From positions 28,578 through 92,577 of the forward strand of contig CAZNPX010000006.1 of assembly GCA_964575175.1 (NCBI GenBank): a stretch of DNA of 64,000 nucleotides, given 5' to 3'. Below are positions 1-64,000 of this stretch, piece by piece (within the stretch, counting starts at the first letter, position 1; every line of letters begins with the position of its first letter). The position numbers and the translations under genes were made by a program. The notes below the pieces were generated by a model. That model was given only the letters and a program-made list of their open reading frames with translations, was not told the DNA's origin and did not search any database. The DNA is from an uncultured Hyphomicrobiales bacterium (GTDB lineage Bacteria; Pseudomonadota; Alphaproteobacteria; Rhizobiales; Xanthobacteraceae).

Positions 1-950
1 CCCATGGCGGCTCCGATTTCGGCCATGTCGGCATGGCGCTGGTCTGCGAGGAAATGGGCCGCACGCTTGCGGCCTCCCCTTTCCTCTCGACCGCGGTGAT
101 GGCGGCAACCGCCCTGCGCCGCGGCGGCTCGGAGGAGCAGAAGAAGAAATGGCTTCCCGCGATCTCGGACGCCAGGGCGATCATCGCGCTCGCGGTCGAT
201 GAAGGCCGCAAGCACGCGCCGGAGAAGACGGCGCTGAAAGCCGAGCTCTCCGGCAATGCATTCCTGCTGAACGGCGAGAAGTCCTTCGTCGTGGACGGCC
301 ATGTCGCGGACGCCATCATCGTCGCCGCGCGCACCGCGGGCGAGCCCGGCGACAGGAACGGCATCTCGCTCTTTCTCATCGATGCGAAGGCGCCCGGCGT
401 TTCGGTCGAGCGCGTCATCGGCGTCGACAGCCGCAACAACGCGCGGATCAAGTTCGAGAACGTGACCGCCGTCGATGCGCTGGGCGAAACCGGGAAGGGT
501 TTCGCGTTGCTCGAGAATGCATTGAACGCCGGCCGCACCGGCGTTTCGGCGGAGCTGCTCGGTGTCGCAGGCGAAAGTTTCGACCGCACCGTCGCCTTTC
601 TCAAGGAGCGCAAGCAGTTCGGCAAGCCGATCGGCTCGTTTCAGGCGCTCCAACACCGCGCGGCGCATCTTTTCGGCGAGATCGAACTCCTGCGCTCGCT
701 CGTGCTTGCGGCCTGCGTCACCCTCGACAAGAGCCCGGACGCCGCCGACAGCGCGGTAAGCGCTGCAAAGTATAAAGCCTGCGAGGTCGGCCGGCTCGCG
801 GTTTCCGAGGCGGTGCAGATGTTCGGCGGCATGGGCATGACCGACGAAGTCGACATCGGTCTCTTCATGAAGCGCGCTCGCGTCGCGCAGGAGCTGCTCG
901 GCGACGCCTATTTCCACGCCGACCGCTTCGCGCAAAGCCAGAAATTCTGA
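1..950 (+). CDS. acyl-CoA dehydrogenase family protein, C-terminal part (5' end lies left of the window)
   Basis: Frame of ORF 33..950 stays open back to base 3 (HGGSDFGHVGMALVCEEMG...). ACAD-type C-terminal helical domain (RKQFGKPIGSFQALQH, QMFGGMGMTDE). Confidence 0.85.
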   Translation, partial: HGGSDFGHVGMALVCEEMGRTLAASPFLSTAVMAATALRRGGSEEQKKKWLPAISDARAIIALAVDEGRKHAPEKTALKAELSGNAFLLNGEKSFVVDGHVADAIIVAARTAGEPGDRNGISLFLIDAKAPGVSVERVIGVDSRNNARIKFENVTAVDALGETGKGFALLENALNAGRTGVSAELLGVAGESFDRTVAFLKERKQFGKPIGSFQALQHRAAHLFGEIELLRSLVLAACVTLDKSPDAADSAVSAAKYKACEVGRLAVSEAVQMFGGMGMTDEVDIGLFMKRARVAQELLGDAYFHADRFAQSQKF

Positions 951-977
951 CAAACAAGAAGTAATAAGAGGAACGCA

Positions 978-1904
978 ATGACCATTCGCTTCGACAATCG
1001 CGTCGCCATCGTTACCGGCGCCGGCAACGGCATCGGCAAATCCCACGCGCTTTCGCTTGCCGCGCTCGGCGCCAAGGTCGTCGTGAACGATCTCGGCGGC
1101 ACCCGCGACGGCTCTGGCGGATCGCTTTCGGCGGCCGAAACCGTGGTGCAGGAAATCAAGGCCAAGGGCGGCGAAGCCATCGCCAACGGCGCCAACGTTG
1201 CCAAGTATAATGAAGTCGAAGCGATGATCGAGGAGGCCAAGAAGAAATGGGGCCGTGTCGACGTGCTCGTGAACAATGCCGGCATCCTGCGGGACAAGAC
1301 CTTCGCCAAGATGGAGCTCGAAGACTTCCGCACCGTGCTGGAAGTGCACCTCATGGGCTCGGTGAACTGCTGCAAGGCCGCGTGGGAGACCATGCGCGAG
1401 CAGAATTACGGACGCATCGTGCTCACCTCTTCCTCTTCCGGCCTGTTCGGCAATTTCGGCCAGTCGAACTATGGCGCGGCGAAAGCGGCCATGGTCGGCC
1501 TGATGAACGTGCTTCACCACGAAGGGCAGAAATTCAACATCCGCGTGAATACGCTCTCGCCGACGGCGGCGACACGCATGACGGAAGAGCTGCTGCCGCC
1601 GAACGTGCTCCAGCTCATGCAGCCAGAAGCGATCACCCCCGCCGTACTTTATATGGTGAGCGAGGACGCCCCTTCCCGCACCATCATGGGCGCCGGCGCC
1701 GGCGTCTATTCGGTGATCCGCATCGTGGAAACGCAGGGCGTCTATTTCCCGCCGGAAGAGCGCACCCCCGACGCCATCGCCGCGAAATTTGCGGAGATTT
1801 CCGACATCAATACCGCGCAGGCGCTGGAAGGCGCGTTCCAGCAGACGCAGAAATATGTCGCGATGGCCGCCAAGGCGGCAGGCATCGACCTGTCGAAAAA
1901 GTAG
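978..1904 (+). CDS. SDR family oxidoreductase (MFE-2-type 3-hydroxyacyl-CoA dehydrogenase-like)
   Basis: 308-aa ORF with TGAGNGIGK Rossmann motif, NNAGI, and S...YGAAK catalytic pattern. AAGAGGAA SD-like run upstream. Confidence 0.85.
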   Translation: MTIRFDNRVAIVTGAGNGIGKSHALSLAALGAKVVVNDLGGTRDGSGGSLSAAETVVQEIKAKGGEAIANGANVAKYNEVEAMIEEAKKKWGRVDVLVNNAGILRDKTFAKMELEDFRTVLEVHLMGSVNCCKAAWETMREQNYGRIVLTSSSSGLFGNFGQSNYGAAKAAMVGLMNVLHHEGQKFNIRVNTLSPTAATRMTEELLPPNVLQLMQPEAITPAVLYMVSEDAPSRTIMGAGAGVYSVIRIVETQGVYFPPEERTPDAIAAKFAEISDINTAQALEGAFQQTQKYVAMAAKAAGIDLSKK

Positions 1905-1946
1905 CCTGCGCCGTCATTCGCTTTCGCGCGACGCTGCGCTAGACTC

Positions 1947-3794
1947 ATGTCCATGAGCCAGACGCAGCACTTCGACGACGCCGGGAAACTTGCCGGCGCA
2001 ATCGCCGCAAAAACGGGGCGCGAGATCACGCTCGCGCTCCCGCTTGGCCTCGGCAAGGCAAATACGGTGGCCAACGCGATCTATGCGCGCGCGGCGAGCG
2101 ACGCATCGCTGACGCTGAACATCTTCACCGCACTCACGCTGCAACGGCCGAGCGTTTCGGGGCTTGAAGCGCGCTTCATCGATCCGGTACTCGACCGGCT
2201 GTTCGGCGGCTACCCCGAGCTTGCCTATGCCCGCGCGCTCAAAAGCGGCACGCTGCCGCGCAACATCCATGTCAGCGAATTCTTCTTTCTTGCCGGGCGG
2301 TGGCTCGGCAGCGCGCTCGCGCAGCGGCATTACATTTCCGCCAACTACACCCACGCTTTCCGCTACGTGCTCGACCGCAACGTGAACGTGATCGCGCAGC
2401 TCGTGGCCAAACGCGTCGTTAACGGAGAGACCCGCTACAGCCTCTCCTGCAATACCGATCTCACGATCGATCTGCTGCAAGCCCGCCGCGAGGGTCGCGC
2501 GGATTTCGTTCTCGTCGCGGAAGTGAACTCCGAACTTCCTTTCATGCCGGGTGACGGCGACCTTCCCGAAAGCGCTTTCGACTTCGTCTATGAGAATCCA
2601 AAGACGGATTTCCCGCTGTTCGCGCCGCCGAAACAACCGGTGCCGCTTACGGCCTATGCCATCGGCCTGCATGCGGCGACGCTCGTGGAAGACGGAGGCA
2701 CGCTGCAAATCGGGATCGGCGCCGAGGGCGACGCGGCCGCGCATGCCCTGATCCTCCGGCAGAAGCAGAATGCAGCATTTCGCGAGACGATCTCCGCGCT
2801 CTCCCCGCAACTGCGGGGCGAATTCGGCGCCTTTCAGACCGGGCTCTACGGCGCGACGGAAATGTTCGTGGATTCCTTTCTCGACCTGATAGACGCGGGC
2901 GTCGTGAAGCGCGAGGTCGACGGCGTGCTCCTCCACGGCGGCTTCTTCCTGGGACCGAAGAACTTCTATCGGCGCCTGCGCGAGATGACGGATGCGGAGC
3001 GCGCGAAACTCCAGATGAAAGCCGTTTCCTACGTCAATCAGCTCTACGGCGACGAGGAAAGAAAACGCGCGGCGCGCGTCAAGGGGCGTTTCATCAACAA
3101 CGGGATGATGGCCACCCTGCTTGGCGCCGTCGTTTCGGACGGGCTTGAGAACGGCCTCGTCGTAAGCGGCGTCGGCGGCCAGTATAACTTCGTGGCGCAG
3201 GCTTTCGCGCTCGAAGGCGCTCGCTCCATCATCTGCGTGAATGCGACGCGCGGCTCCGGCGCAAAGACGCAATCCAATATCCGCTGGGCTTACGGGCACA
3301 CCACGATCCCGCGGCATCTGCGCGACGTCGTCGTCACCGAATATGGCATCGCGGACCTGCGCGGAAAATCCGACGAGGACGTGATCGCCGAAATGCTTTC
3401 GGTGACGGACTCGCGCTTTCAGGAAGAGTTGCTGCGCGAAGCCAAAAAGAACAACAAGATTTCCAAGGATTACGAAATCCCGGCGGCGTTCCGCGACAAT
3501 ACGCCCGAACGGATCGAGAAAGCGCTCGCACCCGCGAAAAAAAGCGGCCTGCTGCCCGACTTCCCGTTCGGCAGCGACTTCACCGAAACCGAAATCCAGC
3601 TCATCCCCGCGCTGCAACTACTGAAACAGAAATCCGCAGCGCCCTTGCAGCTTGTTCCGCTCGCGCTGCGCGGACTGTTCGCGCCGAAGAACGCGGAGCA
3701 CGACGCCGCCATCGAGCGAATGGGACTGAGCCAGGCAGCGGCGCTGAAGGACAAACTTTATCGGATGCTGCTGCGCGGGGCGTTGCGCGGCTAG
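1947..3794 (+). CDS. acetyl-CoA hydrolase/transferase family protein
   Basis: 615-aa ORF with a C-terminal GVGGQYNF-type motif characteristic of acetyl-CoA hydrolase/CoA-transferase C-terminal domains. Confidence 0.75.
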   Translation: MSMSQTQHFDDAGKLAGAIAAKTGREITLALPLGLGKANTVANAIYARAASDASLTLNIFTALTLQRPSVSGLEARFIDPVLDRLFGGYPELAYARALKSGTLPRNIHVSEFFFLAGRWLGSALAQRHYISANYTHAFRYVLDRNVNVIAQLVAKRVVNGETRYSLSCNTDLTIDLLQARREGRADFVLVAEVNSELPFMPGDGDLPESAFDFVYENPKTDFPLFAPPKQPVPLTAYAIGLHAATLVEDGGTLQIGIGAEGDAAAHALILRQKQNAAFRETISALSPQLRGEFGAFQTGLYGATEMFVDSFLDLIDAGVVKREVDGVLLHGGFFLGPKNFYRRLREMTDAERAKLQMKAVSYVNQLYGDEERKRAARVKGRFINNGMMATLLGAVVSDGLENGLVVSGVGGQYNFVAQAFALEGARSIICVNATRGSGAKTQSNIRWAYGHTTIPRHLRDVVVTEYGIADLRGKSDEDVIAEMLSVTDSRFQEELLREAKKNNKISKDYEIPAAFRDNTPERIEKALAPAKKSGLLPDFPFGSDFTETEIQLIPALQLLKQKSAAPLQLVPLALRGLFAPKNAEHDAAIERMGLSQAAALKDKLYRMLLRGALRG

Positions 3795-4622
3795 TTACTT
3801 GCAGAGCGTATGATAGCGCTCGATGCAGGTTTTGAGCACTTCCTCGCCGGGACGCTTCCACCAGTCGGCGGCGGAGAAGATTTCCACTTCCTGCGGACCG
3901 TGAAAGCCTGCGGCTTCGATCATGCGGCGGAAACCTTTGAAATCGATCACGCCGTCACCCATCATACCGCGGTCGAGCAGCATGTCTTTCGTCGGCACCA
4001 GCCAGTCGCAGATATGGTGCGCGAAAATGCGCTGCTCGCGGCCGGCGCGGGCGATCTGCTCCTTCAGCTCCGGATCCCACCACACATGATAGGTGTCGAT
4101 GGCAACGCCGACGTCGGGTCCGAGCTGGATCGCGATATCGAGCGCCTGTTTCAGCGTATTCACGCAGGCGCGGTCGGCGGCGTACATCGGATGCAGCGGC
4201 TCGATCGCGAGCGGCATTTTCGCGCCGCGCGCATGCGGAAGCACCGCCGCAATGCCTTCGGCGACCTGCGTGCGCGCGCCAACCATGTCCGTCGAGCCTT
4301 GCGGCACGCCCCCGACGACGAGCACAAGGCAATCGGCGCCGAGCGCCTGCGCTTCGTCGATCGCGCGCTTGTTGTCGTCGATCGCGGCCGTCCGCCCTTT
4401 TGCGTCACTTGCCGTGAACATGCCGCCGCGACAATAGCCGGTAACCTGCATGCCGTTGTCCCGGATGACCTTCGCGGACTCATGCAGGCCGAATGCGGCC
4501 ACCTGATCGCGCCAGGGATCGACGGCTGAAATACCGAGCTTCGCGCAGGCTTCGACGGCTTCGCCGAGATTCCACTGCTCACGCACGGTCGCGAGATTGA
4601 TCGAGAGGCCTTCCGCGTTCAT
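3795..4622 (-). CDS. sugar phosphate isomerase/epimerase (xylose-isomerase-like TIM barrel)
   Basis: 275-aa ORF with typical family layout (LSINLATVREQW..., IEPLHPMYAADRACVNTL..., IDTYHVWWDP). Last gene of the operon starting at operator A. Confidence 0.8.
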   Translation of the reverse strand: MNAEGLSINLATVREQWNLGEAVEACAKLGISAVDPWRDQVAAFGLHESAKVIRDNGMQVTGYCRGGMFTASDAKGRTAAIDDNKRAIDEAQALGADCLVLVVGGVPQGSTDMVGARTQVAEGIAAVLPHARGAKMPLAIEPLHPMYAADRACVNTLKQALDIAIQLGPDVGVAIDTYHVWWDPELKEQIARAGREQRIFAHHICDWLVPTKDMLLDRGMMGDGVIDFKGFRRMIEAAGFHGPQEVEIFSAADWWKRPGEEVLKTCIERYHTLCK

Positions 4623-4627
4623 TCCAA

Positions 4628-5800
4628 TCAGCCAATACCGTGAACGGCCAGCAGCTTCTTCATGCGCGAGGCGGCGAGCTCGGGGTCATGCAATACGCGC
4701 GCCTTGTCTGCGAGACGGAACAGCTCGGAAAGATGCTGCATGGAGCGCGCGCTCTCCTGCCCGCCGATCATCAGAAAGTGATCCTGCTGGCCGTTGAGCC
4801 AGGCGAGAAACACGATGCCGGTTTTGTAGAAGCGCGTCGGCGCCTTGAAGATGTGGCGCGAGAGCGGAACTGTCGGCTCGAGGATTCCGTGGAAACCTTG
4901 CAGGTCATTCTTCGCAAGGCGCGCAAGACCGGCGGATGCCGCCGGCGCGATGCCGTCGAAAATGCCGAGCAGCGCGTCGGAGTAGCCTTCGTCGTCGCCT
5001 GCGATCAGTTCGGCATAGTTGAAATCGTCGCCGGTGTACATGCGCACGCCCTTCGGCAGGCGGCGGCGCATCTCGATTTCCTTTTCCTTGGAGAGCAGCG
5101 AGATTTTCACCCCGTCCACTTTGGCGGCGTTGCGCGCGATGATGTCGAGACAGACATCCATCGCCGCATGGTGATCGTCCGAGCCCCAATAGCCCTTGAG
5201 CGCGGGATCGAACATTTCGCCGAGCCAATGCAGGATCACGGGCTCCTTCACCTGCGAAAGAATGCGGTCATAGACGCGCTTGTAGTCCTCGGGACCTTTG
5301 GCGGCGTAAGCAAGCGCGCGGCTCGCCATCACGATCAGGCGACCGCCGAGCTTTTCGATTACTTCGATCTGCTCTTCATAAGCGCGGATGACGTCGTCCA
5401 CCGAAACGTCCGGGCCGGGCGTGATGTGATCGGTGCCGCAGCCACAGGCGATCTTCACGCCCGAACGCGACTTCGCGGCTTCCAGCGCACGCCGCATCAA
5501 TTCCTGCGCGCCGCTCCAGTCGAGGCCCATGCCGCGCTGCGCAGTGTCCATGGCCTCGGCAACGCCAAGGCCGAGATCCCAGAGATAATGACGAAACGCG
5601 ATCGTGCGGTCCCAGTCGATGGCGGGATCGACCCACGGATCGTTGTCCGCGAGCGGATCGGCGACGACATGGGCGGCAGCAAACGCCACGCGATTGAAGG
5701 AGGCGATTTCCTCCTTCGAGGGAAACTGGATCGGCTCGCCGGTCGTGTAGGGCGAGAGTTTGCGATCAAGACCGGGCAGCGAAAGCGTCGCCATCGTCAC
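4628..5800 (-). CDS. DUF993 / dihydrodipicolinate-synthase-superfamily protein
   Basis: 390-aa ORF. GTG at 5800 overlaps the upstream stop (GTGA); alternative ATG at 5794. The N-terminal pattern (RVAFAAAHVVADPLADNDPW...IDWD.TIAFR..LW..GLGVAEAMDTAQRGMGLDW) matches what I recall of the DUF993 family. Confidence 0.7.
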   Translation of the reverse strand: MTMATLSLPGLDRKLSPYTTGEPIQFPSKEEIASFNRVAFAAAHVVADPLADNDPWVDPAIDWDRTIAFRHYLWDLGLGVAEAMDTAQRGMGLDWSGAQELMRRALEAAKSRSGVKIACGCGTDHITPGPDVSVDDVIRAYEEQIEVIEKLGGRLIVMASRALAYAAKGPEDYKRVYDRILSQVKEPVILHWLGEMFDPALKGYWGSDDHHAAMDVCLDIIARNAAKVDGVKISLLSKEKEIEMRRRLPKGVRMYTGDDFNYAELIAGDDEGYSDALLGIFDGIAPAASAGLARLAKNDLQGFHGILEPTVPLSRHIFKAPTRFYKTGIVFLAWLNGQQDHFLMIGGQESARSMQHLSELFRLADKARVLHDPELAASRMKKLLAVHGIG

Positions 5801-6951
5801 ACCTTCAGTTCAGGAACATCGAGCCAGCGGCGCTCGGCCCAGCTCTTCAGGCCGAGCTCGGCAAGCTGCACGCCCTTGGCGCCTTCGAGCAAATCGAACT
5901 TCCACGGCGTGCCTTCCATGAGGTGCCGGATGAAGCCTTCCCACTGCACCTTGAAGCCGTTGTCGTAAACCGTGTTGTCCGGCATCTCTTCCCATTGCTC
6001 CTGGAATTTCATGGTCTGCGGCTCGTCGGGATTCCAGACCGGGCGCGGCGTGTTCACGCGATGCTGGGTCCAGCAGCGCGTGAGGCCCGCGACCGCCGAG
6101 CCATGCGTGCCGTCGGCATGGAAAGTGACGAGATCGTCGCGGCGCACGCGCGTCGCCCAGGAAGAATTGATCTGCGCGATCACGCCGCCCTCGAGTTCGA
6201 AGGTGGCGTAAGCGGCATCATCGACGTCGGCGCTATAGGGCTTTCCCGCCTCGTCGATGCGCGTCGGAATATGGGTGGCGCCGAGGCAGCTCACCGCCTT
6301 CACGTTGCCGAACAGATTGTCGAGCACGTAACGCCAGTGGCAGAGCATATCGAGAATGATGCCGCCGCCGTCGGCCTTGCGGTAATTCCAGCTCGGGCGC
6401 TGCGCGGGCTGGCCCCAGTCGCCCTCGAATACCCAGTAGCCGAACTCGCCGCGCACGGAGAGCAGCTTGCCGAAGAAACCGGATTCCTTCAGCAACTGCA
6501 TCTTGCGCAGGCCCGGCAGGAACAACTTGTCCTGCACGACGCCGTGCTTGATGCCCTTCTGCTTCGCGAGCTTCGCGACGGCGAGCGCCTTGTCGAGCGA
6601 ATCCGAGATCGGCTTCTCGCAATAGACGTGCTTGCCGGCGTTGATCGCGCGCGTGAGCAGATCGGTGCGCATCTGCGTGGTCGCCGCATCGAAGAAGACC
6701 GTGTCGTCAGAATTCTTCAGCGCCGCATCGAGATCCGAGGTCGAGCGCTCGATGCCATATTGTTTCGCGAGCGCCGCTACCTTCTCGGCATTGCGGCCGA
6801 CCAGGATCGGATCGGGCATCACGCGGTCGCCGTTTCCGAGCACGACGCCGCCCTGCTTCCGGATCGCGACGATGGAGCGAACCAGATGCTGGTTCAGGCC
6901 CATGCGTCCCGTCACGCCGTTCATGATGATGCCGAGGCGCTGCGTCGCCAT
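5797..6951 (-). CDS. Gfo/Idh/MocA family oxidoreductase
   Basis: Start reset to ATG 6951 (MATQRLGIIMNGVTGRMG Rossmann N-terminus), preceded by a GGGAGAG SD. The longer ORF-track start at 7011 would run through the 16-bp operator palindrome. Confidence 0.85.
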   Translation of the reverse strand: MATQRLGIIMNGVTGRMGLNQHLVRSIVAIRKQGGVVLGNGDRVMPDPILVGRNAEKVAALAKQYGIERSTSDLDAALKNSDDTVFFDAATTQMRTDLLTRAINAGKHVYCEKPISDSLDKALAVAKLAKQKGIKHGVVQDKLFLPGLRKMQLLKESGFFGKLLSVRGEFGYWVFEGDWGQPAQRPSWNYRKADGGGIILDMLCHWRYVLDNLFGNVKAVSCLGATHIPTRIDEAGKPYSADVDDAAYATFELEGGVIAQINSSWATRVRRDDLVTFHADGTHGSAVAGLTRCWTQHRVNTPRPVWNPDEPQTMKFQEQWEEMPDNTVYDNGFKVQWEGFIRHLMEGTPWKFDLLEGAKGVQLAELGLKSWAERRWLDVPELKV

Positions 6952-7003
6952 ATTCGCTCTCCCGGAATGTTTTGCTGCAATGGCCGTTCGTTCGCGGCCG
7001 TAA

Positions 7004-7019
7004 GTAACCAATTAGTTAC
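7004..7019. promoter_or_regulatory. 16-bp palindrome GTAACCAATTAGTTAC (operator copy A)
   Basis: Near-perfect inverted repeat 53 bp upstream of the Gfo/Idh/MocA start. Two further copies at 12155 and 15292, each in a promoter region. Confidence 0.55.
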
Positions 7020-7106
7020 AAGTACGACGAGGCCGGTTTTCCGTCAATAGCGGCCCTTCCGAGCATGACCGTTTCCGAAAGCGGTATCCACTTTTCGGGA
7101 TCATGT

Positions 7107-7772
7107 TCAGGGCCGGAGGTAGCTCAGCACGACGTCAAGCAGGTGCTTGCCGCGCGCATCGAGATATTGCGGTGCCGTAAGATCACGGCCGAAGATGGTG
7201 GAGAGCGTGTAACGGTTCGACATGTAAAAGAAGCCGAGCGCCGCAATGGAGATATAGAGATCGACGGGATCGACGTCCTTGCGGAATACCTTCGCCTTCG
7301 CGCCACGCTGCAACAGGTCGCCGATCATCCCGACCAGCGGCGAATGCAGCTCCCGGATTTTCTTCGACCGCTTGAGATAGGCGGAGCGATGCAGGTTTTC
7401 GGTGGCGAGCAGGCTCAGGAATTCGGGGTGGTTGCGGTAATAGCTCCAGGTGAATTGCACCAGCTCGCGCATGCCCTCGATCGGGTCGCGCTTGCCGAGG
7501 TCGAGCTTGATCTCCTCCGAGCGGATCGCGGCATAGGCCGCCTCCAGCACCGCAAGATAGAGGCCGTCCTTGTCTCCGAAGTAGTGATAGATCATCCGCT
7601 TGTTGACGCCGGCACGCTCGGCGATCTCGTCGACGCGCGCGCCGCCCAGGCCCTTCTCGGTGATCTCCCCCGTCGCGGCCGCGAGAATCACGGCGCGCGT
7701 GCGCTCGGGATCGCGCGCATTGCCGCCTGCGCGTTTGGCCGTGGCTTTCTTCGTGGCGGCTGCCGTTGCCAT
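7107..7772 (-). CDS. TetR/AcrR family transcriptional regulator
   Basis: TetR HTH (RTRAVILAAATGEITEKGLGGARVDEIAERAGVNKRMIYHYFGDKDGLY). ATG 7772 overlaps the stop of the upstream oxidoreductase by 1 nt (TGATG). Confidence 0.85.
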   Translation of the reverse strand: MATAAATKKATAKRAGGNARDPERTRAVILAAATGEITEKGLGGARVDEIAERAGVNKRMIYHYFGDKDGLYLAVLEAAYAAIRSEEIKLDLGKRDPIEGMRELVQFTWSYYRNHPEFLSLLATENLHRSAYLKRSKKIRELHSPLVGMIGDLLQRGAKAKVFRKDVDPVDLYISIAALGFFYMSNRYTLSTIFGRDLTAPQYLDARGKHLLDVVLSYLRP

Positions 7773-9376
7773 CAGTGCAATGCCCTCAGCCGTTCGGAAA
7801 TCGCCGGCGGCGCCCAATCGGCCCTGACGCCGTGATCCGCGAGAATCACCTGCGCCGCGTTGTAGCCGGGAAGCCCGGTGACGTTGCCGCCGGGATGGCT
7901 CGACGATCCGCAGAGATACAAATTCGAAATATGGGCGCGATAGCTGCCCGCGCCGGGGAACGGACGATCGTGACCGATCTGTCCGTGGGTAAAGGCGCCG
8001 ATCAGAAGATCGGCTTCACGCATGTTGGGCAGTTCGCGCTCGACATCCAGCGGCGAACGGGTGAAGGCGTCGATCACCGCGTCTTCGAGGTTGGGCGCGT
8101 GCTTGCGCCAGAGCGCGAGCATCTTCCGGCCGTGCTCGTCCTTCGCGGCATCCCAATTTTTCGGATCGCCGTGCAGGCGGTACGGCAGCTTCTCCCACAT
8201 GAAGGCGGCGTGCTTTCCGGCCGGCGCCTGCGACGGGTCGAACAAGGACGGGGTCGCACCCCACATCACCGTATCCGGCACCGTGCCCGCTTCATGATGG
8301 CGGACGATGTCGTTGAACTGATCGACGTGATCGAGCCCCATGATGACCATGAAGGCATTTGCCAGCGCAGGATTTTGCCTCGCCGCCTCGTATTGCGGCG
8401 CTTCGCTGAGATTCAGATGCAACGCGAACAGCGGCGCCAGCAGATTGTACTGAAACCTGGAAGCAAGATCGCGGATTTCGCGCGGAACCAGCGTCTCGTC
8501 GAGCAGGTCGAGGAAGGTCTGGTGCGGGTTCAGCGCGGAAGCAACGAAACTCTTCGCGCGAAGCAGTTCGCCCTGCTTCGTCTCGACGCCGACCGCCTTG
8601 CCGTTTTCCACGACGATCCGCGCGGGCTCGGTAATGAGACGGATTTCGCCGCCGCTCTCGATCACCGCCTTTTCAAGCGCGCGCGCGAGCGCGGCCGTGC
8701 CGCCGCGCGACATCTGCGCCTTGGCGGGCGACGCGAGCAGCGCGGCGATATGATGGCCGAAGCCCTTGACGCGCAGGTCGACCTCGCGAAGGCCGTTGAA
8801 GAAAAGCAGGCCCGCCTTCACCGCCGGGTTCTCGAATTCCTGATGTACGAACTCGAGCGGCGAGAGCGCGCTCACTTCGAGCAGCCTGCGGCCGGCCGCG
8901 CTTTTCTCGAGCAGCGCACGGCGTTCGGCCGCCGGCAGCGGCGGCGATTTCGCCTCCCAGGAAAGAATATCGCGCACGATGGGCACGAAGTCGCTTTGCC
9001 AGCGCTTCAGCGTTTCGGCGTCCTTCTTCGAGAAATTCTCGAAGGACGCCACCGTGCGCCCGATATCGGTCCACCATTCGAGCGAGCGGTTGCCGCTCGT
9101 GATCATCGCGACGTTCAGCTCGGGCTCGATGTAATGCGCGCCGTGGCGGGCAAGATCGAGATCGGCGTACCACGGCATCTGCGTGATCGCGCGCTGGAAG
9201 AATGCGTGCGTGTTGTGGAGAAAGCCCGGAAGGCGCGGGTCTTCCATCGTTTCCAGCCCGCCGCCGGCGATATGGCGGCGGTCGATCGAAAGCACCTTGA
9301 AACCGGCCTTGCCGAGATAAGCCTGCAAGACAAGCGCGTTGTGACCCGCGCCGATGATGATGCCGTCCCAGCTCAT
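7772..9376 (-). CDS. phytoene-desaturase-family NAD(P)/FAD-dependent oxidoreductase
   Basis: 534-aa ORF with an N-terminal dinucleotide fold (DGIIIGAGHNALVLQAYLGKAGFKVLSIDRR). ATGA overlap with the upstream ABC ATPase gene. Confidence 0.8.
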   Translation of the reverse strand: MSWDGIIIGAGHNALVLQAYLGKAGFKVLSIDRRHIAGGGLETMEDPRLPGFLHNTHAFFQRAITQMPWYADLDLARHGAHYIEPELNVAMITSGNRSLEWWTDIGRTVASFENFSKKDAETLKRWQSDFVPIVRDILSWEAKSPPLPAAERRALLEKSAAGRRLLEVSALSPLEFVHQEFENPAVKAGLLFFNGLREVDLRVKGFGHHIAALLASPAKAQMSRGGTAALARALEKAVIESGGEIRLITEPARIVVENGKAVGVETKQGELLRAKSFVASALNPHQTFLDLLDETLVPREIRDLASRFQYNLLAPLFALHLNLSEAPQYEAARQNPALANAFMVIMGLDHVDQFNDIVRHHEAGTVPDTVMWGATPSLFDPSQAPAGKHAAFMWEKLPYRLHGDPKNWDAAKDEHGRKMLALWRKHAPNLEDAVIDAFTRSPLDVERELPNMREADLLIGAFTHGQIGHDRPFPGAGSYRAHISNLYLCGSSSHPGGNVTGLPGYNAAQVILADHGVRADWAPPAISERLRALH

Positions 9377-10137
9377 TCCATGCCCAACAGGCGATAGATG
9401 CGCCGCGTGTATTCACCGAATTTTTCGGTGTTGCGCATATCGAGGGTCCGCGGCATCGGAATATCGACTTCGAAATTATCCGCCATGCGCGCCGGGCCTG
9501 CGGTCAACACGACGACGCGCGTGCCGAGAAACACCGCCTCGGTGATGCCGTGGGTCACGAAGACGATGGTTTTCTTCGCTTCCTCCCAGATGCGCAGCAG
9601 CTCGAGATTCATCTTCTCGCGCGTGAGCGCATCGAGCGCACCGAACGGCTCATCCATCAGGATCAGCTTCGGGTCATGCACCAGCGCGCGCGCGATCGAA
9701 GCGCGCTGCTGCATGCCGCCGGAAAGCTCATAGGGATATTTTTCCTCGTGCCCCTTGAGGCCGACGAGATCGAGCAGTTCATAGGCGCGCTTGCGCGCAG
9801 AATCCTGCGAGAGGCCGAGAATTTCGGTCGGCAGCATCACGTTGTCGATGATGCGGCGCCATTTCAGCAAAAGCGGCTGCTGAAACACCATGCCGATGTC
9901 CTTCGCCGGATTGAACGGCTGGCTCCTGGTGCCGATCCGCACTTCGCCCGCATCGTGGCCGTGCAGGCCAGCGAGAATCTTCAGCAGCGTGGTCTTGCCG
10001 CAGCCCGAAGGACCGACGAGCGAAACGAGCTCGCCCTGATGAACATCGAAGGTCGCTTCCGACACGGCAAGGAATTCCTTGCCGCGAGTCCGATAGACTT
10101 TCTTCACGCCGGAGAGATGGATAAAGGGTTCGCTCAT
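9373..10137 (-). CDS. ABC transporter ATP-binding protein (NitT/TauT type)
   Basis: Walker A GPSGCGKTT, signature LSGGMQQR, Walker B LILMDEPFGALD. Confidence 0.9.
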   Translation of the reverse strand: MSEPFIHLSGVKKVYRTRGKEFLAVSEATFDVHQGELVSLVGPSGCGKTTLLKILAGLHGHDAGEVRIGTRSQPFNPAKDIGMVFQQPLLLKWRRIIDNVMLPTEILGLSQDSARKRAYELLDLVGLKGHEEKYPYELSGGMQQRASIARALVHDPKLILMDEPFGALDALTREKMNLELLRIWEEAKKTIVFVTHGITEAVFLGTRVVVLTAGPARMADNFEVDIPMPRTLDMRNTEKFGEYTRRIYRLLGME

Positions 10138-10145
10138 AACGCCGC

Positions 10146-10913
10146 CTATTGAATCCGCGCATCTTTGACGACGAAGTAGCGCTCAAGCCCAAGCACGATG
10201 CCGTACAGCACGCCGCCGATCATGGTGATGAGAATGACCGCCATGAACATCGCGGCGGTATCGAGCGTCACCTGCACCTGGAGCATCAGATAGCCAAGCC
10301 CGCGCTCCGAGCCCAGGAACTCGCCGACGATCGCGCCGGCAACCGCGAGGATCGCCGCGACCTTCATGCCGGAGAAGATGTAGGGCAGCGCGCCGGGGAG
10401 CTGAATCTTCACGAAGAGCTGCCAGCGCGAGCCGCGCAGCGAGCGCACGAGGTCGAGGAGATCGGGCTCGACCTCGCGCAGGCCGCGCGCGGTGGTAAGC
10501 ACGATCGGGAAGAAGCTGATCGCGAAAGCCATCAAGGTGTTCGGCCAGATGCCGTAGCGGAACCACACGATCATCAGGGGCCCGAGCGCCACTTTCGGAA
10601 TCATGTTGAGGCTCACGAGCAGCGGCATTGCGAACATCTCGAGCCAGCGGAACCACGAGAACAGCAGCGCCGTCAGAATTCCGAACACCGCAGCGAGCAG
10701 GAAGCCGCCGAAAATTTCGATCGAGGTGGCGAGGATATTCTCGAGCCAGCGATAATTCGGCACGACCAGCGCGTGAAGCGTGTCGTAGGGCGTCGGCATG
10801 ACGACCTTCGGAATATTTCCGTACACGACGAAGAAGTGCCAGACCGCGACAAGGATCAAATGGCTGAGCACGGCCAGCGCATAGCGCTGTACCTGCTCGT
10901 TGCTACCGCTCAT
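10146..10913 (-). CDS. ABC transporter permease (NitT/TauT type)
   Basis: Multi-TM ORF. Start reset to ATG 10913, preceded by a GGGGAGAA SD. Confidence 0.85.
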   Translation of the reverse strand: MSGSNEQVQRYALAVLSHLILVAVWHFFVVYGNIPKVVMPTPYDTLHALVVPNYRWLENILATSIEIFGGFLLAAVFGILTALLFSWFRWLEMFAMPLLVSLNMIPKVALGPLMIVWFRYGIWPNTLMAFAISFFPIVLTTARGLREVEPDLLDLVRSLRGSRWQLFVKIQLPGALPYIFSGMKVAAILAVAGAIVGEFLGSERGLGYLMLQVQVTLDTAAMFMAVILITMIGGVLYGIVLGLERYFVVKDARIQ

Positions 10914-10980
10914 GACTGTTCTCCCCTTCCCGTTCCGACTATCCGGGAAGCCGTAGATACCCGCAAGCCGCAAAAATACT

Positions 10981-12042
10981 TCATGCAAGCCACCGCGCCA
11001 GATTCTCGCGCACGAAGGCGTCGTCGTTCAGATGCGGATAGGCCGCCGAGATGCGGTCGATCTCTTCCTTCTGGCCCGGCCCGAGCGTTTCCTTCGGGTC
11101 GAGGCACCAGGTGCCTTCGAGCAGACCCTGACGGCGAAGGATTTCGTGGCAGCCGCAGATCACGCCATGAAAATCATTCGCGACATCGAAGATCGCCGCG
11201 TTGCAGTCGGTGACCTGCGAGTCGAGCGCCAGCATTTCCGCCGAGACGGACGCCTGTGCCACCTCTTGCTGCGCGCGCTCCAGCAACTCCACCGCGCGCT
11301 TCGCCCAGCAGCTCCAGTGTCCGAGCAGGCCGCCTTTGATGCGCACCGTGACCGGTTTGCCGCTGCGCATGACGACGAAAGGCGTCACGAGATCGAGCAC
11401 GATATGGTCGTCGTTGCCCGTATAAAGAGTGATGCGGTCCTCGGCTTTCGCATCCACCACGCCGCGAATCACGTCGAGGGTGCGATAGCGGTTGAAGGGC
11501 GCCATCTTGATCGCGACGACATTCTCGATTTCCGCGAACCGTTTCCAGAACGAAGCGGGCAACACCAGGCCGCCTACCGCGGGCTGCAAATAGAATCCGA
11601 CCAGCGGAATCTCGGCCGCGACCTGCTTGGCGTGCTCGATCAGCTCGTCTTCGGACGCGCCTTTCATCGCCGCAAGCGACAGAAGTCCCGCGTGATAGCC
11701 GAGCCCGGCCGCGGTCTGCGCTTCCCGGATCGCCTGTGCGGTCTTGCCCGCAAGCCCCGCAACCATCACGAGCGGCTTCGCGGTCCATTCCCGCGCGGTG
11801 TTCATCGCCAGCGAAAGCACCGGTTCGTAGAGGCCGACATCGCGAATCGCGAACTGCGTGGTGTGGACGCCGACCGCGAGCCCGCCCGAACCGGCATCGA
11901 TATAGTAACGGGACAGCGCGCGCTGGCGGCGCTCGTCGAGCTTGCGCGAAGCATCGAGCGCAAGCGGATGCGCGGGAATTACCGCGCCCTTGCGCAATAC
12001 GGCCAGCACTTCCGGCGGCAGATCCGTCCAGCGTAACGCCAC
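10981..12042 (-). CDS. dihydrodipicolinate synthase family protein (second DHDPS-superfamily paralog)
   Basis: Start reset to GTG 12042, preceded by a GGGAGAGG SD. The 423-aa ORF-track version runs across operator copy B. Start is approximate. Confidence 0.65.
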   Translation of the reverse strand: MALRWTDLPPEVLAVLRKGAVIPAHPLALDASRKLDERRQRALSRYYIDAGSGGLAVGVHTTQFAIRDVGLYEPVLSLAMNTAREWTAKPLVMVAGLAGKTAQAIREAQTAAGLGYHAGLLSLAAMKGASEDELIEHAKQVAAEIPLVGFYLQPAVGGLVLPASFWKRFAEIENVVAIKMAPFNRYRTLDVIRGVVDAKAEDRITLYTGNDDHIVLDLVTPFVVMRSGKPVTVRIKGGLLGHWSCWAKRAVELLERAQQEVAQASVSAEMLALDSQVTDCNAAIFDVANDFHGVICGCHEILRRQGLLEGTWCLDPKETLGPGQKEEIDRISAAYPHLNDDAFVRENLARWLA

Positions 12043-12154
12043 GCGCCTCTCCCTTCGCCTTCTCCCGGCCCTTGTCGCGGCAATGCCGGAGTTCATCCGT
12101 CCCGCGCTCATTTTCGCGCCATTTGACAGGCGCTTTGGCCGCTCATATCGTCTT

Positions 12155-12170
12155 GTAACCAGATAGTTAC
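12155..12170. promoter_or_regulatory. 16-bp palindrome GTAACCAGATAGTTAC (operator copy B)
   Basis: Lies in the divergent intergenic region between the DHDPS-like operon (-) and the substrate-binding protein gene (+). Confidence 0.55.
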
Positions 12171-12241
12171 ATCGAAACTTCGCCGCCTGTCGAGAACCGG
12201 ATGACCGGCCAATGCGGCGAAAGGCTACGGGAGGAAGTCTG

Positions 12242-13255
12242 ATGAAAGCCACACTGAAATTTGCGTCCGCAATTTTCGCCGCTGCCTTGCTGGCACCGGC
12301 GAGCGCATCGGCGCAGAAAGTTACCCTGACCCTGAACTGGGTCGTCGGCGGCGACCATGCGCCGTATTTCTACGCGCTCAAGAACGGCTGGTATAAGCAG
12401 GCCGGTCTTGATCTCGACATCGAAGCGGGCCGCGGCTCGGCGGCTTCCGCGCAGAAGGTCGCGGCCGGCAGCTCGCAGATCGGTCTTTCCGATATGGCGG
12501 GCGTGCTCAACTTCATCGGCAAGGGCGCGAACCTCGTCGGCGTCATGAACATCTACGCCAACTCGCCGCAGGGCCTCTACTGGAAGAAAAGCTCGGGCAT
12601 CAAGGGCGTCAAGGATCTCGCCGGCAAGCGCATCGGCAATCCGGCCGGCGACGGCGCGCGCACGATGTGGCCCGCGCTTGCGAGAGCGAACGGCATCGAC
12701 CCGAACTCGGTGATCTGGGTCAATATCGACGCGAACTCGAAGCTCGCCGCGCTGAAATCCGGCGCGATCGACGCGACCACGTCGTTCTTCAACCTGCATC
12801 ACGTTTTCGCCCGCGAGCTCGGCGATGACATGGGCTTCCTCGCCTGGCGCGAAGGCGGCATCAATCCTTACGGCAACTCGCTCATCGTCAACGGCGACTG
12901 GCTGAAGAACAACAAGGACAAGGTCGCGGCCTTCGTGAAGGTGACGCAGCGGGCTTTCGCCGAATGCGCGAAGAAGCCCGAACCGTGCGTGCAGGCGATG
13001 GTCGAAATGAACGGCGCGCTCAAGTTCGACAACGAGCTGACCAACTGGCACCTCGTCTCGATCCTGATGAGCGACGATACTTCGAAGAACGTGGCGCTCG
13101 GCTGGCATGACGACAAGCGCATGAAGGCCGACTACGATCTCGTCGACCAGTATCTCAAGATCGAGAAGCCGTACGACATCAAGAACGCCTATACCAACGA
13201 GTTCCTCGACAAGAACGTGAAGATGCCGGCGATCAATCCGCCGAAGCTCTACTGA
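12242..13255 (+). CDS. ABC transporter substrate-binding protein (NMT1/THI5-like)
   Basis: Signal peptide MKATLKFASAIFAAALLAPASASAQ. GGGAGGAAG SD upstream of ATG 12242. Confidence 0.85.
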   Translation: MKATLKFASAIFAAALLAPASASAQKVTLTLNWVVGGDHAPYFYALKNGWYKQAGLDLDIEAGRGSAASAQKVAAGSSQIGLSDMAGVLNFIGKGANLVGVMNIYANSPQGLYWKKSSGIKGVKDLAGKRIGNPAGDGARTMWPALARANGIDPNSVIWVNIDANSKLAALKSGAIDATTSFFNLHHVFARELGDDMGFLAWREGGINPYGNSLIVNGDWLKNNKDKVAAFVKVTQRAFAECAKKPEPCVQAMVEMNGALKFDNELTNWHLVSILMSDDTSKNVALGWHDDKRMKADYDLVDQYLKIEKPYDIKNAYTNEFLDKNVKMPAINPPKLY

Positions 13256-13276
13256 TCGAGGCGACAGGAATGCGGG

Positions 13277-13306
13277 AAAGGGCCGGCTCACCGCCGGCCC
13301 TTTTTT
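13277..13306. terminator. bidirectional rho-independent terminator
   Basis: AAAGGGCCGG-CTCACCG-CCGGCCCTTTTTT between convergent genes: GC stem flanked by an A-run and a T-run. Confidence 0.75.
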
Positions 13307-14163
13307 CAGCCGAGCTCGGGGCCGGCGACCGCGAAGGTGTTCGGCAAAGACTGAAAGCTTTCGGAGCGGCGAAGCATCATGCGCGTGTAAGGGCGCTCAT
13401 GCACGAAGCCTGCCGCCGCGAGCCGATCGAGCAGGATGCGCTTGTCGTCCATGACATCGATATAGACCGGCGCGGTCACGGAGGTGAGCGCGTGATCGAG
13501 CAGCGCGCATGCGACGGCTTCGCTGTCGGCGACAAGGGGGCCGACCTGGGCGGCCCTCCTCCCCGTTCGCCCGAGCATGAAGCCCGCGATGCCGTCTCCG
13601 CTGCGGACCAGGGCGTCCCCGCCGGGTAGCCGCCCGCGCAAGCGGGACAGCACTGCGCTGCGGTCGGCGCCGAAGCGCGCGGCGTCATACGCGCAGAGCG
13701 CATCCCAATCCGCATCGCGCACCGGCTCGACACGCAGCACATTCGCCGGGGGCTGCGGTATCACCGGCTCTTTCAACAGCATGCGCTGAAACGGCCAGGA
13801 ATCCTGAAAGCCGAGGCCGAGATACACGGCGCGCCCCGCCGGGGTGGCGTCGAGAATGGGCACGAGCCCCGCCGCCGTGAGGTCGGCGATGCAGCGCTCC
13901 ATCATGCGCGTGGCAAGCCCCTGCCGGCGGTAGCTGCCCGAAATCAGAACCATGCTGATCCACGCGAATGTTCCGCCATAGGGCAGCGTCGCCGCGGTCG
14001 CGATCACCCTGCCCTTGTCGCGCAGCGCGTAAACGGTGCCGAAATCCAGAAATATCCGCCAGTCGGCCTCGGTCTGGTTCCAGCCAGCTTCCTTTACGAG
14101 CGCATCCGCATCGGCGACGCCACTTGCGGTCAGCCGGCCGATCTCGAAATCAGAATTTGCCAT
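13306..14163 (-). CDS. GNAT family N-acetyltransferase
   Basis: Acetyl-CoA binding-type motif (RRQGLATRMMERCI). Start set to ATG 14163 (MANSDFEIGRL), overlapping the upstream gene by 14 nt. Start is approximate. Confidence 0.7.
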   Translation of the reverse strand: MANSDFEIGRLTASGVADADALVKEAGWNQTEADWRIFLDFGTVYALRDKGRVIATAATLPYGGTFAWISMVLISGSYRRQGLATRMMERCIADLTAAGLVPILDATPAGRAVYLGLGFQDSWPFQRMLLKEPVIPQPPANVLRVEPVRDADWDALCAYDAARFGADRSAVLSRLRGRLPGGDALVRSGDGIAGFMLGRTGRRAAQVGPLVADSEAVACALLDHALTSVTAPVYIDVMDDKRILLDRLAAAGFVHERPYTRMMLRRSESFQSLPNTFAVAGPELG

Positions 14164-15190
14164 CGCGGGTATCGTAATGGGTTTCCTTGCCGAGGCTGCG
14201 CTGATCGCGCGCGATCCAGTCGGCGGTCCAGGCAATCATGCGCTCCAAGGGCACCGGGGGCTCGCCCAGCAGCTTGCGCGCCTGCGCCGTGTTCACGAGC
14301 CAGCCATCGGCGGCTTCGGTCCCGCTGAATTGCGGCGCGCGGCCGAAGCGCCTGCCGAACTCCCCCGCAAGCCAGCGGATGCCGATGGTTTCGGGACCGC
14401 TGATATTGATCGGGCTCGCGGGCACCGTGCAATGCGCGAGCATGCGCAGGATCATCGTATTGGCGTCGCCCTGCCAGATCACGTTCACATGACCGGCGGC
14501 GAGATCGATGACGCGGCCGGAATATACCTTCGCCGCTACGTCGTGCAGCACGCCGTAGCGCATGTCGATCGCGTAATTGAGCCGGATGATGCGCCCGGGC
14601 GTGCCGTGTTTGTGCGAGAAGTGCTCGAACATGGCTTCGCGCGCGACACACGAATTGGCATAGGCGCCCGGCGGCGGAACCGCGGGCGTTTCCTCGGTGG
14701 CGCCGCCCTTGGTGACATCCACATAAGGATAGACGCAGCCGGTCGAGAAGGCGACGATCCGCGACCGCGCGAAGACTTCCGCGACCATCGCCGGCACATG
14801 CGCGTTCATCGCCCAGGTGAGATGCTCGGCGCCGGTCGAGCCGAACTTGCGGCCCGCCATGAAGACCACGTTCGGGGATTGCGGCAGCTTCTCGAGGCTC
14901 GCGCGATCCAGAAGATCGGCTTCGATGCACTCGATGTCCCAGGAGCGGAGCTTTTCGCGCAGGCCCGCTTCGCTGAACCGCGCCACGCCGATGACGCGGC
15001 GGCCGGGAACCGCGCGCTTGGCGAGGCGCGCGAGCGTCGGTCCCATCTTTCCGCCCACCCCCAGCACCAGAATATCGCCCGGCGCCTTTTCGAGATCCGC
15101 CCGCAACAAATCCGAGGGCTGCGTCATGAAGTCTTCGAGCGCCGCTTCGTCGCGGAAGGTTTCCGGCAGCGCGTCTGCGGCGATGTTCAT
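14150..15190 (-). CDS. NAD-dependent epimerase/dehydratase family protein
   Basis: 346-aa ORF with a Rossmann motif (ILVLGVGGKMG) and extended-SDR layout. Confidence 0.8.
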   Translation of the reverse strand: MNIAADALPETFRDEAALEDFMTQPSDLLRADLEKAPGDILVLGVGGKMGPTLARLAKRAVPGRRVIGVARFSEAGLREKLRSWDIECIEADLLDRASLEKLPQSPNVVFMAGRKFGSTGAEHLTWAMNAHVPAMVAEVFARSRIVAFSTGCVYPYVDVTKGGATEETPAVPPPGAYANSCVAREAMFEHFSHKHGTPGRIIRLNYAIDMRYGVLHDVAAKVYSGRVIDLAAGHVNVIWQGDANTMILRMLAHCTVPASPINISGPETIGIRWLAGEFGRRFGRAPQFSGTEAADGWLVNTAQARKLLGEPPVPLERMIAWTADWIARDQRSLGKETHYDTRDGKF

Positions 15191-15291
15191 GGCGTTGTCC
15201 CCGTCCTTTTTCTTGCTTCGTTATTCTTCTGCTTCGTTATTCCCGGCGGCTTTTCATTTTTCTTGGCGCTTGCGCCGCCGCCGCGCTATAA

Positions 15292-15307
15292 GTAACCAAC
15301 TAGATAC
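15292..15307. promoter_or_regulatory. 16-bp palindrome GTAACCAACTAGATAC (operator copy C)
   Basis: Lies in the divergent intergenic region between the epimerase-GNAT operon (-) and the MetE-like gene (+). 14/16 identical to copy A. Confidence 0.5.
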
Positions 15308-15372
15308 TTACGATCTTATGGCGCGTAAAGACGCCGGGCAACCGCCGCAAGCAAGCCTCGGGAGTAGAAGAC

Positions 15373-16398
15373 ATGGCCAATGCAGCACGAATCCAGACCA
15401 CCGTGGTCGGCTCCTATCCGGTGCCGGAATGGCTCACCGCGCTTCCCTCCGAGCAGGCGGTGATCGACGCGACCCGCGTGGTGCTGCACACGCAGGAACA
15501 GGCCGGCATCGATCTCGTCTGCGACGGCGAGCTTTCGCGCTTCGACGTCAATCACCCCGAAACCAACGGCATGATCGAATATTTCGTGCGGCCGATGGCG
15601 GGCATCCGCACCGCGATCACCTTCGACGAGCTGGTGGAATATCGCGCCATGAGCTCGATGCGCTTCCGCACGCGCCCGCCGGGACTGGTCGACGGCCCGG
15701 TCAGCTCCGGCACGCTCGATCTGCCGCAAGCCTATCAGCGCGCTCGCGCGCTCACGCACAAGCCGTTCAAGTTCACCGTGACCGGCCCGCACATGCTGGC
15801 GAAGACGCTCCTGGACAAGCACTACAAGAAGCTGCCCGACCTCGCCTTCGCGATCGCGGACGCGCTCGCCGAACAGGTGAAATATATCGACGCCGACGTG
15901 GTGCAGATCGACGAGGCCAATCTTCCCGGCAGCCCGGACGAATGGAAGTGGGCGGCGGAAGCGATCAACCGCGTGCTCAAAGCCGTGAAGAAGAAGCCCG
16001 CCGTGCATCTGTGCTTCGGCAATTACGGCGGCCAGTCGATCCAGAAGGGCACCTGGAACCAGTTGATGAATTATCTCAACGCGCTTCACGCCGATCACAT
16101 CGTGATGGAAAACGCGCATCGCCCGGCCGACGAGCTCGCCGCCTTCCGCGAACTTAAACCCGAAATCGGGTTTGGCCTCGGCGTCGTCGACGTCAAGGCG
16201 ACGGTGATCGAAAGCGCGGATTCGATCGCGCGGCAGATCGAGCGCGCCGAAACCATGATCGGCGCCGGCCGCGTGAAATATATCCACCCCGACTGCGGCT
16301 TCTGGATGCTCAAGCGCTCGATCGCGGACGGCAAGATCCGCGCGCTCGTTGAAGGCCGCGATCTCTATGAAGGCCGGAGCAAGCCGCAGGTCGCCTGA
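15373..16398 (+). CDS. cobalamin-independent methionine synthase II (MetE C-terminal-like) family protein
   Basis: 341-aa ORF. N-terminus TTVVGSYPVPEWL and HLCFGNYGG / HPDCGF metal-site-like motifs are typical of the MetE catalytic-domain family. Confidence 0.8.
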   Translation: MANAARIQTTVVGSYPVPEWLTALPSEQAVIDATRVVLHTQEQAGIDLVCDGELSRFDVNHPETNGMIEYFVRPMAGIRTAITFDELVEYRAMSSMRFRTRPPGLVDGPVSSGTLDLPQAYQRARALTHKPFKFTVTGPHMLAKTLLDKHYKKLPDLAFAIADALAEQVKYIDADVVQIDEANLPGSPDEWKWAAEAINRVLKAVKKKPAVHLCFGNYGGQSIQKGTWNQLMNYLNALHADHIVMENAHRPADELAAFRELKPEIGFGLGVVDVKATVIESADSIARQIERAETMIGAGRVKYIHPDCGFWMLKRSIADGKIRALVEGRDLYEGRSKPQVA

Positions 16399-16420
16399 CC
16401 GCCGTCATCATTCCGGTGTC

Positions 16421-16454
16421 ATTCCGGGGCGCGTCGAAAACGCGATCCCGGAAT
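16421..16454. repeat. REP-like imperfect hairpin (ATTCCGGGGCGCGT-cgaaa-ACGCGATCCCGGAAT)
   Basis: Inverted repeat read directly. Resembles the GTCATTCCGGGGCG...CCCGGAAT extragenic repeat class common in Bradyrhizobiaceae genomes. Confidence 0.6.
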
Positions 16455-16493
16455 CGGAGACTGCTCGCACGGGCTTGGCCTCGCCTGCGCGCT

Positions 16494-16538
16494 TCATCCC
16501 GAGAAGCGCGAACATACTTCGCGCGCCTCGAAGGATGA
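16494..16538. repeat. REP-like imperfect hairpin (TCATCCCGAGAAGCGCGAA...TTCGCGCGCCTCGAAGGATGA)
   Basis: Inverted repeat read directly. Resembles a second extragenic repeat class (TCATCC...CTCGAAGGATGA) of the same bacterial group. Confidence 0.55.
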
Positions 16539-17189
16539 GCGGCACTTGGGTATTGCCGATTCGGTTTCCAAACAGCGCGCATGCCAATGCATCCCTGCAA
16601 GTCGAGGGGGCGGAGCGCCGCGAAGCGCCAGGGACTTTCAGGTCGCATCCTTTTCGTTTGCGCGATGATGCGAGCATCAGGCGCAGGCGAAAGGACGCGC
16701 GTCGCTTCGCAGCGCTCCGCTTCGGCGATTTTCGGACGCGGGCCGCGCTTTTCGTGAACGCCCTCGCGAGGAAGGCGCTGCTCCGTCAGCCGTGCTCCCG
16801 GCAGGCGAGCCTAGTCTCGCCGGGCGGTGGCCCCGCGCCGTCCCGGAGCGCGGCCGCGAACCGCGCGCGGAGACGCCGGCCGCTTCCCGCGATCAAGACG
16901 CCTCATGAGCGCGCCCTCGACGGAAACGGCATGCGGAACGTAAGCGCATGACGGAAGGCGGGGATAAATTTTTCGCGCATTCCCGGTTCCTGCTGCGCGA
17001 CAAGGAGAAAGCGCGCATGCCGAAAAGTGATTTCCCCGCGGCACTCGCGCTGCGAGTTCTGTGACCCTTCGCGTGGCCGGAATGCCGCGCTGCACTCTAT
17101 TCCAGCGAATCCCGGCTGCGAGCTTTTCCGATAGCGGCTTCACGCCTAGGCTCGCCGGAAAACCGGATCGAAACATGCAAGGAAACGCC

Positions 17190-18134
17190 ATGCCGAAATT
17201 CACGCTTCGCGCATTCTGCACGAGCCTCTTCGTGCTTGCCTGCCTACCCGCGCAGGCGCAGCTCAGCGCCTTGCCGCCGGAGGTCGCTGAGAAAGTCCGC
17301 GCGCTGGGCCCGGTGATCGATCCTCCGAAGACCGCGCCGATCTTCGCTCCGTTCCAGCAGAAGGAGCCCTATGAAGACGTCGCGGTGAAGCGCGACATCG
17401 CCTACGGGCCGGACGACCGCAACAAGCTCGACGTCTTCACGCCCGCCAAGGCCGATGCGTCGCCGCGCCCCGTGCTGATTTTCGTGCATGGCGGCGCCTA
17501 TATCGCCGGCAACAAGCGGACCGGCACCTCGCCGTTCTACGACAACATCATGCTGGCCGCGGTGAAGAACGGCTTCGTCGGCGTGAACATCACCTATCGT
17601 ATTGCGCCCGCGCATCCGTTTCCGGCCGCGACCGAGGACCTCTCGAAAGCCGTGCAGTGGGTGCTCGCCAACATCGCCGCAAGCGGCGGCGATCCCGCGC
17701 GCGTCTTTCTCTGGGGGCAATCGGCCGGCGCCGCGCATGCCGGAAACTACATCGCCCATACCCAGTTTCACGGTCCGAAGGGAAGCGGCCTCAAGGGCGC
17801 GATCCTGATGTCGGGCATATTCGACCAGACGGTTTTTCCGACCGCGCCGAACGTCGTCGCCTATTTCGGCGAGGATCGCAGCAAGTATGAGGAGCGCTCC
17901 TCGCTGAAGGGCATCGTCGCGTCGAAGCTGCCGCTGCTCGTGATCGACGCCGAGATCGACCCGCCGCCGTTCATCGCGCAGTCGAAACTTCTGAACGACG
18001 CGCTATGCGCGGCCGGGCGCTGCCCGGTGCGCATCACGCTGCCGGGGCACAGCCACATGTCCGAGGTCTATTCGATCAATACAGCCGACAGGCAGGTGAT
18101 CGATGCGGTCGCGGCGTTTGCGAAACAGCAATAG
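17190..18134 (+). CDS. secreted alpha/beta hydrolase (carboxylesterase/lipase-type)
   Basis: Start reset to ATG 17190 (AAGGAAA SD). Signal peptide MPKFTLRAFCTSLFVLACLPAQAQ. HGGAY oxyanion motif and GQSAGA nucleophile elbow. Confidence 0.8.
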   Translation: MPKFTLRAFCTSLFVLACLPAQAQLSALPPEVAEKVRALGPVIDPPKTAPIFAPFQQKEPYEDVAVKRDIAYGPDDRNKLDVFTPAKADASPRPVLIFVHGGAYIAGNKRTGTSPFYDNIMLAAVKNGFVGVNITYRIAPAHPFPAATEDLSKAVQWVLANIAASGGDPARVFLWGQSAGAAHAGNYIAHTQFHGPKGSGLKGAILMSGIFDQTVFPTAPNVVAYFGEDRSKYEERSSLKGIVASKLPLLVIDAEIDPPPFIAQSKLLNDALCAAGRCPVRITLPGHSHMSEVYSINTADRQVIDAVAAFAKQQ

Positions 18135-18167
18135 CGAAGGACAAGGCGGTCGCGGCTTCGTGGCTCG

Positions 18168-18192
18168 AGACGCATCGCGGCGCGATGCGTCT
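18168..18192. terminator. GC-rich hairpin between convergent genes (possible bidirectional terminator)
   Basis: AGACGCATCGCG-G-CGCGATGCGTCT is a near-perfect palindrome. No clear U-tract. Confidence 0.4.
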
Positions 18193-18201
18193 TGCCATGA
18201 T

Positions 18202-19626
18202 CTACTTCGTCATCACTTCGCGGAAACGCGCGACCGGCGCCGGGTTGCGGATCATGGTGAGCGGCATCGAGAAGTGGCCACGATCCCAGACGAAGCGGTT
18301 TTCGTCGGGCACGCCCCATGAATCGATCAGGCTCAGCCCGCTCGCATAAGGCGTGATGCGGTCGCGCTTGCCGAGCACGGTGACGATGCGCTCGGGCTTC
18401 ACGGCGGGCAACCGCGCGGGATCGAGCAGCCCGAGCCCGGCTTCGATCCGCTCGCGGCTCCAGCCGCGCTGCTCGGCGTTCAGATCGACGCCGAGAAGAT
18501 TGGCCATGTCGCCGTGAAAGGTCGCATCGGTCATGCGGCCGGAATGGGTAATCAGGAACAGCCCTTCCGGGCGCAGGCGCTCGTCGCGCTCGCCGATTTT
18601 TTCCGCCGCGAACTGCGCAACCAGCGCGCCGAGGCTGGTGCCGCCGAAAGCGAGCGGCGCGTCGGAATTGCGGCGACACCAGTTTGCGATCACCGCCCAT
18701 TCCTGCGCTGCGCCCGTGAAGGCGTCGAACAGGCCGCCGGGAATGCGCGCCATCATCGCCTGCCCGCCGAAACTGCCCAAGGGGCGGCGGCGGCCATGCC
18801 ACGGCGCGACCGGGCGGATCACGCGGAAGCCTTCCGCGCGCAGCGTACGCGCTTCGTCGATCAGCCCGCGCCACTGATCGTATTCGATGCAGATGCCGTG
18901 GCCGAAGATGATCGTCGGCGGATTGGCGACCCCGCGCGGCTCCAGCACGCGGGCGTAAACGGTGTCGCCGAGCAGCGCCGACGGACTCTGGAAGCGCAGC
19001 CAGTAATCGACGCCGGCGGCGCGCTCGACCGGCTTCGAGATTTCGATTTCGGTGTTGCCGGAAGCGATGCCCTCGAGCGACAGGCGCTCGAAGCGGCTGC
19101 CGTAGATCGCCGCGATCTCCTCGGGGCTTTGGGTCTGCGATTTCAGCCGCGGCGGATCGTTGCGCAGCATGAAGCCGAAATGCCGCCGCGCGAGATTATA
19201 AGTGTGGCTCGCGGCATAGCGCGCGGCTTCGATCTCGCGCAGCGCTTCCGGCGCCGAGGCGTCGGCGCCGAAAAACGCCTGCTGCCACGCGGCTTCCGTG
19301 CGCTGCGCAAGCGCGCGCGCGGCCGCGGTCTGGATGAGCGCTTCCGCGAGCTTCTTTTCGTTCGCGCTTTTGCGCGGCAGTTGCGCCGCCTCGAAGAAGT
19401 GTTCGACCGAAGTGCCGGCCTGCTCAGCCGCGGCCCACAGCAGCGAGGACGGCACGAACAGCCGCCGCAGCGCCCAGGAACTGACCGGATCGAACCACGC
19501 CCAGCCGAAGGCGTACCCCTTCAAGGTTCGTCCCCAGTTGCGCGGGGGCCTGGCTTTGTATTGCATGGCGGGAGGCTGTCCGGTCACGAGCGAAAAGAAC
19601 CGCGCGGCTTCGAGGAAACGTTCCAT
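18202..19626 (-). CDS. alpha/beta hydrolase with ~230-aa N-terminal extension of unknown function
   Basis: 474-aa ORF with GGTSLGA nucleophile elbow in the C-terminal half. Start uncertain (alternative ATG at 19566); no clear SD at either. Confidence 0.65.
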   Translation of the reverse strand: MERFLEAARFFSLVTGQPPAMQYKARPPRNWGRTLKGYAFGWAWFDPVSSWALRRLFVPSSLLWAAAEQAGTSVEHFFEAAQLPRKSANEKKLAEALIQTAAARALAQRTEAAWQQAFFGADASAPEALREIEAARYAASHTYNLARRHFGFMLRNDPPRLKSQTQSPEEIAAIYGSRFERLSLEGIASGNTEIEISKPVERAAGVDYWLRFQSPSALLGDTVYARVLEPRGVANPPTIIFGHGICIEYDQWRGLIDEARTLRAEGFRVIRPVAPWHGRRRPLGSFGGQAMMARIPGGLFDAFTGAAQEWAVIANWCRRNSDAPLAFGGTSLGALVAQFAAEKIGERDERLRPEGLFLITHSGRMTDATFHGDMANLLGVDLNAEQRGWSRERIEAGLGLLDPARLPAVKPERIVTVLGKRDRITPYASGLSLIDSWGVPDENRFVWDRGHFSMPLTMIRNPAPVARFREVMTK

Positions 19627-19671
19627 AGCGGATGACAGGTCCGCCGTCTCGCAGGGATTGGGGGCAGAATT

Positions 19672-21144
19672 ATGTGGTCGGAAGTCACGCTGCCGCTATG
19701 GGTCGTCATCATCGCGGGGCTGCTGGCGGCGCTCGCATTCCTCGACCGGCTCCTGATCCCGAGCGTGCGCTGGGCGCTGCGGCGCCGGGCCAACCGGGCG
19801 ATCGGGGAGCTGAACACCCGGCTGCGGCTCCAGATCAAGCCCTTCAAGCTCACCAAGCGGCAGGTGCTCATGGACCGGCTGGTCTACGACCCCGAGGTGC
19901 TGCACGCGGTCGACGAATATGCGCGCGAGCAGAAGATCCCGCGCGAAGTGCTCATGGAAAAAGTGAAGCGCTATGCCGGCGAGATCGTGCCCTCGTTCTC
20001 GGCCTATGCCTATTTCCGGATCGGGACGCGGCTCGCGAAGCGGATTTCGGAAATGCTCTATCGCGTGCGTATCGGCATCCGCAACGAAGAGGCCTTCGCC
20101 AAGGTCGATCCGGACTCCTCGGTGGTCTTCGTCATCAATCACCGTTCCAACATGGACTACGTGCTCGTGACCTATGTCGCGGCGCAGTCTTCCGCGCTTT
20201 CTTATGCCGTCGGCGAATGGGCGCAGGTCTGGGGCCTGCGCAATCTCATCCGCTCCATGGGCGCCTATTTCATCCGCCGCGACTCGCGCGACGCGCTCTA
20301 CCGCAAGGTGCTTTCGCGCTACGTGCACATGGCGACCGCTTCCGGCGTGGTGCAGGCGATCTTTCCCGAAGGCGGCCTCTCCCGCGACGGCAAGCTGCGG
20401 CCGCCGAAATTCGGCCTGCTCAGCTACATGGTCGCCGCCTTCGATCCGAAGGGGCCGAAGGACGTCGTGTTCGTGCCGGTCGGCGTGAACTACGACCGCG
20501 TGCTCGAGGACCGCATGCTGACGGGCGCGGCCAGCACCGAGCCCGGCAAGAAGCCGGTCTTCGGCTTCAACCTGTTCGTGCTCCTGAAGCACTTCTTCCG
20601 CAGCATCGGGCTTGCGCTGCGCGGCAACTGGTATCGCTTCGGCTATACCTGCGTCAGTTTCGGCGAGCCGATCTCGCTCAAGCAATATGTCTCCGAGCAC
20701 AGGATCGATTTCCGCGACCTGCCGGAAAAGGAGCGCTTCGAGGCCGTCGAGCGGCTCGGCTCGACGCTGATGGATGCGGTCGGCAAGGTGGTGCCGGCGC
20801 TGCCGGTATCGCTGGTGGCGACCGCGCTCCTCGACGCGCATCCGGCGCCGCTTTCGCTGTTCGAGATCAAGAGCCGCGTGTCGCGGGTCATCGAGACGCT
20901 GGAAGCGTCGAAAGCCTATGTGCACATTCCGCGCTCGGATCGCGACTACGCCATCGAAGTCGGATTGCGGATGCTCAAGCTCCGCCGCATCGTGCACGAG
21001 AACGACGGCATCTATTCCGCCAATCCCGCCGATCTGCACATGCTGCGCTATTACGCGAACGCGATCGCGCATCTGCTGGCGGGGAGTGCTGCTTCGAACG
21101 CGCCCCTGCCCCACGCCGCCCTGCCGGCGGCGGCCGCCTCCTGA
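19672..21144 (+). CDS. PlsB-like glycerolipid acyltransferase
   Basis: 490-aa ORF with an N-terminal TM helix and the HX4D acyltransferase motif (VINHRSNMDYV). Confidence 0.75.
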   Translation: MWSEVTLPLWVVIIAGLLAALAFLDRLLIPSVRWALRRRANRAIGELNTRLRLQIKPFKLTKRQVLMDRLVYDPEVLHAVDEYAREQKIPREVLMEKVKRYAGEIVPSFSAYAYFRIGTRLAKRISEMLYRVRIGIRNEEAFAKVDPDSSVVFVINHRSNMDYVLVTYVAAQSSALSYAVGEWAQVWGLRNLIRSMGAYFIRRDSRDALYRKVLSRYVHMATASGVVQAIFPEGGLSRDGKLRPPKFGLLSYMVAAFDPKGPKDVVFVPVGVNYDRVLEDRMLTGAASTEPGKKPVFGFNLFVLLKHFFRSIGLALRGNWYRFGYTCVSFGEPISLKQYVSEHRIDFRDLPEKERFEAVERLGSTLMDAVGKVVPALPVSLVATALLDAHPAPLSLFEIKSRVSRVIETLEASKAYVHIPRSDRDYAIEVGLRMLKLRRIVHENDGIYSANPADLHMLRYYANAIAHLLAGSAASNAPLPHAALPAAAAS

Positions 21145-21224
21145 CATTATAAACAGGCGATAGATACGCGAATTCGCGCATACGCAGGGCGCAAAATACC
21201 CATGCGAAAAAGCGCTTGCCTTCT

Positions 21225-21248
21225 CGTTATATCCAGCTATACATAACG
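21225..21248. promoter_or_regulatory. ModE-type Mo-box 1: CGTTATAT-CCAGCTA-TACATAACG
   Basis: Exact match to the ModE operator consensus TATAT-N7-TAYAT, with CG-flanked inverted half-sites. Located in the AT-rich leader of the TonB receptor gene. Confidence 0.7.
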
Positions 21249-21412
21249 CATAACTCGATGGCGGGACCGGCTCTCTTCATCGAGTACTTACCCGGAGTGT
21301 CGCTTGGCGCGTGTCGTTGGCGGCTCCGGGTTATTTCCCGTTTCCCCCGTGCGAATCCCGGGACCAGTGCGACCAAATTGCGCGCCTGATCTGCGCTTTC
21401 CGCGCATGGACT

Positions 21413-21436
21413 CGTTATATCTAAAAATATATCACG
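21413..21436. promoter_or_regulatory. ModE-type Mo-box 2: CGTTATAT-CTAAAAA-TATATCACG
   Basis: Second exact TATAT-N7-TAYAT match, 107 bp upstream of the receptor ATG. Shares the 11-mer CTCGTTATATC with box 1. Confidence 0.7.
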
Positions 21437-21542
21437 ATACCATACCGGGCATTCGGGCTGGATGCCGGTGCGTGCGGCGTTGCCGTGCACGGAAAGACAA
21501 AACTTCGAAAAAAGCAGGACTTCACCTGCAAGCGGGGGCTCA

Positions 21543-23621
21543 ATGCGTTACACCTTAATCGCCGTGCTGCTGTCGACGACCGCCATCGCGAGCGCGCAGA
21601 CCGCCGCGGCACAAGGCCAGGTCTTCGATCTCGGCACCATCACCATCAGCGCGGGCGACCCCGACAGCACGGTTTCACCCACCGGCGTCGCGATCTCGAA
21701 CGAGCAGATCTATATCCGCAACGCGACCTCGCTGGATGCGGCGCTCGCCAATCTTCCGGGCGTCAACGCGACCATGGACAGCAACGGCCGCCGCAACGAG
21801 CGCGACATCTTCGTGCGCGGCTTCGGGCGCTGGCAGGTGCCGCTGACCATCGACGGCGTGCGCATCTACCTCCCCGCCGACAACCGGCTCGACTTCAACC
21901 GCTTCCCGACCGCGGACCTCTCCGAAATCCAGATCGAGAAGGGCTACGCCTCGGTGCTGAACGGCCCCGGCGGCATGGGCGGCTGGATCAACCTCGTCAC
22001 CCGCAAGCCGGTGAAGCCGCTCGAAGGCGAATTCATCGCGGGATTCAACGTCGACAACCGCGGCAGCTTCAACGGCTGGCAGAGCTACGGCCGCATCGGC
22101 ACCTTGCAGGAGCGCTTCTACCTGCAGGCGAGCTTCACCAGCAACGACCAGGATTTCTGGACGCTCTCGCGCAAGTACCGGCCCACGCCCACCAGCCTCG
22201 AGGACGGCAACCGGCGCATCAACTCGGATTCCGGAGACTGGCGGCTCAACCTGAAAGCCGGCTTCACTCCGAACGAGACCGACGAATACGTCTTCAATTA
22301 CGTCCGCCAGGAAGGCTTCAAGGGCGGGCCGCTGCACGTGCGCACCAACCCGCCGGTACCGCCGAACGGATTCTGGCGCTGGCCGCAATGGGACGTCCAG
22401 AACATCAGCTTCCTGTCGAACACCCGGATCGGCGAAGTCTCCTATGTGAAGACCAAGTTCTACTACAACACCTTCGACAACCTGCTGTCGGCCTTCGACA
22501 ACATCAACTACACGACGCAGAGCAACGCCGGGCGCTTCAACAGCTACTATAACGACAACGCCTATGGCGCGAGCGTCGAGGGCGGCACGCAGATCATCCC
22601 GCGCAACCTGCTGAAGGTCGCGGCGCACATCCGCTTCGACACGCACAAGGAATACAACGACAACCAGCCGACCAACCCGGGCGCGAGGAATATCGAGCCG
22701 GTGCAGGTGCAGCAGGAGCGCACCTGGTCGATCGCGGCGGAGAACACCTTCAACGTCAACAGCAACGTCGACTGGATCGTGGGCGTCAGCTACGACGAGA
22801 ACAAGCTGACCCGCGTCGAAGAATACAATTCCATCGTGGGCCTGTTCAGCTATCCCACCGGCGGCAGCGACGCCTTCAACTGGCAATCCATGCTGGTGTG
22901 GCGCTACACGCCGGCCGGACAGCTTCATGCCAGCATTTCCTCGCGCTCGCGCTTCCCGACGCTGTTCGAGCGCTTCAGCACGCGCTTCGGATCGGCGCTG
23001 CCGAACCCGGACCTCGGGCCGGAAAAGGCGATCAACTACGAGCTCGGCTGGAAATATCGCTTCAACCCCGAAACCCGGGTCGAGGCGGCGGTCTTCTACA
23101 GCGACGTGAAGGATTTCATCCAGTCGGTGCAACTGCCGACGCCGCCGAACCCGGCGAACACGACGCAGTTCCAGAACGTCGGCGACGGCCATTTCTACGG
23201 CTTCGAAATCTCCGGCCAGACGCGGCTGAACAGCCAGCTCACGCTGGGCGGCAACTACACCTTCATCCGCCGCGAGATCACCGATGTCGTAAACACCGCC
23301 TTCCGCCCGACCGGCGTGCCCACGCACAAGGCCTACGTCTATGTGAACTGGCAGGTGCTGCCGCAGCTCGAGATCATCCCGAGCCTCGAGATGGCGAGCG
23401 CACGCTGGACCGACGTGGTGCAGCAGCCCGCGGGCCCGGTCGGCATCTACAACCTGACCGGCTCCTATACGATGGCGAACCTCACGGCGCGGTACCGCAT
23501 CACGCAGAACCTCGACATCACCGCGGGCGTGCGCAACCTGCTCGACAAGCATTACGAGCTTGCGGACGGGCTGCCGGAGCCGGGACGGACCTTCTTCGCG
23601 AAGGCGCGGGCGACCTTCTAG
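21543..23621 (+). CDS. TonB-dependent outer-membrane receptor
   Basis: Start reset to ATG 21543 (signal peptide MRYTLIAVLLSTTAIASAQTAAAQ). Plug-domain motifs (IFVRGFG, IDGVRIY, IEKGYASVLNGPGGMGG). C-terminal ...TFFAKARATF beta-barrel terminus. Confidence 0.9.
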   Translation: MRYTLIAVLLSTTAIASAQTAAAQGQVFDLGTITISAGDPDSTVSPTGVAISNEQIYIRNATSLDAALANLPGVNATMDSNGRRNERDIFVRGFGRWQVPLTIDGVRIYLPADNRLDFNRFPTADLSEIQIEKGYASVLNGPGGMGGWINLVTRKPVKPLEGEFIAGFNVDNRGSFNGWQSYGRIGTLQERFYLQASFTSNDQDFWTLSRKYRPTPTSLEDGNRRINSDSGDWRLNLKAGFTPNETDEYVFNYVRQEGFKGGPLHVRTNPPVPPNGFWRWPQWDVQNISFLSNTRIGEVSYVKTKFYYNTFDNLLSAFDNINYTTQSNAGRFNSYYNDNAYGASVEGGTQIIPRNLLKVAAHIRFDTHKEYNDNQPTNPGARNIEPVQVQQERTWSIAAENTFNVNSNVDWIVGVSYDENKLTRVEEYNSIVGLFSYPTGGSDAFNWQSMLVWRYTPAGQLHASISSRSRFPTLFERFSTRFGSALPNPDLGPEKAINYELGWKYRFNPETRVEAAVFYSDVKDFIQSVQLPTPPNPANTTQFQNVGDGHFYGFEISGQTRLNSQLTLGGNYTFIRREITDVVNTAFRPTGVPTHKAYVYVNWQVLPQLEIIPSLEMASARWTDVVQQPAGPVGIYNLTGSYTMANLTARYRITQNLDITAGVRNLLDKHYELADGLPEPGRTFFAKARATF

Positions 23622-23627
23622 CCCGCG

Positions 23628-23999
23628 CTACTTGGAACGGCGCGCTGGAGCATTGCGCATGAGCAGATCCAGCGCGTCGCGGCTGCTTGCGGTCGCGCTT
23701 GCGGTCTTGGTTTCGATCTGGCGGTAGAGCTTCACGATCTCGCGGCCGGTATCGGTGAGCTGCGCGCCGCCGCCGTGGTCGCCGCCGGTTTCCGTCGAGA
23801 TGACCGGCTCGCGGAAGGTGTTGTTGAAAGCATCCACCAGCAGCCACGCCTTGCGGTACGACATGCCCATGCGCCGCGCGCCCGCGGAGATCGAGCCGGT
23901 TTCGGCGATCGCCTCCAAGAGCGCGACCTTGCCGGGGCCGACCCGCACGCCCGATTTCAGGTCGATGCGTATCGAGATGGTGTTTTCGCCTCTCGCCAT
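23628..23999 (-). CDS. ModE N-terminal-domain (winged-helix) regulator lacking Mop domains
   Basis: KVALLEAIAETGSISAGARRMGMSYRKAW...TGGDHGGGAQLTDTG aligns by eye with E. coli ModE RISLLKHIALSGSISQGAKDAGISYKSAW...TGGKGGGGAVLTRYG. The ORF ends after ~125 aa. ATG 23999 preferred over TTG 24023. Confidence 0.75.
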   Translation of the reverse strand: MARGENTISIRIDLKSGVRVGPGKVALLEAIAETGSISAGARRMGMSYRKAWLLVDAFNNTFREPVISTETGGDHGGGAQLTDTGREIVKLYRQIETKTASATASSRDALDLLMRNAPARRSK

Positions 24000-24038
24000 G
24001 GGATTCCGCCTGCCTGACTTCAACGCAACATTGTAACC

Positions 24039-25280
24039 TTACACGCCCTCGCCAAGCCAGCGCGCGGCGCCCTGCCCGGCGGCAACCCCGGTCGCGAAGG
24101 ATGCCTGCAAAAGATAGCCGCCGGTGGGCGCTTCCCAATCGAGCATTTCGCCAGCCGCGAACACGCCGGGAAGTTTCCTGAGCATGTAATTTCCGTCGAG
24201 TTCGCGCGGCACGATGCCGCCCGCGGTCGAGATCGCGTTTTCGATGGGCGCGATGCCGGTCAGCGTCAGCGGCAGGCGGTTGACGAGGGCGGCGAGCGCC
24301 GCGGCCGGAAGCTCCGCGAGCCGCGCGCCGTTCGCGGCCGCCCATTCCTGCAACAGCGCGATCGCGGCGGGCGAAAGATTAATCGCCTTGCGCAGGAAAT
24401 TCGAGAACGACTGCTTGCCGCGCGGCGCGGAAAGCCTTTCGGCCATCTGCGGCTCGGGAAGATCGGGCCGCAGGGCGACATGGAGGACGGCATTGCCGTT
24501 CGCCAGAATTTCCTCGCGCAATTTTCCCGACAGCGCATAGACCGCACCGCCCTCGAGGCCGTAGCGCGCGATCACCGCCTCGCCGCGCACCGTGGCATCG
24601 CCGCAGGAGAGCGCGATGCGCTTCAAGGGCGTGCCCGCGAAACGCGCGCGGAAGGTTTCCGACCAGCGGGTTTCGAAGCCGCAATTGGCGGGCCGCAGGG
24701 GCGAAAGCGCGATGCCGGCCGCGGCGAGAATGTTCGTCCAGGAGCCATCGGAGCCGAGCCGCGGCCAGCTCGCGCCGCCGAGCGCAAGCACGCTTGCGTC
24801 CGCGGTCACGCTCGCCCTTCCCTTCGGGGTGTCGAAGGCAAGCGCGCCGTCCGCGCTCCAGCCGAGCCAGCGGTGGCGGAACGCAAACGTCACGCCCATC
24901 GCGTCGAGCCGCCGCAGCCACGCGCGCAGCAAAGGCGACGCCTTGAACGCCTCGGGGAAAATGCGGCCGCTCGATCCCTCGAAGGTGTTCTGGCCGAGCG
25001 CCTCGCTCCATGCGCGCAGCGCCGCGGGCGGAAAATTTTCGATTGCCGGGCGCAACACGGCGGCGCGCGCGCCGTAGCGGCGCAGGAAATCCTCGAACGG
25101 CTCGCCGTGGGTGAGGTTGAGGCCGCCGCGCCCCGCGAGCAGAAACTTCCGTCCCGCGGAGGGCATGCGCTCATAGACGGTCACGCGGAATCCGGCTTTC
25201 GCGATTTCCTCGGCGGCGATCAGGCCGGCGGGACCGGCGCCGATCACGGCGGCTTCGCGCGCCACTTTGCTCGTATCCAT
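24039..25280 (-). CDS. HI0933/BaiN-like flavoprotein (TIGR03862-type)
   Basis: 413-aa ORF with N-terminus AAVIGAGPAGLIAAEE...RKFLLAGRGGLNLTH, typical of this flavoprotein family. Confidence 0.75.
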   Translation of the reverse strand: MDTSKVAREAAVIGAGPAGLIAAEEIAKAGFRVTVYERMPSAGRKFLLAGRGGLNLTHGEPFEDFLRRYGARAAVLRPAIENFPPAALRAWSEALGQNTFEGSSGRIFPEAFKASPLLRAWLRRLDAMGVTFAFRHRWLGWSADGALAFDTPKGRASVTADASVLALGGASWPRLGSDGSWTNILAAAGIALSPLRPANCGFETRWSETFRARFAGTPLKRIALSCGDATVRGEAVIARYGLEGGAVYALSGKLREEILANGNAVLHVALRPDLPEPQMAERLSAPRGKQSFSNFLRKAINLSPAAIALLQEWAAANGARLAELPAAALAALVNRLPLTLTGIAPIENAISTAGGIVPRELDGNYMLRKLPGVFAAGEMLDWEAPTGGYLLQASFATGVAAGQGAARWLGEGV

Positions 25281-25289
25281 GGCCCGGCT

Positions 25290-25574
25290 TTAGGGCACGG
25301 CGCTGAAAAGCGAAATACCCTCGCTCAGTTTCCGGCGCAGCTTGCGCGCGCGCTTCAGGAAATATTCGCGCCGCATCGCCTCGTTCCGGCTCTCGAAATA
25401 CTCGACATAAAGCAGCCGCCAGGCGCGGCCGCGCGTGGAGCGCGCGCCCTTGCCGGCATTGTGGCGGGCGAGGCGCCGGGCGATGTCGTTGGTCCAGCCT
25501 ACATAAGTGCGCACGCCATGCCGGTCCGCGCAGCCGAGCACATAGACGAAGGATCGCGAGGCGCTTTTCGTCAA
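25290..25574 (-). CDS. GIY-YIG nuclease superfamily protein
   Basis: SFVYVLGC...TYVGWTNDIARRLARHN...E matches the GIY-(X)n-YIG layout. Proposed TTG start 25574 forms a TTGA overlap with the NUDIX stop. Start is approximate. Confidence 0.65.
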   Translation of the reverse strand: MTKSASRSFVYVLGCADRHGVRTYVGWTNDIARRLARHNAGKGARSTRGRAWRLLYVEYFESRNEAMRREYFLKRARKLRRKLSEGISLFSAVP

Positions 25575-26002
25575 CGGAACCGCTTGGCGAAACTCTTGAT
25601 AATTTCGCGCAACTCCGGCTCCTGCACCTGCATTGCCGCTTCCTCGGGCGTGAACCATTGCGTCTCGCGCTGGCCCTGCTCGGGCCAGTGCGGCAACTGC
25701 TGCTCGACCTCGAGCGCGAAGGTATCCACCGTGCAGTTCAGGATCGAGCCGTCGCCGCGCTTCTTGTCGTAGCGATAGGTGCCGATCGGCCGCTCGCCGA
25801 TCTTGCCGACGAGGCCCGCCTCCTCCATCGCCTCGAGGGCCGCGAGGTTGTGCGGCTCGACGCCGAGGATGGGCCAGCCCTTGGGGATGATCCAGCGCCG
25901 CGTCTCGCGCGAGGTGACGAGCATGATCTCGACGGCACCCTTCCGGGTCCGCCGGTAAGGAAGGGCGGCGTATTGCTGGGGGTTTTCCGATTTCCGGCTC
26001 AT
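25571..26002 (-). CDS. NUDIX hydrolase
   Basis: Last 143 codons of a spurious 1134-aa ORF. Nudix-box-like GWPILGVEPHNLAALEAMEEAGLVG. ATG 26002 overlaps the PiT stop (ATGA). Confidence 0.8.
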   Translation of the reverse strand: MSRKSENPQQYAALPYRRTRKGAVEIMLVTSRETRRWIIPKGWPILGVEPHNLAALEAMEEAGLVGKIGERPIGTYRYDKKRGDGSILNCTVDTFALEVEQQLPHWPEQGQRETQWFTPEEAAMQVQEPELREIIKSFAKRFR

Positions 26003-27003
26003 GAGAACAGGCCGCTCGCCAGATAGAACAGCGAGGCGATGACGGCGGCCGCGGGCAGCGTGATGACCCAGGCCACGACGATGTTGCTGGCCACGTTCCA
26101 GCGCACGGCGGACACCTTCCGCGCCGCGCCGACGCCGATGATGGCGCCGGTGATGGTGTGGGTGGTCGAAACCGGAATGCCCATCCAGGTCGCGGCAAAC
26201 AGCGTGATCGCGCCGCCGGTCTCCGCGCAGCAGCCCTGCATCGGCGTGAGCCGCGTGATCTTCGAGCCCATCGTATGCACGATGCGCCAGCCGCCCATCA
26301 GCGTGCCCAGCCCCATGAAGAACTGGCAACTGATGACGACCCAGAACGGCACGTAAAACTCGCTGCCGAGATGCCCGGTCGAGAACAAAAGCACGGCGAT
26401 GATGCCCATGGTCTTCTGGGCGTCGTTGCCGCCGTGGCCCAGCGAATAGAGCGACGCCGAGATGAATTGCAGGCCGCGGAACGTGCTGTCCACGGAGCGC
26501 GGATTCGCGCGCACGAAAAGCCACGACACCAGCAGCACGAGCATCAGGGCGAGGAAGAAGCCGGTCATCGGCGACAGCACGATCGCGGCGGTGGTCTTGA
26601 GCAACCCGTACCAGACGATGGAGGCGCTGCCGGCCTTGGTCACGGCGGCGCCGAGCAGGCCGCCGATCAGCGCGTGCGAACTGCTCGACGGAATCCCGGC
26701 CCACCACGTAATCACGTTCCAGCTGATCGCGCCCATCAGCGCGCCGAAGATCACGCGCGCATCGACGATGCCGGCGGAGACGATGCCGGTGCCGATGGTG
26801 TTCGCGACGTGCAGGCCGAAGAACAGGAACGCGATGAAATTGAAGAAGGCCGCCCACATCACCGCGTATTTCGGGCGCAGCACGCGGGTCGAAACGATGG
26901 TCGCGATCGAATTCGCGGCATCGTGCAGCCCGTTCAGGAAATCGAACAGGAGCGCAATCGCGATCAGTGCGATCAGGATTTGCAGGCTGATGGATGCGTC
27001 CAT
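25999..27003 (-). CDS. inorganic phosphate transporter, PiT family
   Basis: 334-aa polytopic ORF with the duplicated PiT signature (GLHDAANSIAT / GHGGNDAQKTMG). Confidence 0.9.
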   Translation of the reverse strand: MDASISLQILIALIAIALLFDFLNGLHDAANSIATIVSTRVLRPKYAVMWAAFFNFIAFLFFGLHVANTIGTGIVSAGIVDARVIFGALMGAISWNVITWWAGIPSSSSHALIGGLLGAAVTKAGSASIVWYGLLKTTAAIVLSPMTGFFLALMLVLLVSWLFVRANPRSVDSTFRGLQFISASLYSLGHGGNDAQKTMGIIAVLLFSTGHLGSEFYVPFWVVISCQFFMGLGTLMGGWRIVHTMGSKITRLTPMQGCCAETGGAITLFAATWMGIPVSTTHTITGAIIGVGAARKVSAVRWNVASNIVVAWVITLPAAAVIASLFYLASGLFS

Positions 27004-27018
27004 TGCGGTACGCCGTGC

Positions 27019-27663
27019 TTACAGGTGATCGGTTACGAGCGCGCTGATTTCGTTCGCGACGTCTTCGAAACGGTCCACCACCTTTTCCAGATGATCGTAA
27101 ATTTCGCCGCCGATGATGAAGTTCATCGCGTTGCCGTTGCGGTTCGCGAGGAACAGCGCCTTGCGCCCGGCTTCGTGCAAATGGTCGGACTGCTCCTCGA
27201 TCTCGATGATCTGCTCGGTGATCCGGTGCAGCGCGGCGCTGTTCTTCCCGATATTGGCGAGCAGCGGCATCGCCTGCTGCACGAGCCTTGCCGCGACCGG
27301 CGCCATCGCCGCCATCTCCCGCATCTGCGGATCGAAATTCCTGACCTCGTAGAGCGCGATGAGCTTCGCGGTCTTGTTCATCTGGTCGATGGAATCGTCC
27401 ATCGAGCCGACGAGGTCCTGGATGTCGGTGCGGTCGAACGGGGTGATGAAGGTGCGACGCACCGCGGTCAGCACCTGCCGCGTGATCTCGTCGGCTTCGG
27501 CTTCGCGGTCGAAGATCACCTTGCAGTAATGCTCGATCCTGTCGCCGCCCTGAAACAGCCCCTCGAGCGCTTCGGCGCCGGCAAGGACAACATCGGCGTG
27601 ACGGGAAAAGAACTCGAAAAAGCGCTCTTCCTTCGGCATCAGTGCCTGAAACCAGCCGAGCAT
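27019..27663 (-). CDS. DUF47 (PhoU-like) phosphate transport regulator-related protein
   Basis: 214-aa helical ORF immediately upstream of PiT, the usual DUF47-PiT pairing. Confidence 0.8.
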   Translation of the reverse strand: MLGWFQALMPKEERFFEFFSRHADVVLAGAEALEGLFQGGDRIEHYCKVIFDREAEADEITRQVLTAVRRTFITPFDRTDIQDLVGSMDDSIDQMNKTAKLIALYEVRNFDPQMREMAAMAPVAARLVQQAMPLLANIGKNSAALHRITEQIIEIEEQSDHLHEAGRKALFLANRNGNAMNFIIGGEIYDHLEKVVDRFEDVANEISALVTDHL

Positions 27664-27756
27664 TGTCTTTCCGCCTTGCAGAGAATCGGTTGCAGCATTT
27701 TACCGGATTGCGACGGCGCGCGAGAAACCGCGCCCCGGAACTCCCGGCGCAGCCGG

Positions 27757-28923
27757 TCAGGCCCGGAAGCGGAATTCCGAGAGGTCCAGATGCGGCTCGC
27801 CGAGGGCCATCTGCGCCACGGCCTCGCCGATCGCCGCCGAATGCTTGAAGCCGTGGCCGGAGCAAGGCGACGCGACGATTACGCGCGCATGCGCCGGGTG
27901 CCGGTCGATCACGAACCGGCTGTCGGGCACGCTCGTATAAAGACAGACGTCGGAGCGGACGCATTCGGGCGACAGGCCGGGGAAATAAGGACCGACATAC
28001 TCTTCGTAGAGCGCGGACTGCTCGGCCGCCGAAACGCTCCGCGCCATGTGCTCCGGGTCGGCCGCCGTGTCGTACTGCTCGGTGGAGATTTTCACGCCCT
28101 GCTCCGGTCCCTCGAGCGCGGGGAAGCCGTAGGAAATCTGCTCGCCCGGCACCTGCCAGACGAAGGCGGGAAAGCGGGCCGGCTGAAAATCCTCGAACCG
28201 CGCGCCGTCCCTGACGCGAAACCAGCACACGATCTGCCGGGTGATCTTCAGCCCCGGCATGTGCTTCACGTCCATCAAATCCGGGAGCCACGGCCCCGCG
28301 GCGACGATCACGTTCGCTGCCGTATATTCGCCCGCCGCCGTCTTCACGCGAACGCCGCCCGCGGTTTCCTCGAACGACAGCGCCCGCTCGTTCAGGCGAA
28401 CCTGCGCGCCGGATTGCCGCGCGAGCCGCAACTGCACTTCGACGCAACGTTCCGGCCACAGGAAGCCACCCACGCGGTCGTAATAGACCGCGTCGTCGTC
28501 TTTTACGTTGAAGGCCGGGCAGCGCTTGCGAAATTCGCGGCCGTCGAGAATTTCGTATGCGATGCCGGCGGCCTTGGCGGCCGCGATGGTGACTTCCAGA
28601 AACTCCGCGTTGCCCGCCTTCGCCGCGCGGCGGGTCTTTCCGGCAATCGAGGCGAAGCCGTTTTGCGTGAGCAGCGCGGCGCCGGACTCCCGCTCGATCT
28701 CGCGCCACAGGAGATTGGAGCGCAACGCGAGCGGCGTGTATTCGAGGCCCTCGCCGCAGGCGACGCGCGTGATCCGGCTTTCGCCGTGGGTCGAGCCCAG
28801 GCGATGCGGCGGCGCGTAGCGGTCGCAGCCGAGGACCTTCGCGCCGCGCTTCGCCAGTTGATACAGCGCGGCCGAACCCATCGCGCCGAGGCCGATGACG
28901 ATGACGTCGAAATCCGGGTCCAA
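27757..28923 (-). CDS. monomeric sarcosine oxidase / N-methyltryptophan oxidase family flavoprotein
   Basis: DFDVIVIGLGAMGSAALYQLAKRG dinucleotide fold and C-terminal SPCSGHGFK covalent-FAD cysteine motif. Start set to TTG 28923 (AGGGAA SD); alternative GTG at 28953. Confidence 0.8.
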   Translation of the reverse strand: MDPDFDVIVIGLGAMGSAALYQLAKRGAKVLGCDRYAPPHRLGSTHGESRITRVACGEGLEYTPLALRSNLLWREIERESGAALLTQNGFASIAGKTRRAAKAGNAEFLEVTIAAAKAAGIAYEILDGREFRKRCPAFNVKDDDAVYYDRVGGFLWPERCVEVQLRLARQSGAQVRLNERALSFEETAGGVRVKTAAGEYTAANVIVAAGPWLPDLMDVKHMPGLKITRQIVCWFRVRDGARFEDFQPARFPAFVWQVPGEQISYGFPALEGPEQGVKISTEQYDTAADPEHMARSVSAAEQSALYEEYVGPYFPGLSPECVRSDVCLYTSVPDSRFVIDRHPAHARVIVASPCSGHGFKHSAAIGEAVAQMALGEPHLDLSEFRFRA

Positions 28924-29036
28924 CGAAAATTCCCTGAGGTTTCGCCACGGCACGAGCGCGGCGCGGCTGCCGCAAGCTCTACCAGAAAATTCCGCCGCGC
29001 AAACGGAGAGACGCCGCCGCGGCGGCGGCGCGGAAA

Positions 29037-30428
29037 TCAGACCGCGTGCGAATGGCGGGTCTGCCGTTCCTCCAGATAGCGGTCGAATATGCTCGCGACG
29101 ATCCGGGCGAAGGGCCTGCCCCGATCCGTCACCTCGATCCGCCGCCCGAGCCGGCGGACCAGTCCCTGCGTCGCCAGCAGATCCACTTTGGCAAGCTCGC
29201 GCGAGAAGATCGTCGGCAGGCGGTGCTTCAGGACGAGCTTGTCGATGTCCACGCGGAAGCTGCACATGATGCGCTCGATGATCTCGGCGCGGAGCAGGTC
29301 CTCCCGGCTCAGCACGGCGCCGCGTATGGTCGCGAGCTTGCCGTAGCGAATTTCCGCGGAGTACGCCGCGGCGGCCGGATGATTCTGCGCGTAGCCTTGC
29401 GGCAGGCGGCTGATCGCGGAAGCGCCGAGCCCGATCAGCGCGGGGCTGTCGTCGTCGGTGTAGCCCTGAAAATTCCGGTGCAGCGTGCCGCGCCCGGCCG
29501 CGCTCGCAAGATTATCGCCGGGCAACACATAATGATCGATGCCGACCGGCACGTATCCGAGTTCGAGCCATGCCTGCGCCGCCGTCAGCGCCTGCCGGTA
29601 GCGCTCCTCCGCGTCCGGCAGGGTGCGGACGTCGATCAGGGTCTGCTGCTTCTTGAACCACGGAACATGCGCGTAGCCGAACACCGCGACGCGCTGCGGC
29701 CGAAAGCGCGCGGCCAGGGTCGCGCTGAAGCGGATGTCCTCGACGGTCTGCTTCGGCAGGCCGTACATCAGGTCGATGCCGATATTGCCGATGCCGTTCC
29801 TTTCGAGCACCTTCACCGCGGCCTCGACAAGCTCGAACGGCTGCACGCGGCCGATTGCCTGCTGCACTTCGGCGGAAAATTCCTGCACGCCGAGATTTGC
29901 GCGATTGATGCCGATTGCGGCCAGCGTCTCGACGAGGCCGCCATCGAGCCGCCGCGGATCGAGTTCGATCGCGTGTTCGTTCAGCGTGGAGAGATCGAAG
30001 CTGCGCGCGAGTGCGCGGAAAATCTGTTGCAGCCCATCGACGCCGACGATGGACGGGGTTCCGCCGCCCCAGTGAATCCGCCGGACCTTCCTGCTGCCGG
30101 AAAGCCGCGCGAGCAGCGAGATTTCGGTAATCAGGTCGCGGACGTAATGCTCGACGGGCTCCATGCGCCGCGTCGCATGCGTATTGCATCCGCAATAATG
30201 ACAGAGCTCCCGGCAGAACGGCACATGCAGATAGAGCGACAGCCCTGCCTGCGACGGGATCGCCGCAAGCCAGCCTGCATAAACTTCAGGGGTAACCGTG
30301 GCCGCGAAGTTCGGCGCGGTCGGATAGGATGTGTAACGCGGTACCGCCCGCTCAGCGAACGGATCGCCGGGCTGCGCCGGTCCCGCGGCCGGCGCATCAC
30401 GCGGCAGATCGGTGTCCGGCTTCACCAT
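29037..30428 (-). CDS. hemN: oxygen-independent coproporphyrinogen III oxidase
   Basis: 463-aa ORF with PRYTSYPTAP N-terminus and radical-SAM CRELCHYCGC motif. Confidence 0.9.
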   Translation of the reverse strand: MVKPDTDLPRDAPAAGPAQPGDPFAERAVPRYTSYPTAPNFAATVTPEVYAGWLAAIPSQAGLSLYLHVPFCRELCHYCGCNTHATRRMEPVEHYVRDLITEISLLARLSGSRKVRRIHWGGGTPSIVGVDGLQQIFRALARSFDLSTLNEHAIELDPRRLDGGLVETLAAIGINRANLGVQEFSAEVQQAIGRVQPFELVEAAVKVLERNGIGNIGIDLMYGLPKQTVEDIRFSATLAARFRPQRVAVFGYAHVPWFKKQQTLIDVRTLPDAEERYRQALTAAQAWLELGYVPVGIDHYVLPGDNLASAAGRGTLHRNFQGYTDDDSPALIGLGASAISRLPQGYAQNHPAAAAYSAEIRYGKLATIRGAVLSREDLLRAEIIERIMCSFRVDIDKLVLKHRLPTIFSRELAKVDLLATQGLVRRLGRRIEVTDRGRPFARIVASIFDRYLEERQTRHSHAV

Positions 30429-30446
30429 CGGCTCCGCGGCGTGCCG

Positions 30447-31133
30447 TCAGATCCACGCCGGCAAAGGCTCGAGCGCCAGATTGTCCTTGACCGACCTGAC
30501 GCCGGGGGTGCCCTCGATCGCGATGCGGACGGCGCTGCGTTCGGCTTCCGAGCGCACCAGTCCCCACAGGTGGACCACGCCGCCGCTTACGGTGACGTTC
30601 AGCATGGTCACGTTGGTCCAGCGCTCGGCTTCCAGCCGGTTCTGGATGTTGCGGCGGACTTCCTCGTCGCTGAGCATCTGCCGCTCGTCCTGCGGCGCCG
30701 TCGCAATCGCCTGCACCAGATTGGCGCGCGTGACGATGCCGACCAGCTTTCCGGCCTCGATCACCGGGACGCGCTTGATGTTGCGGCTCTCGAACAGGTT
30801 GGCGATCTCGGACAGCGGCGTATCCGGCACGACGGCAACGATATCGCGCGTCATGAGGTCCTTCACCTGCGTCGCGTGCGAGCGGGCATATTGCTGCGCG
30901 AGCTCGATGTTACCGGCGAAGAAGGAAAGCCACGAGCGCCGCGGCGCCTCCGTGCCGATTTCGGCACGGCGGATCAGGTCGCCCTCGCTGACGATGCCGA
31001 TGACGTTGCCGGCATCGTCGACGATGGGAAGCGCGCTGATATGGTTTTCGGTGAGGATTTTCGCGACGTCGCGGACGGTCATATCCGCCTTTCCGGTTTT
31101 CACCGGGGAGACCATTACGTGCCGGGCTCTCAT
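30447..31133 (-). CDS. CBS-pair + BON domain protein
   Basis: Start reset to ATG 31133. Two CBS repeats (VMVSPV...ISALPIVDDAGNVIGIVSEGDL; LMTRDIVAV...IKRVPVIEAGKLVGIVTRANL) and a C-terminal BON-like segment (VTVSGGVVHLWGLVRSEAERSAV). Confidence 0.8.
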   Translation of the reverse strand: MRARHVMVSPVKTGKADMTVRDVAKILTENHISALPIVDDAGNVIGIVSEGDLIRRAEIGTEAPRRSWLSFFAGNIELAQQYARSHATQVKDLMTRDIVAVVPDTPLSEIANLFESRNIKRVPVIEAGKLVGIVTRANLVQAIATAPQDERQMLSDEEVRRNIQNRLEAERWTNVTMLNVTVSGGVVHLWGLVRSEAERSAVRIAIEGTPGVRSVKDNLALEPLPAWI

Positions 31134-31144
31134 GGCTGCCTCCG

Positions 31145-31849
31145 TCAGGAGTTGAGGTTGCGAAGTGCTGCGCGATTCTTCAGCCGGACCTTGCGCGAGC
31201 TCGGCAATTCGATGACCGCCTTGCGCTCGAAGCTGGAGAACGTCCGCGAGATCGTCTCGATGGTAAGACCGAGGTAATCGGCAATATCCTGCCGCGACAT
31301 CGGCAGATCGAATTCGTTGCGGTTGACGGAGCGATCCGCCATTTCGACGAGGAAGGACGCGACGCGCTCCTGCGCGCTCGAGCGGCCGAGCAGAACCATC
31401 TGATCGTGGACGTGATCGAGCTCGCGCGCTGTCATCTCCCACAGCTCGCGGGCAACCGTCGCATCGGTTTGCGCGAGCGCCGCCAGCGTCGAGCGCTTCA
31501 TCGCGATCACCACGGTGTCGGCCATGGCTTCGGCGGAGAAGCGGTGATTTCCGCCCGAGCCCAGGCCGAAAATATCGCCCGGCAGATAGAACGCGCCGAT
31601 CTGCCGGCGGCCGTCGTCGAGAAGCTTGTAGGTGCGGACCGAGCCGCTCTGGATTCTGTAGACGTACTCGGCCTCCTCGCCCTGCCCGTAGATTTCCTCG
31701 TTGCGGGCGTAGTTGAGCTTCAAGCCCATGAGCTCGAGCGAGTTCCGGAAACCCTGCTCCCGGAGGACGCCGTTCGCGGTCTTCGGGACGCTGCGCGGCA
31801 CGGCGTAAGCCGACGCCGGATGGGAGACTTGCGTGGCCTGAGCGAGCAT
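31145..31849 (-). CDS. fixK: Crp/Fnr family regulator, FixK type
   Basis: cNMP-binding-like barrel plus C-terminal HTH ([22 protein letters not shown]). No N-terminal Cys cluster, so not Fnr. Divergent from fixLJ. Confidence 0.85.
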
Positions 31850-31974
31850 GGGTTTCTCCTGCGGTACAGGTGAAACGGTTAGCTGGCGCCGCGGCCGCGG
31901 ACCATTCCGGCCGATGCCCTAAGGACTATTCCGTAGGCGTGATTTGCATAAGAATTTCAGGCTATTATCGAGCC

Positions 31975-33471
31975 ATGAAGGTGCCCGAGGCTATAAAAAA
32001 CGGTGCAAGGCGGCTGTGGTCGCTGGACCTGACGATGCAGAGCCCGTGGTCGCGCTATGCCGCGGTGATTCCGGTCGTCGCCGCCGCGCTCGCGGTCCGC
32101 GCGAGCCTGCAACCGCTGATCGGCAACGAAGCGCTCTTTCTTCTCTTCGTTCCCGCCGCGCTGGCGGCGGCCATGATCGGCGGCTTCGGGCCGGGCGTCG
32201 CGGCGACGCTGCTCAGCTTTGCGGTCGGCTACATCTTCTTTCTCGGACAGAGCGCTCCCGCCGCGCACCTCGTCTCCAACAGCATCGCCTTCGTGGCTTC
32301 GGGAATCGCAATCGCGGCCTTCGGCGGCTGGACCCGGACCACGCGGCGGGCGGCGGCGGCGCGCGAAGCGCACCTGAACTCGATTCTCGATACCGTTCCC
32401 GACGCGATGATCGTGATCGACAGCAAGGGCATGATCCAGTCCTTCAGCGCCGCCGCCGAGCGCCTGTTCGGATACAGGGCCGCCGAAGTCCGCGGCGGCA
32501 ATGTCAGCGTGCTGATGCCCACGCCCTATCGCGAGGCGCATGACGGCTATCTGGAAAAATACCTGCGCACCGGCGAGCGCCGGATCATCGGCATCGGCCG
32601 CGTCGTCGTGGGCGAGCGCAAGGACGGCTCGACATTCCCCATGGAGCTTGCGGTCGGCGAAATGATCTCCGGCAAGGAGCAATATTTCACCGGCTTCGTC
32701 CGCGACCTGACCGAGCGCCAGGAAACCGACGCCCGGCTGCAGGAGTTGCAGGCGGAGCTGGTCCACATCTCGCGCCTGTCGGCCATGGGCGAAATGGCCT
32801 CCACGCTCGCGCACGAGCTCAACCAGCCGCTCACCGCCATCGCCAACTACATGAAAGGCTCGAGCCGCATCGTCAGCGAGCTGGAATCGGATCGCGCGCC
32901 GATGCTGAAATCCGCGCTGGACAAATCCGCCGAACAGGCGGTGCGCGCCGGGCAGATCATCCGCAGGCTCCGCGATTTCGTCGCCCGCGGCGAGAGCGAG
33001 CGCAGCATCGACAGCCTCTCCAAAATCATCGAGGAAGCCAGCGCGCTGGCGCTGGTGGGGGCGAAGGAATCCGGCATCCATGTCCGCATGCGGCTCGACC
33101 CCGACGGCGACCTCGCCTTCGTGGACCGGATCCAGATCCAGCAGGTGCTCCTGAATCTCATCCGGAACGCCATCGACGCGATGATGCAGAGCCCGCGCAA
33201 GGAGCTCTCGATCCTGAAGCACGCGCCGGTCGACGGGATGGTGGTCATCACCGTCTCCGACACCGGACCGGGCATCGATCCCGACATTCGCGGGCAACTG
33301 TTCCAGCCGTTCGTGACCACGAAATCGGACGGCATGGGGGTCGGCCTTTCCATCTCCCGCACCATCATCGACGCGCATGGCGGCAAGCTATGGGTGGACG
33401 ACAATGCCGATGGCGGCGCGTCCTTCCGCTTCAGCCTGCCGGTCGCGCATGGCAGCAAGAGCAAAGAGTAA
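31975..33471 (+). CDS. fixL: oxygen sensor histidine kinase FixL (with membrane N-terminal domain)
   Basis: Heme-PAS signature [43 protein letters not shown]-box [20 protein letters not shown]1 and G2 boxes present. ATG 31975 preferred over GTG 31870. Confidence 0.9.
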
Positions 33472-33476
33472 AGAGA

Positions 33477-34097
33477 ATGTCCGAGAAGCAGACCGTCCAT
33501 GTGATCGACGACGACGACGCGGCCCGCGATTCGCTGCAATTCCTGCTGGAGACCGCAGGACTGCAGGCGCGGACCTACGAGACGGCGGCGGCGTTCCTGA
33601 AGGAGCTGCCGGCGACGGCCTCGGGTTGCGTCATCACCGACGTGCGGATGCCGGGCATGACCGGGATCGACCTGCTGAAGACCCTGAAGGCGCGGGCCTT
33701 TCCGCTGCCCGTCATCGTCATCACCGGGCACGGCGACATTCCGCTCGCCGTCGAGGCCATGCGCGAGGGGGCCTCGGACTTCCTCGAAAAGCCCTATGAC
33801 GACGAGGCGCTGCTGCAATCGATCTCCCGCGCGGTGGCCTCGTCGAAATCCGCAGCCAATGCGGACGACGAAAAGGCCGACATCCTGCGCCGGGTCGCGG
33901 CGCTTTCCGGGCGCGAGGCGGAAGTGATGACGGGCCTGATCGCGGGCAAATCCAACAAGGTCATCGCCATCGACCTCGAAATCAGCCCCCGCACCGTCGA
34001 AATCTACCGCGCCAACGTGATGTCCAAAATGGGGGCGGACAGCCTGCCGGCCCTCGTCCGCATGGCGATCGTCGCCGGGGTTCCCGAAAGCCGCTGA
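33477..34097 (+). CDS. fixJ: response regulator FixJ (receiver + LuxR-type HTH)
   Basis: Start reset to ATG 33477. Receiver (VHVIDDDDA...DVRMPGMTG...KP) plus LuxR HTH (LSGREAEVMTGLIAGKSNKVIAIDLEISPRTVEIYRANVMSKM). Confidence 0.9.
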   Translation: MSEKQTVHVIDDDDAARDSLQFLLETAGLQARTYETAAAFLKELPATASGCVITDVRMPGMTGIDLLKTLKARAFPLPVIVITGHGDIPLAVEAMREGASDFLEKPYDDEALLQSISRAVASSKSAANADDEKADILRRVAALSGREAEVMTGLIAGKSNKVIAIDLEISPRTVEIYRANVMSKMGADSLPALVRMAIVAGVPESR

Positions 34098-34103
34098 TCC
34101 GGC

Positions 34104-34117
34104 TTGCGCCAGATCAA
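34104..34117. promoter_or_regulatory. FixK-type box TTGCGCCAGATCAA
   Basis: Matches the Bradyrhizobium FixK2 consensus TTG(A/C)-N6-(T/G)CAA. Its centre is 41.5 bp upstream of position ~34152, coincident with ATG 34151. Confidence 0.5.
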
Positions 34118-34150
34118 GGCGCGTACACCGGGACCGGCGCATCATGAAGG

Positions 34151-34603
34151 ATGCCCCCGGCGTCCGTAAAAAAATCCCGATCCGTCCGCATGGCGCCGCG
34201 CAGCACGCGCTCGAAAGGCGTGGTGTTCATCGTCGACGACGATGCGGCGGTGCTGACCTCGCTCCAGTTCGCGCTCGAAATGGAGGGCTACACCGTGCAC
34301 GCTTTTTCCGACGCCAAGGGCCTGCTCGGGCTGCATCACATCGAGCGCCAGGCCTCGCTCGTGATCGACTACCGGCTGCCCGACACCAACGGGCTCGACC
34401 TCGTGCAGCGGCTCCGGGCAAAGGGCGTGACCGCGCCCGCGCTCATCATCACGAGCCATCCCGGCCCGGACCTGAAACGGCGCGCGGCCATGCTCGCGGT
34501 GCCGATCCTGGAAAAGCCCCTGCTCGACAATTCCCTGATCGCGGCGATCCGCGAGCAGCACGAAAGCCCTGCCGCGGGCATGATGAAGCCCGCGAAGAAG
34601 TGA
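34151..34603 (+). CDS. single-domain response regulator (receiver only)
   Basis: Receiver residues present (DDD, VIDYRLPD, ITSH, EKP); no output domain. Start is either ATG 34151 (would be leaderless given the box position) or ATG 34190. Confidence 0.8.
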   Translation: MPPASVKKSRSVRMAPRSTRSKGVVFIVDDDAAVLTSLQFALEMEGYTVHAFSDAKGLLGLHHIERQASLVIDYRLPDTNGLDLVQRLRAKGVTAPALIITSHPGPDLKRRAAMLAVPILEKPLLDNSLIAAIREQHESPAAGMMKPAKK

Positions 34604-34657
34604 TTGTGGTGCCGCGTCGGTTCCGCGTGGCGCGGATCCGGAACGCGCGGCAAAAAT

Positions 34658-34686
34658 AAAAAAGCCCCGGCTGCCGGGGCTTTTTC
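34658..34686. terminator. bidirectional rho-independent terminator
   Basis: AAAAAAGCCCCGG-CTG-CCGGGGCTTTTT: perfect 7-bp GC stem flanked by an A-run and a T-run. Serves the receiver gene (+) and the small ORF (-). Confidence 0.85.
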
Positions 34687-34694
34687 TTTTGGCG

Positions 34695-34719
34695 TTTCTT
34701 TCGTGTCTTTTCTTTCGTG
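34695..34719. repeat. tandem direct repeat, 2 x TTTCTTTCGTG with 14-nt period
   Basis: Read directly. Lies between the small-ORF stop and the terminator. Function unknown. Confidence 0.5.
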
Positions 34720-34732
34720 CCCCGCCGCAGGA

Positions 34733-34840
34733 CTAGCTGCGGAATTGCCGGGTCTGGCGCTCGGCCCAATACAGCCCGCCCATGAACACAAGAAAGAGAA
34801 GCGTGACGAAGACGAGGACGGCAATGGCTTCGAGAGGCAT
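34733..34840 (-). CDS. unannotated 35-aa single-TM peptide (MPLEAIAVLVFVTLLFLVFMGGLYWAERQTRQFRS)
   Basis: Hand-translated; below the 60-aa cutoff of the ORF track. GGAGA SD 6 nt before the ATG, FixK-type box 58 bp upstream, strong terminator 47 nt after the TAG. Confidence 0.55.
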   Translation of the reverse strand: MPLEAIAVLVFVTLLFLVFMGGLYWAERQTRQFRS

Positions 34841-34891
34841 GACGTTTCTCCGTTATCGGGAGAAACATGCTTCAGCCGCGAACGCCGCTCC

Positions 34892-34905
34892 TTGATCTGC
34901 CGCAA
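34892..34905. promoter_or_regulatory. FixK-type box TTGATCTGCCGCAA
   Basis: Matches TTG(A/C)-N6-(T/G)CAA. The centre predicts a minus-strand TSS near 34857, giving a ~16-nt leader with the SD of the 35-codon ORF. Confidence 0.5.
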
Positions 34906-34961
34906 AGCGCGCAAGGGCTTGCGGCGCGCTTCCTCTTGTTACTCTTTGTGTGCTGCCGCGC

Positions 34962-35639
34962 TTATTTCGCCGCCGCGCCGATGCCGGTGATTTTCAGGCC
35001 CGCATCCGGCACCTTATACTTGCGGTTGATCCAGATCAGCACCGAGGTCAGGCTTTCCGCGACGACGGAATTCGCCAGCGGGCCGGCGTCGACCCCGTTC
35101 AGCCCGGCGTCGCCGGCAAGGCCGATCGCGACTTCCCGCGCATCCTTGTCGTCGCAAGCCACGAGCACGTCGCAGTCGATCTTGTGATCGAGCTCCTTGA
35201 GCTTGTGCGCCGAGACGTTCTGGAAGGCGGAAACCACGCGGGTCTGCTCGCCGAGCAGCTTCTGCACGGCGACGACGCACGAATCCGATTCCGGCAACTG
35301 CACCTGCGAAACCTTCGGCGGCACCAGCGGCACCGTGACGTCGATCAGGATTTTTCCGGCGAGCACGTCCTTCAGCCCTTCGACCGTCGGCTTCTGCGCG
35401 GAAAAGGGAACGGTGAGGACGACGATGTCGGCCGCGCTGACGCCGCTGCGGCTGTCCATGGCCTCGACGTTCTGCTTGCCGGTGAGCGCGTTCAGCGCGT
35501 CCGCGGTGGCCTTGGCCTTGCTCACGTCGCGCGAGCCGATAATGACGCGATGACCTTTCACCGCCCAGCGCGCGCCGAGGCCGCTCCCCTCCGCGCCGGT
35601 TCCGCCGACGATGCAGATCGTTTTCACTTCCACGCTCAC
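34962..35639 (-). CDS. npdG: NADPH-dependent F420 reductase (F420:NADP+ oxidoreductase, NpdG/Fno type)
   Basis: ICIVGGTGAEGSGLGARWAVKGHRVIIGSRD Rossmann N-terminus and overall NpdG/Fno layout. GTG 35639 is preceded by GGAGG inside the fbiC 3' end and lies 1 nt after the fbiC stop. Confidence 0.8.
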   Translation of the reverse strand: MSVEVKTICIVGGTGAEGSGLGARWAVKGHRVIIGSRDVSKAKATADALNALTGKQNVEAMDSRSGVSAADIVVLTVPFSAQKPTVEGLKDVLAGKILIDVTVPLVPPKVSQVQLPESDSCVVAVQKLLGEQTRVVSAFQNVSAHKLKELDHKIDCDVLVACDDKDAREVAIGLAGDAGLNGVDAGPLANSVVAESLTSVLIWINRKYKVPDAGLKITGIGAAAK

Positions 35640-35640
35640 G

Positions 35641-38046
35641 CTAACCTCCAACTTCCATTACGGCTCTTTCCGCAGAGCCTTTGCGTTTTCCGACGAAGGG
35701 ATCGAGCACCAGATCCGTCAGCGCTGCCGCGCCGAAGCTCCTGCCGCGGCGCTCGACGGCGACCTCGCCGTAAAGCGTGGTGCGCTGCGCCGGCGTTCTT
35801 CCGATCGAGGAGACGAGCCGCTCCATGTTCTCGGGGCTCAATTCCTGACCGTGCTGCGTGCCCGCGGCGCGCGAAATGCTTTCGTTCATCAAGGTGCCGC
35901 CGAGATCGTTCGCGCCGCCGTTGAGCAAGCTAGCGGCCCCCTCCGCGCCGACCTTCACCCACGACGCCTGGATGTTTCCGATCAGCGGATTGAAGACGAG
36001 CCTTGCGATCGCGTGCAGCAGGCGCACTTCGCGCCAGGTCGGCCCCTGCCGCGCCTGCCCGCGAAGCGACATCGGCGCTTCCATGTGCACGAAGGGCAGC
36101 GGCACGAATTCGGTGATGCCGCCGGTCCGCTGCTGCAAGTCGCGCAGCGCAAGCAGATGGCGCGCCCAGCTTATCGGGGCTTCCACATGCCCGAACATGA
36201 TCGTCGATGTGGTCGGCAGCCCGCAGCGATGCGCGGCTTCGATGACCGCGAGCCACTCGGCGGCGTCGAGCTTGTCAGGGCAGATTATCTGCCGGATGCC
36301 GTCGTCGAGAATCTCCGCGGCCGTTCCCGGCAGCGATCCCAGACCCTCGTCGCGAAGCATGCCGAGAAAGCGCGCGACCGGAATTCCGAGCGTGGCCGCG
36401 CCCTGCGATATTTCGAGCGGCGAGAAGGCATGGACATGCATCCCCGGCACTTCGTTCTTCACCGCGCGCACCAGATCGATATAGGTCTGGCCGGTGTAAT
36501 GCGGGTTGATGCCGCCCTGCATGCAGACTTCGGTCGCGCCGCGGCCCCATGCCTCGCGCGCGCGCCGCGCCACTTCGCCGAGCGAAATGTCGTAAGGCTT
36601 GCCGCGAAGATGGTCGTGGCTCTTGCCCTTCGAGAACGCGCAGAAGCTGCAGCGGTAGAGGCAGACGTTGGTGTAGTTGATGTTCCGGTTGACGACGTAG
36701 CGGACCATGTCGCCGCTCACGCGACGGCGCAGCTCGTCGGCCGCGGAAACGATCTCGGCGACGCCGGTATCCCGCGCGCCGAACAGCTTCACGATCTCCG
36801 CGTGGGCAAGCCGTTCTCCGGCCTGCGCGCGGTCGAGCAACTTGTCGTAGCTGCCCGGCGCTCCGCCGCTCACCGACGGCGACGGGATCGGTTCCAGCGA
36901 GCCGGGCGACCACGCCTCTTCGCGCGCGAAGCCTTCGCTGTCCGACAATTGCACCAGCTTCGAGAAGGGCTCCGCATCGAACCATTCGCGTTCGAGCGCG
37001 AAACGCGGATAGGCGGCAAGCCGCGGCACGAGCGAGAAGCCGGCCTGCTCCGTCATCGCGCGCAGCTTCGGGATCGCGGGCCACGCGGCTTCGGGATTTA
37101 CGTGATCCACCGTTACCGGGGAGATGCCGCCCCAGTCGTTGATGCCGGCATCGAGCAGGCGCGGATAGTCGGCGTAGCTCAGGTTCGGCGGCACCTGGAT
37201 GTTCATTTCGGCGCCGAAGACGAGGCGCGTGACGGCCGCGGTCCACAACAGATCGTCGAAGCTCGGCTCCTCCGACAGCGCGAGACGGGTGCCGGGCTTG
37301 GCGCGGAAATTCTGGACGATGATTTCCTGGATGTGGCCGTATTGCGCGTGCAGATCGCGCAGCGCGAGCAGCGATTGCACGCGCTCCAGCCGGGTTTCGC
37401 CGATGCCGATGAGAATGCCGCTGGTGAACGGCACCTTCTGCCGCCCGGCCGCGGCGATCATCTCGACACGAACCGCGGGGTCCTTGTCGGGCGAACCGAA
37501 ATGCGCGCCGCCGCGCTCGCACAGCCGCGGCGAAATCGTCTCCAGCATGATGCCTTGCGATACGCTGACGCGCCGCAGCCGCGCGATCTCTTCTTCCTCC
37601 ATCACGCCGGCGTTGACGTGAGGCAACAGCGTCGTGTTGCGCAGGACCAGTTCGCACACCGCCTCGAGATAGGCGTGGGTCGAGGCGTATCCCAAGGCGT
37701 CGAGCGCCTCGCGGGCCGCCGCATAGCGAAGCTCGGGCTTGTCGCCGAGCGTGAAGAGCGCTTCGGTGCAGCCCGCCGCCTCGCCCCTGCGCGCGATCTC
37801 CAGCACTTCATCGGGAGAGAGGTAGGCGCGCTTCAGCCGCTTCGGCGTTTTCGCGAAGGTGCAGTAGCCGCAGGTATCGCGGCACAACTGCGTGAGCGGT
37901 ATGAACACTTTGCGGGAATAGGAAATATTGGTGCCGTGGCCCTCGACCCGGAGCCGCGCCGCGCGCGCAAGCAGCGCCGCCAGCGGAAGGCTCTCGAATT
38001 TCGCCAGCAATTGCTCCGGCGTACAGGCTTCGAATTCCACGCTCAT
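35641..38046 (-). CDS. fbiC: bifunctional FO synthase FbiC (CofG+CofH fusion; 7,8-didemethyl-8-hydroxy-5-deazariboflavin synthase)
   Basis: 801-aa ORF with two radical-SAM motifs (CRDTCGYCTF and CLYRCSFCAF) in tandem CofG-like and CofH-like halves. Confidence 0.93.
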   Translation of the reverse strand: MSVEFEACTPEQLLAKFESLPLAALLARAARLRVEGHGTNISYSRKVFIPLTQLCRDTCGYCTFAKTPKRLKRAYLSPDEVLEIARRGEAAGCTEALFTLGDKPELRYAAAREALDALGYASTHAYLEAVCELVLRNTTLLPHVNAGVMEEEEIARLRRVSVSQGIMLETISPRLCERGGAHFGSPDKDPAVRVEMIAAAGRQKVPFTSGILIGIGETRLERVQSLLALRDLHAQYGHIQEIIVQNFRAKPGTRLALSEEPSFDDLLWTAAVTRLVFGAEMNIQVPPNLSYADYPRLLDAGINDWGGISPVTVDHVNPEAAWPAIPKLRAMTEQAGFSLVPRLAAYPRFALEREWFDAEPFSKLVQLSDSEGFAREEAWSPGSLEPIPSPSVSGGAPGSYDKLLDRAQAGERLAHAEIVKLFGARDTGVAEIVSAADELRRRVSGDMVRYVVNRNINYTNVCLYRCSFCAFSKGKSHDHLRGKPYDISLGEVARRAREAWGRGATEVCMQGGINPHYTGQTYIDLVRAVKNEVPGMHVHAFSPLEISQGAATLGIPVARFLGMLRDEGLGSLPGTAAEILDDGIRQIICPDKLDAAEWLAVIEAAHRCGLPTTSTIMFGHVEAPISWARHLLALRDLQQRTGGITEFVPLPFVHMEAPMSLRGQARQGPTWREVRLLHAIARLVFNPLIGNIQASWVKVGAEGAASLLNGGANDLGGTLMNESISRAAGTQHGQELSPENMERLVSSIGRTPAQRTTLYGEVAVERRGRSFGAAALTDLVLDPFVGKRKGSAERAVMEVGG

Positions 38047-38128
38047 ACCATCAATTCCTGCCGGGCATTCCGCTCATGTCGGGCCGCGCGACACGCGCCG
38101 CATTGCTGCCCTGCGGCGGCCGCAGGAC

Positions 38129-38767
38129 TCACTCGACACGATCGCTCGGTCCCGTCGCCACGTCCGCGACATTGCGCATCGAATAGATCTCTCCAAGGCC
38201 GGCGTAATTGGGGCCGCCGATCCGGCACAACGGGCGGAGCTGCCGCGTGTCGATCTTGTTGTTCTCGCACAAGCCGTCGCGAACGTGAAACATCAATACT
38301 TCGCCGACCAGGAATTTCGAGCCGGTCTCGCCGAATGCGATGTCGTGCCGCAGCGCGCATTCCATACTGATCGGGGCCGCCGCAAGCCGCGGGACCGGGA
38401 CGCGATCGCTCGGCGCGGTTTCCAGATCGAGCAGCGTGGTTTCGCTGACGTCGTAGGGATGCGCGACCGCGCTGAGGTGAACCTTTTCGACCATGGTTTC
38501 GTCGCCGATGTTCACCACGAAACTCTTCCCTTCGAGAATATTCCGGGCGGTGTCCTTCTGCTCGCCGCTGCGAAGCCCGACATTGATCCCGATCATCGGC
38601 GGCTTCGACGAGACGAAGGTGAAGCAACTGAACGGAGCCAGATTGACGATTCCGGCAGCCGACAGCGTCGTCACCCAGGCGATCGGGCGCGGCACCACCA
38701 TTCCCGTCAGCAGCCGGTAAATGTCCTGGGGCGGCATCGGGGCCGGATTGATTTTCATTGCTCGCAT
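38129..38767 (-). CDS. flavin reductase-like (FMN-binding split-barrel) domain protein
   Basis: 212-aa ORF with LLTGMVVPRPIAWVTTLSAAGIVNLAPFSCFTFVSSKPPMIGINV, typical of the flavin-reductase-like domain. Sits directly upstream of fbiC. Confidence 0.8.
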   Translation of the reverse strand: MRAMKINPAPMPPQDIYRLLTGMVVPRPIAWVTTLSAAGIVNLAPFSCFTFVSSKPPMIGINVGLRSGEQKDTARNILEGKSFVVNIGDETMVEKVHLSAVAHPYDVSETTLLDLETAPSDRVPVPRLAAAPISMECALRHDIAFGETGSKFLVGEVLMFHVRDGLCENNKIDTRQLRPLCRIGGPNYAGLGEIYSMRNVADVATGPSDRVE

Positions 38768-38803
38768 ACCATGTTGGACGGGGACCGCGACAGGAGGCCG
38801 AAC

Positions 38804-39607
38804 TCAGGCCACCGACATCTTTTGCCGATCGGAATTCCCGAAAGGCGGCGCCGGCAGCGCGCCCTGCTTGCTCGAAATGATTCCGGCGCAACGCTCGGTG
38901 ACGATCTGCATGTGCTTGTAGAAGTTCTTGTCGTGGCCCTGCTTGTGAATGGCGGAGCTGAGCGCGGCGACGACATCGCCGGAGGCGTCCCGGATCGGGC
39001 AGCCGACGGCATAGATATCGACGAGATTCTCCTCGTCGGAGATCGAGTATCCGCGCTTCAGGACATTCCGCAGGTCGGCCACCAGCGAGCGGGTGTTGAT
39101 GATGCTGTAGGGGGTCAGGCGATTGAGCGAAAGCCGCGGCAACAGCTTCTGCAACTCGGCATCGTTCATCGCCGCGAGCAGGACCTTGCCGGCGGCGGTG
39201 GTATGCAGCTGCCCGGTCACGCCCGTGTTGATGCGCAGCACATACGGCTGCGCGCCCTGGATTGCGTACAGGTACAGCATGACGTTGTCGGAGCGCACGC
39301 AAAGATAGACGTTCAGCCCCTCGCTTTCGGCGAGCTGGTGCAGGTCGTCGTAGCAGGCGTTGTAGAGCGGGTTCGAGCGCGTGTATTTCTGGCCGATCTC
39401 GAAGGTGGTCGGCCCGACGCGGTATCGGCGGGTGGCCGGGTTCTGCTCGAGAAAACCGTCCTCGGCCAATGTCAGCAGCAGGCGCGACGCCTTGCTCTTA
39501 TCGAGCGAAAGCAGGCGGGCGACTTCGCGAACACCAAGCTCGGGACCATGCTCGGCAATGGTCTTCAGAATTTTCAGCCCGTGAGATAGCGACTGATTGA
39601 TTGCCAT
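38804..39607 (-). CDS. IclR family transcriptional regulator
   Basis: N-terminal wHTH (LKILKTIAEHGPELGVREVARLLSLDKSKASRLLLTL) plus an IclR effector domain. Confidence 0.85.
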   Translation of the reverse strand: MAINQSLSHGLKILKTIAEHGPELGVREVARLLSLDKSKASRLLLTLAEDGFLEQNPATRRYRVGPTTFEIGQKYTRSNPLYNACYDDLHQLAESEGLNVYLCVRSDNVMLYLYAIQGAQPYVLRINTGVTGQLHTTAAGKVLLAAMNDAELQKLLPRLSLNRLTPYSIINTRSLVADLRNVLKRGYSISDEENLVDIYAVGCPIRDASGDVVAALSSAIHKQGHDKNFYKHMQIVTERCAGIISSKQGALPAPPFGNSDRQKMSVA

Positions 39608-39616
39608 GATCGGACT

Positions 39617-40399
39617 TTAGTGCCCCCCGGCAGCGCTGGCAGGTGTTGTTTTCTCCCAATACACGACTTTTCGATAGATCGCGCGAACGATGAAGTTGGC
39701 CGTGACGCCGATCAGCGACAGCGTGAAAACCGCGGTGAACATCGCGCCCACGTCGAAGTTCATGGACGACGACTGGATCAGGTGGCCGAGGCCCTGCCTC
39801 GCCGCCAGAAATTCGCCGACCACGGTACCGATCAGTCCCAGCACGACGCTGATCTGGAGACCGGCGAAGATCGAGTTGGCGGCGCTCGGCAGCTTCACGT
39901 CCCAGAAAATGAGGCGGCGCGGCGCCGAGAAGGCGCGATAGAGATCAACCAGATCGGGATTGGCCGAGCGCAGGCCCGTCATCGTGTTGATGAACATCGG
40001 GAAGAAGCAGATCAGCGCCACCAGAACGACCTTGAAGGTCATGCCGAAGCCGAACCAGACCAGCAGCAAAGGCGCGAGCGCCACCTTGGGCATCGACTGG
40101 AAGCCGACGACATAGGGAAAGACGATGCGCTCGGCCAGCACGAACTCCGCGACCAGCGCGCCGAGCAGGAACGCGACGATGCAGCCGAGGAAATATCCGA
40201 GCACCATCTGCGTCAGCGTGATTCCGATATGCGGGAAAATCAGGCCGCTCGAGTAGAGCACCCACGCCGACTTCGCGACCTCGATCGGCCCCGGCAGCAG
40301 GTAACTCGGAACGCCGAAGTATTTCGTGCCGAAGTGCCAGATCAGCAGGAAGCAGACAATGGAGAGGGTGGAAATCGAATATGCCTTGAGCTTGTTCAT
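39617..40399 (-). CDS. ABC transporter permease (NitT/TauT type)
   Basis: 260-aa polytopic ORF, paralogous by eye to the permease at 10146..10913. Confidence 0.85.
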   Translation of the reverse strand: MNKLKAYSISTLSIVCFLLIWHFGTKYFGVPSYLLPGPIEVAKSAWVLYSSGLIFPHIGITLTQMVLGYFLGCIVAFLLGALVAEFVLAERIVFPYVVGFQSMPKVALAPLLLVWFGFGMTFKVVLVALICFFPMFINTMTGLRSANPDLVDLYRAFSAPRRLIFWDVKLPSAANSIFAGLQISVVLGLIGTVVGEFLAARQGLGHLIQSSSMNFDVGAMFTAVFTLSLIGVTANFIVRAIYRKVVYWEKTTPASAAGGH

Positions 40400-40408
40400 C
40401 CCCTGCCC

Positions 40409-41188
40409 TCAATGCATCGCGGAGCTGGCGCCGAGCATCTGCCGGAGCTTGTTGGCGATCGCGCCGAATTCGGGGCTTGCCAGCGTTTCCAGCGTGCGCG
40501 GCCTCGGGATGTTCACGGGCACTTCCAGGATCTTCGTTCCCGGCCGTCCCGACAGTACGACGATCTTGTCCGCGAGGAACACCGCTTCGGGAATCGAATG
40601 CGTGATGAAGATCACCGTCTTGCGGGTGTTGAGCCAGATCGATTGCAGCTCGATGGTCATGCGCTCGCGCGTCAGCGCATCCAGCGCCGCGAAGGGCTCG
40701 TCCATCAGCAGCACCGCCGGATCGTGAATGAGCCCGCGGGCGATGCCCGCGCGCTGCTGCATGCCGCCCGAAAGCTCGCGCGGAAGATGATCGGCGAACT
40801 TGCTCAAGCCGACCAGCTCCAGCAGCTCGCGCGCCCTCGGCACATATTTCGCCGTGGACTGCCCGAGCGCGCGGATCGGCACCAGCACGTTCTCGATCAC
40901 CGTCTTCCATGGCAGCAGCGTGGGCTGCTGGAAGACGATGCCGACATCCGAGCGCGGGCCGACGATGGGCGACGCCGAGAGCTTGGCGACGCCGGACGCC
41001 ACCGGCATCAGGCCGCTCACCACCCGCAGCAGGGTCGATTTTCCGCAGCCGGACGAGCCGATCACGGCGACGAACTCGCCCTTGGCGACGGTGAGATCGA
41101 GGTTTTGCAGGGCCATCAGCGGTCCCTGCGTCGTCTGGTACACGACGGAGACACCGCTGATGTCGAGCGTAGGCACTTCGTTTCGCAT
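40409..41188 (-). CDS. ABC transporter ATP-binding protein
   Basis: Walker A GSSGCGKST, signature LSGGMQQR, Walker B LLLMDEPFAALD. Confidence 0.9.
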   Translation of the reverse strand: MRNEVPTLDISGVSVVYQTTQGPLMALQNLDLTVAKGEFVAVIGSSGCGKSTLLRVVSGLMPVASGVAKLSASPIVGPRSDVGIVFQQPTLLPWKTVIENVLVPIRALGQSTAKYVPRARELLELVGLSKFADHLPRELSGGMQQRAGIARGLIHDPAVLLMDEPFAALDALTRERMTIELQSIWLNTRKTVIFITHSIPEAVFLADKIVVLSGRPGTKILEVPVNIPRPRTLETLASPEFGAIANKLRQMLGASSAMH

Positions 41189-41220
41189 GAGGCTGTTACC
41201 CGGCTCTACAGAAGGCCAAC

Positions 41221-42312
41221 TTACTTATATGCCTTCGCCTTCTGCACGACTTCGTCGCGGCTGAAGCGGTTATACTCGGCCACGAACTGGTTAGTGTAGA
41301 GCGTGTCGAGCGGGATATTCGCGTTCTTTTCGATCAGCCCGCCGAGCTTCAGCGCATCGACGATCAGCTTCCACTCGTTCGCGGTGAATTCGCCGATATT
41401 CTTGTCGTTGCGGCCGAACAGCAGGTTCTCGATCCGCGGCTTCAGAATCGTCATTTCCCGCTTGATGTTTTCGGCTTCGGTGCCGGTGGTCGGGCGCATG
41501 GTCGGATATTCCGCCCAGAACGAGCGAATGCAGCCCTCGAGATTCGCCTGGCAGGCGACGGCGCCCTTCGACATCGCGCGTCCGAACTTCGCGATCAGGT
41601 CCGGCCGGCTCTTGATCATCTCATTGGTGTAGGGGAAGCCGTGGCTCGGGAGGCTCTGATATTCCTTCGGGAACGGGACCAGCCGGATCTTGGTGCCCGA
41701 CAGGCCGAGCGCGACGTGCATCGTGTCCCACAGGTTCAGCGCATCGACCTGCTTGCGGCGGAGCGCCTCGAAGGCAGGCACGCCGGAACCGACGCCCATC
41801 TTCTGCACGCTGTTCCAGTCGACGCCCTGGTTCTGGGCCATCGCCTGCGTCATCGCGATATTGCCGGAGGTCAGCGAGACGAAGCCGACGGTCTTGCCGT
41901 TCAGGTCGCCGAAAGCCTTGATCGGGCTTTCGTCGAGCACCGCAAGCTCCCAGATCGAGCGCGGCAGGTAATTATATGTGAACTGGATCGGAAAGTTCGG
42001 CTTTCCTTCCTGCCGCGAGATCGGCAGCGGCTCCAGGCTCGCGTAGGCGGTGTGGATCGTTCCCTTCAGGAGCTGGGGAATGATCACGCCGGAGCCGGTG
42101 AGCACGATCAGCTCGACGTCGAGTTTTTCCTCGTCGAAGAAGCCGAGCGCCTTGGCGAAGGTGAAATTCGCCACGCCCGAATTGATGGCCGACGGCCACG
42201 CAAAGACGAACTTGTCTTTTGCCTTCGCCTCGGGAGCGGCAATCACGGCCGCAACAGCCAGCGTCAGCATGGCTACCCGGCGGCTCAGACCGCCAAACAT
42301 CGGAAATTTCAT
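41221..42312 (-). CDS. ABC transporter substrate-binding protein (NMT1-like)
   Basis: 363-aa ORF with a signal peptide (...LAVAAVIAAPEAKA). First gene of the transporter-IclR-flavin reductase-fbiC-npdG string. Confidence 0.8.
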   Translation of the reverse strand: MKFPMFGGLSRRVAMLTLAVAAVIAAPEAKAKDKFVFAWPSAINSGVANFTFAKALGFFDEEKLDVELIVLTGSGVIIPQLLKGTIHTAYASLEPLPISRQEGKPNFPIQFTYNYLPRSIWELAVLDESPIKAFGDLNGKTVGFVSLTSGNIAMTQAMAQNQGVDWNSVQKMGVGSGVPAFEALRRKQVDALNLWDTMHVALGLSGTKIRLVPFPKEYQSLPSHGFPYTNEMIKSRPDLIAKFGRAMSKGAVACQANLEGCIRSFWAEYPTMRPTTGTEAENIKREMTILKPRIENLLFGRNDKNIGEFTANEWKLIVDALKLGGLIEKNANIPLDTLYTNQFVAEYNRFSRDEVVQKAKAYK

Positions 42313-42363
42313 TATCGTCCCCCTCAGCTGTGAAAGTGTCTCATTGTATTCTTAAACGTCTCA

Positions 42364-42392
42364 ACTATTGATACGATTAAAGCGCCTGTCAA
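42364..42392 (-). promoter_or_regulatory. sigma70-like promoter candidate TTGACA-N17-AATAGT
   Basis: Read on the minus strand, 52-80 bp upstream of the SBP ATG. The predicted TSS falls on a TGAGAC repeat. Confidence 0.35.
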
Positions 42393-42486
42393 GTTTGCCC
42401 CTGCTGTTTCGGCCGTATTTCGCAGCATAAAATGCCCGAATATTCGGCTTTTTTCGCTCGAACGGCGCCCTTTCCCGGCCGCCCGG

Positions 42487-45400
42487 TCAGGCACCCGGGA
42501 GCCCCTCCACGGCAGCCTCGATCGCCCGCGCAACCACCGTCACGGTGAGTTCCGTCTTGTAGTGATTGTGCTCGAGCGGCAGCGCGCCATAGACCGAGGC
42601 CGCCGCGGCCGCCTCGATGGTCTGCGGCGTCAGCGCGGCGCCGCGCAGGATTTTCTCGCTGTGAACCGCCCGCGCCGGCGTCGGCGCCACGCCGCCGAGC
42701 ACGATGGCGGCGTCCGTCAGTTTCTGCTTCGAGCCCATGAGCCGCACGGCGGCGGAGGCTTCCGCGAAATCGCCGCGCCAGCGGGCATATTTTTCATAAT
42801 GGAAAGACGCGCCGGCGCGCGGCTTCGGAATCTCGATCGCGGTAATCAGTTCGGCCGGTTCGAGCACCGTTTCGCCCGCCCATACATAAAGCTGCTCGAC
42901 GGGAATGCGCCGCGCGCGCTCCGGCCCCGCGGTAACGACCTGGGCATCGAGGCAGGCGAGCATCGGCGCGAGATCCGACACGCAAGGGGCCGCGCACCTG
43001 CCCGCGCCCATGATGGAATGGTGACGATTGTCTCCGAGCACCGCGTAACAGGGACAGGCCGGGCCGGAGAAGCGATAACACGGCGTGGCGGAACGAAAGA
43101 ACCAGCAGCGCTTCTCCTGACAGAGATCGCCGGCCACCGTCGCGCGGTTGCGGATCTGCTGGGTCGCGATCAGCGCAGCACCTTTCGCAAGGCCCAGAAA
43201 ATTCTTTTCGATCAACGCATGCTCGATGAGCGTGCTCACGGTGACGGCCGCGCCGACCTTCAGAAATTCGCCGGCCAGCACGATTTCCTTCACGCCCGGC
43301 GTGTTGCCATAGGCAATCAGTTTCGGCGGCCCATAGACACCCTGTCGGATGCCCGGCAGCAGATCGGTGCCGCCGCCCAGGAACCGGCTTCCTTCGCTGG
43401 CTGATGCCTGCGCCACCGCATCCGCGACCGTGCCGGCGACGACGGTTTCGAACGCGCGCACGCGCGGCCGCGAGCGGCCCAGATACTTGCCCGCCTTCTT
43501 CATCACCGGCGCCATCACGGGATAGAGTTTGCGGACCGCTGCGATCTCGGCGTTGAGCGGCCGCAGATAAGGCTTCAGCGAACGCGCGGGCCTGCCGTTC
43601 TGCGCGATCGCCGCGAGCACCGCCTCGGGCGTGATCGGCAACTTGTGAAAACGAACGCCCACCGCGTCGGCGACCGCATTGGCGACCGCCGCCACGGTCG
43701 CATTGATCGTGGGCTCGCCCGCGGCCTTGGCGCCGAAAGGACCCAGCGCGTCCGCCGTTTCGATGAAGTCGATCGAGATGTTCGGCGTGTCCGCGATCCG
43801 CGGCACACGATAATTGATGAGCGAGCGGTTCACCGGCCGGCCGTTCTCGAACACGACATCCTCGCTGAGCGCCATGCCGACGCCCTGCATGATGCCGCCG
43901 TAGGTCTGCCCTTCGAGCGCGGTCGGATTGATGACGCGGCCGACATCCTGCGCCGAGGCGATGTTGAGAATGGTGACGTGGCCGGTGCCGGGATCGACTT
44001 CGACTTCCACCGCCTGCGCGCCGAAGGCATAAGCCGCCGCATAGTTTCCGTATCCGGTCACCGGATCGGGCCGCTCGAGCCCGATCTCGTAGCGCCCCTC
44101 GACGCGCAGCGTGCCGAAACGCTGCCCGGCCTGGGACAGCGTCAGCTCGCGCCGCTCGTCGTGGGGATGTGAGAAGGTGCCGGCGTCATAGCCGATCTCT
44201 TCGGCGGCGATGTTCCACTCTTCCGCGATGCGCTGCCGCAAGCGCGAAACCAGCTCCTTGCCGGCGGCAATCGCGGCGTTTCCCGTGACGAAGGTGACGC
44301 GCGACGCCGCGCTGCCGAGATCGTCGGGCCCGAGCTCCGTGTCCATGTGAACGACGGAGATTCCTTCCATCGACACGCCGAGCGTCTCCGCCACGAGTTG
44401 CGCGAGAATGGTGTTCTGCCAGGTCCCGGCGTCGGCGGTCTGCGTGAAGATCTGCATTCGCCCGTCGGGTTGCAGCTCGACCGCGATGTTGGAGAAATTT
44501 CCTTCGGCATAAAGCACGCTGCCGCTCGGATGGATCATCGAGGCGATGCCGATGCCGCGATAGGGCGGCAGCTTACCTTTCTTGTCGGCCCAGCCGATCC
44601 GTTCCGCCGCCTTGCGCAGGCAATCGCTGAGGCCGCAGCTCGTGATCTTCCAGCCGAGCGGGGTCAGGTCGCCGGGCTGGTTGGCGATCCGCAAGCGATA
44701 CTCCACCGGATCCAGCTTCAGCCGCGCGGCGATTTCATCGACCTGGGTTTCGATCGCCCAGATGATTCCGGGAGCGCCCATTCCGCGATAGGAGCCGCCC
44801 GGCAACTTGTTCGTATAGACGAGTTTCGCGCGCACGCCTGCCGCGCCCACGCGATAGAGATTGGCGGTGCGCTGCCGCACGGCGGAAACGTAAACGGGGC
44901 CCATGTGCGTATAGGCGCCGTTATCGACAATCGCATCGACCGTGCGCGCGAGAATGTTGCCTTTCGCATCGACCGCGGTGCGCAGCGACATGGATTTCGC
45001 GTGGTCGCTCTTGCCGGCGATGTATTCCTCGTCCCGCGACAGCACGACCTTGACCGGCCTTCCGGTCCGCTTCGAAAGCAGTGCTGCAATCGCGATCTGC
45101 TCAGGCGCCTGCGACTTGCCGCCGAAGCCGCCGCCGATGGCGACGGGGCGGACGACGATCCTGCCGGGCTCCAGATCGAGCACGCGCGCAAGCTCCTTGC
45201 GCACGAAGAACGGCGCCTGGGTGCCGCACCACACTTCCAGCTTGCCGCTTGCCGCATCGAATGACGCGACCGCCGCATTGGTTTCCATGCAGACCGGCCA
45301 GACGACGCCATGCTCGAAGCGGCCCTCGACGATCAAGGCCGCATCCTTGAGTCCCTTCTCGACATCGCCGAGCGATATATCGACGAGCTGGGCGACATTC

Positions 45401-45864
45401 GCGGCGAGCTTGTCGCGGCGCGGGTGAATGTCGGGCGCATTAGGCGCAAGCGCGGCCTCCACCGTGACCGCGGCCCGCTGTTCCCTGTAGCGGATCGCGA
45501 CCGCGCGCACGCCGAGCCAGGCGGCCTGCGCCGATTCCGCCGCGACGGCCGCGACTTCTTCGCCGTAGAAGCGCACCTTGTCGGTCGCCATCGCGTGGCG
45601 GTCGGAATAGGCCGGGCCGTAATTCACGTAGCGCGAGCCGCTGAAATCCGATGCAACGACGGCATCGACCACGCCCGCCACGGCGAGCGCCGGCTTCAGA
45701 TCGATATCGAGAATGTCGGCGGCGGCGTGCGGGCTGCGCAGCACCGCGCAATAGAGCATCCCCGGGAGCACGATGTCGTGCGTGAACTGCGCGGCGCCGG
45801 TGACTTTCGTCCGCGCCTCGATCTGCGGCACGCGCTGCCCGATGGTGCCGAGCGGGCCGCTCAT
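42487..45864 (-). CDS. xanthine-dehydrogenase-family molybdopterin subunit fused to an FAD-binding (CoxM/HcrB-like) subunit with a Cys-rich insertion
   Basis: Start reset to ATG 45864 (ATGA overlap with the upstream 2Fe-2S gene). Residues ~1-750 form the Mo subunit (GGGFGGK, ...GAKAAGEPT...). A ~50-aa linker follows, then the FAD domain (FLGGGTDLLPGIRQG). No stop codon between the two parts. Confidence 0.85.
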   Translation of the reverse strand: MSGPLGTIGQRVPQIEARTKVTGAAQFTHDIVLPGMLYCAVLRSPHAAADILDIDLKPALAVAGVVDAVVASDFSGSRYVNYGPAYSDRHAMATDKVRFYGEEVAAVAAESAQAAWLGVRAVAIRYREQRAAVTVEAALAPNAPDIHPRRDKLAANVAQLVDISLGDVEKGLKDAALIVEGRFEHGVVWPVCMETNAAVASFDAASGKLEVWCGTQAPFFVRKELARVLDLEPGRIVVRPVAIGGGFGGKSQAPEQIAIAALLSKRTGRPVKVVLSRDEEYIAGKSDHAKSMSLRTAVDAKGNILARTVDAIVDNGAYTHMGPVYVSAVRQRTANLYRVGAAGVRAKLVYTNKLPGGSYRGMGAPGIIWAIETQVDEIAARLKLDPVEYRLRIANQPGDLTPLGWKITSCGLSDCLRKAAERIGWADKKGKLPPYRGIGIASMIHPSGSVLYAEGNFSNIAVELQPDGRMQIFTQTADAGTWQNTILAQLVAETLGVSMEGISVVHMDTELGPDDLGSAASRVTFVTGNAAIAAGKELVSRLRQRIAEEWNIAAEEIGYDAGTFSHPHDERRELTLSQAGQRFGTLRVEGRYEIGLERPDPVTGYGNYAAAYAFGAQAVEVEVDPGTGHVTILNIASAQDVGRVINPTALEGQTYGGIMQGVGMALSEDVVFENGRPVNRSLINYRVPRIADTPNISIDFIETADALGPFGAKAAGEPTINATVAAVANAVADAVGVRFHKLPITPEAVLAAIAQNGRPARSLKPYLRPLNAEIAAVRKLYPVMAPVMKKAGKYLGRSRPRVRAFETVVAGTVADAVAQASASEGSRFLGGGTDLLPGIRQGVYGPPKLIAYGNTPGVKEIVLAGEFLKVGAAVTVSTLIEHALIEKNFLGLAKGAALIATQQIRNRATVAGDLCQEKRCWFFRSATPCYRFSGPACPCYAVLGDNRHHSIMGAGRCAAPCVSDLAPMLACLDAQVVTAGPERARRIPVEQLYVWAGETVLEPAELITAIEIPKPRAGASFHYEKYARWRGDFAEASAAVRLMGSKQKLTDAAIVLGGVAPTPARAVHSEKILRGAALTPQTIEAAAAASVYGALPLEHNHYKTELTVTVVARAIEAAVEGLPGA

Positions 45865-46373
45865 GCTGCTTCGGCCACGGCGGCGCGAACCGCTTTCAAT
45901 ATCTGCGCGTAGCCGGTGCAGCGGCAGATGTTGCCCTGCAAGGCGTGCCGAATCGCCTCGTCGCTGGGATCGCGGCGCTTCGCAAGCAGCGCATAGGCGG
46001 ACATGATCATGCCGCTGGTGCAGAAGCCGCACTGAAATCCGCCGTGCTCGATGAACGCGCGCTGAAGCGCATGAAGCGCGCCGTTGCGCTCCAGCCCCTC
46101 GATGGTCTGCACGGAGGAGCCGGACACCGTGCAGGCGAGCGTGACGCAGGAGCAGACCGCGGCATCGTCCAGCATGACGGTGCAGGCGCCGCACTCGCCG
46201 CTGTTGCAGCCCACCTTGGTGCCGCGCAACTGCAAGCGGTCGCGCAGGATGTCGGCCAGCGATTCATGCTGCCCGACGACCAGTTCCCGGTCGGCGCCAT
46301 TCACCGACAGGCGAATTGCGGTCGATCCGCTTTCGCTTTCCGGTTGGCTCGGATCGGGCAACACGGCGCTCAT
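45861..46373 (-). CDS. (2Fe-2S)-binding small subunit (module B)
   Basis: Last 170 codons of a spurious 715-aa ORF. Motifs CNSGECGACTV and CGFCTSGM...CRCTGY. ATGA overlaps at both ends. Confidence 0.9.
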   Translation of the reverse strand: MSAVLPDPSQPESESGSTAIRLSVNGADRELVVGQHESLADILRDRLQLRGTKVGCNSGECGACTVMLDDAAVCSCVTLACTVSGSSVQTIEGLERNGALHALQRAFIEHGGFQCGFCTSGMIMSAYALLAKRRDPSDEAIRHALQGNICRCTGYAQILKAVRAAVAEAA

Positions 46374-48634
46374 CCCATCAATATTTTCTCGGCCGTAACC
46401 GGAAGATGCGTGATCCGTTTGCCGCAGGCGGCGGCGACCGCGTTCGCGACCGTCGCCGGCGGCTGCATGCAGGGCGGCTCTCCGACCCCCTTGGCGCCGT
46501 AAGGCCCCGCGACCGACGGATGCGTCACCATGATTACGTCGATCTGCGGCACATCCATGATCGTCGGCATCTTGTAGTCGGTCAGGTTGCCGTTCTGGAC
46601 GTGGCCGTTGACCATGATGAGTTCCTCGAACAGCGCCTGCCCGATGCCCTGCACTGCGCCGCCTTCGAGCTGGCCTTCGAGATAAGTCGGGTTGATCGCG
46701 TAGCCGACATCCTGGGCGACGACGTAGCGATGGATCGTCACCTCGCCCAACACTTCGTCCACGGAAACATCGGTCGCGTGAACGTGGAAGCTCGGCGACG
46801 GCCAGCTCGGCGAGAAATGGTTCTGCACGCGGGAGGCGTCGTGCTCGACCGCCGGCGCGATATAGGTCGCTTCCGCGATCAGCCCGCCACCGCCGGCATT
46901 GGCCTGCGTCGCCAACTCGGCAAACGAAATCTTCTTGTCGCCGTTCCAGAACGCCTTGGCACGCATTTCGAGCGCATCTTCCGCGACATTCAGCGCCTTG
47001 GCCGCGCGCGTGCGCAGCTTCGCGAGCAGGTCGCGCGCCGCCGCGCGCGATGCGTTGGCGACCGCGAACATGGTGCGGCTGCCCTGCGAACCGAAATCGT
47101 AGGGCGTGGTGAGCGAGTCGGCGCTGACGACGTTCACGTCCGTCAGGGCCATGCCCATTTCCTCGGCGACGACCTGCGCCGCGCCGGTCAAGGCGCCGGT
47201 GCCCATTTCGACCACGCCGACCATCATGGTCAGCGTGCCGTCCTGCATCAGTTTCAGATAAGCACCCGACGAGCCGCGCGAGGTCATCCACCAGCCGCAT
47301 GCTAGCCCCTTGCCGCGGTTGCGCGCGGGCCTGCGCTCGCTCCAGCCGATGGCGGCGGCGGCCTTTTCGAGGCACTCCGCAAGCCCGACGCTGGTCATCT
47401 TCTGCCCGTTCACGGCGGTGTCGCCCTCGCGCAGAATGTTGCGCATCCGGATTTCCAGCGGATCGATGCCGAGATCGTCGGCGATCATATCCATCTGCGA
47501 CTCGGAGGCGAAATTTGGCATGGGCCCCGAAGGCGCGCGCACCGAACCGTTCGGATGATTGTTGGTGTAGACCGCGATGCCTTCGATATGCGCGTTCGGA
47601 ATCCGGTACGGCCCGGAAAGGATCATGGTCGCGGTCGAGGCGACCAGCGGGCCGGAGCCCGAGCAGGCGCCCGCATCGACCACGATGCGGCCCTGCTTCG
47701 CGACGATCCGGCCGTCCCTGTCGACGCCGGTTTTCAACTCGATCGTTGCCGGCTGCCGAAACAGCGCGGCGGTCAATTCCTCTTCGCTGGTGGACATCAC
47801 GCGCACCGGCCGCTTGGCGGCGCGCGCCAGCGCCATCGCATAATGCTCCATGCCGAGCCGCAGCTTGCCGCCGAAACCGCCGCCGATGCCCGGCACGATC
47901 ACGCGGATATGCGACGGCGGCACGCCGAAGATCTCGGCCAGCGTGCTTTGCGTATCGAACAGGAGTTGCGCGTTGCACCACACCGTCGCCTGATCGGGAC
48001 CGGTCCATTGCGCGACCGCGACGCGCGGCTCGGTATAGCCGGCGTGAACCGGGCTGGTCCGGAAGGTGTGCTCGTAGACACGAAAGCTGTTGCGGAAGCC
48101 TTCCTCGACGTCGCCGAACTTGATGACGGTGCGGCCGCAGCGGTTGGCGTCGCGGGAAATGATCGGCGCCGCCTTCAGGTTCTGCCAGTCGGGATGCACG
48201 AGCGGCGCATCGGGCTCGAGTGCCGCGACGGCATCGAAGACCGCGGGCAGCGGCTCATAATCGACCTCGATCGCGCGCAACGCGCGCTCGGCGGCGTCGG
48301 GCGTATCGGCGGCAATCGCCGCGACCGCCTGGCCTACGTGATAGACGCGCTCGGTCGCGAATACCTCGAAGTCCTTGATGAAGTTGCCGAAGCGATTCAG
48401 CTTCTGGCTCGCGCCGGTGACGATGGTCCGCACGCCGGGCATCTTGCGCGCGGCGGCGACATCGATGCGCGTGATTTTCGCGTGCGCGTGCGGGCTGCGC
48501 AGCACGCGGCCGTGCAGCATTCCCGGCAGCGAAAAATCCGACGCATAGACCGCGGCGCCCGTCACCTTGCCGGCGCCGTCGAGCCGGTTCAGCCGTCTTC
48601 CGACGACGTGATAAATTGGAGGAGATGCGTTCAT
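46370..48634 (-). CDS. xanthine-dehydrogenase-family molybdopterin-binding large subunit (module A)
   Basis: Start reset to ATG 48634 (MNASPPIYHVVGRRLNRLDGAGKVTGAAVYASD). GGGFGGK and GAKGVGEPP motifs. ATGA overlap with the 2Fe-2S gene. Confidence 0.9.
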   Translation of the reverse strand: MNASPPIYHVVGRRLNRLDGAGKVTGAAVYASDFSLPGMLHGRVLRSPHAHAKITRIDVAAARKMPGVRTIVTGASQKLNRFGNFIKDFEVFATERVYHVGQAVAAIAADTPDAAERALRAIEVDYEPLPAVFDAVAALEPDAPLVHPDWQNLKAAPIISRDANRCGRTVIKFGDVEEGFRNSFRVYEHTFRTSPVHAGYTEPRVAVAQWTGPDQATVWCNAQLLFDTQSTLAEIFGVPPSHIRVIVPGIGGGFGGKLRLGMEHYAMALARAAKRPVRVMSTSEEELTAALFRQPATIELKTGVDRDGRIVAKQGRIVVDAGACSGSGPLVASTATMILSGPYRIPNAHIEGIAVYTNNHPNGSVRAPSGPMPNFASESQMDMIADDLGIDPLEIRMRNILREGDTAVNGQKMTSVGLAECLEKAAAAIGWSERRPARNRGKGLACGWWMTSRGSSGAYLKLMQDGTLTMMVGVVEMGTGALTGAAQVVAEEMGMALTDVNVVSADSLTTPYDFGSQGSRTMFAVANASRAAARDLLAKLRTRAAKALNVAEDALEMRAKAFWNGDKKISFAELATQANAGGGGLIAEATYIAPAVEHDASRVQNHFSPSWPSPSFHVHATDVSVDEVLGEVTIHRYVVAQDVGYAINPTYLEGQLEGGAVQGIGQALFEELIMVNGHVQNGNLTDYKMPTIMDVPQIDVIMVTHPSVAGPYGAKGVGEPPCMQPPATVANAVAAACGKRITHLPVTAEKILMG

Positions 48635-49107
48635 TTTCCGCTCATCGTTTGGGCGGCTTCGTGCACCGCTTCGACAATCTTGGTGTAGCCGGTGCAGCGG
48701 CAGAGCGTGCCGCACAGGCCTTCGCGGATTTCGTCATGGGTCGGCGAAGGATTTTCCTTCAGGAACCCGGCTGCCGCCATGATCATGCCCGGAATGCAAT
48801 AGCCGCACTGCACCGCGCCGCGATCGAGGAATGCCTGTTGCAGCGCGTGAAGCTTCTCGCCGTCGCCAAGACCTTCGATGGTCGTGATCTCGGCGCCACG
48901 GCATTGCGCGGCCAGAAGGATGCACGAATTGACCACGCGGCCGTTCATGAGCACCGCGCAGACGCCGCACTCGCCTTCCAGGCAGTTCGATTTCGCGCCG
49001 GTCAGCGTCAGCTCGTTGCGCAGCACATCGAGCAGGGTGTCGGACTCGTTCGCCCGCACCTCCCACTGCTCGCCGTTTACCGTCAGGGTCAGTTCATGCA
49101 TCGCCAT
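48631..49107 (-). CDS. (2Fe-2S)-binding small subunit (module A)
   Basis: Motifs CLEGECGVCAV and CGYCIPGM...CRCTGY. Start set to ATG 49107 (alternative 49101), 6 nt after the FAD-subunit stop. Confidence 0.9.
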   Translation of the reverse strand: MAMHELTLTVNGEQWEVRANESDTLLDVLRNELTLTGAKSNCLEGECGVCAVLMNGRVVNSCILLAAQCRGAEITTIEGLGDGEKLHALQQAFLDRGAVQCGYCIPGMIMAAAGFLKENPSPTHDEIREGLCGTLCRCTGYTKIVEAVHEAAQTMSGK

Positions 49108-49112
49108 CACCG

Positions 49113-49970
49113 TCACGAGATTTCCGCGCATTGCGAAATCGCGCGCTTCACCAGTCCTTCGACAACCTTGGTCCGATAGGCCGCGGAGGCGCGCGGATCC
49201 GAGCGCGGGCTGCACTCGGCCTTGGCCTGTTCCGCCGCGCGCGCGATCAGCGCCGCGTCGAGCTTCGCGCCCTCGAGCAGGCGCTCCGCCGCCTTCGCGC
49301 GCAACGGCCGCGGGCCGACCGCGCCGAGCGCGATGCGGGCGCTTTCGCAAATGCCGCCGGCGCTTACCCGAAGGCTTACCGCCGCCGACACCACGGAGAT
49401 TTCCATGGCCTTGCGGCGCCCCACCTTCAGGAACACGCTGCGCGCGCCCTCGCCGGGCCGGTCCAGCTCCACGCCCTCGATCAGTTCGGCGGGCGCGAGC
49501 GTGGTCTTTCCGGAAGTCACGAAGAGATCGTCGATCGCGATCAGGCGTGTGCCACCTGGTCCGCGCGCAACAATTCTTGCATCCAGCGCCAGCAAGGCGA
49601 CCGCGACATCGGCCGCGGGCGAGGCATTCGCGAGATTGCCGCCGACCGTGCCGACATTGCGGATCTGATGCCCGCCGACAACGCGCGCGGCGGCGCGAAG
49701 CGCGGGAAAATCCTGGCTCAGTCCGGAATGCAGTTCCGCGTCCTTATGCGTGCAGAGCGCGCCGATGCGATAGCCGCGCTCATGCGCCTCGATTCCGCGC
49801 AACGACGAAATGCCGGAAAGGTCGATCAGGTGGTCGGCCGTGCGAACGCCGCGGCGGATCTGGATCACCAGATCGGTGCCGCCGGCGATATAGCGCCAGC
49901 CGTCCTTCAATCCCGCCGCCAGTTCCAGCGCGTGCGCGGACGATTTTGCGGAATGCAGATTGAACCTCAT
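49113..49970 (-). CDS. FAD-binding subunit (CoxM-like) of molybdo-hydroxylase (module A)
   Basis: 285-aa ORF with IAGGTDLVIQIRRG and the canonical uninterrupted IRNVGTVGGNLANASPAADVAVALLALDA. Confidence 0.9.
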   Translation of the reverse strand: MRFNLHSAKSSAHALELAAGLKDGWRYIAGGTDLVIQIRRGVRTADHLIDLSGISSLRGIEAHERGYRIGALCTHKDAELHSGLSQDFPALRAAARVVGGHQIRNVGTVGGNLANASPAADVAVALLALDARIVARGPGGTRLIAIDDLFVTSGKTTLAPAELIEGVELDRPGEGARSVFLKVGRRKAMEISVVSAAVSLRVSAGGICESARIALGAVGPRPLRAKAAERLLEGAKLDAALIARAAEQAKAECSPRSDPRASAAYRTKVVEGLVKRAISQCAEIS

Positions 49971-49974
49971 GGCG

Positions 49975-51009
49975 TCAGTTCTTCATGTGCTTCGACGCGG
50001 GCTGCCACGCCTCGGAAACGAAACGCTCAAGCGTCTGCTGAACCGTGACGCCCTTTGCCGGCAGCGCCGAAAGAATGACGCCGCCGATTCCGGCTTCGAA
50101 CAGCGAGATCAATTGCGCCTTGATGTCCCCGGGCGTTCCCACGAGCGAGATGGCCCTGATCATCGCGTCGGAGATTTCCGCGCGGATGGCCTCGTAGGGT
50201 GCGGCACCCTCCTTGTAGGCGACATGCGCGACACTCTCGAGAACCGCCGCCGGAACGGCCAGACCCTGCTGCTCCAGCGTATCGAAATGCGTGCGGCCCG
50301 ATGCGAGCGTGCGCGCGGCGCGCAGCCGCAGCGCGTCGTAGGCGTCGGCCGGATTGTCGCTGAGCGATACGTTCAGGCGCGCGACCAGCCGCACGTCCTG
50401 CGGCTTGCGACCGGCGGCAACGGCCGTCTCCGCGATGCGGGCGGCGAAGGATTTTGCTTCCAGCGCATTGCCGCAGGCTTCCATGATGACGGCATCGGCA
50501 AGTCGCGCGCCGAGCTGCTGCACCTGCGGGCCGTTGCCCGCGAGCCAGACCGGCAAATCCGGCCGCGCCGGCTTGAAGCCGAGCTTGCCGGCCGCGAATT
50601 TCACGATCTCGCCGTCGTAGGAAACCTCGTCGCCGCCCGACATCGCGCGAATGAGTTCAATCGATTCACGCAGCGCGCGCACCGGCTTCGGCCGCGGCGT
50701 GCCCATCTCGGCAAAGCCGGAAACGCCGGCGCCAAGCCCGAGAATCGCGCGGCCGCGCGAAATGTCGTCGAGCGTATGGATCGCCATCGCCGTGAGCGCG
50801 GGGTGGCGGGAAAAGGGATCCGTGACGCAGGGACCGACATTGATCCGCTTCGTCTTCATCGCGATCACGGTGAGCAGCGAATAGACTTCGCGATAGAAGC
50901 GCTCGTCCGCCATCCAGACATCGGTGAAGCCGAGATCTTCAGCGAAGGCGGCAAGGTCCGCGTGAACGAACGGGTCCGAGTGTCCCGCCATCAGGATGCC
51001 GAGCGTCAT
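49975..51009 (-). CDS. LLM-class (luciferase-like) oxidoreductase, probably F420-dependent (Mer-like)
   Basis: 344-aa TIM-barrel LLM pattern (FTDVWMADERF..., ILGLGAG...). F420 specificity is inferred from context only. Confidence 0.8.
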   Translation of the reverse strand: MTLGILMAGHSDPFVHADLAAFAEDLGFTDVWMADERFYREVYSLLTVIAMKTKRINVGPCVTDPFSRHPALTAMAIHTLDDISRGRAILGLGAGVSGFAEMGTPRPKPVRALRESIELIRAMSGGDEVSYDGEIVKFAAGKLGFKPARPDLPVWLAGNGPQVQQLGARLADAVIMEACGNALEAKSFAARIAETAVAAGRKPQDVRLVARLNVSLSDNPADAYDALRLRAARTLASGRTHFDTLEQQGLAVPAAVLESVAHVAYKEGAAPYEAIRAEISDAMIRAISLVGTPGDIKAQLISLFEAGIGGVILSALPAKGVTVQQTLERFVSEAWQPASKHMKN

Positions 51010-52142
51010 TATTGCGTCGTCCTCATTGGAATGTAATCGATGTCGAAGCCGTAGTGGCGCGGGCCGAGCGCCTCGACGAATTGCGGCGTGCGGTGGGCGC
51101 TCGCGGCCGGCGCCGCGATGACGGCGACGTCGGTTCCGGCTTCCAGGTTGGTGTTGGTGTAAGGCTCGCCGGTTTCGGCATCGACGACGCAGATCAGGTC
51201 CGGCGCGGTGTAGCGCGGCTCGCCGCCGATCCAGACGATATGGTTCTCGTTCTTCAGGAAGATGCGCGCCTCGGGATGACCCGGGGCCGCGATGCGAAGC
51301 TCACCGAACATGTAGCCGTCGCGGCTTTCCCAGTCTTTCGCCGCCACCGTTCCCCGATAGACCACCTCGCCGCCGAGTTCCTGCGCCGCGCGAAGCGCGG
51401 GGTCATCCTGCGCGACTCTCGCGGCGGCGATCGAGCGGCCGATCCGCAAGGCGCGCGTGAGCCCGCCCGCGATCGCCACGCGCTTCAGGGTTCGTCCATC
51501 GACGATGAAGGCCGCGCGCGCGCACTGGGCGCGCATGTCCGCGAGCTTGGTGACGGAGCTGATGGCCTTGCCCAGCCGTTCGGCCTGCTTGGGGCTGTGA
51601 CACTTCGAGATCGTGACCAGGCTGCCCCAGGGATCCGCGAACACGGCGGGCGCAAAAGAAACGCCGGCCAGCGCCACCGTGCTCTGGCTCATTTCCGGAA
51701 TTGCACGGCCTGCGCAATCGCAATCGATCATGTCGATCCCGGCGGCGAGCGCGGTCGCAAACGGCGTCGTCGTATTTCCGGCGCCGAGTTCGATGGGGAA
51801 GACGCCGGAGATGGTCTTGTTCGATTGCCGCTCGAGCTCGCGCAACGCCAGCAACATCGGCGGCGTATCGTCCATTTCCTTCGGATAGCCGGCCGCGATG
51901 CGTTCCGGCTGGCTCATCGGCTGCGTGGGCGCGATGGATCCGAGCCCCGACAGCGAGCAGAAATAGGCGTCGTCCGAAATCGACTCCAGCGCGCGCCAGC
52001 GCGGATGTTCGCCCCGTTCGATCCAGGGTCCGAGCGCCGCAAACCCCGCCTCCGGCCGGCCGCCGCCGCCGGTGCCCAGCAGCGTCAGACCCCGGATAAA
52101 ATCCGCCAGATCTTCGGGAGACCTCAGCTCATTGCCGGACAT
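51009..52142 (-). CDS. DUF917 family protein
   Basis: Start reset to ATG 52142 (MSGNELRSPEDLADFIRGLTLLGTGGGG, the usual DUF917 N-terminus). TAATG overlap with the downstream LLM gene. Confidence 0.75.
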   Translation of the reverse strand: MSGNELRSPEDLADFIRGLTLLGTGGGGRPEAGFAALGPWIERGEHPRWRALESISDDAYFCSLSGLGSIAPTQPMSQPERIAAGYPKEMDDTPPMLLALRELERQSNKTISGVFPIELGAGNTTTPFATALAAGIDMIDCDCAGRAIPEMSQSTVALAGVSFAPAVFADPWGSLVTISKCHSPKQAERLGKAISSVTKLADMRAQCARAAFIVDGRTLKRVAIAGGLTRALRIGRSIAAARVAQDDPALRAAQELGGEVVYRGTVAAKDWESRDGYMFGELRIAAPGHPEARIFLKNENHIVWIGGEPRYTAPDLICVVDAETGEPYTNTNLEAGTDVAVIAAPAASAHRTPQFVEALGPRHYGFDIDYIPMRTTQ

Positions 52143-52379
52143 AGGTGTCTCAATAATTGCGACAAATATCTCATTTTCTGAGACATCATTAGGAACGCCG
52201 GGAGAGTGAGTCAATCCCGGCGCGCGCAATACCTCTGCAAAGCCCGCGTCTGCGCGGCTTCGGCGTGCCTCTATTCGCAGCAGTTGGGGTGTTGCGCGCC
52301 TGGCGCGGAACGGGCGAAGCCCGCGGACGCGCGGGGTCCGCGGACTTCGGCCGGGCAATCGATGCCAGGCGCGAACGAC

Positions 52380-52400
52380 CCGCCGGCGACGTCGGCGGGC
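52380..52400 (-). terminator. GC hairpin just after the tctA stop (possible attenuator/mRNA stabiliser; no U-tract)
   Basis: CCCGCCG-N7-CGGCGGG. A second hairpin, CCGCGGAC-N7-GTCCGCGG, lies at 52321..52343. Confidence 0.3.
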
Positions 52401-52403
52401 GCG

Positions 52404-53921
52404 CTAGGAATTATCGGGCTGCGCGTATTTCTGGCTTCGCCCCGCCTTGAAGTAGGAATAGGCGGTGTAGGTCAGCACGATCGCGGTCACGCCGATGATC
52501 GCGGACGAGATCGGGCGCATCACGATGATGCCGATGTTGCCGTCGCCCATCAGCAGCGCCTGCCGCAAGGACGTATCCATGATGTTCGCGAGGATGAACG
52601 CCATGGCGAAGGGACCGGCATCGAGCGCGGCCTTGCGCAACAGGTAGCCCACGCCGCCCGCCGCCATCAGCAGGCCGACATCGGCCCAGTTGTTGCGAAG
52701 GCTGTAGGTGCCGAATATCGCGACGAGCAGAACCGCAGGGCCCAGAATCCAGACCGGCACGCGCAGGAGCTGCACCCACAACCCGACCAGCGGCAGGTTG
52801 AGAATGAGCAGCATCACGTTGCCGACATACATCGACGCGATCACGCCCCAGAAAATATCCGGATGCTTGACCAGCATCAGCGGTCCCGGCTGCACGTTCT
52901 GAATGAGAAGGCCCGCGAACAGAACCGCGGTAACGGCATTGCCGGGAATGCCCAGCGTGAGCAGCGGAATGAAGGACGAAGACGCGGCGGCGTTGTTCGC
53001 GGCTTCCGGGCCGGCGACGCCGGCAATCGCGCCGTGGCCGAATTTCTCCGGCGTTTTCGAAAGCTTCTTCTCGACCGTGTAGCTCAGGAGCGAACCGATG
53101 ATCGCGCCGCCGCCCGGTATCAGGCCGACGACAAAGCCGAGCACCGAACCGCGCCCGATCGCGCCGGAAGATTCCTTCCACTCCTCGCGATTGGGCAGCA
53201 GGCGGCCGATCTTGGATTTCAGGATCGACAGGTCGCCCTTCTGCTCGAGGTTGTAGAGAATCTCGCCGATGCCGAACAAGCCCATCAACAGCGGCACCAA
53301 ATCGATGCCGTCCGCAATCGTCGGCATGCCCATGGTGAAGCGGTCGACGCCAGTCACGGTGTCGGTGCCGACCAGGCCGAAAAGAACGCCGAGGACGACC
53401 ATGCAGAGCCCGCGCGTCGGCGAGCCGCCGCCGATGGTCGCGCTGAGCACGAGGCCGAAAATCGCAAGCGCGAAATATTCGGGAGGACCGAACGACACCG
53501 CGAAATTCGCGAAGGCCGGGCCGACGAAACTCAGCGCCACGACCGCGCCGGTGCCGGCAATGAACGATCCGATCGCAGCGATGGAAAGCGCGGGACCGGC
53601 CCGGCCCTGCTTCGCCATCTCGTAGCCGTCGATGCAGGTGATGACCGACGCCGCCTCGCCCGGCACGCGAAGCAGGATCGATGTCGTCGAGCCGCCATAC
53701 ATCGCGCCGTAATAGATCGACGCCAGCATGATGATCGCGCCGAGCGGGTCGCCGACCTGAAAGGTCAGCGGCAGCAGCACGGCGATGGTGGTGATCGGCC
53801 CGAGCCCGGGCAACACGCCGACGAGGGTGCCGAGCAGGCAGCCCATGAACGCATACAGCAGATTCTGCGGCAGCACCGCGAGCGAAAGCCCGTAGAAGAT
53901 TTGCTGAAGGGAATCGAACAT
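52404..53921 (-). CDS. tctA: tripartite tricarboxylate transporter large permease TctA
   Basis: Start reset to ATG 53921 ([42 protein letters not shown]). ~505-aa polytopic protein. TAATG overlap with tctB. Confidence 0.9.
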
Positions 53922-54355
53922 TACCAGACCGGCAACATCTGCATCGGAACCTTGAGCAGGTATCCGAAGATGAACCACCCGACGGCGACAAGCAGCACAC
54001 TCAGGATAAATGCGAGCATCAGGCTTTTCCGCTCAAAACACATGACCCAGGCGACGATGAGCGTGACCGTGGGAATGATAAAACCGAGATAAGGAAGCAC
54101 GACCGCGTAGGCGCACAACATGACGATCGCGATCAGCGGATGAGGATGAAACCTCTCTCCGTTGTCGAACTTCTCGCGAAGCACGAGGACCAGCACCGGC
54201 GCCACAAACACCGCGGCAACGAACGGGAGCAATCCGGGTCCTGGACCGTCTTCGGTCCAGAACCCGAGATTCCACGAAGCGATGCCGAACGCGATTGCGG
54301 TGACCGCAATCAGCGCGACGGCAACGTTGATCGGGCGTTCGAACGCGCGATGCAT
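53921..54355 (-). CDS. tctB: tripartite tricarboxylate transporter small subunit TctB
   Basis: 144-aa, 4-TM ORF between tctC and tctA. 1-nt overlaps on both sides. Confidence 0.8.
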   Translation of the reverse strand: MHRAFERPINVAVALIAVTAIAFGIASWNLGFWTEDGPGPGLLPFVAAVFVAPVLVLVLREKFDNGERFHPHPLIAIVMLCAYAVVLPYLGFIIPTVTLIVAWVMCFERKSLMLAFILSVLLVAVGWFIFGYLLKVPMQMLPVW

Positions 54356-55308
54356 TACTGCTTCTTGCTGCTCTCGATCAGTTCCTTGGCGAGCGCGTAT
54401 TCGCCCTCGACCAGCTTCTTCACTTCGTTGCCGGGAAGATCCACGACCTGCATCGCAAGCTTCTTCATGGTTTCCTGGAACGCCTTGTCGCTCAGCGCCT
54501 TGCGGAACGCGCCTTCGAGCTTGAGACGGATGTCCTCAGGCAGTCCCTTCGGGGCGATGATCGCCTGCACCGAGCGCAGCGACTTGAAGCCGAGCTCGCC
54601 GAAGGTCGGCACATCCGGATAGACATCGGAGCGCTTCACCGCCGAAACCGCGAGCAGGCGCATCTGCTTGCTTTCGACGAAGGGCGCCCAGACCGAGGTT
54701 TCCATGATGAAATCGACGTGGCCGCCGAGCAGCGCCGGCGCGGAGGCGGCGGAGCCCTGCTGCGGCACGTGCACGAATTTCGCGGCCGACGAGCGCTGCA
54801 ACGCCTCGATGGTCAGGTGCTGCGTGGTGCCGACGCCGGCGGTGCCGTATTTCAGCTTGCCGGGGTTCGCCTTGCCGAACGCCAGGAGGTCGGCCAGCGT
54901 TTTATGCGGCGAGTCCTGCAACACGGCGATGCCGATCAGATTGTCTCCGTAATAGCTGATGTAGGAGAAATCGTGGATCGGATCGAAGGAGAGCTGGCGC
55001 CCCTGCAACGAGACGAGATAGCCGGTGCTGGAAAGCGTTCCGATGGTGTAGCCGTCGGGATTCGCCTTCGCGAGCTCGGCCATGCCGATGGTGGTCGATG
55101 CGCCGGGGCGGTTCACCACGACGATCGGCTGACCGAGATAGGCTTCCGCCGCCTTCGCGAGCACGCGCGCGGTCTGGTCGGTGCTGCCGCCCGGCGCCCA
55201 CGGCACGATGAGGGTGATCGGCTTGTCGGGATACTGCGCTTGCGCAGGCTGTACGACGAATGCGGCGGACATCGCCGCAAGCGCCAGAACCAAATGTCTG
55301 AACTTCAT
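54355..55308 (-). CDS. tctC: Bug/TctC family periplasmic substrate-binding protein
   Basis: Start reset to ATG 55308 (GGAAGAGGTG SD). Signal peptide MKFRHLVLALAAMSAAFVVQPAQAQ followed by YPDKPITLIVPWAPGGSTD. Confidence 0.9.
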   Translation of the reverse strand: MKFRHLVLALAAMSAAFVVQPAQAQYPDKPITLIVPWAPGGSTDQTARVLAKAAEAYLGQPIVVVNRPGASTTIGMAELAKANPDGYTIGTLSSTGYLVSLQGRQLSFDPIHDFSYISYYGDNLIGIAVLQDSPHKTLADLLAFGKANPGKLKYGTAGVGTTQHLTIEALQRSSAAKFVHVPQQGSAASAPALLGGHVDFIMETSVWAPFVESKQMRLLAVSAVKRSDVYPDVPTFGELGFKSLRSVQAIIAPKGLPEDIRLKLEGAFRKALSDKAFQETMKKLAMQVVDLPGNEVKKLVEGEYALAKELIESSKKQ

Positions 55309-55415
55309 GTTAGCACCTCTTCCCTGTTTCAACCCAGTTCAACACCAAAAGCAGAACCCGCGCACTTCCATCCAATACCGTTTACGGAATACGGAGAAGT
55401 GCATGGCGATCCCGT

Positions 55416-55880
55416 TCATTCACGAATTGCGAAAACCGCCTCAACCTCGGTCGCGGCATTGAGCGGCAAGGAATTGCAGCCGACCGCCGCGCGCGTGTGG
55501 CGGCCCGCATCCCCCAAGGCAAGGACAATAAGATCCGAAGCGCCGTTCACGACCTGCGGATGCTCGGCGAAGTCCGGCCCGCAATTGACGAAGCCGCCGA
55601 GACGAACGCAGCGATCGATCCGCTCGAGATTTCCCAGCACCAGCCTGGCCTGCGCCAGAATGTTCAGCGCGCAAAGCTGCGCGGAGAGCTTGCCGTCGGC
55701 GACGCTGACGTCCTGACCGACTTTTCCGCGGTAGCGCACTTCGCCGGACGTTACTGGCAACTGCCCCGACACGAACAGGAGTCCGCCCAGGGCCATGGCC
55801 GGCACGTAGTTCGCCACACTGGGCTGCGCCACGGGGACTTCGAATCCCGCTTCCCGCAAACGCTGCTCGACCACCGACAT
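55416..55880 (-). CDS. RidA/YjgF family protein
   Basis: 154-aa ORF with typical family layout (...LLFVSGQLP..., ...RAAVGCNSLPLNAATEVEAVF). Confidence 0.85.
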   Translation of the reverse strand: MSVVEQRLREAGFEVPVAQPSVANYVPAMALGGLLFVSGQLPVTSGEVRYRGKVGQDVSVADGKLSAQLCALNILAQARLVLGNLERIDRCVRLGGFVNCGPDFAEHPQVVNGASDLIVLALGDAGRHTRAAVGCNSLPLNAATEVEAVFAIRE

Positions 55881-55886
55881 CCTGTC

Positions 55887-55903
55887 GTTCCTATTATTGG
55901 AAC
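55887..55903. promoter_or_regulatory. perfect inverted repeat GTTCC-TATTATT-GGAAC
   Basis: Read directly. Begins 7 nt upstream of the RidA ATG and overlaps its AGGAA SD. Downstream of an IclR gene. Confidence 0.3.
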
Positions 55904-56001
55904 ATCGTTCTCACTTTGTAGAATTTGTTTAACCGCTAATCCGGGTCAATGCAACGAATCTCCGAACGGCGTGCCGGCATCAAAGCTGTGCGTTCGGCGC
56001 G

Positions 56002-56784
56002 TTATCTTGCCGCTCTGGGCGGCGCGCCGAGCCGCTGCGAAATGCGGTCTGCCGCTTCTTTCACCATTTTGCACAATTCGGAGATCGCCTTTGCCGTGAG
56101 TTTCTGTCCCGGCACCGCGCCGCTGATCGCCGCGATCGTATCGCCCGATGCATTGCGGATCGGCGCGCCGGCTGCGAATACATTCTCGATATTCTCCTCG
56201 TCGCAGACGACGTAGCCGAGACGGCGGCAATCCTCGAGATCCTTGGCGAGCGCGGAAAAAGTGCGGCGCGTTTTCTTCGTCAACTGCCTATAGGGCGCGG
56301 GCCCGAGCAGGGCCGCGGCTTCGGCGTCGGTCATCGCAGAGAGCAGCGCCTTGCCGAGCGCGGTCGAATGCATCCAGGTGGTCGAGCCGGGCGCGTTGGT
56401 AATCGTGATCGGGGCGCCGCTCTGCACGGCGGCGAGATAGACGACGGAGCGATCCCGCAGCACGCCGAGGAAGCTGTTGACATGATGCTGGTCCGCGAGC
56501 CACCGCAGCTCCGGCGCGGCGGCCGCGTTCAGATCGACATTGGTGAGAAACTTCGCGCCGATCTGGAACGACTTGTATCCGATCTTCCAGCGCGATGTCT
56601 CGATCGACTTCTCGATGAAGCCGGCGTCCGACAGGGTATTGACCAATCGCTGCGCCATGCTGGGCGCGATCTTCAACTGCCGGGCGATGTCGCGCACACC
56701 CATCTCGCCGTTGGTTCCGAGCAACTCAAGGATGCGCAAGGCCCGCGCAACGGTCTGGCTTCCGCCCTTCTTTTCTTGCGGCAT
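56002..56784 (-). CDS. IclR family transcriptional regulator
   Basis: wHTH (LRILELLGTNGEMGVRDIARQLKIAPSMAQRLVNTL) plus an IclR effector domain. Confidence 0.85.
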   Translation of the reverse strand: MPQEKKGGSQTVARALRILELLGTNGEMGVRDIARQLKIAPSMAQRLVNTLSDAGFIEKSIETSRWKIGYKSFQIGAKFLTNVDLNAAAAPELRWLADQHHVNSFLGVLRDRSVVYLAAVQSGAPITITNAPGSTTWMHSTALGKALLSAMTDAEAAALLGPAPYRQLTKKTRRTFSALAKDLEDCRRLGYVVCDEENIENVFAAGAPIRNASGDTIAAISGAVPGQKLTAKAISELCKMVKEAADRISQRLGAPPRAAR

Positions 56785-56826
56785 TCTCTACCACCGGGTT
56801 GGTTCTGGTTTCATCGACGGCACGGC

Positions 56827-57420
56827 TCACCCGAACGCACGCTTCCATTTCAGATAGTCGTCCGGTTCATCAATATCGAACTCGAGCGCTTCGTTGCGAA
56901 GGATCGTGGGATTGCGGTTCTGCGCGAGCGCGTTATCGACGTGAACCCGAAAACTATTCTCGCCGTAGGCGAAGCGGAAGTCCGCGAACGCGCCGTTGCG
57001 CAGCAGGAGCACATTGGTGCCGGCCTGCCTGCGATCCGGCACGATAACGACGTCACCCGCGGCGGCGGTTACGCTCGCTAGGGATTTTTCCGTCGCAAGG
57101 GGAATGTCGATCGGCAGGATCAGGACCTCGGCAGGGAGGCCTGATTTCGCAAGCTCGGCCCGCGCGCCCGAGAGGGCGGCGTTCAGGTCGGGCCACGCCT
57201 CGGCGAACGTCTCGATGCCCTCGCCGGCCGCGATCTCGCGCGCTTTTTCATCCGCACTGACGAGCCTGACGTTCGCCGCTCCCGCGATCCCGCGCGCGAG
57301 CTTCAGCGTGTCGGCGAGGAAGCGCTCGCAAAGCGCCTGCCGTTCCGCCTGCGTGAGCAATCCCGCCAGCCTGGATTTTCCGGAGGCCAGCGACTTGCAG
57401 GGAACGAGGATCACGGGCAT
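56827..57420 (-). CDS. cofC: 2-phospho-L-lactate (or PEP/3-PG) guanylyltransferase CofC/FbiD
   Basis: Start reset to ATG 57420 (MPVILVPCKSLASGKSRL, the usual CofC N-terminus). ~197 aa. 5 nt after the cofD stop. Confidence 0.85.
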   Translation of the reverse strand: MPVILVPCKSLASGKSRLAGLLTQAERQALCERFLADTLKLARGIAGAANVRLVSADEKAREIAAGEGIETFAEAWPDLNAALSGARAELAKSGLPAEVLILPIDIPLATEKSLASVTAAAGDVVIVPDRRQAGTNVLLLRNGAFADFRFAYGENSFRVHVDNALAQNRNPTILRNEALEFDIDEPDDYLKWKRAFG

Positions 57421-57425
57421 GGCCG

Positions 57426-58385
57426 TCAACGGCTCCGCAACGCGGAGGCGAATTCCAGGCACTGCTGCGCGAGGGCCACCCGCTCGGCGTCCGTTTTCAT
57501 GATGGTGTTCTCGATCCGCACCTGCATGCCGAGCGCTTCGATCTCGTGCTTCAGCGCCGCGTCGCTGGTGTCGATGACGAAGCCGTCGACAAGCCCGCGA
57601 TAATGTTGCGCCACGGTTCTGGCGGAGGGCTCATGGCCGAGCTCGCCCATGATCTTCGCAGCCGGGCCCTTGATCGCCATGCCGGCGACGATGGGAGACA
57701 CCGCGATCACCGGCGCGCCGCAACTCCGCAGCCAGTCCCGAAACTCCGGAAGCTCGAGCATGGGATCGATGCTCAGATAAGGATTGGAAGGGCACAACAC
57801 GATGGCCGCGGGCGGCGCGACCGATCTCCTGCGGCGCAGCGCTTCGCTGATCGACGCTTCCCTTGCGCCGCGGAATTCCAGCCGCCTGACGGCCGGCGCG
57901 CAGGCAAGGCGGACGAAGTATTCCTGAAACGCGATTTCCGCGTCCGCGGTGTGAACGATGGTCCGCACCTTATCGTCGGACATCGGCAATATCTCGGCGC
58001 GCACGCCGAACGCGCGGCACAACTCGCGGGTCACCTGCGTGAGCGTGGCGCCTTCCGCAAGCCGGCGCGTGCGCAGCACATGGGTCGCGAGATCCCGATC
58101 GCCGAGCTTGAACCAGACCGGGCCGCCGAGCCGCGAAAGCTGATCCATGAAGCTCCAGCTTTCGCCTTCCAGCCCCCAGCCCTGCGCGCGATTGGCGACG
58201 CCGCCGAGCGTGTACATCACCGTGTCGAGATCGGGAGAGACATGAAGCCCGAGATGCTCGAAATCGTCGGCGGTGTTGACGGCGACGACGAGATTTTCTT
58301 CCCTTATATGCTGGAGGCCGGCGGCGAGCTTGGCCCCGCCCACGCCCCCGGCAATCGCGAGCACCCAGCCACCGGCAGCGCTCAC
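57426..58385 (-). CDS. cofD: 2-phospho-L-lactate transferase CofD/FbiA
   Basis: 319-aa ORF with LAIAGGVGGAKLAAGL...VNTADDFEHLGLHVSPDLDTVMYTL, characteristic of CofD. Confidence 0.9.
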   Translation of the reverse strand: MSAAGGWVLAIAGGVGGAKLAAGLQHIREENLVVAVNTADDFEHLGLHVSPDLDTVMYTLGGVANRAQGWGLEGESWSFMDQLSRLGGPVWFKLGDRDLATHVLRTRRLAEGATLTQVTRELCRAFGVRAEILPMSDDKVRTIVHTADAEIAFQEYFVRLACAPAVRRLEFRGAREASISEALRRRRSVAPPAAIVLCPSNPYLSIDPMLELPEFRDWLRSCGAPVIAVSPIVAGMAIKGPAAKIMGELGHEPSARTVAQHYRGLVDGFVIDTSDAALKHEIEALGMQVRIENTIMKTDAERVALAQQCLEFASALRSR

Positions 58386-59137
58386 CGGAACAGGTCCTTG
58401 TTTTTCGGACGCAGCAGATCCCGGCTGTCGCCGTTTCCGGTGAGGATCGCCTTTCCTCTCACATGCACGATCGGCCAGCCCTCGTCGGCCTGTCCCATCA
58501 CGACGGACGCGGCGGCGGCGATTTCATCGCCCCGGCCGACCTCGGTGGTTTCCAGCTTGCGGCCGAGCAGATCCGGCTTGCCGCGCAGATCCAGCAACGT
58601 CGCGACGCCGCTGCCGCCGATCAGCGTGCCGATGGTGCCGTTTCGCCACGCGCGGCCGATGCTGTCGATAATCATGACGCCGATCTCGTGGCCCGTCTGC
58701 GCCTCGATGTCGGCGCGGATGCGCCGCGCCGAAACGTCCGGCGCGAGCGGCAGCAGCAATGCATGGTCTTCGCCTTCCACGTTGGAGCGGTCGATGCCCG
58801 CATTCGCGAGCACGAGCCCCAGCCGGTGCTCGACGATGATCACCCCCGGCAGCGCGCGGAGGACGTCTTTCGATTCCGACAGGATAAGCTCGACCACGCG
58901 CGGATCTTTGTGCGCGACCGCGGCGAGCTCGATTGCGGCGGCCGAGGGCTTCACCGTCGAGAGTTCGACGAGCCGCCCTTCGGCTTTCGAGACGACCTTC
59001 TGGGCATAGACGAACAGATCGCCCGCATCGACGGCGATGCCCGACGCGGCGGCCGCATCCAGCGTTATCCGCGCGAGATCGTCCCCGGCATGCACCATGG
59101 GCACCCCGCGCAGGGCTGTCAGCGTGAGACTGCTCAT
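58382..59137 (-). CDS. cofE: coenzyme F420-0:L-glutamate ligase CofE (single-domain, no FbiB nitroreductase domain)
   Basis: 251-aa ORF (...VVSKAEGR...LANAGIDRSNV...). ATGA overlap with cofD. The length leaves no room for a C-terminal nitroreductase-like domain. Confidence 0.9.
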   Translation of the reverse strand: MSSLTLTALRGVPMVHAGDDLARITLDAAAASGIAVDAGDLFVYAQKVVSKAEGRLVELSTVKPSAAAIELAAVAHKDPRVVELILSESKDVLRALPGVIIVEHRLGLVLANAGIDRSNVEGEDHALLLPLAPDVSARRIRADIEAQTGHEIGVMIIDSIGRAWRNGTIGTLIGGSGVATLLDLRGKPDLLGRKLETTEVGRGDEIAAAASVVMGQADEGWPIVHVRGKAILTGNGDSRDLLRPKNKDLFR

Positions 59138-59211
59138 TCGTGTCGTTCGATCCCAATCGAATCGGCTTCGAAGCCCTTCTTACCCCGCGGCAGAAACTCC
59201 GTCAGTCTCCG

Positions 59212-60216
59212 TCACCCTACCTTCGCCATGACGTCGCGCGCAAACCACTCGATCTGATCGTTCATCTCGCTCACGCTGTCCGCGGGGAACATCAGCGCGC
59301 TGCAATGATCGATCCCGATGGCCTTTAGCTTCGCAACTTTCTCGATGATGACGTCGGGCGAGCCGACGAGGTTTGCGATCACCTGATGGCTCAGGTCGCG
59401 GCCGGTATAGGCGAGCGACACGCGATGCGCGACCAGCCCGCTTTCCATGTAGCGCTTTTCCGCGGCTTCCATGGTCTTGTCGATGGTGACGGAGAACTGC
59501 GGCGCGATCTCGATGTCGGCCGGGTTTCTGCCGAGCTCGGCCGCGCGCGTCTTCAGGTTCTTGATTCTTTCCTCCAGCTCCGTGAGCGGACGCCAGCCCG
59601 GCAGCCAGCCCTGGCCGTAGCGCGCGGCGCGCTCGATCGCCTCGAGGTTGTGGCCGCCGATATAAAGCGGGAACGGCTGCGCCCTGCTCTTCGGAAACAT
59701 CTCGACGTCCTTGAAGGAGTAATATTTTCCCTCGAAGCTCGCGCTCTTTTCCTTGAACAGCATTTCGAGCGACGTCAGCGCCTCGTCCATCATGTCGCCG
59801 CGGCGGGCCTTCGCGGCCCGCGAGCCGCCCCATGCCAGAAACTCCTCGCGATAGGCGCCGAGTCCGACGGCCATGATGAAGCGGCCGTTCGACATCTGGT
59901 CGAGCGTGATGGCCTGCTTCGCGAGATAGACGGGATCGCGCATCGGCAAGACGCAAAGCGCCGTTCCCAGTTTCAGCTTCGTCGTGACGGCGCCGATTGC
60001 CGCAAGCACGACCAGCGGCTCGTAGAAATTCGGCGGCGTGTTCGGGAACAGATCCCGCACATAATCCTGGGTCGTGATGTGGTCGTTGCCCCAGACCGAA
60101 TCGTAGCCGAGCCGCTCGCAGAGCTTGCCCTGCTCGATGAAATCTTCCGGGCCCGCGAACGGAATCGGATACATGACGCCTTCGAACCCCGTCGAAAGAC
60201 ATACGCTGAATTTCAT
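59212..60216 (-). CDS. LLM-class oxidoreductase, probably F420-dependent
   Basis: 334-aa LLM TIM-barrel pattern (LGYDSVWGNDHI..., MAVGLGAYREEF...). Sits 74 nt upstream of cofE. Confidence 0.8.
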   Translation of the reverse strand: MKFSVCLSTGFEGVMYPIPFAGPEDFIEQGKLCERLGYDSVWGNDHITTQDYVRDLFPNTPPNFYEPLVVLAAIGAVTTKLKLGTALCVLPMRDPVYLAKQAITLDQMSNGRFIMAVGLGAYREEFLAWGGSRAAKARRGDMMDEALTSLEMLFKEKSASFEGKYYSFKDVEMFPKSRAQPFPLYIGGHNLEAIERAARYGQGWLPGWRPLTELEERIKNLKTRAAELGRNPADIEIAPQFSVTIDKTMEAAEKRYMESGLVAHRVSLAYTGRDLSHQVIANLVGSPDVIIEKVAKLKAIGIDHCSALMFPADSVSEMNDQIEWFARDVMAKVG

Positions 60217-60218
60217 TT

Positions 60219-61178
60219 CTATCTCCCGTGAATTTTTAGAATGCTGGAAATCTGCTCGGACGCGCGAACACCCGCGATGACGACTTCGTCGAGGCCCGCG
60301 CGCTGGTACGTCTCGAAGCGCTCGCGCAACTGCGCGGCGGTGCCGCTGACGGCGTGGCGGCGAACGATGTCGTCGGTAATCAGCGCTTCCGCCGCGGCCC
60401 AGTCGTTCGCGAGCACCGCGCCGTTCAGGGCCGCCTGGTCGAGCCGGCTTCCCGCCGCATCCAGATTTGCCCTGTGGTGCGGCCCGCGCAGCAGAATCGC
60501 GAGCGCGCGGCGCAGCCTGTCGTTCGCGACCGTTTCGCTCGCGTCGATCGAGGAATAAACGAGCCCGTGCGTGCGCACCGGCCTGCCCTTCGCGCCGCGC
60601 CGGACATGATCCAGCGTCTGCTCGACGAAGGGCACCGACGCACCCGCGCTGATGAGCACGCCATCCGCTTCCGCGCCGGCAAGCTCGAGCATGCCCGGGC
60701 CCGACGCCGCGAGCACGATCGGGACGTTGCGCGCCCCGGTCACGAGCGCGCGCGAGGAAATGCTGAAGTGATCGCCTTCGTAGCGGACGGTTTCTCCGGC
60801 GAGCAGCGCCCGCGTGATCTTCAAGGCCTCGCGCATCAGCTTCAGCGGCTTCGAGCCGTCGATCGCGAGCGCATTGAGATCGGCCGGGGCGCCGACGCCC
60901 AGACAGAGCGTCACGCGGCCGGGAAACATTTCATCGAGCGTGGCGACGCTCATCGCCGCCTGCACCGGATGGATGGTCAGCGGGCTCACCGCCATGAGCG
61001 CGACATTCACCCGTTCGGTGCGGGCCAGCGAAAGCGCCGCCAGCGATACCGGATCGCGCAGGAACAGATGGTTCGCGGCCCACAAGGCGCGCGCGCCGCC
61101 CGCTTCGGCAAGCGCCAGCTTCTCCAGAAACTGCTGCGGCGTATCGCGGCCGTCGGTCGATACCGAGAGATCAAACAA
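60219..61178 (-). CDS. LLM-class oxidoreductase, probably F420-dependent
   Basis: 319-aa LLM pattern (ARALWAANHLFLRDP..., TLCLGVGAP...). 2 nt from the next LLM gene; 8-nt overlap with the upstream 2Fe-2S gene. Confidence 0.75.
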   Translation of the reverse strand: MFDLSVSTDGRDTPQQFLEKLALAEAGGARALWAANHLFLRDPVSLAALSLARTERVNVALMAVSPLTIHPVQAAMSVATLDEMFPGRVTLCLGVGAPADLNALAIDGSKPLKLMREALKITRALLAGETVRYEGDHFSISSRALVTGARNVPIVLAASGPGMLELAGAEADGVLISAGASVPFVEQTLDHVRRGAKGRPVRTHGLVYSSIDASETVANDRLRRALAILLRGPHHRANLDAAGSRLDQAALNGAVLANDWAAAEALITDDIVRRHAVSGTAAQLRERFETYQRAGLDEVVIAGVRASEQISSILKIHGR

Positions 61179-61632
61179 GGCTTTTCACCGCTTCGAGAAT
61201 TTTGATGTAGCCGGTGCAGCGGCAGATATTGCCGCGGAGAAAGTGGCGGATTTCCTCCTCGGTCGCGGACGGCTTCAGTTCGAGCAGCGCCGTGGTCGCG
61301 AGCACCATGCCCGAGGTGCAGAAGCCGCACTGCATCGCCGCATGATCGACGAACGCCTGCTGCACCCGGCTCAGCTTTCCATCCGCCGCGAGCCCCTCGA
61401 TGGTCGTCACCGACTTGCCGTCGGCATCGACGGCGAGCGTCGTGCAACTGCTGACCGGAAGCCGGTCGACGAGCACCGTGCAGGCGCCGCAGACCTCGAC
61501 GTCGCAGGATCGCTTGGTGCCCTTCAGCTTGCAGCGGTCGCGCAGCACGTCGACCAGAAGCTCGGAGGAATCGACCGTCAATTCCCGCGGCGACCCGTTC
61601 ACGATCAAGGAGATGGTTGTCGGATCACGCAT
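61171..61632 (-). CDS. (2Fe-2S)-binding small subunit (module C)
   Basis: Motifs CDVEVCGACTV and CGFCTSGM...CRCTGY. Confidence 0.9.
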   Translation of the reverse strand: MRDPTTISLIVNGSPRELTVDSSELLVDVLRDRCKLKGTKRSCDVEVCGACTVLVDRLPVSSCTTLAVDADGKSVTTIEGLAADGKLSRVQQAFVDHAAMQCGFCTSGMVLATTALLELKPSATEEEIRHFLRGNICRCTGYIKILEAVKSLV

Positions 61633-62506
61633 GGCGCGCGTCCCCGGCAGGAGGGACGCCGCATGCCGCCATCAACGTCCGCTGGATCAGCACCGCGGCG
61701 AGATGCTGCTTGTAGTCGGCGCTGCCGTGAAGATCGCTCGTCGCGGAAATCTTCGATGCGAATTGCCGCGCCGCCGCAGGCAGGACGTCGGGCAGCGCCG
61801 GCACCGGCACGCCCGCAAGCGCATCCTCGACTTCCTTTGCGTGAATCGGATGCTCGCCGATGGCGCCGAGCCAGATGCGGTACTCGTTGCCGCTTCCGCC
61901 GCCAACGAAGCCCGCGGACACGCCGACCGCGGGGCGCTCGAGGTGGCCGGTTTTCCGGTAGCAGAAACTTTCGCCCGCCTTCGTCACCGGAATCCTGATT
62001 TCCGAAATCAGCTCGTTATCCTCGCGTATCGTGGTGAATTCGCCGACGATGAACTCGGCCACCGGGACCGAGCGCTTCGACTGCGGGGAAACCAACGTGA
62101 CCGATGCGCCCATCGCGGCAAGAAGCGACGGCGGATCGGAATGGGCTTCGGCAAATCCGAGATTCCCCGCGAGCGTGCCGGCGGCGCGGACGCGAATGTT
62201 CGCGATGCCGTCGCTCAGCGCCGCATAAGCGGGAACGCGGCTCCTGACGAACTCGCTGCTCGCGAGCTCATGATGGGTGACGAGCGCGCCAATGACGAGT
62301 TCTTCGCCCTCCACGCGCAGGCCCCTGAATTCCTCGATCCGCTTCAGGTCGATCAAATGCTCGTAGCGGAGCACCCGCGCCTTCAGCGCGAGCAGCAACT
62401 CGGTGCCGCCCGCATAAACGGCCGCGTCGTCCCCGTGCTTCGAGAGCAACTCGAAAACCGCGGGAAGACCGCCGGGCCGGTGATGCGTGAACGGTGCGAG
62501 GAACAC
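61625..62506 (-). CDS. FAD-binding subunit (CoxM-like) of molybdo-hydroxylase (module C)
   Basis: 293-aa ORF with YAGGTELLLALK and uninterrupted AGTLAGNLGFAEAHSDPPSLLAAMGA. Confidence 0.85.
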   Translation of the reverse strand: MFLAPFTHHRPGGLPAVFELLSKHGDDAAVYAGGTELLLALKARVLRYEHLIDLKRIEEFRGLRVEGEELVIGALVTHHELASSEFVRSRVPAYAALSDGIANIRVRAAGTLAGNLGFAEAHSDPPSLLAAMGASVTLVSPQSKRSVPVAEFIVGEFTTIREDNELISEIRIPVTKAGESFCYRKTGHLERPAVGVSAGFVGGGSGNEYRIWLGAIGEHPIHAKEVEDALAGVPVPALPDVLPAAARQFASKISATSDLHGSADYKQHLAAVLIQRTLMAACGVPPAGDARHA

Positions 62507-62509
62507 GGC

Positions 62510-62962
62510 CTACACCTGCGCCAGCTGTTCTTTGATACGGCGCTCGAACTCCACGAAGTTTTCTTCCGCCTTCTTCTTGATGACGGAATAACCGAGCGAG
62601 GCCAGTCGGCCCGCGACGTTGAGGCTCGCGTTCACGGCAAACCTGCTCGCGCCGGATTCCACCGGATCGACGGTGACGTGCAGCGCGACCGTGAGCGTGG
62701 TGCCGGTGAACTTGTCCTTCCCGGTGGCGGCAGCCTTGACGAAGGAGGGCTCCTCGAAGCTTTCGACCGCAATCTGCGCCGGGACTTCCAGCTTGAAGGG
62801 GCCGATCTTCTGCTTCATCACCGCGCTGTACGATTTGAGCTTCTCCTGCACCTCGATGCTTTCGCAGCCGGGAATGCAGGCGGCCATGCGCTCGATGTCG
62901 ATCATCATGGTCCAGATGCGCTCGGGCGCCGTAGGCAGCACGGTTTCAAAGCTGAAATCCAT
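62510..62962 (-). CDS. CoxG/SRPBCC family protein
   Basis: 150-aa ORF with a CoxG-like pattern (IERMAACIPGCESIE..., KIGPFKLE...). Embedded between the Mo and FAD subunit genes. Confidence 0.8.
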   Translation of the reverse strand: MDFSFETVLPTAPERIWTMMIDIERMAACIPGCESIEVQEKLKSYSAVMKQKIGPFKLEVPAQIAVESFEEPSFVKAAATGKDKFTGTTLTVALHVTVDPVESGASRFAVNASLNVAGRLASLGYSVIKKKAEENFVEFERRIKEQLAQV

Positions 62963-62964
62963 CG

Positions 62965-64000
62965 TCAGCCTCCTTTCTTTTCGCGGATGGCGCGCCAGAC
63001 GCGCTCCGGCGTGAGCGGCAGCTCGCGGATTCGCGCGCCGTAGCCCGCGGCGAGCGCATTGGCGATTGCGGGCGCGACCGGAAGGATCGCGCCCTCGCCC
63101 ATTCCGCGCATGCCGCCGGGGCCGGGGCCGGTGCCGCTTTCGATCAGAATGGTGGTGAAATTATCGGGCACTTCATCGATGGTCGGCACGTGATAGTCGA
63201 TCATGGTCGCGTTGATCGGCTGGCCGTCCTGATAAACCAGTTCTTCGCTCAGCGTGTGGCCGAGGCCCATGATCGACGCGCCTTCGTCCTGCCCTTCGGC
63301 GGCGGCGCGATTGAGCGCGCGGCCGACGTCGGCCACGCTCACGTAATGACGAACCCTGATTTCGCCGGTCTCTTCATCGACGGCGATGGCGCAGCGGCCC
63401 GCCGCCGTTTCCCAGAACAGCGGCGCCTGCGCGAGACGGCCGCCATTCGAATGCGGCGTCACGCGCCCGATGCTGACGATCTCGCCGCTGTCGATGCCGT
63501 AATAGGCATGCAGCAATTCGCTGAAGGTTTTTCTTTCGTTGCCGATGGCGATGCCGCCCTCGCACAGTTGCACCGCTTCAGGATCGACCGACAGCACCAC
63601 CGCCGCGATTTCGGCGACCTGCCTGCGGATGTCATTGGCGGCGTCCTCGATCGCAAGGCCCATCATCAGCGACGAGCGGCTTGCGCCCGTGCCCCAGTCG
63701 TAGGGCGCAATCGCGGTATCGGGCGTGAGCACCTCGATCGCCTCGATGGGCTGGTTGAGCTGCTCGGATGCAAGCGTGCGCAGCACTTCGCGCAGGCCCT
63801 GCCCGATCTCCACGCTGTTCGACACCACGGCGACGGAGCCGTCGATCTTCAGGCGCATCATGACCGACGCGACCGGCATGATCCCCGGATCGGAAATTCC
63901 GAGCGCGGTGCCCTGATGCGTCGCGGAGCCCTGATCCAGCGCGGTCAGGCGGTCCATCTCCTGCGAGGCGAGGTCCATCGCCTCGCCCATTTCGACATCG
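62965..64000 (-). CDS. xanthine-dehydrogenase-family molybdopterin-binding large subunit, C-terminal part (module C; 5' end right of window)
   Basis: Frame open to the window edge. C-terminal Mo-subunit motifs (GMRGMGEGAILPVAPAIANALAAGYGARIRELPLTPERV). Confidence 0.9.
   Translation of the reverse strand, partial: DVEMGEAMDLASQEMDRLTALDQGSATHQGTALGISDPGIMPVASVMMRLKIDGSVAVVSNSVEIGQGLREVLRTLASEQLNQPIEAIEVLTPDTAIAPYDWGTGASRSSLMMGLAIEDAANDIRRQVAEIAAVVLSVDPEAVQLCEGGIAIGNERKTFSELLHAYYGIDSGEIVSIGRVTPHSNGGRLAQAPLFWETAAGRCAIAVDEETGEIRVRHYVSVADVGRALNRAAAEGQDEGASIMGLGHTLSEELVYQDGQPINATMIDYHVPTIDEVPDNFTTILIESGTGPGPGGMRGMGEGAILPVAPAIANALAAGYGARIRELPLTPERVWRAIREKKGG

Follow-up and report, generated by a model that had tools for sequence, protein, structure and literature searches.

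Organization of the locus

The window, meaning the whole 64,000-nt stretch of DNA that was analysed, encodes a molybdenum (Mo) subunit (L) and an FAD subunit (M) of the xanthine oxidase (XO) family as a single polypeptide, here called L::M (Table 1). The reading frame opens with an ATG at 45864 and closes with a stop codon at 42487-42489, comprising 1125 codons plus the stop. All five Pfam domains score far above their gathering cut-offs, with 80, 231, and 229 bits for the hammerhead, MoCoBD_1, and MoCoBD_2 domains, respectively. The initial annotation had described one unbroken 1125-codon frame with a complete Mo subunit and a FAD domain, and the domain assignment bears this out. The peptides that it quoted (GVRFHKLPITPEAVLAAIAQ, the basic linker NGRPARSLKPYLRPLNAEIAAVRKLYPVMAPVMKKAGKYLGRSRPRV, RAFETVV, and FLGGGTDLLPGIRQG) are all present in the translation.

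Table 1. Features of the L::M locus and of the other XO-family genes in the window
Feature	Residues or parts	Position	Strand	Basis
L::M fusion gene	1125 aa: Mo subunit, linker, [4Fe-4S]-type FAD subunit (predicted)	42487..45864	-	ORF, translation, five Pfam domains
Ald_Xan_dh_C (a/b hammerhead)	22-129	45478..45801	-	Pfam PF01315, E = 1.6e-22
MoCoBD_1	154-392; contains Q216 and GGGFGGK 244-250	44689..45405	-	Pfam PF02738, E = 1.1e-68
MoCoBD_2	421-694	43783..44604	-	Pfam PF20256, E = 1e-67
Basic linker	758-802 (45 residues)	43459..43593	-	Alignments A1 to A3
FAD_binding_5	804-1015; GGGTD at 830-834	42820..43455	-	Pfam PF00941, E = 3.4e-34
Putative [4Fe-4S]-binding insert	C920-x8-C929-x9-C939-x17-C957	42994..43107	-	Cys conservation, alignment to known FAD subunits
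CO_deh_flav_C	1022-1117	42514..42801	-	Pfam PF03450, E = 2.6e-14
S2, predicted [2Fe-2S]x2 small subunit	170 aa	45861..46373	-	Pfam Fer2 + Fer2_2; Cys motifs readable
Separate canonical enzyme, same operon	M 49113-49970, S 48631-49131, L 46370-48634	46370..49970	-	Pfam, gene calls
Luciferase-like oxidoreductase (LLM), Mer-like, probably F420-dependent		49975..51009	-	Pfam Bac_luciferase
NMT1-type ABC transporter, downstream	Binding protein 41221-42312, ATPase 40409-41188, permease 39617-40399	39617..42312	-	Pfam NMT1, translations
Third XO-family enzyme	S 61174-61671, M 61628-62509, L from 62968 to window end

The Mo subunit extends beyond MoCoBD_2 to approximately residue 757, and the alignments of the NCBIfam XdhA and 4-hydroxybenzoyl-CoA reductase (4-HBCR) alpha profiles reach residues 752-757. 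Across 69 family members, Q216 (in TQAPFF) is 99% conserved, whereas G244, E717 (in GAKAAGEP), and the FAD-motif residues G831 and D834 are conserved in all. Q216 and E717 are presumably the equivalents of Gln767 and Glu1261 of bovine XO. Mo domains, the conserved Gln/Glu, the FAD domain, and a two-[2Fe-2S] partner place L::M in the XO (molybdenum hydroxylase) family.

The partner gene, S2, carries the motifs C-x4-C-x2-C-x11-C and C-x2-C...C-x-C. It has ATGA overlaps at both ends, one of which joins its stop codon to the start codon of L::M. Judged by this arrangement, S2 is the predicted partner of the fusion and appears translationally coupled to it. An S gene lies beside L::M in 71 of 80 related loci, directly upstream in nearly all and downstream in two; therefore, a two-gene S + L::M enzyme is indicated.

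The other two molybdo-hydroxylases in the window keep L and M as separate polypeptides, as the initial annotation had stated and both gene sets confirm. One of them lies upstream in the same operon, which consists of two complete enzymes, S + L::M and an independent M-S-L set, with no spare FAD subunit. The earlier proposal that the fusion secures its own FAD domain against a canonical FAD subunit is not supported, since the canonical M belongs to a complete enzyme with its own S and L partners in a coxMSL-like order. That proposal was for a fixed stoichiometry between the specialised FAD domain and its own Mo subunit, which would also keep the domain from mis-pairing with the canonical FAD subunit of the operon. 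A canonical M gene does share the operon here and in the closest relatives (L001-L005 and L041), but these are the only loci among the 80 with an M-S-L set next to S-L::M. In most related loci, the S + L::M pair has no further M, S, or L gene in its vicinity. Because most genomes have the fusion without the tandem, the tandem arrangement does not explain the fusion, and we regard the mis-pairing rationale as very unlikely.

Authenticity and distribution of the fusion

Subunits of bacterial XO-family enzymes usually reside on separate chains, and this alone would favor a sequencing or assembly artefact in which two distinct genes, L and M, appear as one through a frameshift or a missing stop codon. 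Moreover, in a few related loci from long-read MAGs (L021, L039, and L051), the gene is broken into several frames. Against such an artefact, a Logan assembly made independently from a public metagenome run contains a 28.8-kb contig (word depth 23.5) that matches positions 42400-46400 with 0 mismatches and 0 gaps, and the identical 1125-aa protein is called on a Logan contig. The linker region, in which the initial annotation had considered a frameshift or a lost stop, displays no sign of either in the assembled contigs; this support comes from contigs rather than raw reads, so that a rare stop-codon variant would escape notice. Furthermore, 70 of 80 loci and all 120 top protein clusters, with identities as low as 35%, have the fusion and its linker in a single frame, and the linker is under selection. 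An artefact is therefore a negligible prospect, and the annotation of L::M as a single gene, not a frameshifted pair, is settled.

A scan of species-representative genomes identified 227 relatives of L::M. The 70 loci with the full fusion, among the 80 fetched from these relatives, are at 35-84% identity and span at least seven phyla. They belong to Alpha-, Beta-, and Gammaproteobacteria, Actinomycetota, Nitrospinota, Rokubacteria, Chloroflexota, and Gemmatimonadota. At the protein level, the best 120 clusters all measure 1115-1287 aa and contain all five Pfam domains. More than 100 clusters of this architecture align with L::M across 97-100% of its length at 50-83% identity, and the closest of the protein matches listed is 83% identical. 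In one entry (P0237), S is also fused to L::M, which yields a natural S-L-M triple fusion in the order FeS-Mo-FAD.

Databases have already named such proteins. JGI uses 'CO/xanthine dehydrogenase Mo-binding subunit/FAD-binding subunit', a family whose architecture is no different from that of L::M, and 'molybdopterin-dependent oxidoreductase' is a further database name. In addition, a comparative-genomics study reported FAD-Moco subunit fusions in hundreds of organisms, bacteria among them (PMC6147048). L::M shares the features of the fusion family, namely a length of about 1120 aa, five domains in order, the linker motif R..YP, and a neighboring S gene. The view of the initial annotation that the architecture is unusual is thus contradicted by the relatives, the loci and clusters, the JGI name, and the published survey. 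Hundreds of bacterial species have this architecture, which databases already list, so that L::M is no one-off oddity but an ordinary member of a database-known, biochemically uncharacterised family. Our searches turned up no fusion-family member whose substrate is known or whose structure has been solved.

Fused-subunit forms of the superfamily are also found elsewhere. Eukaryotic xanthine dehydrogenase (XDH) and aldehyde oxidase (AOX) form one chain in the order FeS-FAD-Mo, and Rhodobacter capsulatus XdhAB combines an FeS-FAD chain with a Mo chain. These enzymes share with the fusion family the Mo and FAD domains, two [2FeS] domains, and the fusion of subunits. They differ in having the opposite order to Mo-FAD (FeS-Mo-FAD in P0237) and no [4Fe-4S] insert. 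The domain order of L::M thereby confirms the earlier observation that Mo precedes FAD in one polypeptide, the reverse of the eukaryotic arrangement. Foldseek alignments to these enzymes cover only the Mo part (approximately 780 columns). A eukaryote-type single-chain XDH/AOX was rejected, as L::M has the Mo-FAD order with FeS on a separate chain and TIGR02969 scores 160 against a cut-off of 1912.

The linker between the Mo and FAD parts

The linker contains a core motif, KPW.RPYN.E.A..R..YP...FP..KK.G, evident in alignments A1 to A3. Conservation of this core (0.59) is on a par with that of the whole protein (0.58), and matches to a linker profile are confined to fused proteins. The AlphaFold2 model of L::M, computed for this chain alone with S2 and cofactors left out, has a mean pLDDT of 90 and a pTM of 0.92. 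It predicts a 26-residue helix at residues 770-795 in the linker (pLDDT 67-89). Because of this predicted helicity, the linker would seem to have a structural role rather than act as a loose tether. A reading of it as nothing but a basic tether is not supported, given a core conserved like the catalytic domains and predicted to be helical.

The FAD domain and comparison with characterized enzymes

The FAD domain had been called specialised, and a Cys-rich insert of the PaoB/HcrB type supports that description. Without exception, the 69 cross-phylum members have C920, C929, C939, and C957, and the insert is the most conserved segment of L::M (0.75). In the alignments, each of the four Cys pairs with one of the four Cys in the equivalent loop of 5y6q_B, the medium subunit of the Methylobacillus aldehyde oxidase, and the match to the loop Cys of HcrB (1rm6_B) is partial. 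Among solved structures ranked by sequence, 5y6q_B is the best match of the FAD part, followed by 1rm6_B and then PaoB (5g5g_B). The HcrB profile is the only one that aligns across the insert in a single piece. AlphaFold confidence in the loop is moderate (pLDDT 62-80). On the strength of these alignments, the FAD domain of L::M is assigned to the PaoB/HcrB type, with a Cys-rich insert of about 40 residues and four predicted [4Fe-4S] ligands.

Among solved structures, HcrABC of Thauera aromatica (PDB 1RM6/1SB3) stands nearest to the Mo part. The Mo part matches 1rm6_A with 379 bits and a Foldseek target-normalised TM-score of 0.93, at 33% identity. Like L::M and S2, HcrABC has an extra [4Fe-4S] insert at the same place in its FAD subunit and a similar two-[2Fe-2S] small subunit; its alpha and beta chains are separate, whereas in L::M they are fused through a conserved predicted helix. 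Operons for 4-HBCR (hcrCAB and hbaBCD) have the gene order S-L-M, which is also the order here. The possibility that L::M and S2 form a 4-HBCR, working in the dehydroxylating, reductive direction with ferredoxin feeding the [4Fe-4S] cluster, draws on these likenesses. The 4-HBCR profiles are the best NCBIfam matches of the Mo and FAD parts and a close second for S2, 1rm6_A ranks first for the Mo part in both the PDB and the Foldseek comparison, and one database entry (P0182) carries the 4-HBCR name. Nonetheless, the alpha, beta, and gamma scores (543.6, 154.5, and 181.4) fall far below the NCBIfam equivalog cut-offs (994.55, 404.55, and 257.8), and the Mo-part identity is just 33%. The Cys spacing of the loop follows 5y6q_B and not HcrB, with His at one HcrB ligand position. 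Genes for CoA ligase or the benzoyl-CoA pathway were not seen among the neighbors in the window or the recurrent neighbors in the 80 loci (+/-8 kb), and most hosts, unlike that of HcrABC, are aerobic; they include lineages generally regarded as such (Nanopelagicales, Ramlibacter, Variovorax, and Streptomyces). We therefore consider a 4-HBCR identity most improbable.

A second candidate identity is an aldehyde oxidoreductase or oxidase with broad specificity, similar in type to PaoABC or the Methylobacillus AOX but with L and M fused. The FAD part speaks for it, given its ranking of solved structures and a [4Fe-4S] Cys pattern that agrees with the medium subunit of the Methylobacillus sp. KY4400 aldehyde oxidase (PDB 5Y6Q). 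The Mo part speaks against it, scoring 379 bits to 4-HBCR versus 172-175 bits to PaoC or the AOX large subunit. In both the 5Y6Q enzyme and E. coli PaoABC (PDB 5G5G), the three subunits are separate and the Mo subunits are distant from that of L::M. The PaoC and PaoA profiles reach only 279.8 and 147.6 against cut-offs of 1180 and 322. PaoABC is Tat-exported and has the gene order S-M-L, in contrast to S-L-M here. The S2 N-terminus, MSAVLPDPSQPESESG, read directly, lacks a twin-arginine motif, and for this reason the S + L::M enzyme is probably cytoplasmic, unlike PaoABC. Furthermore, the genes linked to the fusion encode transporters and ring-cleavage or hydrolase enzymes, not detoxification functions. 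An aldehyde oxidase of this type is accordingly an unlikely identity for the pair.

The aerobic [MoCu] CO dehydrogenase was considered and rejected, with scores of 274.6 for TIGR02416 (CoxL; cut-off 991.15) and 305.5 for NF040766 (cut-off 950).

Proposed enzyme and electron path

The best overall explanation is that L::M is the genuine large-subunit gene of a two-gene molybdo-flavo-iron-sulfur enzyme, a reading to which we assign a probability of roughly 0.85. S2 would carry two [2Fe-2S] clusters. L::M is predicted to bind the molybdenum cofactor in its N-terminal 757 residues, FAD through GGGTD, and an extra [4Fe-4S] cluster through Cys920, 929, 939, and 957. By analogy, this insert would correspond to those of PaoB, HcrB, and the Methylobacillus aldehyde oxidase medium subunit. 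Electrons may pass from Mo to [2Fe-2S] II/I in S2, then to FAD, the [4Fe-4S] cluster, and an external one-electron partner, as in these analogs. The flow could run in reverse if the enzyme were a reductase. In the simplest scenario for the origin of the fusion, neighboring L and M genes in an S-L-M operon would have merged when the stop codon separating them was lost, after which the family spread. The gene neighborhoods point to a reaction in which an imported aromatic or N-heteroaromatic compound would be hydroxylated or oxidized in the cytoplasm. In Alphaproteobacteria, this reaction may be coupled to the action of a Mer-like LLM, which is probably F420-dependent, and of a DUF1177 protein.

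Gene neighborhood and link to F420

Neighbor families include LLM, DUF1177, the NMT1-type ABC transporter, Rieske oxygenase, glyoxalase, and Amidohydro_2. An LLM gene adjoins the module in 38 of the 80 loci and DUF1177 in 24, and in 17 the gene immediately downstream of L::M encodes a homologous NMT1-type binding protein. The conserved neighbors vary from phylum to phylum; the fusion family may thus have more than one substrate. These neighborhoods suggest a role in breaking down (hetero)aromatic compounds, and an F420-type luciferase-like oxidoreductase is often close by.

The best NCBIfam matches of the LLM protein are all F420-dependent LLM families, each below its cut-off. In this window, fbiC, cofD, cofE, and npdG flank the cluster. 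Several related loci (L001/L043, L030, L031, L035, L036, L040, and L082/L083) likewise have F420 biosynthesis genes no more than 8 kb from L::M. A tentative and rather doubtful extension of the two-gene enzyme is that S + L::M, the Mer-like LLM, and the DUF1177 protein together make up a hitherto unrecognised, F420-linked module for the catabolism of an imported (hetero)aromatic compound. At its most daring, this idea would have F420 itself exchange electrons with L::M at its FAD/[4Fe-4S] end, which has the strongly basic, conserved linker.

Implications

The fusion itself does not change existing knowledge, as it represents one more wiring of the modular XO family that is already present in databases. 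What the comparison defines is a broad uncharacterised clade in abundant freshwater, marine, and soil lineages. Its hosts include Nanopelagicales, marine Rhodospirillaceae-like Alphaproteobacteria, Ramlibacter/Variovorax, and Streptomyces. With two chains, or one in the natural S-L-M form, these proteins would be convenient for the expression and structural analysis of [4Fe-4S]-bearing XO-family enzymes. The physiological role of F420 in Proteobacteria was listed as an open question in a 2021 review (PMC8498797). Repeated linkage of the fusion to F420-type oxidoreductases and F420 biosynthesis genes offers a testable lead on why some Proteobacteria make F420, and the F420-linked module, if true, would provide a physiological role for this cofactor in the phylum.

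Reading frame and domain architecture

The initial annotation described a single 1125-codon frame that joins a molybdopterin (Mo) subunit, a linker, and an FAD subunit. Direct reading of the frame, Pfam analysis, and an independent assembly confirm it, and all peptides quoted in that annotation occur in the translation. We refer to the product as L::M, where L, M, and S denote the Mo, FAD, and FeS subunits of xanthine-oxidase (XO)-family enzymes. Five Pfam domains, each far above its gathering score, follow one another along the chain. NCBIfam large-subunit profiles reach residues 752–757 and medium-subunit profiles begin at about residue 803, thereby delimiting a linker of about 45 residues. 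The start codon of L::M forms an ATGA overlap with the stop of the upstream small-subunit gene, S2, and the start of S2 overlaps in the same way with the stop of the L gene before it.

An assembly or sequencing artefact was considered and rejected. In a public metagenome run, an independently assembled 28.8-kb contig (word depth 23.5) matches positions 42400–46400 with 0 mismatches and 0 gaps, and the identical 1125-aa product was called on it. The fusion is also retained across related loci and protein clusters.

Features of the window and domains of the L::M protein (LLM, luciferase-like oxidoreductase)
Feature	Position	Strand	Remark
npdG	34965–35657		above its NCBIfam cut-off
fbiC	35641–38046
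Flavin reductase	38129–38767
IclR regulator	38804–39607		judged from translation
NMT1-type ABC transporter	39617–42312
L::M	42487–45864	minus	ATG at 45864; stop 42487–42489
Ald_Xan_dh_C	L::M residues 22–129		Pfam
MoCoBD_1	L::M residues 154–392		Pfam
MoCoBD_2	L::M residues 421–694		Pfam
Linker	43459–43593		L::M residues 758–802
FAD_binding_5	L::M residues 804–1015		Pfam
CO_deh_flav_C	L::M residues 1022–1117		Pfam
S2	45861–46373	minus	[2Fe-2S]x2 small subunit
Canonical L	46370–48634		upstream of S2-L::M
Canonical S	48631–49131		upstream of S2-L::M
Canonical M	49113–49970		upstream of S2-L::M
LLM	49975–51009		Mer-like, luciferase family
S-Me-THD-like protein	51012–52403		DUF917-type; adjoins LLM gene
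IclR regulator	56005–56787		Pfam
cofD	57429–58523
cofE	58385–59179
Third XO-family cluster	60222–63999	minus	partial L runs off window end at 63999
LLM	60222–61184	minus	third XO-family cluster
S	61174–61671	minus	third XO-family cluster
M	61628–62509	minus	third XO-family cluster
CoxG-like gene	62513–63160	minus	third XO-family cluster
TctABC transporter genes			around the cluster

A large family of Mo-FAD fusions

A query that runs from the C-terminal segment of the Mo part through linker and FAD part retrieved many proteins with MoCoBD_2 plus FAD domains, among which the linker is alignable and its invariant positions are present. A genome scan with two motifs of a Cys-rich insert as query, covering one genome per species in 185,579 species, returned 227 relatives. 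Among the best 80 of these, whose reading frames were determined by a BLAST-based scan, 70 carry the whole Mo-linker-FAD protein in one frame, at 35–84% identity to the window protein. Seven of the other 10 loci are cut at contig ends and three are split over several frames. The best 120 protein clusters from a full-length search are all fused, span 1115–1287 aa, and hold all five domains. The architecture had been regarded as unusual; instead, L::M is a member of a large fusion family already annotated generically in databases. Cluster names include 'molybdopterin-dependent oxidoreductase' and 'molybdopterin cofactor-binding domain-containing protein', one cluster is called '4-hydroxybenzoyl-CoA reductase subunit alpha', and a JGI cluster name is 'CO/xanthine dehydrogenase Mo-binding subunit/CO/xanthine dehydrogenase FAD-binding subunit'.

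The three split loci (L021, L039, and L051) belong to MAGs, of which at least two are long-read assemblies, and their frames overlap. Such splits have the look of indel errors or of pseudogenes rather than of L and M genes that are truly separate. A further exception is P0022, a 478-aa protein from a 51-kb contig of an unclassified Streptomyces, named 'FAD binding domain-containing protein' by NCBI, which starts inside MoCoBD_2. The start may have been called wrongly, the gene may be truncated, or the protein may be truly split at another point.

Hosts of the family are taxonomically broad. The closest relatives (80–84%) occur in Hyphomicrobiales/Xanthobacteraceae, and further alphaproteobacterial hosts include Ferrovibrio and marine Rhodospirillaceae-like members. 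Other Proteobacteria are represented by Ramlibacter, Variovorax, Rubrivivax, and Pseudomonadales, and actinobacterial hosts by Streptomyces, Pseudonocardia, Amycolatopsis, Actinomadura, Geodermatophilus, and Nanopelagicales. Nitrospinota, Rokubacteria/Methylomirabilota, Limnocylindria, and Gemmatimonadota are also among the hosts. A tblastn search of 72,556 plasmids found no fused homologue, and in the few high-coverage matches, of about 29% identity, L and M are neighbouring genes with an annotation each.

Three MAGs among the closest relatives, those of L001, L002, and L003, harbor a second S-L::M paralogue (L043, L036, and L030, respectively; 44–45% identity over the linker-FAD region). In each case, it shares a contig with the orthologous copy. 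The two copies lie from a few kb to about 20 kb apart in two MAGs and about 600 kb apart in the third. The window holds no second copy.

FAD-Moco fusions have been mentioned in a general remark that does not state the domain order (PMC6147048). Full-text literature searches found neither a characterised L::M fusion nor a described combination of LLM, DUF1177, and XDH, and no solved structure of a family member was found in the PDB.

The Mo-FAD order, the reverse of that in eukaryotic XDH, is real and represents an independent fusion of neighbouring genes rather than a rare event. Most simply, it would have originated when an S-L-M operon lost the stop codon between its adjoining L and M genes. 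The hcrCAB and hbaBCD genes are arranged in the order S-L-M.

A conserved linker

The linker is basic, with 12 Arg/Lys and one acidic residue by direct count in the quoted 47-residue stretch 756–802. Its core follows the pattern (K/Q)PW(K/R)RPYN(L/A)E(V/I)A..R..YP...FP.(L/M)(K/R)K.G, and the central R..YP is kept even in Actinomycetota. In an alignment of 69 full-length members from all phyla found, core conservation is 0.59, on par with the catalytic domains.

An AlphaFold2 model of the L::M chain, built from an 86-sequence alignment, reached a mean pLDDT of 90 and a pTM of 0.92 over the whole chain. At this pTM, the Mo and FAD parts are confidently placed relative to each other in the model. 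Residues 770–795 are modelled as one long helix (pLDDT 67–89), and the linker is thus probably a structural element, predicted to lie against the surface of the enzyme. A search of the linker profile against 1.84 billion representative proteins returned five matches, all of them fused proteins or their fragments, and never placed the motif at the end of a free L or the start of a free M. This count says nothing about how large the family is, since the profile is short and members merge when clustered at 50%.

The functional unit comprises S2 and L::M

An S gene adjoins L::M in 71 of the 80 loci, immediately upstream in nearly all and downstream in two. The family also contains a natural S-L-M single chain, P0237 (1287 aa), recovered from two sequencing runs (L082:5647–9510 and L083:5930–9793). 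It shares 50% identity with the window protein, and its N-terminus shares 54% identity with S2. Its FeS-Mo-FAD arrangement is a third ordering of the three XO-family modules in one chain. The near-universal adjacency and this triple fusion together define S plus L::M as the unit. S2 contains both [2Fe-2S] motifs, and direct reading of its sequence revealed no twin-arginine signal; hence, the enzyme is assigned to the cytoplasm.

The upstream M-S-L genes are a complete, separate enzyme in coxMSL-like order. The tandem M-S-L-S-L::M is limited to the nearest relatives (L001–L005 and L041), and S-L::M stands alone elsewhere among the 80 loci. The proposal that the fusion guards its FAD domain against a competing canonical FAD subunit therefore falls.

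Cofactor sites and solved relatives

Among the 69 aligned members, the putative catalytic Glu717 (in GAKAAGEP), G831 and D834 of the FAD motif GGGTD, and Cys920, Cys929, Cys939, and Cys957 are 100% conserved, and the active-site Gln216 is 99% conserved. The most conserved segment is the Cys-rich insert (0.75, versus 0.58 overall). The best solved matches to the FAD part are 5y6q_B (Methylobacillus aldehyde oxidase medium subunit, E = 2e-40), 1rm6_B (HcrB), and 5g5g_B (PaoB), all of them FAD subunits with an extra [4Fe-4S] cluster. The four invariant cysteines pair one-to-one with the four loop cysteines of 5y6q_B, and three of the four in the HcrB loop align with insert cysteines. Of the FAD-subunit profiles, all but that of HcrB are interrupted at the insert, which the HcrB profile spans as a single alignment.

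Among solved chains, the clear nearest relative of the Mo part is the 4-hydroxybenzoyl-CoA reductase (4-HBCR) alpha subunit. It scores 379 bits, no other solved chain exceeds 266, and Foldseek gives it a target-normalised TM-score of 0.93 at 33% identity. Foldseek aligned the Mo part alone, because its alignments are sequential and its search found no PDB chain that covers Mo plus FAD in this order. All three subunits encoded here fall far below the 4-HBCR NCBIfam equivalog cut-offs, so that 4-HBCR is a relative rather than the same family. Membership in the PaoABC (E. coli aldehyde oxidoreductase) or Methylobacillus aldehyde oxidase families was likewise rejected, as all cut-offs were missed. 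The likeness to these three systems is functional, as XO-family enzymes with a fifth redox centre. Substrate assignment by NCBIfam equivalogs was also rejected, since every match lies below its cut-off.

By analogy with the solved relatives, the substrate would be oxidised (or reduced) at Mo. Electrons would travel by way of the [2Fe-2S] pair of S2 to FAD and on to the [4Fe-4S] cluster, which may exchange them with an external one-electron partner, for example, ferredoxin. The flow may also run in reverse, and the acceptor may be O2, NAD(P)+, or another.

Genomic context and possible role

A Mer-like LLM adjoins each XO-family cluster of the window. The S-Me-THD-like protein scores far below the thiohydantoin desulfurase equivalog cut-offs and is kept only in the closest relatives (L001–L005). 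In 38 of the 80 loci, an LLM lies beside S-L::M, frequently together with a DUF1177 protein (24 of 80); both are located upstream of S-L::M in Alphaproteobacteria. The betaproteobacterial context comprises LysR, S-L::M, an NMT1-type ABC transporter, a ferredoxin reductase, a Rieske oxygenase, and a glyoxalase-type dioxygenase. Loci with the LysR/Rieske/glyoxalase context (L007–L015, L020, and L034) belong to Betaproteobacteria, unclassified Pseudomonadota MAGs, and one Ferrovibrio. In Actinomycetota (L052–L072), S-L::M is followed by an Amidohydro_2 enzyme. The LysR/Rieske and Amidohydro_2 neighbourhoods suggest that a ring is hydroxylated and then cleaved or hydrolysed.

In the window, the cofactor F420 genes npdG and fbiC lie on one side of the cluster and cofD and cofE on the other. 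Several alphaproteobacterial loci (L001/L043, L030, L031, L035, L036, and L040) likewise have F420 genes at most 8 kb from L::M, as does L082. F420 biosynthesis genes adjoin the triple fusion, where L082 displays the order GntR, LLM, DUF1177, S-L-M, CMD, fbiC, LLM, cofE, cofD, cofC. The best NCBIfam scores of the LLMs are to F420-dependent families, all below cut-off. What F420 does in Proteobacteria is recognised as unsettled (PMC8498797). A catabolic module that is linked to F420 and includes the S plus L::M enzyme is a rather unlikely reading, retained here as a lead. The recurrent contexts, although they single out no one compound, fit a role of these enzymes in breaking down an aromatic or N-heteroaromatic compound after its import.

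Follow-up and report, generated by a model that had tools for sequence, protein, structure and literature searches.

Organization of the module B locus

The stretch of DNA analysed here (64,000 nucleotides; the window) carries three XDH-type modules, A, B and C, with fno, fbiC, cofC, cofD and cofE around them and three F420-type LLMs identified with Pfam and NCBIfam. Module B is encoded on the minus strand by two genes (Table 1), a small-subunit gene and, 3' of it, a gene for a Mo-FAD fusion of 1125 aa (plus stop), with the stop of the former and the start of the latter overlapping as ATGA. The locus had originally been described as a fusion, which holds for the Mo and FAD parts but not for the [2Fe-2S] part, which is a separate gene. 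A second ATGA stop/start overlap joins the small-subunit gene to the module A Mo gene upstream, and module A, an ordinary XDH-type module, is translationally coupled to module B in one operon. The fusion protein was found identical on Logan contig SRR16797981_14523, where the upstream operon genes were called as well, and synteny of these genes was seen at genome loci L003-L007. On the other side of the fusion, the NMT1/THI5-type ABC trio (39617..42312) represents its most conserved neighbours, being found 3' of the fusion also in L003-L010, L012 and L014, and in part in L015.

Pfam domains in the Mo part, at aa 22-694, comprise an a/b hammerhead and two MoCo-binding domains (PF01315, 1.6e-22; PF02738, 1.1e-68; PF20256, 1e-67), and those of the FAD domain lie at aa 804-1117 (PF00941, 3.4e-34; PF03450, 2.6e-14). 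An alignment of 24 full-length fusions revealed that the linker between the two carries a conserved motif, RPxNxEVAxVRxxYP. With its Mo domains, FAD module and Fer2 + Fer2_2 partner, module B has the domain composition of the XO/XDH family. The small-subunit N-terminus reads MSAVLPDPSQPESESG..., and inspection by eye of this N-terminus (MSAVLPDPSQPESESGSTAIRL) revealed no twin-arginine (Tat) motif.

Table 1 Features of module B and its neighbourhood, in window coordinates
Feature	Position	Strand	Basis or remark
ABC permease	39617..40399	-	Downstream of ABC ATPase; Pfam
ABC ATPase	40409..41188	-	Downstream of NMT1/THI5-type gene; Pfam
NMT1/THI5-type binding protein	41221..42312	-	Directly downstream of fusion; Pfam
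Mo-FAD fusion gene	42487..45864	-	Pfam Ald_Xan_dh_C, MoCoBD_1, MoCoBD_2, FAD_binding_5 and CO_deh_flav_C in one ORF
FAD domain, aa 803-1125, with GGGTDLL flavin motif	42490..43458	-	Pfam FAD_binding_5 + CO_deh_flav_C
Insertion proper, aa 917-958, ~42 residues	42991..43116	-	MAFFT alignment
C915	43120..43122	-	Probably no ligand
C920	43105..43107	-	Predicted [4Fe-4S] ligand 1, motif K-R-C-W; aligns with PaoB C119 and HcrB C122
C929	43078..43080	-	Predicted ligand 2; aligns with PaoB C129 and second 5Y6Q_B loop Cys
C937	43054..43056	-	Clade-specific extra Cys, in two-residue insertion of fused clade
C939	43048..43050	-	Predicted ligand 3, second Cys of C-P-C; aligns with PaoB C138
C957	42994..42996	-	Predicted ligand 4, motif G-R-C-A; aligns with PaoB C157 and HcrB C155
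C961	42982..42984	-	Clade-specific extra Cys
Mo/FAD linker, ~47 aa, aa 756-802	43459..43599	-	Alignment of 24 full-length fusions
Molybdopterin-binding part, aa 1-755	43600..45864	-	Pfam
Module B small subunit, 170 aa, two [2Fe-2S] motifs	45861..46373	-	Pfam Fer2 + Fer2_2 (PF00111, PF01799)
Upstream operon genes	46370..51009	-	Mer-like LLM and module A FAD, FeS and Mo subunits; Pfam, NCBIfam
Module A Mo subunit	46370..48715	-	Pfam, NCBIfam
Module A FAD subunit, without loop	49113..49970	-	Pfam, NCBIfam
Mer-like LLM	49975..51009	-	Same operon, upstream of module B

The FAD domain carries an insertion that aligns with known [4Fe-4S] loops

Translation of 42487..45864 reproduced the seven-cysteine insertion that had been noted at 42982-43122, with C915 and C961 at its ends and the spacing C-X4-C-X8-C-X7-C-X-C-X17-C-X3-C. 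Its absence from the other two FAD subunits of the window was likewise borne out by MAFFT, in which aa 917-958 face gaps in both 49113..49970 and 61625..62506. The insertion site lies after the (A/G)GN/DL motif of FAD_binding_5, a domain that takes up 212 residues for 169 profile positions in the fusion, but 168-169 in the FAD subunits of modules A and C. Seven Cys within 47 residues correspond to a binomial P of ~9e-9 against the 0.56% Cys of the rest of the protein.

The best PDB matches of the FAD domain in phmmer searches were 5Y6Q_B (2e-40), the medium subunit of a Methylobacillus aldehyde oxidase, HcrB (1RM6_B, 1e-31) and PaoB (5G5G_B, 1e-28), all three aligned unbroken across the loop, whereas loop-less chains of the CoxM/CutM type matched as two stretches flanking it. 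An AlphaFold 2 model of the domain (pLDDT 93.8; 76-91 in the loop) gave Foldseek TM-scores of 0.90 to 5Y6Q_B, 0.86 to 5G5G_B and 0.82 to 1RM6_B, as against 0.79-0.81 for loop-less chains, and it is these TM-scores that make up the structural support for the Cys geometry. As originally proposed, the insertion is, by alignment, homologous to the HcrB [4Fe-4S] loop and placed as that loop is. It is a known [4Fe-4S]-binding loop of some XDH-family flavin subunits. A search of the representative library with nothing but the loop yielded 342 clusters at 50% identity, so that the loop is neither a discovery nor a mark of a reductase.

The resemblance to HcrB did not extend to the ligand pattern. The loops of PaoB and 5Y6Q_B contain four Cys each and no more, in the columns of C920, C929, C939 and C957 (C118, C127, C137 and C155 in FAD-domain numbering). 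The HcrB loop holds only five Cys, with none at the C929 position and one where the fusion has His948. This last is C146 of HcrB, whose cluster ligands we take to be Cys 122, 138, 146 and 155, and the HcrB-type ligand set is not matched in the fusion. In PaoABC, four conserved Cys form the [4Fe-4S] motif (PMC13404670). A pairwise HMMER alignment had offered C937 as the equivalent of HcrB C138, an assignment that was dropped in favour of C939, since C939 is the residue used in the multiple alignment, where it stands opposite HcrB C138, and in the pairwise alignments with PaoB and 5Y6Q, and is the only one of the two that is invariant.

Conservation separates the same four residues from the remaining three. 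C920, C929 and C939 are invariant in 99 homologues and C957 is at least 90% conserved; in the full-length fusions, which come from four phyla, each of the four was present in 24/24. The C915 position is variable in protein-database homologues, where it is often Ser, Leu or Arg; its conservation in 24/24 genome loci was set aside as an artefact, because CQEKRCWF was among the patterns used to search for the loci. C937 occurs in 23/24 fusions, is replaced by R, A, S or T in some homologues of the fused clade, and has no counterpart in the alignment with PaoB, 5Y6Q_B and HcrB. C961 occurs in 15/24 fusions, being otherwise T, N or A, and its position is His in most YagS/PaoB-like proteins (HPSD motif). 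Of the seven Cys, C920, C929, C939 and C957 are the only plausible ligands, and we predict that they bind a [4Fe-4S] cluster in the PaoB-type pattern, while C915, C937 and C961, on this alignment evidence, are probably not core ligands.

One could suppose that the loop binds no [4Fe-4S] cluster in the fused clade and instead has a structural role, for example as a Zn site or through disulfides with the extra Cys. That there are three of these, with C937 nearly fixed in the fused clade, would suit such a role. However, the four invariant Cys coincide with the four present in the loops of PaoB and 5Y6Q_B, the fold predicted for the loop is, by Foldseek, that of cluster-binding loops, and disulfides are unlikely because the protein is cytoplasmic and has no Tat signal. 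We regard a purely structural loop as highly improbable.

A rough neighbour-joining tree of the FAD domain, which lacks bootstrap support and is indicative only, placed the domain as sister to the PaoB/YagS radiation with HcrB outside. A grouping of P0090 with HcrB in this tree probably reflects long-branch attraction; it is suspect because the P0090 loop is fused-clade-like. Judged by these sequence comparisons, the FAD domain belongs to the subfamily with an extra [4Fe-4S] cluster on a loop beside the flavin, which includes PaoB/YagS, the Methylobacillus aldehyde oxidase medium subunit and HcrB.

Relationship of module B to 4-hydroxybenzoyl-CoA reductase

The loop had been taken to suggest that module B is a reductase. 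An enzyme of this kind would run in reverse in the manner of 4-HBCR, with electrons passing from a one-electron donor of low potential, for example ferredoxin, to the [4Fe-4S] cluster, FAD, the two [2Fe-2S] clusters and Mo, where a hydroxyl or oxo group would be removed from the substrate. Besides the homology of the loop to that of HcrB, the Mo part is in keeping with such a reading: its best PDB match is HcrA (1RM6_A, 379 bits, 34% identity; next match 267 bits), and its GTQAP and AKAAGEPT motifs align with TTQVP and AKEASEG of HcrA (the family Gln and catalytic Glu, presumably equivalent to Gln767 and Glu1261 of bovine XO). In addition, the genes of module B follow the order FeS, Mo, FAD on the minus strand (gamma-alpha-beta, or S-L-M), which, as had been pointed out, is the order of hcrCAB and hbaBCD. 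More reductive XO-family enzymes are also expected to exist (PMC12771579).

Several lines of evidence nevertheless argue against a 4-HBCR-type reductase. Identity to HcrA is only 34%, and the Mo subunit of module A, although paired with a loop-less FAD subunit, resembles HcrA just as much (385 bits); for this reason, HcrA-likeness was dropped as a mark of a reductase. The HcrA and HcrB equivalogs scored 543.6 and 154.5 on the fusion, far below their NCBIfam cutoffs of 994.55 (TIGR03194) and 404.55 (TIGR03195), and the HcrC equivalog scored 181.4 on the small subunit, below its cutoff of 257.8 (TIGR03193). All three scores are at most ~70% of the cutoffs, which already answer the question of orthology for the Mo part. 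The PaoB-type ligand pattern and the position of HcrB in the rough tree likewise speak against it, as do the aerobic hosts and the absence of CoA-ligase, benzoyl-CoA and ferredoxin genes from those ORFs of the window that were scanned (Pfam or NCBIfam).

The loop itself proved to be a poor guide to direction. PaoABC, which is oxidative, has it (PMC13404670). UcdCFO, a reductive dehydroxylase of the XO family that has 4-HBCR as its closest characterised relative (~33% identity), lacks it (PMC11760930, PMC12771579). Reverse electron flow thus neither requires the loop nor follows from its presence. The 5Y6Q aldehyde oxidase, like PaoABC, is loop-bearing, and both share the four-Cys pattern and match the FAD domain at least as well as HcrB does. 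The loop thus does not mark a reductase, and we consider it unlikely that module B is one of the 4-HBCR type.

Distribution of the fusion and its association with F420 genes

The fusion was found as a single open frame of 1125-1190 aa in 24 other genomes, and its frame was unbroken at all loci that were cleanly assembled; fusions of 1117-1140 aa accounted for ~20 of the best 50 loop matches in the representative library. The family occurs in Alpha- and Betaproteobacteria, Nitrospinota and Actinobacteria, with hosts including Xanthobacteraceae, Ferrovibrio, Variovorax, Bradyrhizobium, Falsiroseomonas and Streptomyces (typical aerobes). An NMT1-type ABC importer adjoins the fusion nearly always, and in Variovorax a Rieske oxygenase and RidA are encoded downstream of it. 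What is new is this architecture, an FeS subunit with a Mo-FAD[4Fe-4S] fusion, conserved in Proteobacteria, Nitrospinota and Actinobacteria. Searches of the literature for DUF1177 and for L-M fusions returned nothing within what is searchable and, as far as this literature and database names go, a conserved Mo-[4Fe-4S]-FAD single-polypeptide family is undescribed.

Members of the family lie repeatedly within F420 biosynthesis islands, alongside Mer-like LLMs. F420 biosynthesis genes were found within 10 kb of the fusion at L003, L016-L020 and L030, where they show three or more different arrangements. The Ferrovibrio island reads LLM-DUF1177-FeS-fusion-CMD-6PGD-like-FbiC-Fgd-CofE-CofD-CofC. 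Enzymes that reduce F420 are encoded in the islands as well (Fno in the window, Fgd in Ferrovibrio), and the actinobacterial hosts are generally F420 producers. Why Proteobacteria make F420 was an open question in a 2021 review (PMC8498797), and this leaves room for a reading in which the fusion FAD would exchange hydride with F420, either reducing F420 or spending F420H2 made by Fno or Fgd. However, the association is one of co-localisation, and it can be explained by the Mer-like LLMs, canonical F420H2 users, that are present in every such island. No LLM or F420 gene was found within 10 kb at L009, L010, L012, L014 and the actinobacterial loci. Furthermore, F420H2, as a hydride donor, would react at FAD and does not account for a one-electron [4Fe-4S] centre. 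We know of no XDH-type FAD domain that binds F420, and judge an F420-coupled module B to be improbable. Of the two donors that had been proposed, F420H2 has the F420 genes of the window on its side, and for ferredoxin no gene was found among the window ORFs scanned.

At comparably long odds, FeS + Mo-FAD[4Fe-4S] fusions could serve the F420 islands of aerobic Proteobacteria as redox partners, coupling Mo chemistry to the F420 pool as a substrate:F420 oxidoreductase or as an F420H2-driven XO-family reductase. If true, F420 would thereby gain a first physiological role in these bacteria, and the XO family a specificity for an electron carrier that is new to it. The fusion operons present a concrete, testable candidate for a catabolic pathway that joins F420-dependent enzymes and molybdenum hydroxylases.

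Proposed function of module B

We favour, with a probability of roughly 0.6, a reading of module B as a two-polypeptide cytoplasmic XDH-family molybdoenzyme with an FAD/[4Fe-4S] electron port, most likely oxidative. Its electron wire would be Mo, [2Fe-2S], [2Fe-2S], FAD and [4Fe-4S], passable in either direction, with the [4Fe-4S] cluster serving as a one-electron port that links the flavin with an external partner. With regard to direction, the odds lean somewhat towards an oxidative hydroxylase or dehydrogenase that works, in aerobic bacteria, on a nitrogen-containing compound taken up from outside, in which case electrons would exit via FAD and the [4Fe-4S] cluster and the neighbouring Mer-like F420-dependent LLMs might take the reductive steps of the pathway. 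This oxidative reading is favoured because of the aerobic hosts, the Rieske oxygenase and RidA of Variovorax, the coupling to an ordinary XDH module (A) and the lack of ferredoxin, CoA-ligase and benzoyl-CoA genes among the ORFs scanned, and because the XO family is mostly oxidative (PMC12771579). Other observations point the other way: HcrA comes closest among the solved Mo subunits, the gene order is that of hcrCAB, and the Fno and Fgd of the islands would also fit an F420H2-consuming reductase.

Comparison with known systems

The classical molybdenum hydroxylases of three subunits (CoxSML/CutSML, QorSML and 6-hydroxypseudooxynicotine dehydrogenase, with modules A and C among them) share with module B the three domain types and the Mo-[2Fe-2S]2-FAD wire, but have a loop-less FAD subunit and separate subunits, usually in M-S-L order. 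The urolithin C dehydroxylase of Enterocloster (UcdCFO/Ucdh) is another member of the XO family, at a distance from 4-HBCR close to that of module B, and differs in being reductive and loop-less, with three separate subunits, and in coming from an anaerobic gut Firmicute.

HcrCAB/HbaBCD (1RM6, Thauera aromatica) has its [4Fe-4S] loop at the same place of the FAD module, an equal predicted cofactor set and, in HcrA, the subunit of solved structure that comes nearest to the Mo part. Its alpha and beta subunits are separate, whereas those of module B are fused, and unlike HcrCAB/HbaBCD, module B occurs in aerobic hosts and in a context without CoA-thioester, benzoyl-CoA or ferredoxin genes.

The closest resemblance in the FAD domain is to PaoABC, the periplasmic aldehyde oxidoreductase of E. 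coli (5G5G), and the aldehyde oxidase of Methylobacillus sp. KY4400 (5Y6Q), which have the ~40-residue loop in common with the fusion, the four conserved Cys in the same alignment columns and the best match to the predicted fold. The FeS subunit of module B is without the Tat signal of PaoA, which carries a Tat leader (PMC3958847). The Mo part is only distantly related to PaoC (175 bits; NF041671, 279.8 against a cutoff of 1180), and the PaoA equivalog NF008514 scored 147.6 on the small subunit, under its cutoff of 322. PaoABC is encoded by separate genes in the order paoA-B-C, while module B has the S-L-M order with L and M fused, additional Cys at 915, 937 and 961, and a different genomic context. 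The fusion family would provide a two-polypeptide, possibly easier-to-express system in which the purpose of the PaoB-type cluster could be probed.

Module B contains a fused Mo-FAD subunit

Pfam analysis placed Ald_Xan_dh_C, MoCoBD_1 and MoCoBD_2 (aa 22-694), FAD_binding_5 (aa 804-1015) and CO_deh_flav_C (aa 1022-1117) in one open reading frame, which therefore joins the large (Mo) subunit of a xanthine dehydrogenase (XDH)-family enzyme, module B, to the medium (FAD) one. ATGA stop/start overlaps link the Mo gene of module A, another XDH-family enzyme of the window (46370..48715), the module B FeS gene and the fusion gene, so two different XDH-type enzymes are translationally coupled within one reverse-strand operon (42487..51009). 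Module A has a CoxMSL-like gene order (medium, small, large; M-S-L), and module B the order S-L-M. Rather than a low-complexity tether, the linker that joins the Mo part to the FAD part has a motif, RPxNxEVAxVRxxYP (...FP), kept across phyla in an alignment of full-length fusions, and this conservation suggests a structured element packing on the complex.

Features of module B and of the surrounding F420 genes, in window coordinates
Feature	Position	Strand	Remarks
474-aa ORF	18202..19626	-	coding-like GC3 of 0.84
fno	34962..35651		
fbiC	35641..38046		
ORF with the cysteine interval, as listed	42487..46194	-	real start is the ATG at 45864, overlapping the preceding gene's stop as ATGA
Mo-FAD fusion	42487..45864	-	1125-aa product; Pfam
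C961	42982..42984	-	15/24 fusions; elsewhere T, N or A
C937	43054..43056	-	23/24 fusions; inside a two-residue insertion particular to the fused clade
Mo-FAD linker	43459..43599 (aa 756-802)	-	~47 aa, conserved motif
Small [2Fe-2S]x2 subunit	45861..46373	-	separate 170-aa gene; Pfam Fer2 + Fer2_2
Three F420-type LLM genes	49975..51009, 59212..60216, 60219..61178		
Operon head, distant S-Me-THD/DUF917 member	51009..52142	-	58 bits vs cutoff of 450, thiohydantoin desulfurase models
cofC	56827..57462		
cofD	57426..58385		
cofE	58382..59137		

The insertion resembles the cluster loop of known FAD subunits

A seven-cysteine insertion had been noticed in the FAD domain at 42982..43122, and both this interval and the cysteine spacing are matched exactly by the translated fusion, which has Cys codons at aa 915, 920, 929, 937, 939, 957 and 961 (binomial P ~9e-9 for seven cysteines in 47 residues, relative to the rest of the protein). 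That the segment is an insertion was likewise confirmed by alignment, since aa 917-958 face gaps in both FAD subunits encoded elsewhere in the window, at 49113..49970 and 61625..62506. When the FAD part was compared with all PDB chains using phmmer, the top three matches were a Methylobacillus aldehyde oxidase medium subunit (5Y6Q_B, 2e-40), HcrB of 4-hydroxybenzoyl-CoA reductase (hereafter 4-HBCR; 1RM6_B, 1e-31) and PaoB of PaoABC (5G5G_B, 1e-28). The insertion aligned continuously in all three, whereas CoxM/CutM-type chains gave two matching stretches flanking it. An AlphaFold2 model of the FAD part, built on 99 homologues (pLDDT 93.8; loop blocks 76-91), gave Foldseek TM scores of 0.90 for 5Y6Q_B, 0.86 for 5G5G_B and 0.82 for 1RM6_B, and of 0.79-0.81 for loop-less medium subunits. 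In the 4-HBCR beta subunit, which also has FAD, an elongation holds a [4Fe-4S] centre (PMC10223205, figure 5 legend; PMC11760930), and PaoABC is characterised by a [4Fe-4S] motif of four cysteines in its FAD subunit (PMC13404670). Taken together, the PDB matches, the predicted fold and the literature make it well supported that the insertion is the already known cluster loop of a broad FAD-subunit subfamily, as its structural reading had anticipated; that the loop holds no cluster at all seems very improbable.

Across the 99 homologues none of C920, C929 and C939 varies and conservation of C957 is 90% or more, and all four are present in each of the 24 full-length fusions from genomes. The PaoB and 5Y6Q_B loops contain exactly four cysteines, in these same columns. 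HcrB, in contrast, has a cysteine in the first, third and fourth of the columns but none in the second, and carries an extra one, C146, where the fusion has His948; we take its cluster ligands to be C122, C138, C146 and C155. The fusion thus keeps to the PaoB-type pattern, not the HcrB-type one.

The remaining three cysteines are probably not core ligands. The C915 position is often Ser, Leu or Arg in protein-database homologues, and its apparent invariance in the genome set was rejected because those loci had been found with the search pattern CQEKRCWF. Some relatives have R, A, S or T instead of C937, the first cysteine of a C-P-C two residues ahead of the putative ligand C939. C961 stands in place of the His of a widespread HPSD motif, a His present in most YagS-like proteins. 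Both C937 and C961 are extras specific to the fused clade; their co-variation is not strict.

Conservation of the fusion

Scanning one genome per species yielded 28 loci, in hosts that include Hyphomicrobiales and Xanthobacteraceae MAGs (75% identity, probably near relatives of the source organism), Ferrovibrio (with three paralogues), Bradyrhizobium, Variovorax, Falsiroseomonas, Lacisediminimonas, one Nitrospinota MAG and the actinobacteria Geodermatophilus, Streptomyces atratus, Trebonia, Streptosporangium and Georgenia. Wherever a locus is cleanly assembled, its Mo part and FAD part share one open frame of ~1125-1190 aa. The FeS gene adjoins the fusion gene. The exceptions, on MAG contigs with 'tig' names (loci L002/L021, L013, L003 and L030), have evident frameshifts, and their broken fusions give database 'proteins' of ~380, 142 and 539 aa, P0012 among them, which resemble a MoCoBD_2-FAD half-fusion. 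Frameshifts in these contigs account for the 539-aa entries, and the half-fusions are probably assembly artefacts rather than a separate architecture.

A phmmer search with the loop only, against 1.84 billion representatives (E <= 1e-3), matched 342 clusters; ~20 of the best 50 matches were 1117-1140 aa long and shared the position of the loop, all bearing generic database names only. The best match, P0121 (1225 aa, 15 separate matched stretches), is presumably an unrelated Cys-rich repeat protein. Our literature search found no description of an L-M fusion of this kind. Some genomes hold two or three paralogous FeS and Mo-FAD fusion sets: L006, L014 and L020 lie on the Ferrovibrio chromosome NZ_OZ257126.1, and L005 and L016 are adjacent on JAHBZE010000001.1. 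A Mer-like LLM and a DUF1177 protein always come before one type of paralogue.

Genomic context

The operon runs from the S-Me-THD-like/DUF917 gene through a Mer-like LLM and the module A FAD, FeS and Mo genes to the module B FeS and fusion genes, which are followed by an NMT1-type binding protein, ABC ATPase, permease, IclR, flavin reductase, FbiC and Fno. On its other side lie TctCBA, RidA, IclR, CofC, CofD, CofE, a further two F420-type LLMs and, with CoxG, the third XDH module. The genes of this F420 island (34962..63990) are interleaved with the three XDH-family modules and the three F420-type LLM genes, and the host is probably an alphaproteobacterium akin to the Xanthobacteraceae/Hyphomicrobiales. 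In a Betaproteobacteria MAG (L002, 20228..21304) an S-Me-THD/DUF917 homologue adjoins hydantoinase A, a hint of a cyclic amide or hydantoin-like intermediate. The 474-aa ORF elsewhere in the window had no Pfam match at E <= 1e-5.

At other loci the most constant neighbour of the fusion is an NMT1-type ABC importer (L003-L015), and a Mer-like LLM is found nearby in ~16 of the 28. Seven loci have F420 biosynthesis genes within 10 kb of the fusion, and at least three different arrangements occur among them. In Ferrovibrio (L020) the order is GntR, LLM, DUF1177, FeS, fusion, CMD, 6PGD-like, FbiC, Fgd, CofE, CofD, CofC, the Fgd being bona fide at 481 bits (cutoff 420). Neighbours in Falsiroseomonas are DUF1177, LLM and an M17 peptidase, and in Variovorax sp. 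VNK109 (L010, 13980..15434) a Rieske [2Fe-2S] oxygenase and RidA come directly after the fusion and its transporter. Further RidA homologues lie near the fusion in the window (55416..55880) and in L007, L016 and L019. With importers, RidA, amidohydrolase- or peptidase-like proteins and an oxygenase as partners across loci, and with aerobic hosts, the context is consistent with an imported nitrogen-containing compound being broken down aerobically.

Predicted electron path and direction of catalysis

Beyond the observed domain set, loop homology, four conserved cysteines and conserved fusion, the protein would bind Mo-MCD, FAD and, through C920, C929, C939 and C957, a [4Fe-4S] cluster, and with its [2Fe-2S]x2 partner would form a wire of Mo, [2Fe-2S], [2Fe-2S], FAD and [4Fe-4S]. 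We consider module B most likely to be an oxidative hydroxylase (probability about 55-60%), in which electrons would exit via flavin and cluster to a one-electron acceptor, and LLMs that depend on F420H2 from Fno or Fgd would then reduce the hydroxylated intermediate. A flavin coupled directly to F420, whichever way the reaction runs, is what co-localisation by itself might suggest; F420 is, however, a hydride carrier for which a one-electron cluster is not needed, and several fusion loci have no LLM or F420 genes nearby, making such coupling improbable. Within the already known loop-bearing subfamily, the L-M fused, [4Fe-4S]-bearing proteins form a variant that appears to be new, as does their repeated siting in proteobacterial F420 islands.

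The original prediction had taken the loop as a possible sign of a reductase, perhaps F420-linked, a functional reading that the loop does not support and that we keep as a minority possibility. A ferredoxin-driven reductase of the 4-HBCR type, an enzyme whose cluster has a potential near -465 mV, seems unlikely, if less so than F420 coupling. HcrA is indeed the nearest solved relative of the Mo part (379 bits; next a CoxL, 267 bits), but identity is only 34%, and the NCBIfam equivalog scores all fall far below their cutoffs (HcrA 543.6/994.55, HcrB 154.5/404.55, HcrC 181.4/257.8). As a control, the module A Mo subunit, whose FAD partner has no loop, is equally HcrA-like (385 bits in the PDB, 548 bits for TIGR03194); HcrA is just the closest structure solved for a broad clade. 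In a rough neighbour-joining tree of FAD domains, built without bootstraps, all loop-bearing domains cluster together relative to modules A and C, the fused proteins are monophyletic and sister to a PaoB/5Y6Q_B/YagS radiation, and HcrB falls outside this group. Among window ORFs scanned with Pfam or NCBIfam there was no CoA ligase, benzoyl-CoA-pathway enzyme or ferredoxin. The low equivalog scores and the module A control leave the reductase inference unsupported, as does the loop itself, since known systems show that it does not predict catalytic direction: PaoABC carries the loop yet oxidises aldehydes (PMC3958847, PMC13404670), whereas UcdCFO/Ucdh, the family's second reductive dehydroxylase, functions without it (PMC11760930, PMC12771579).
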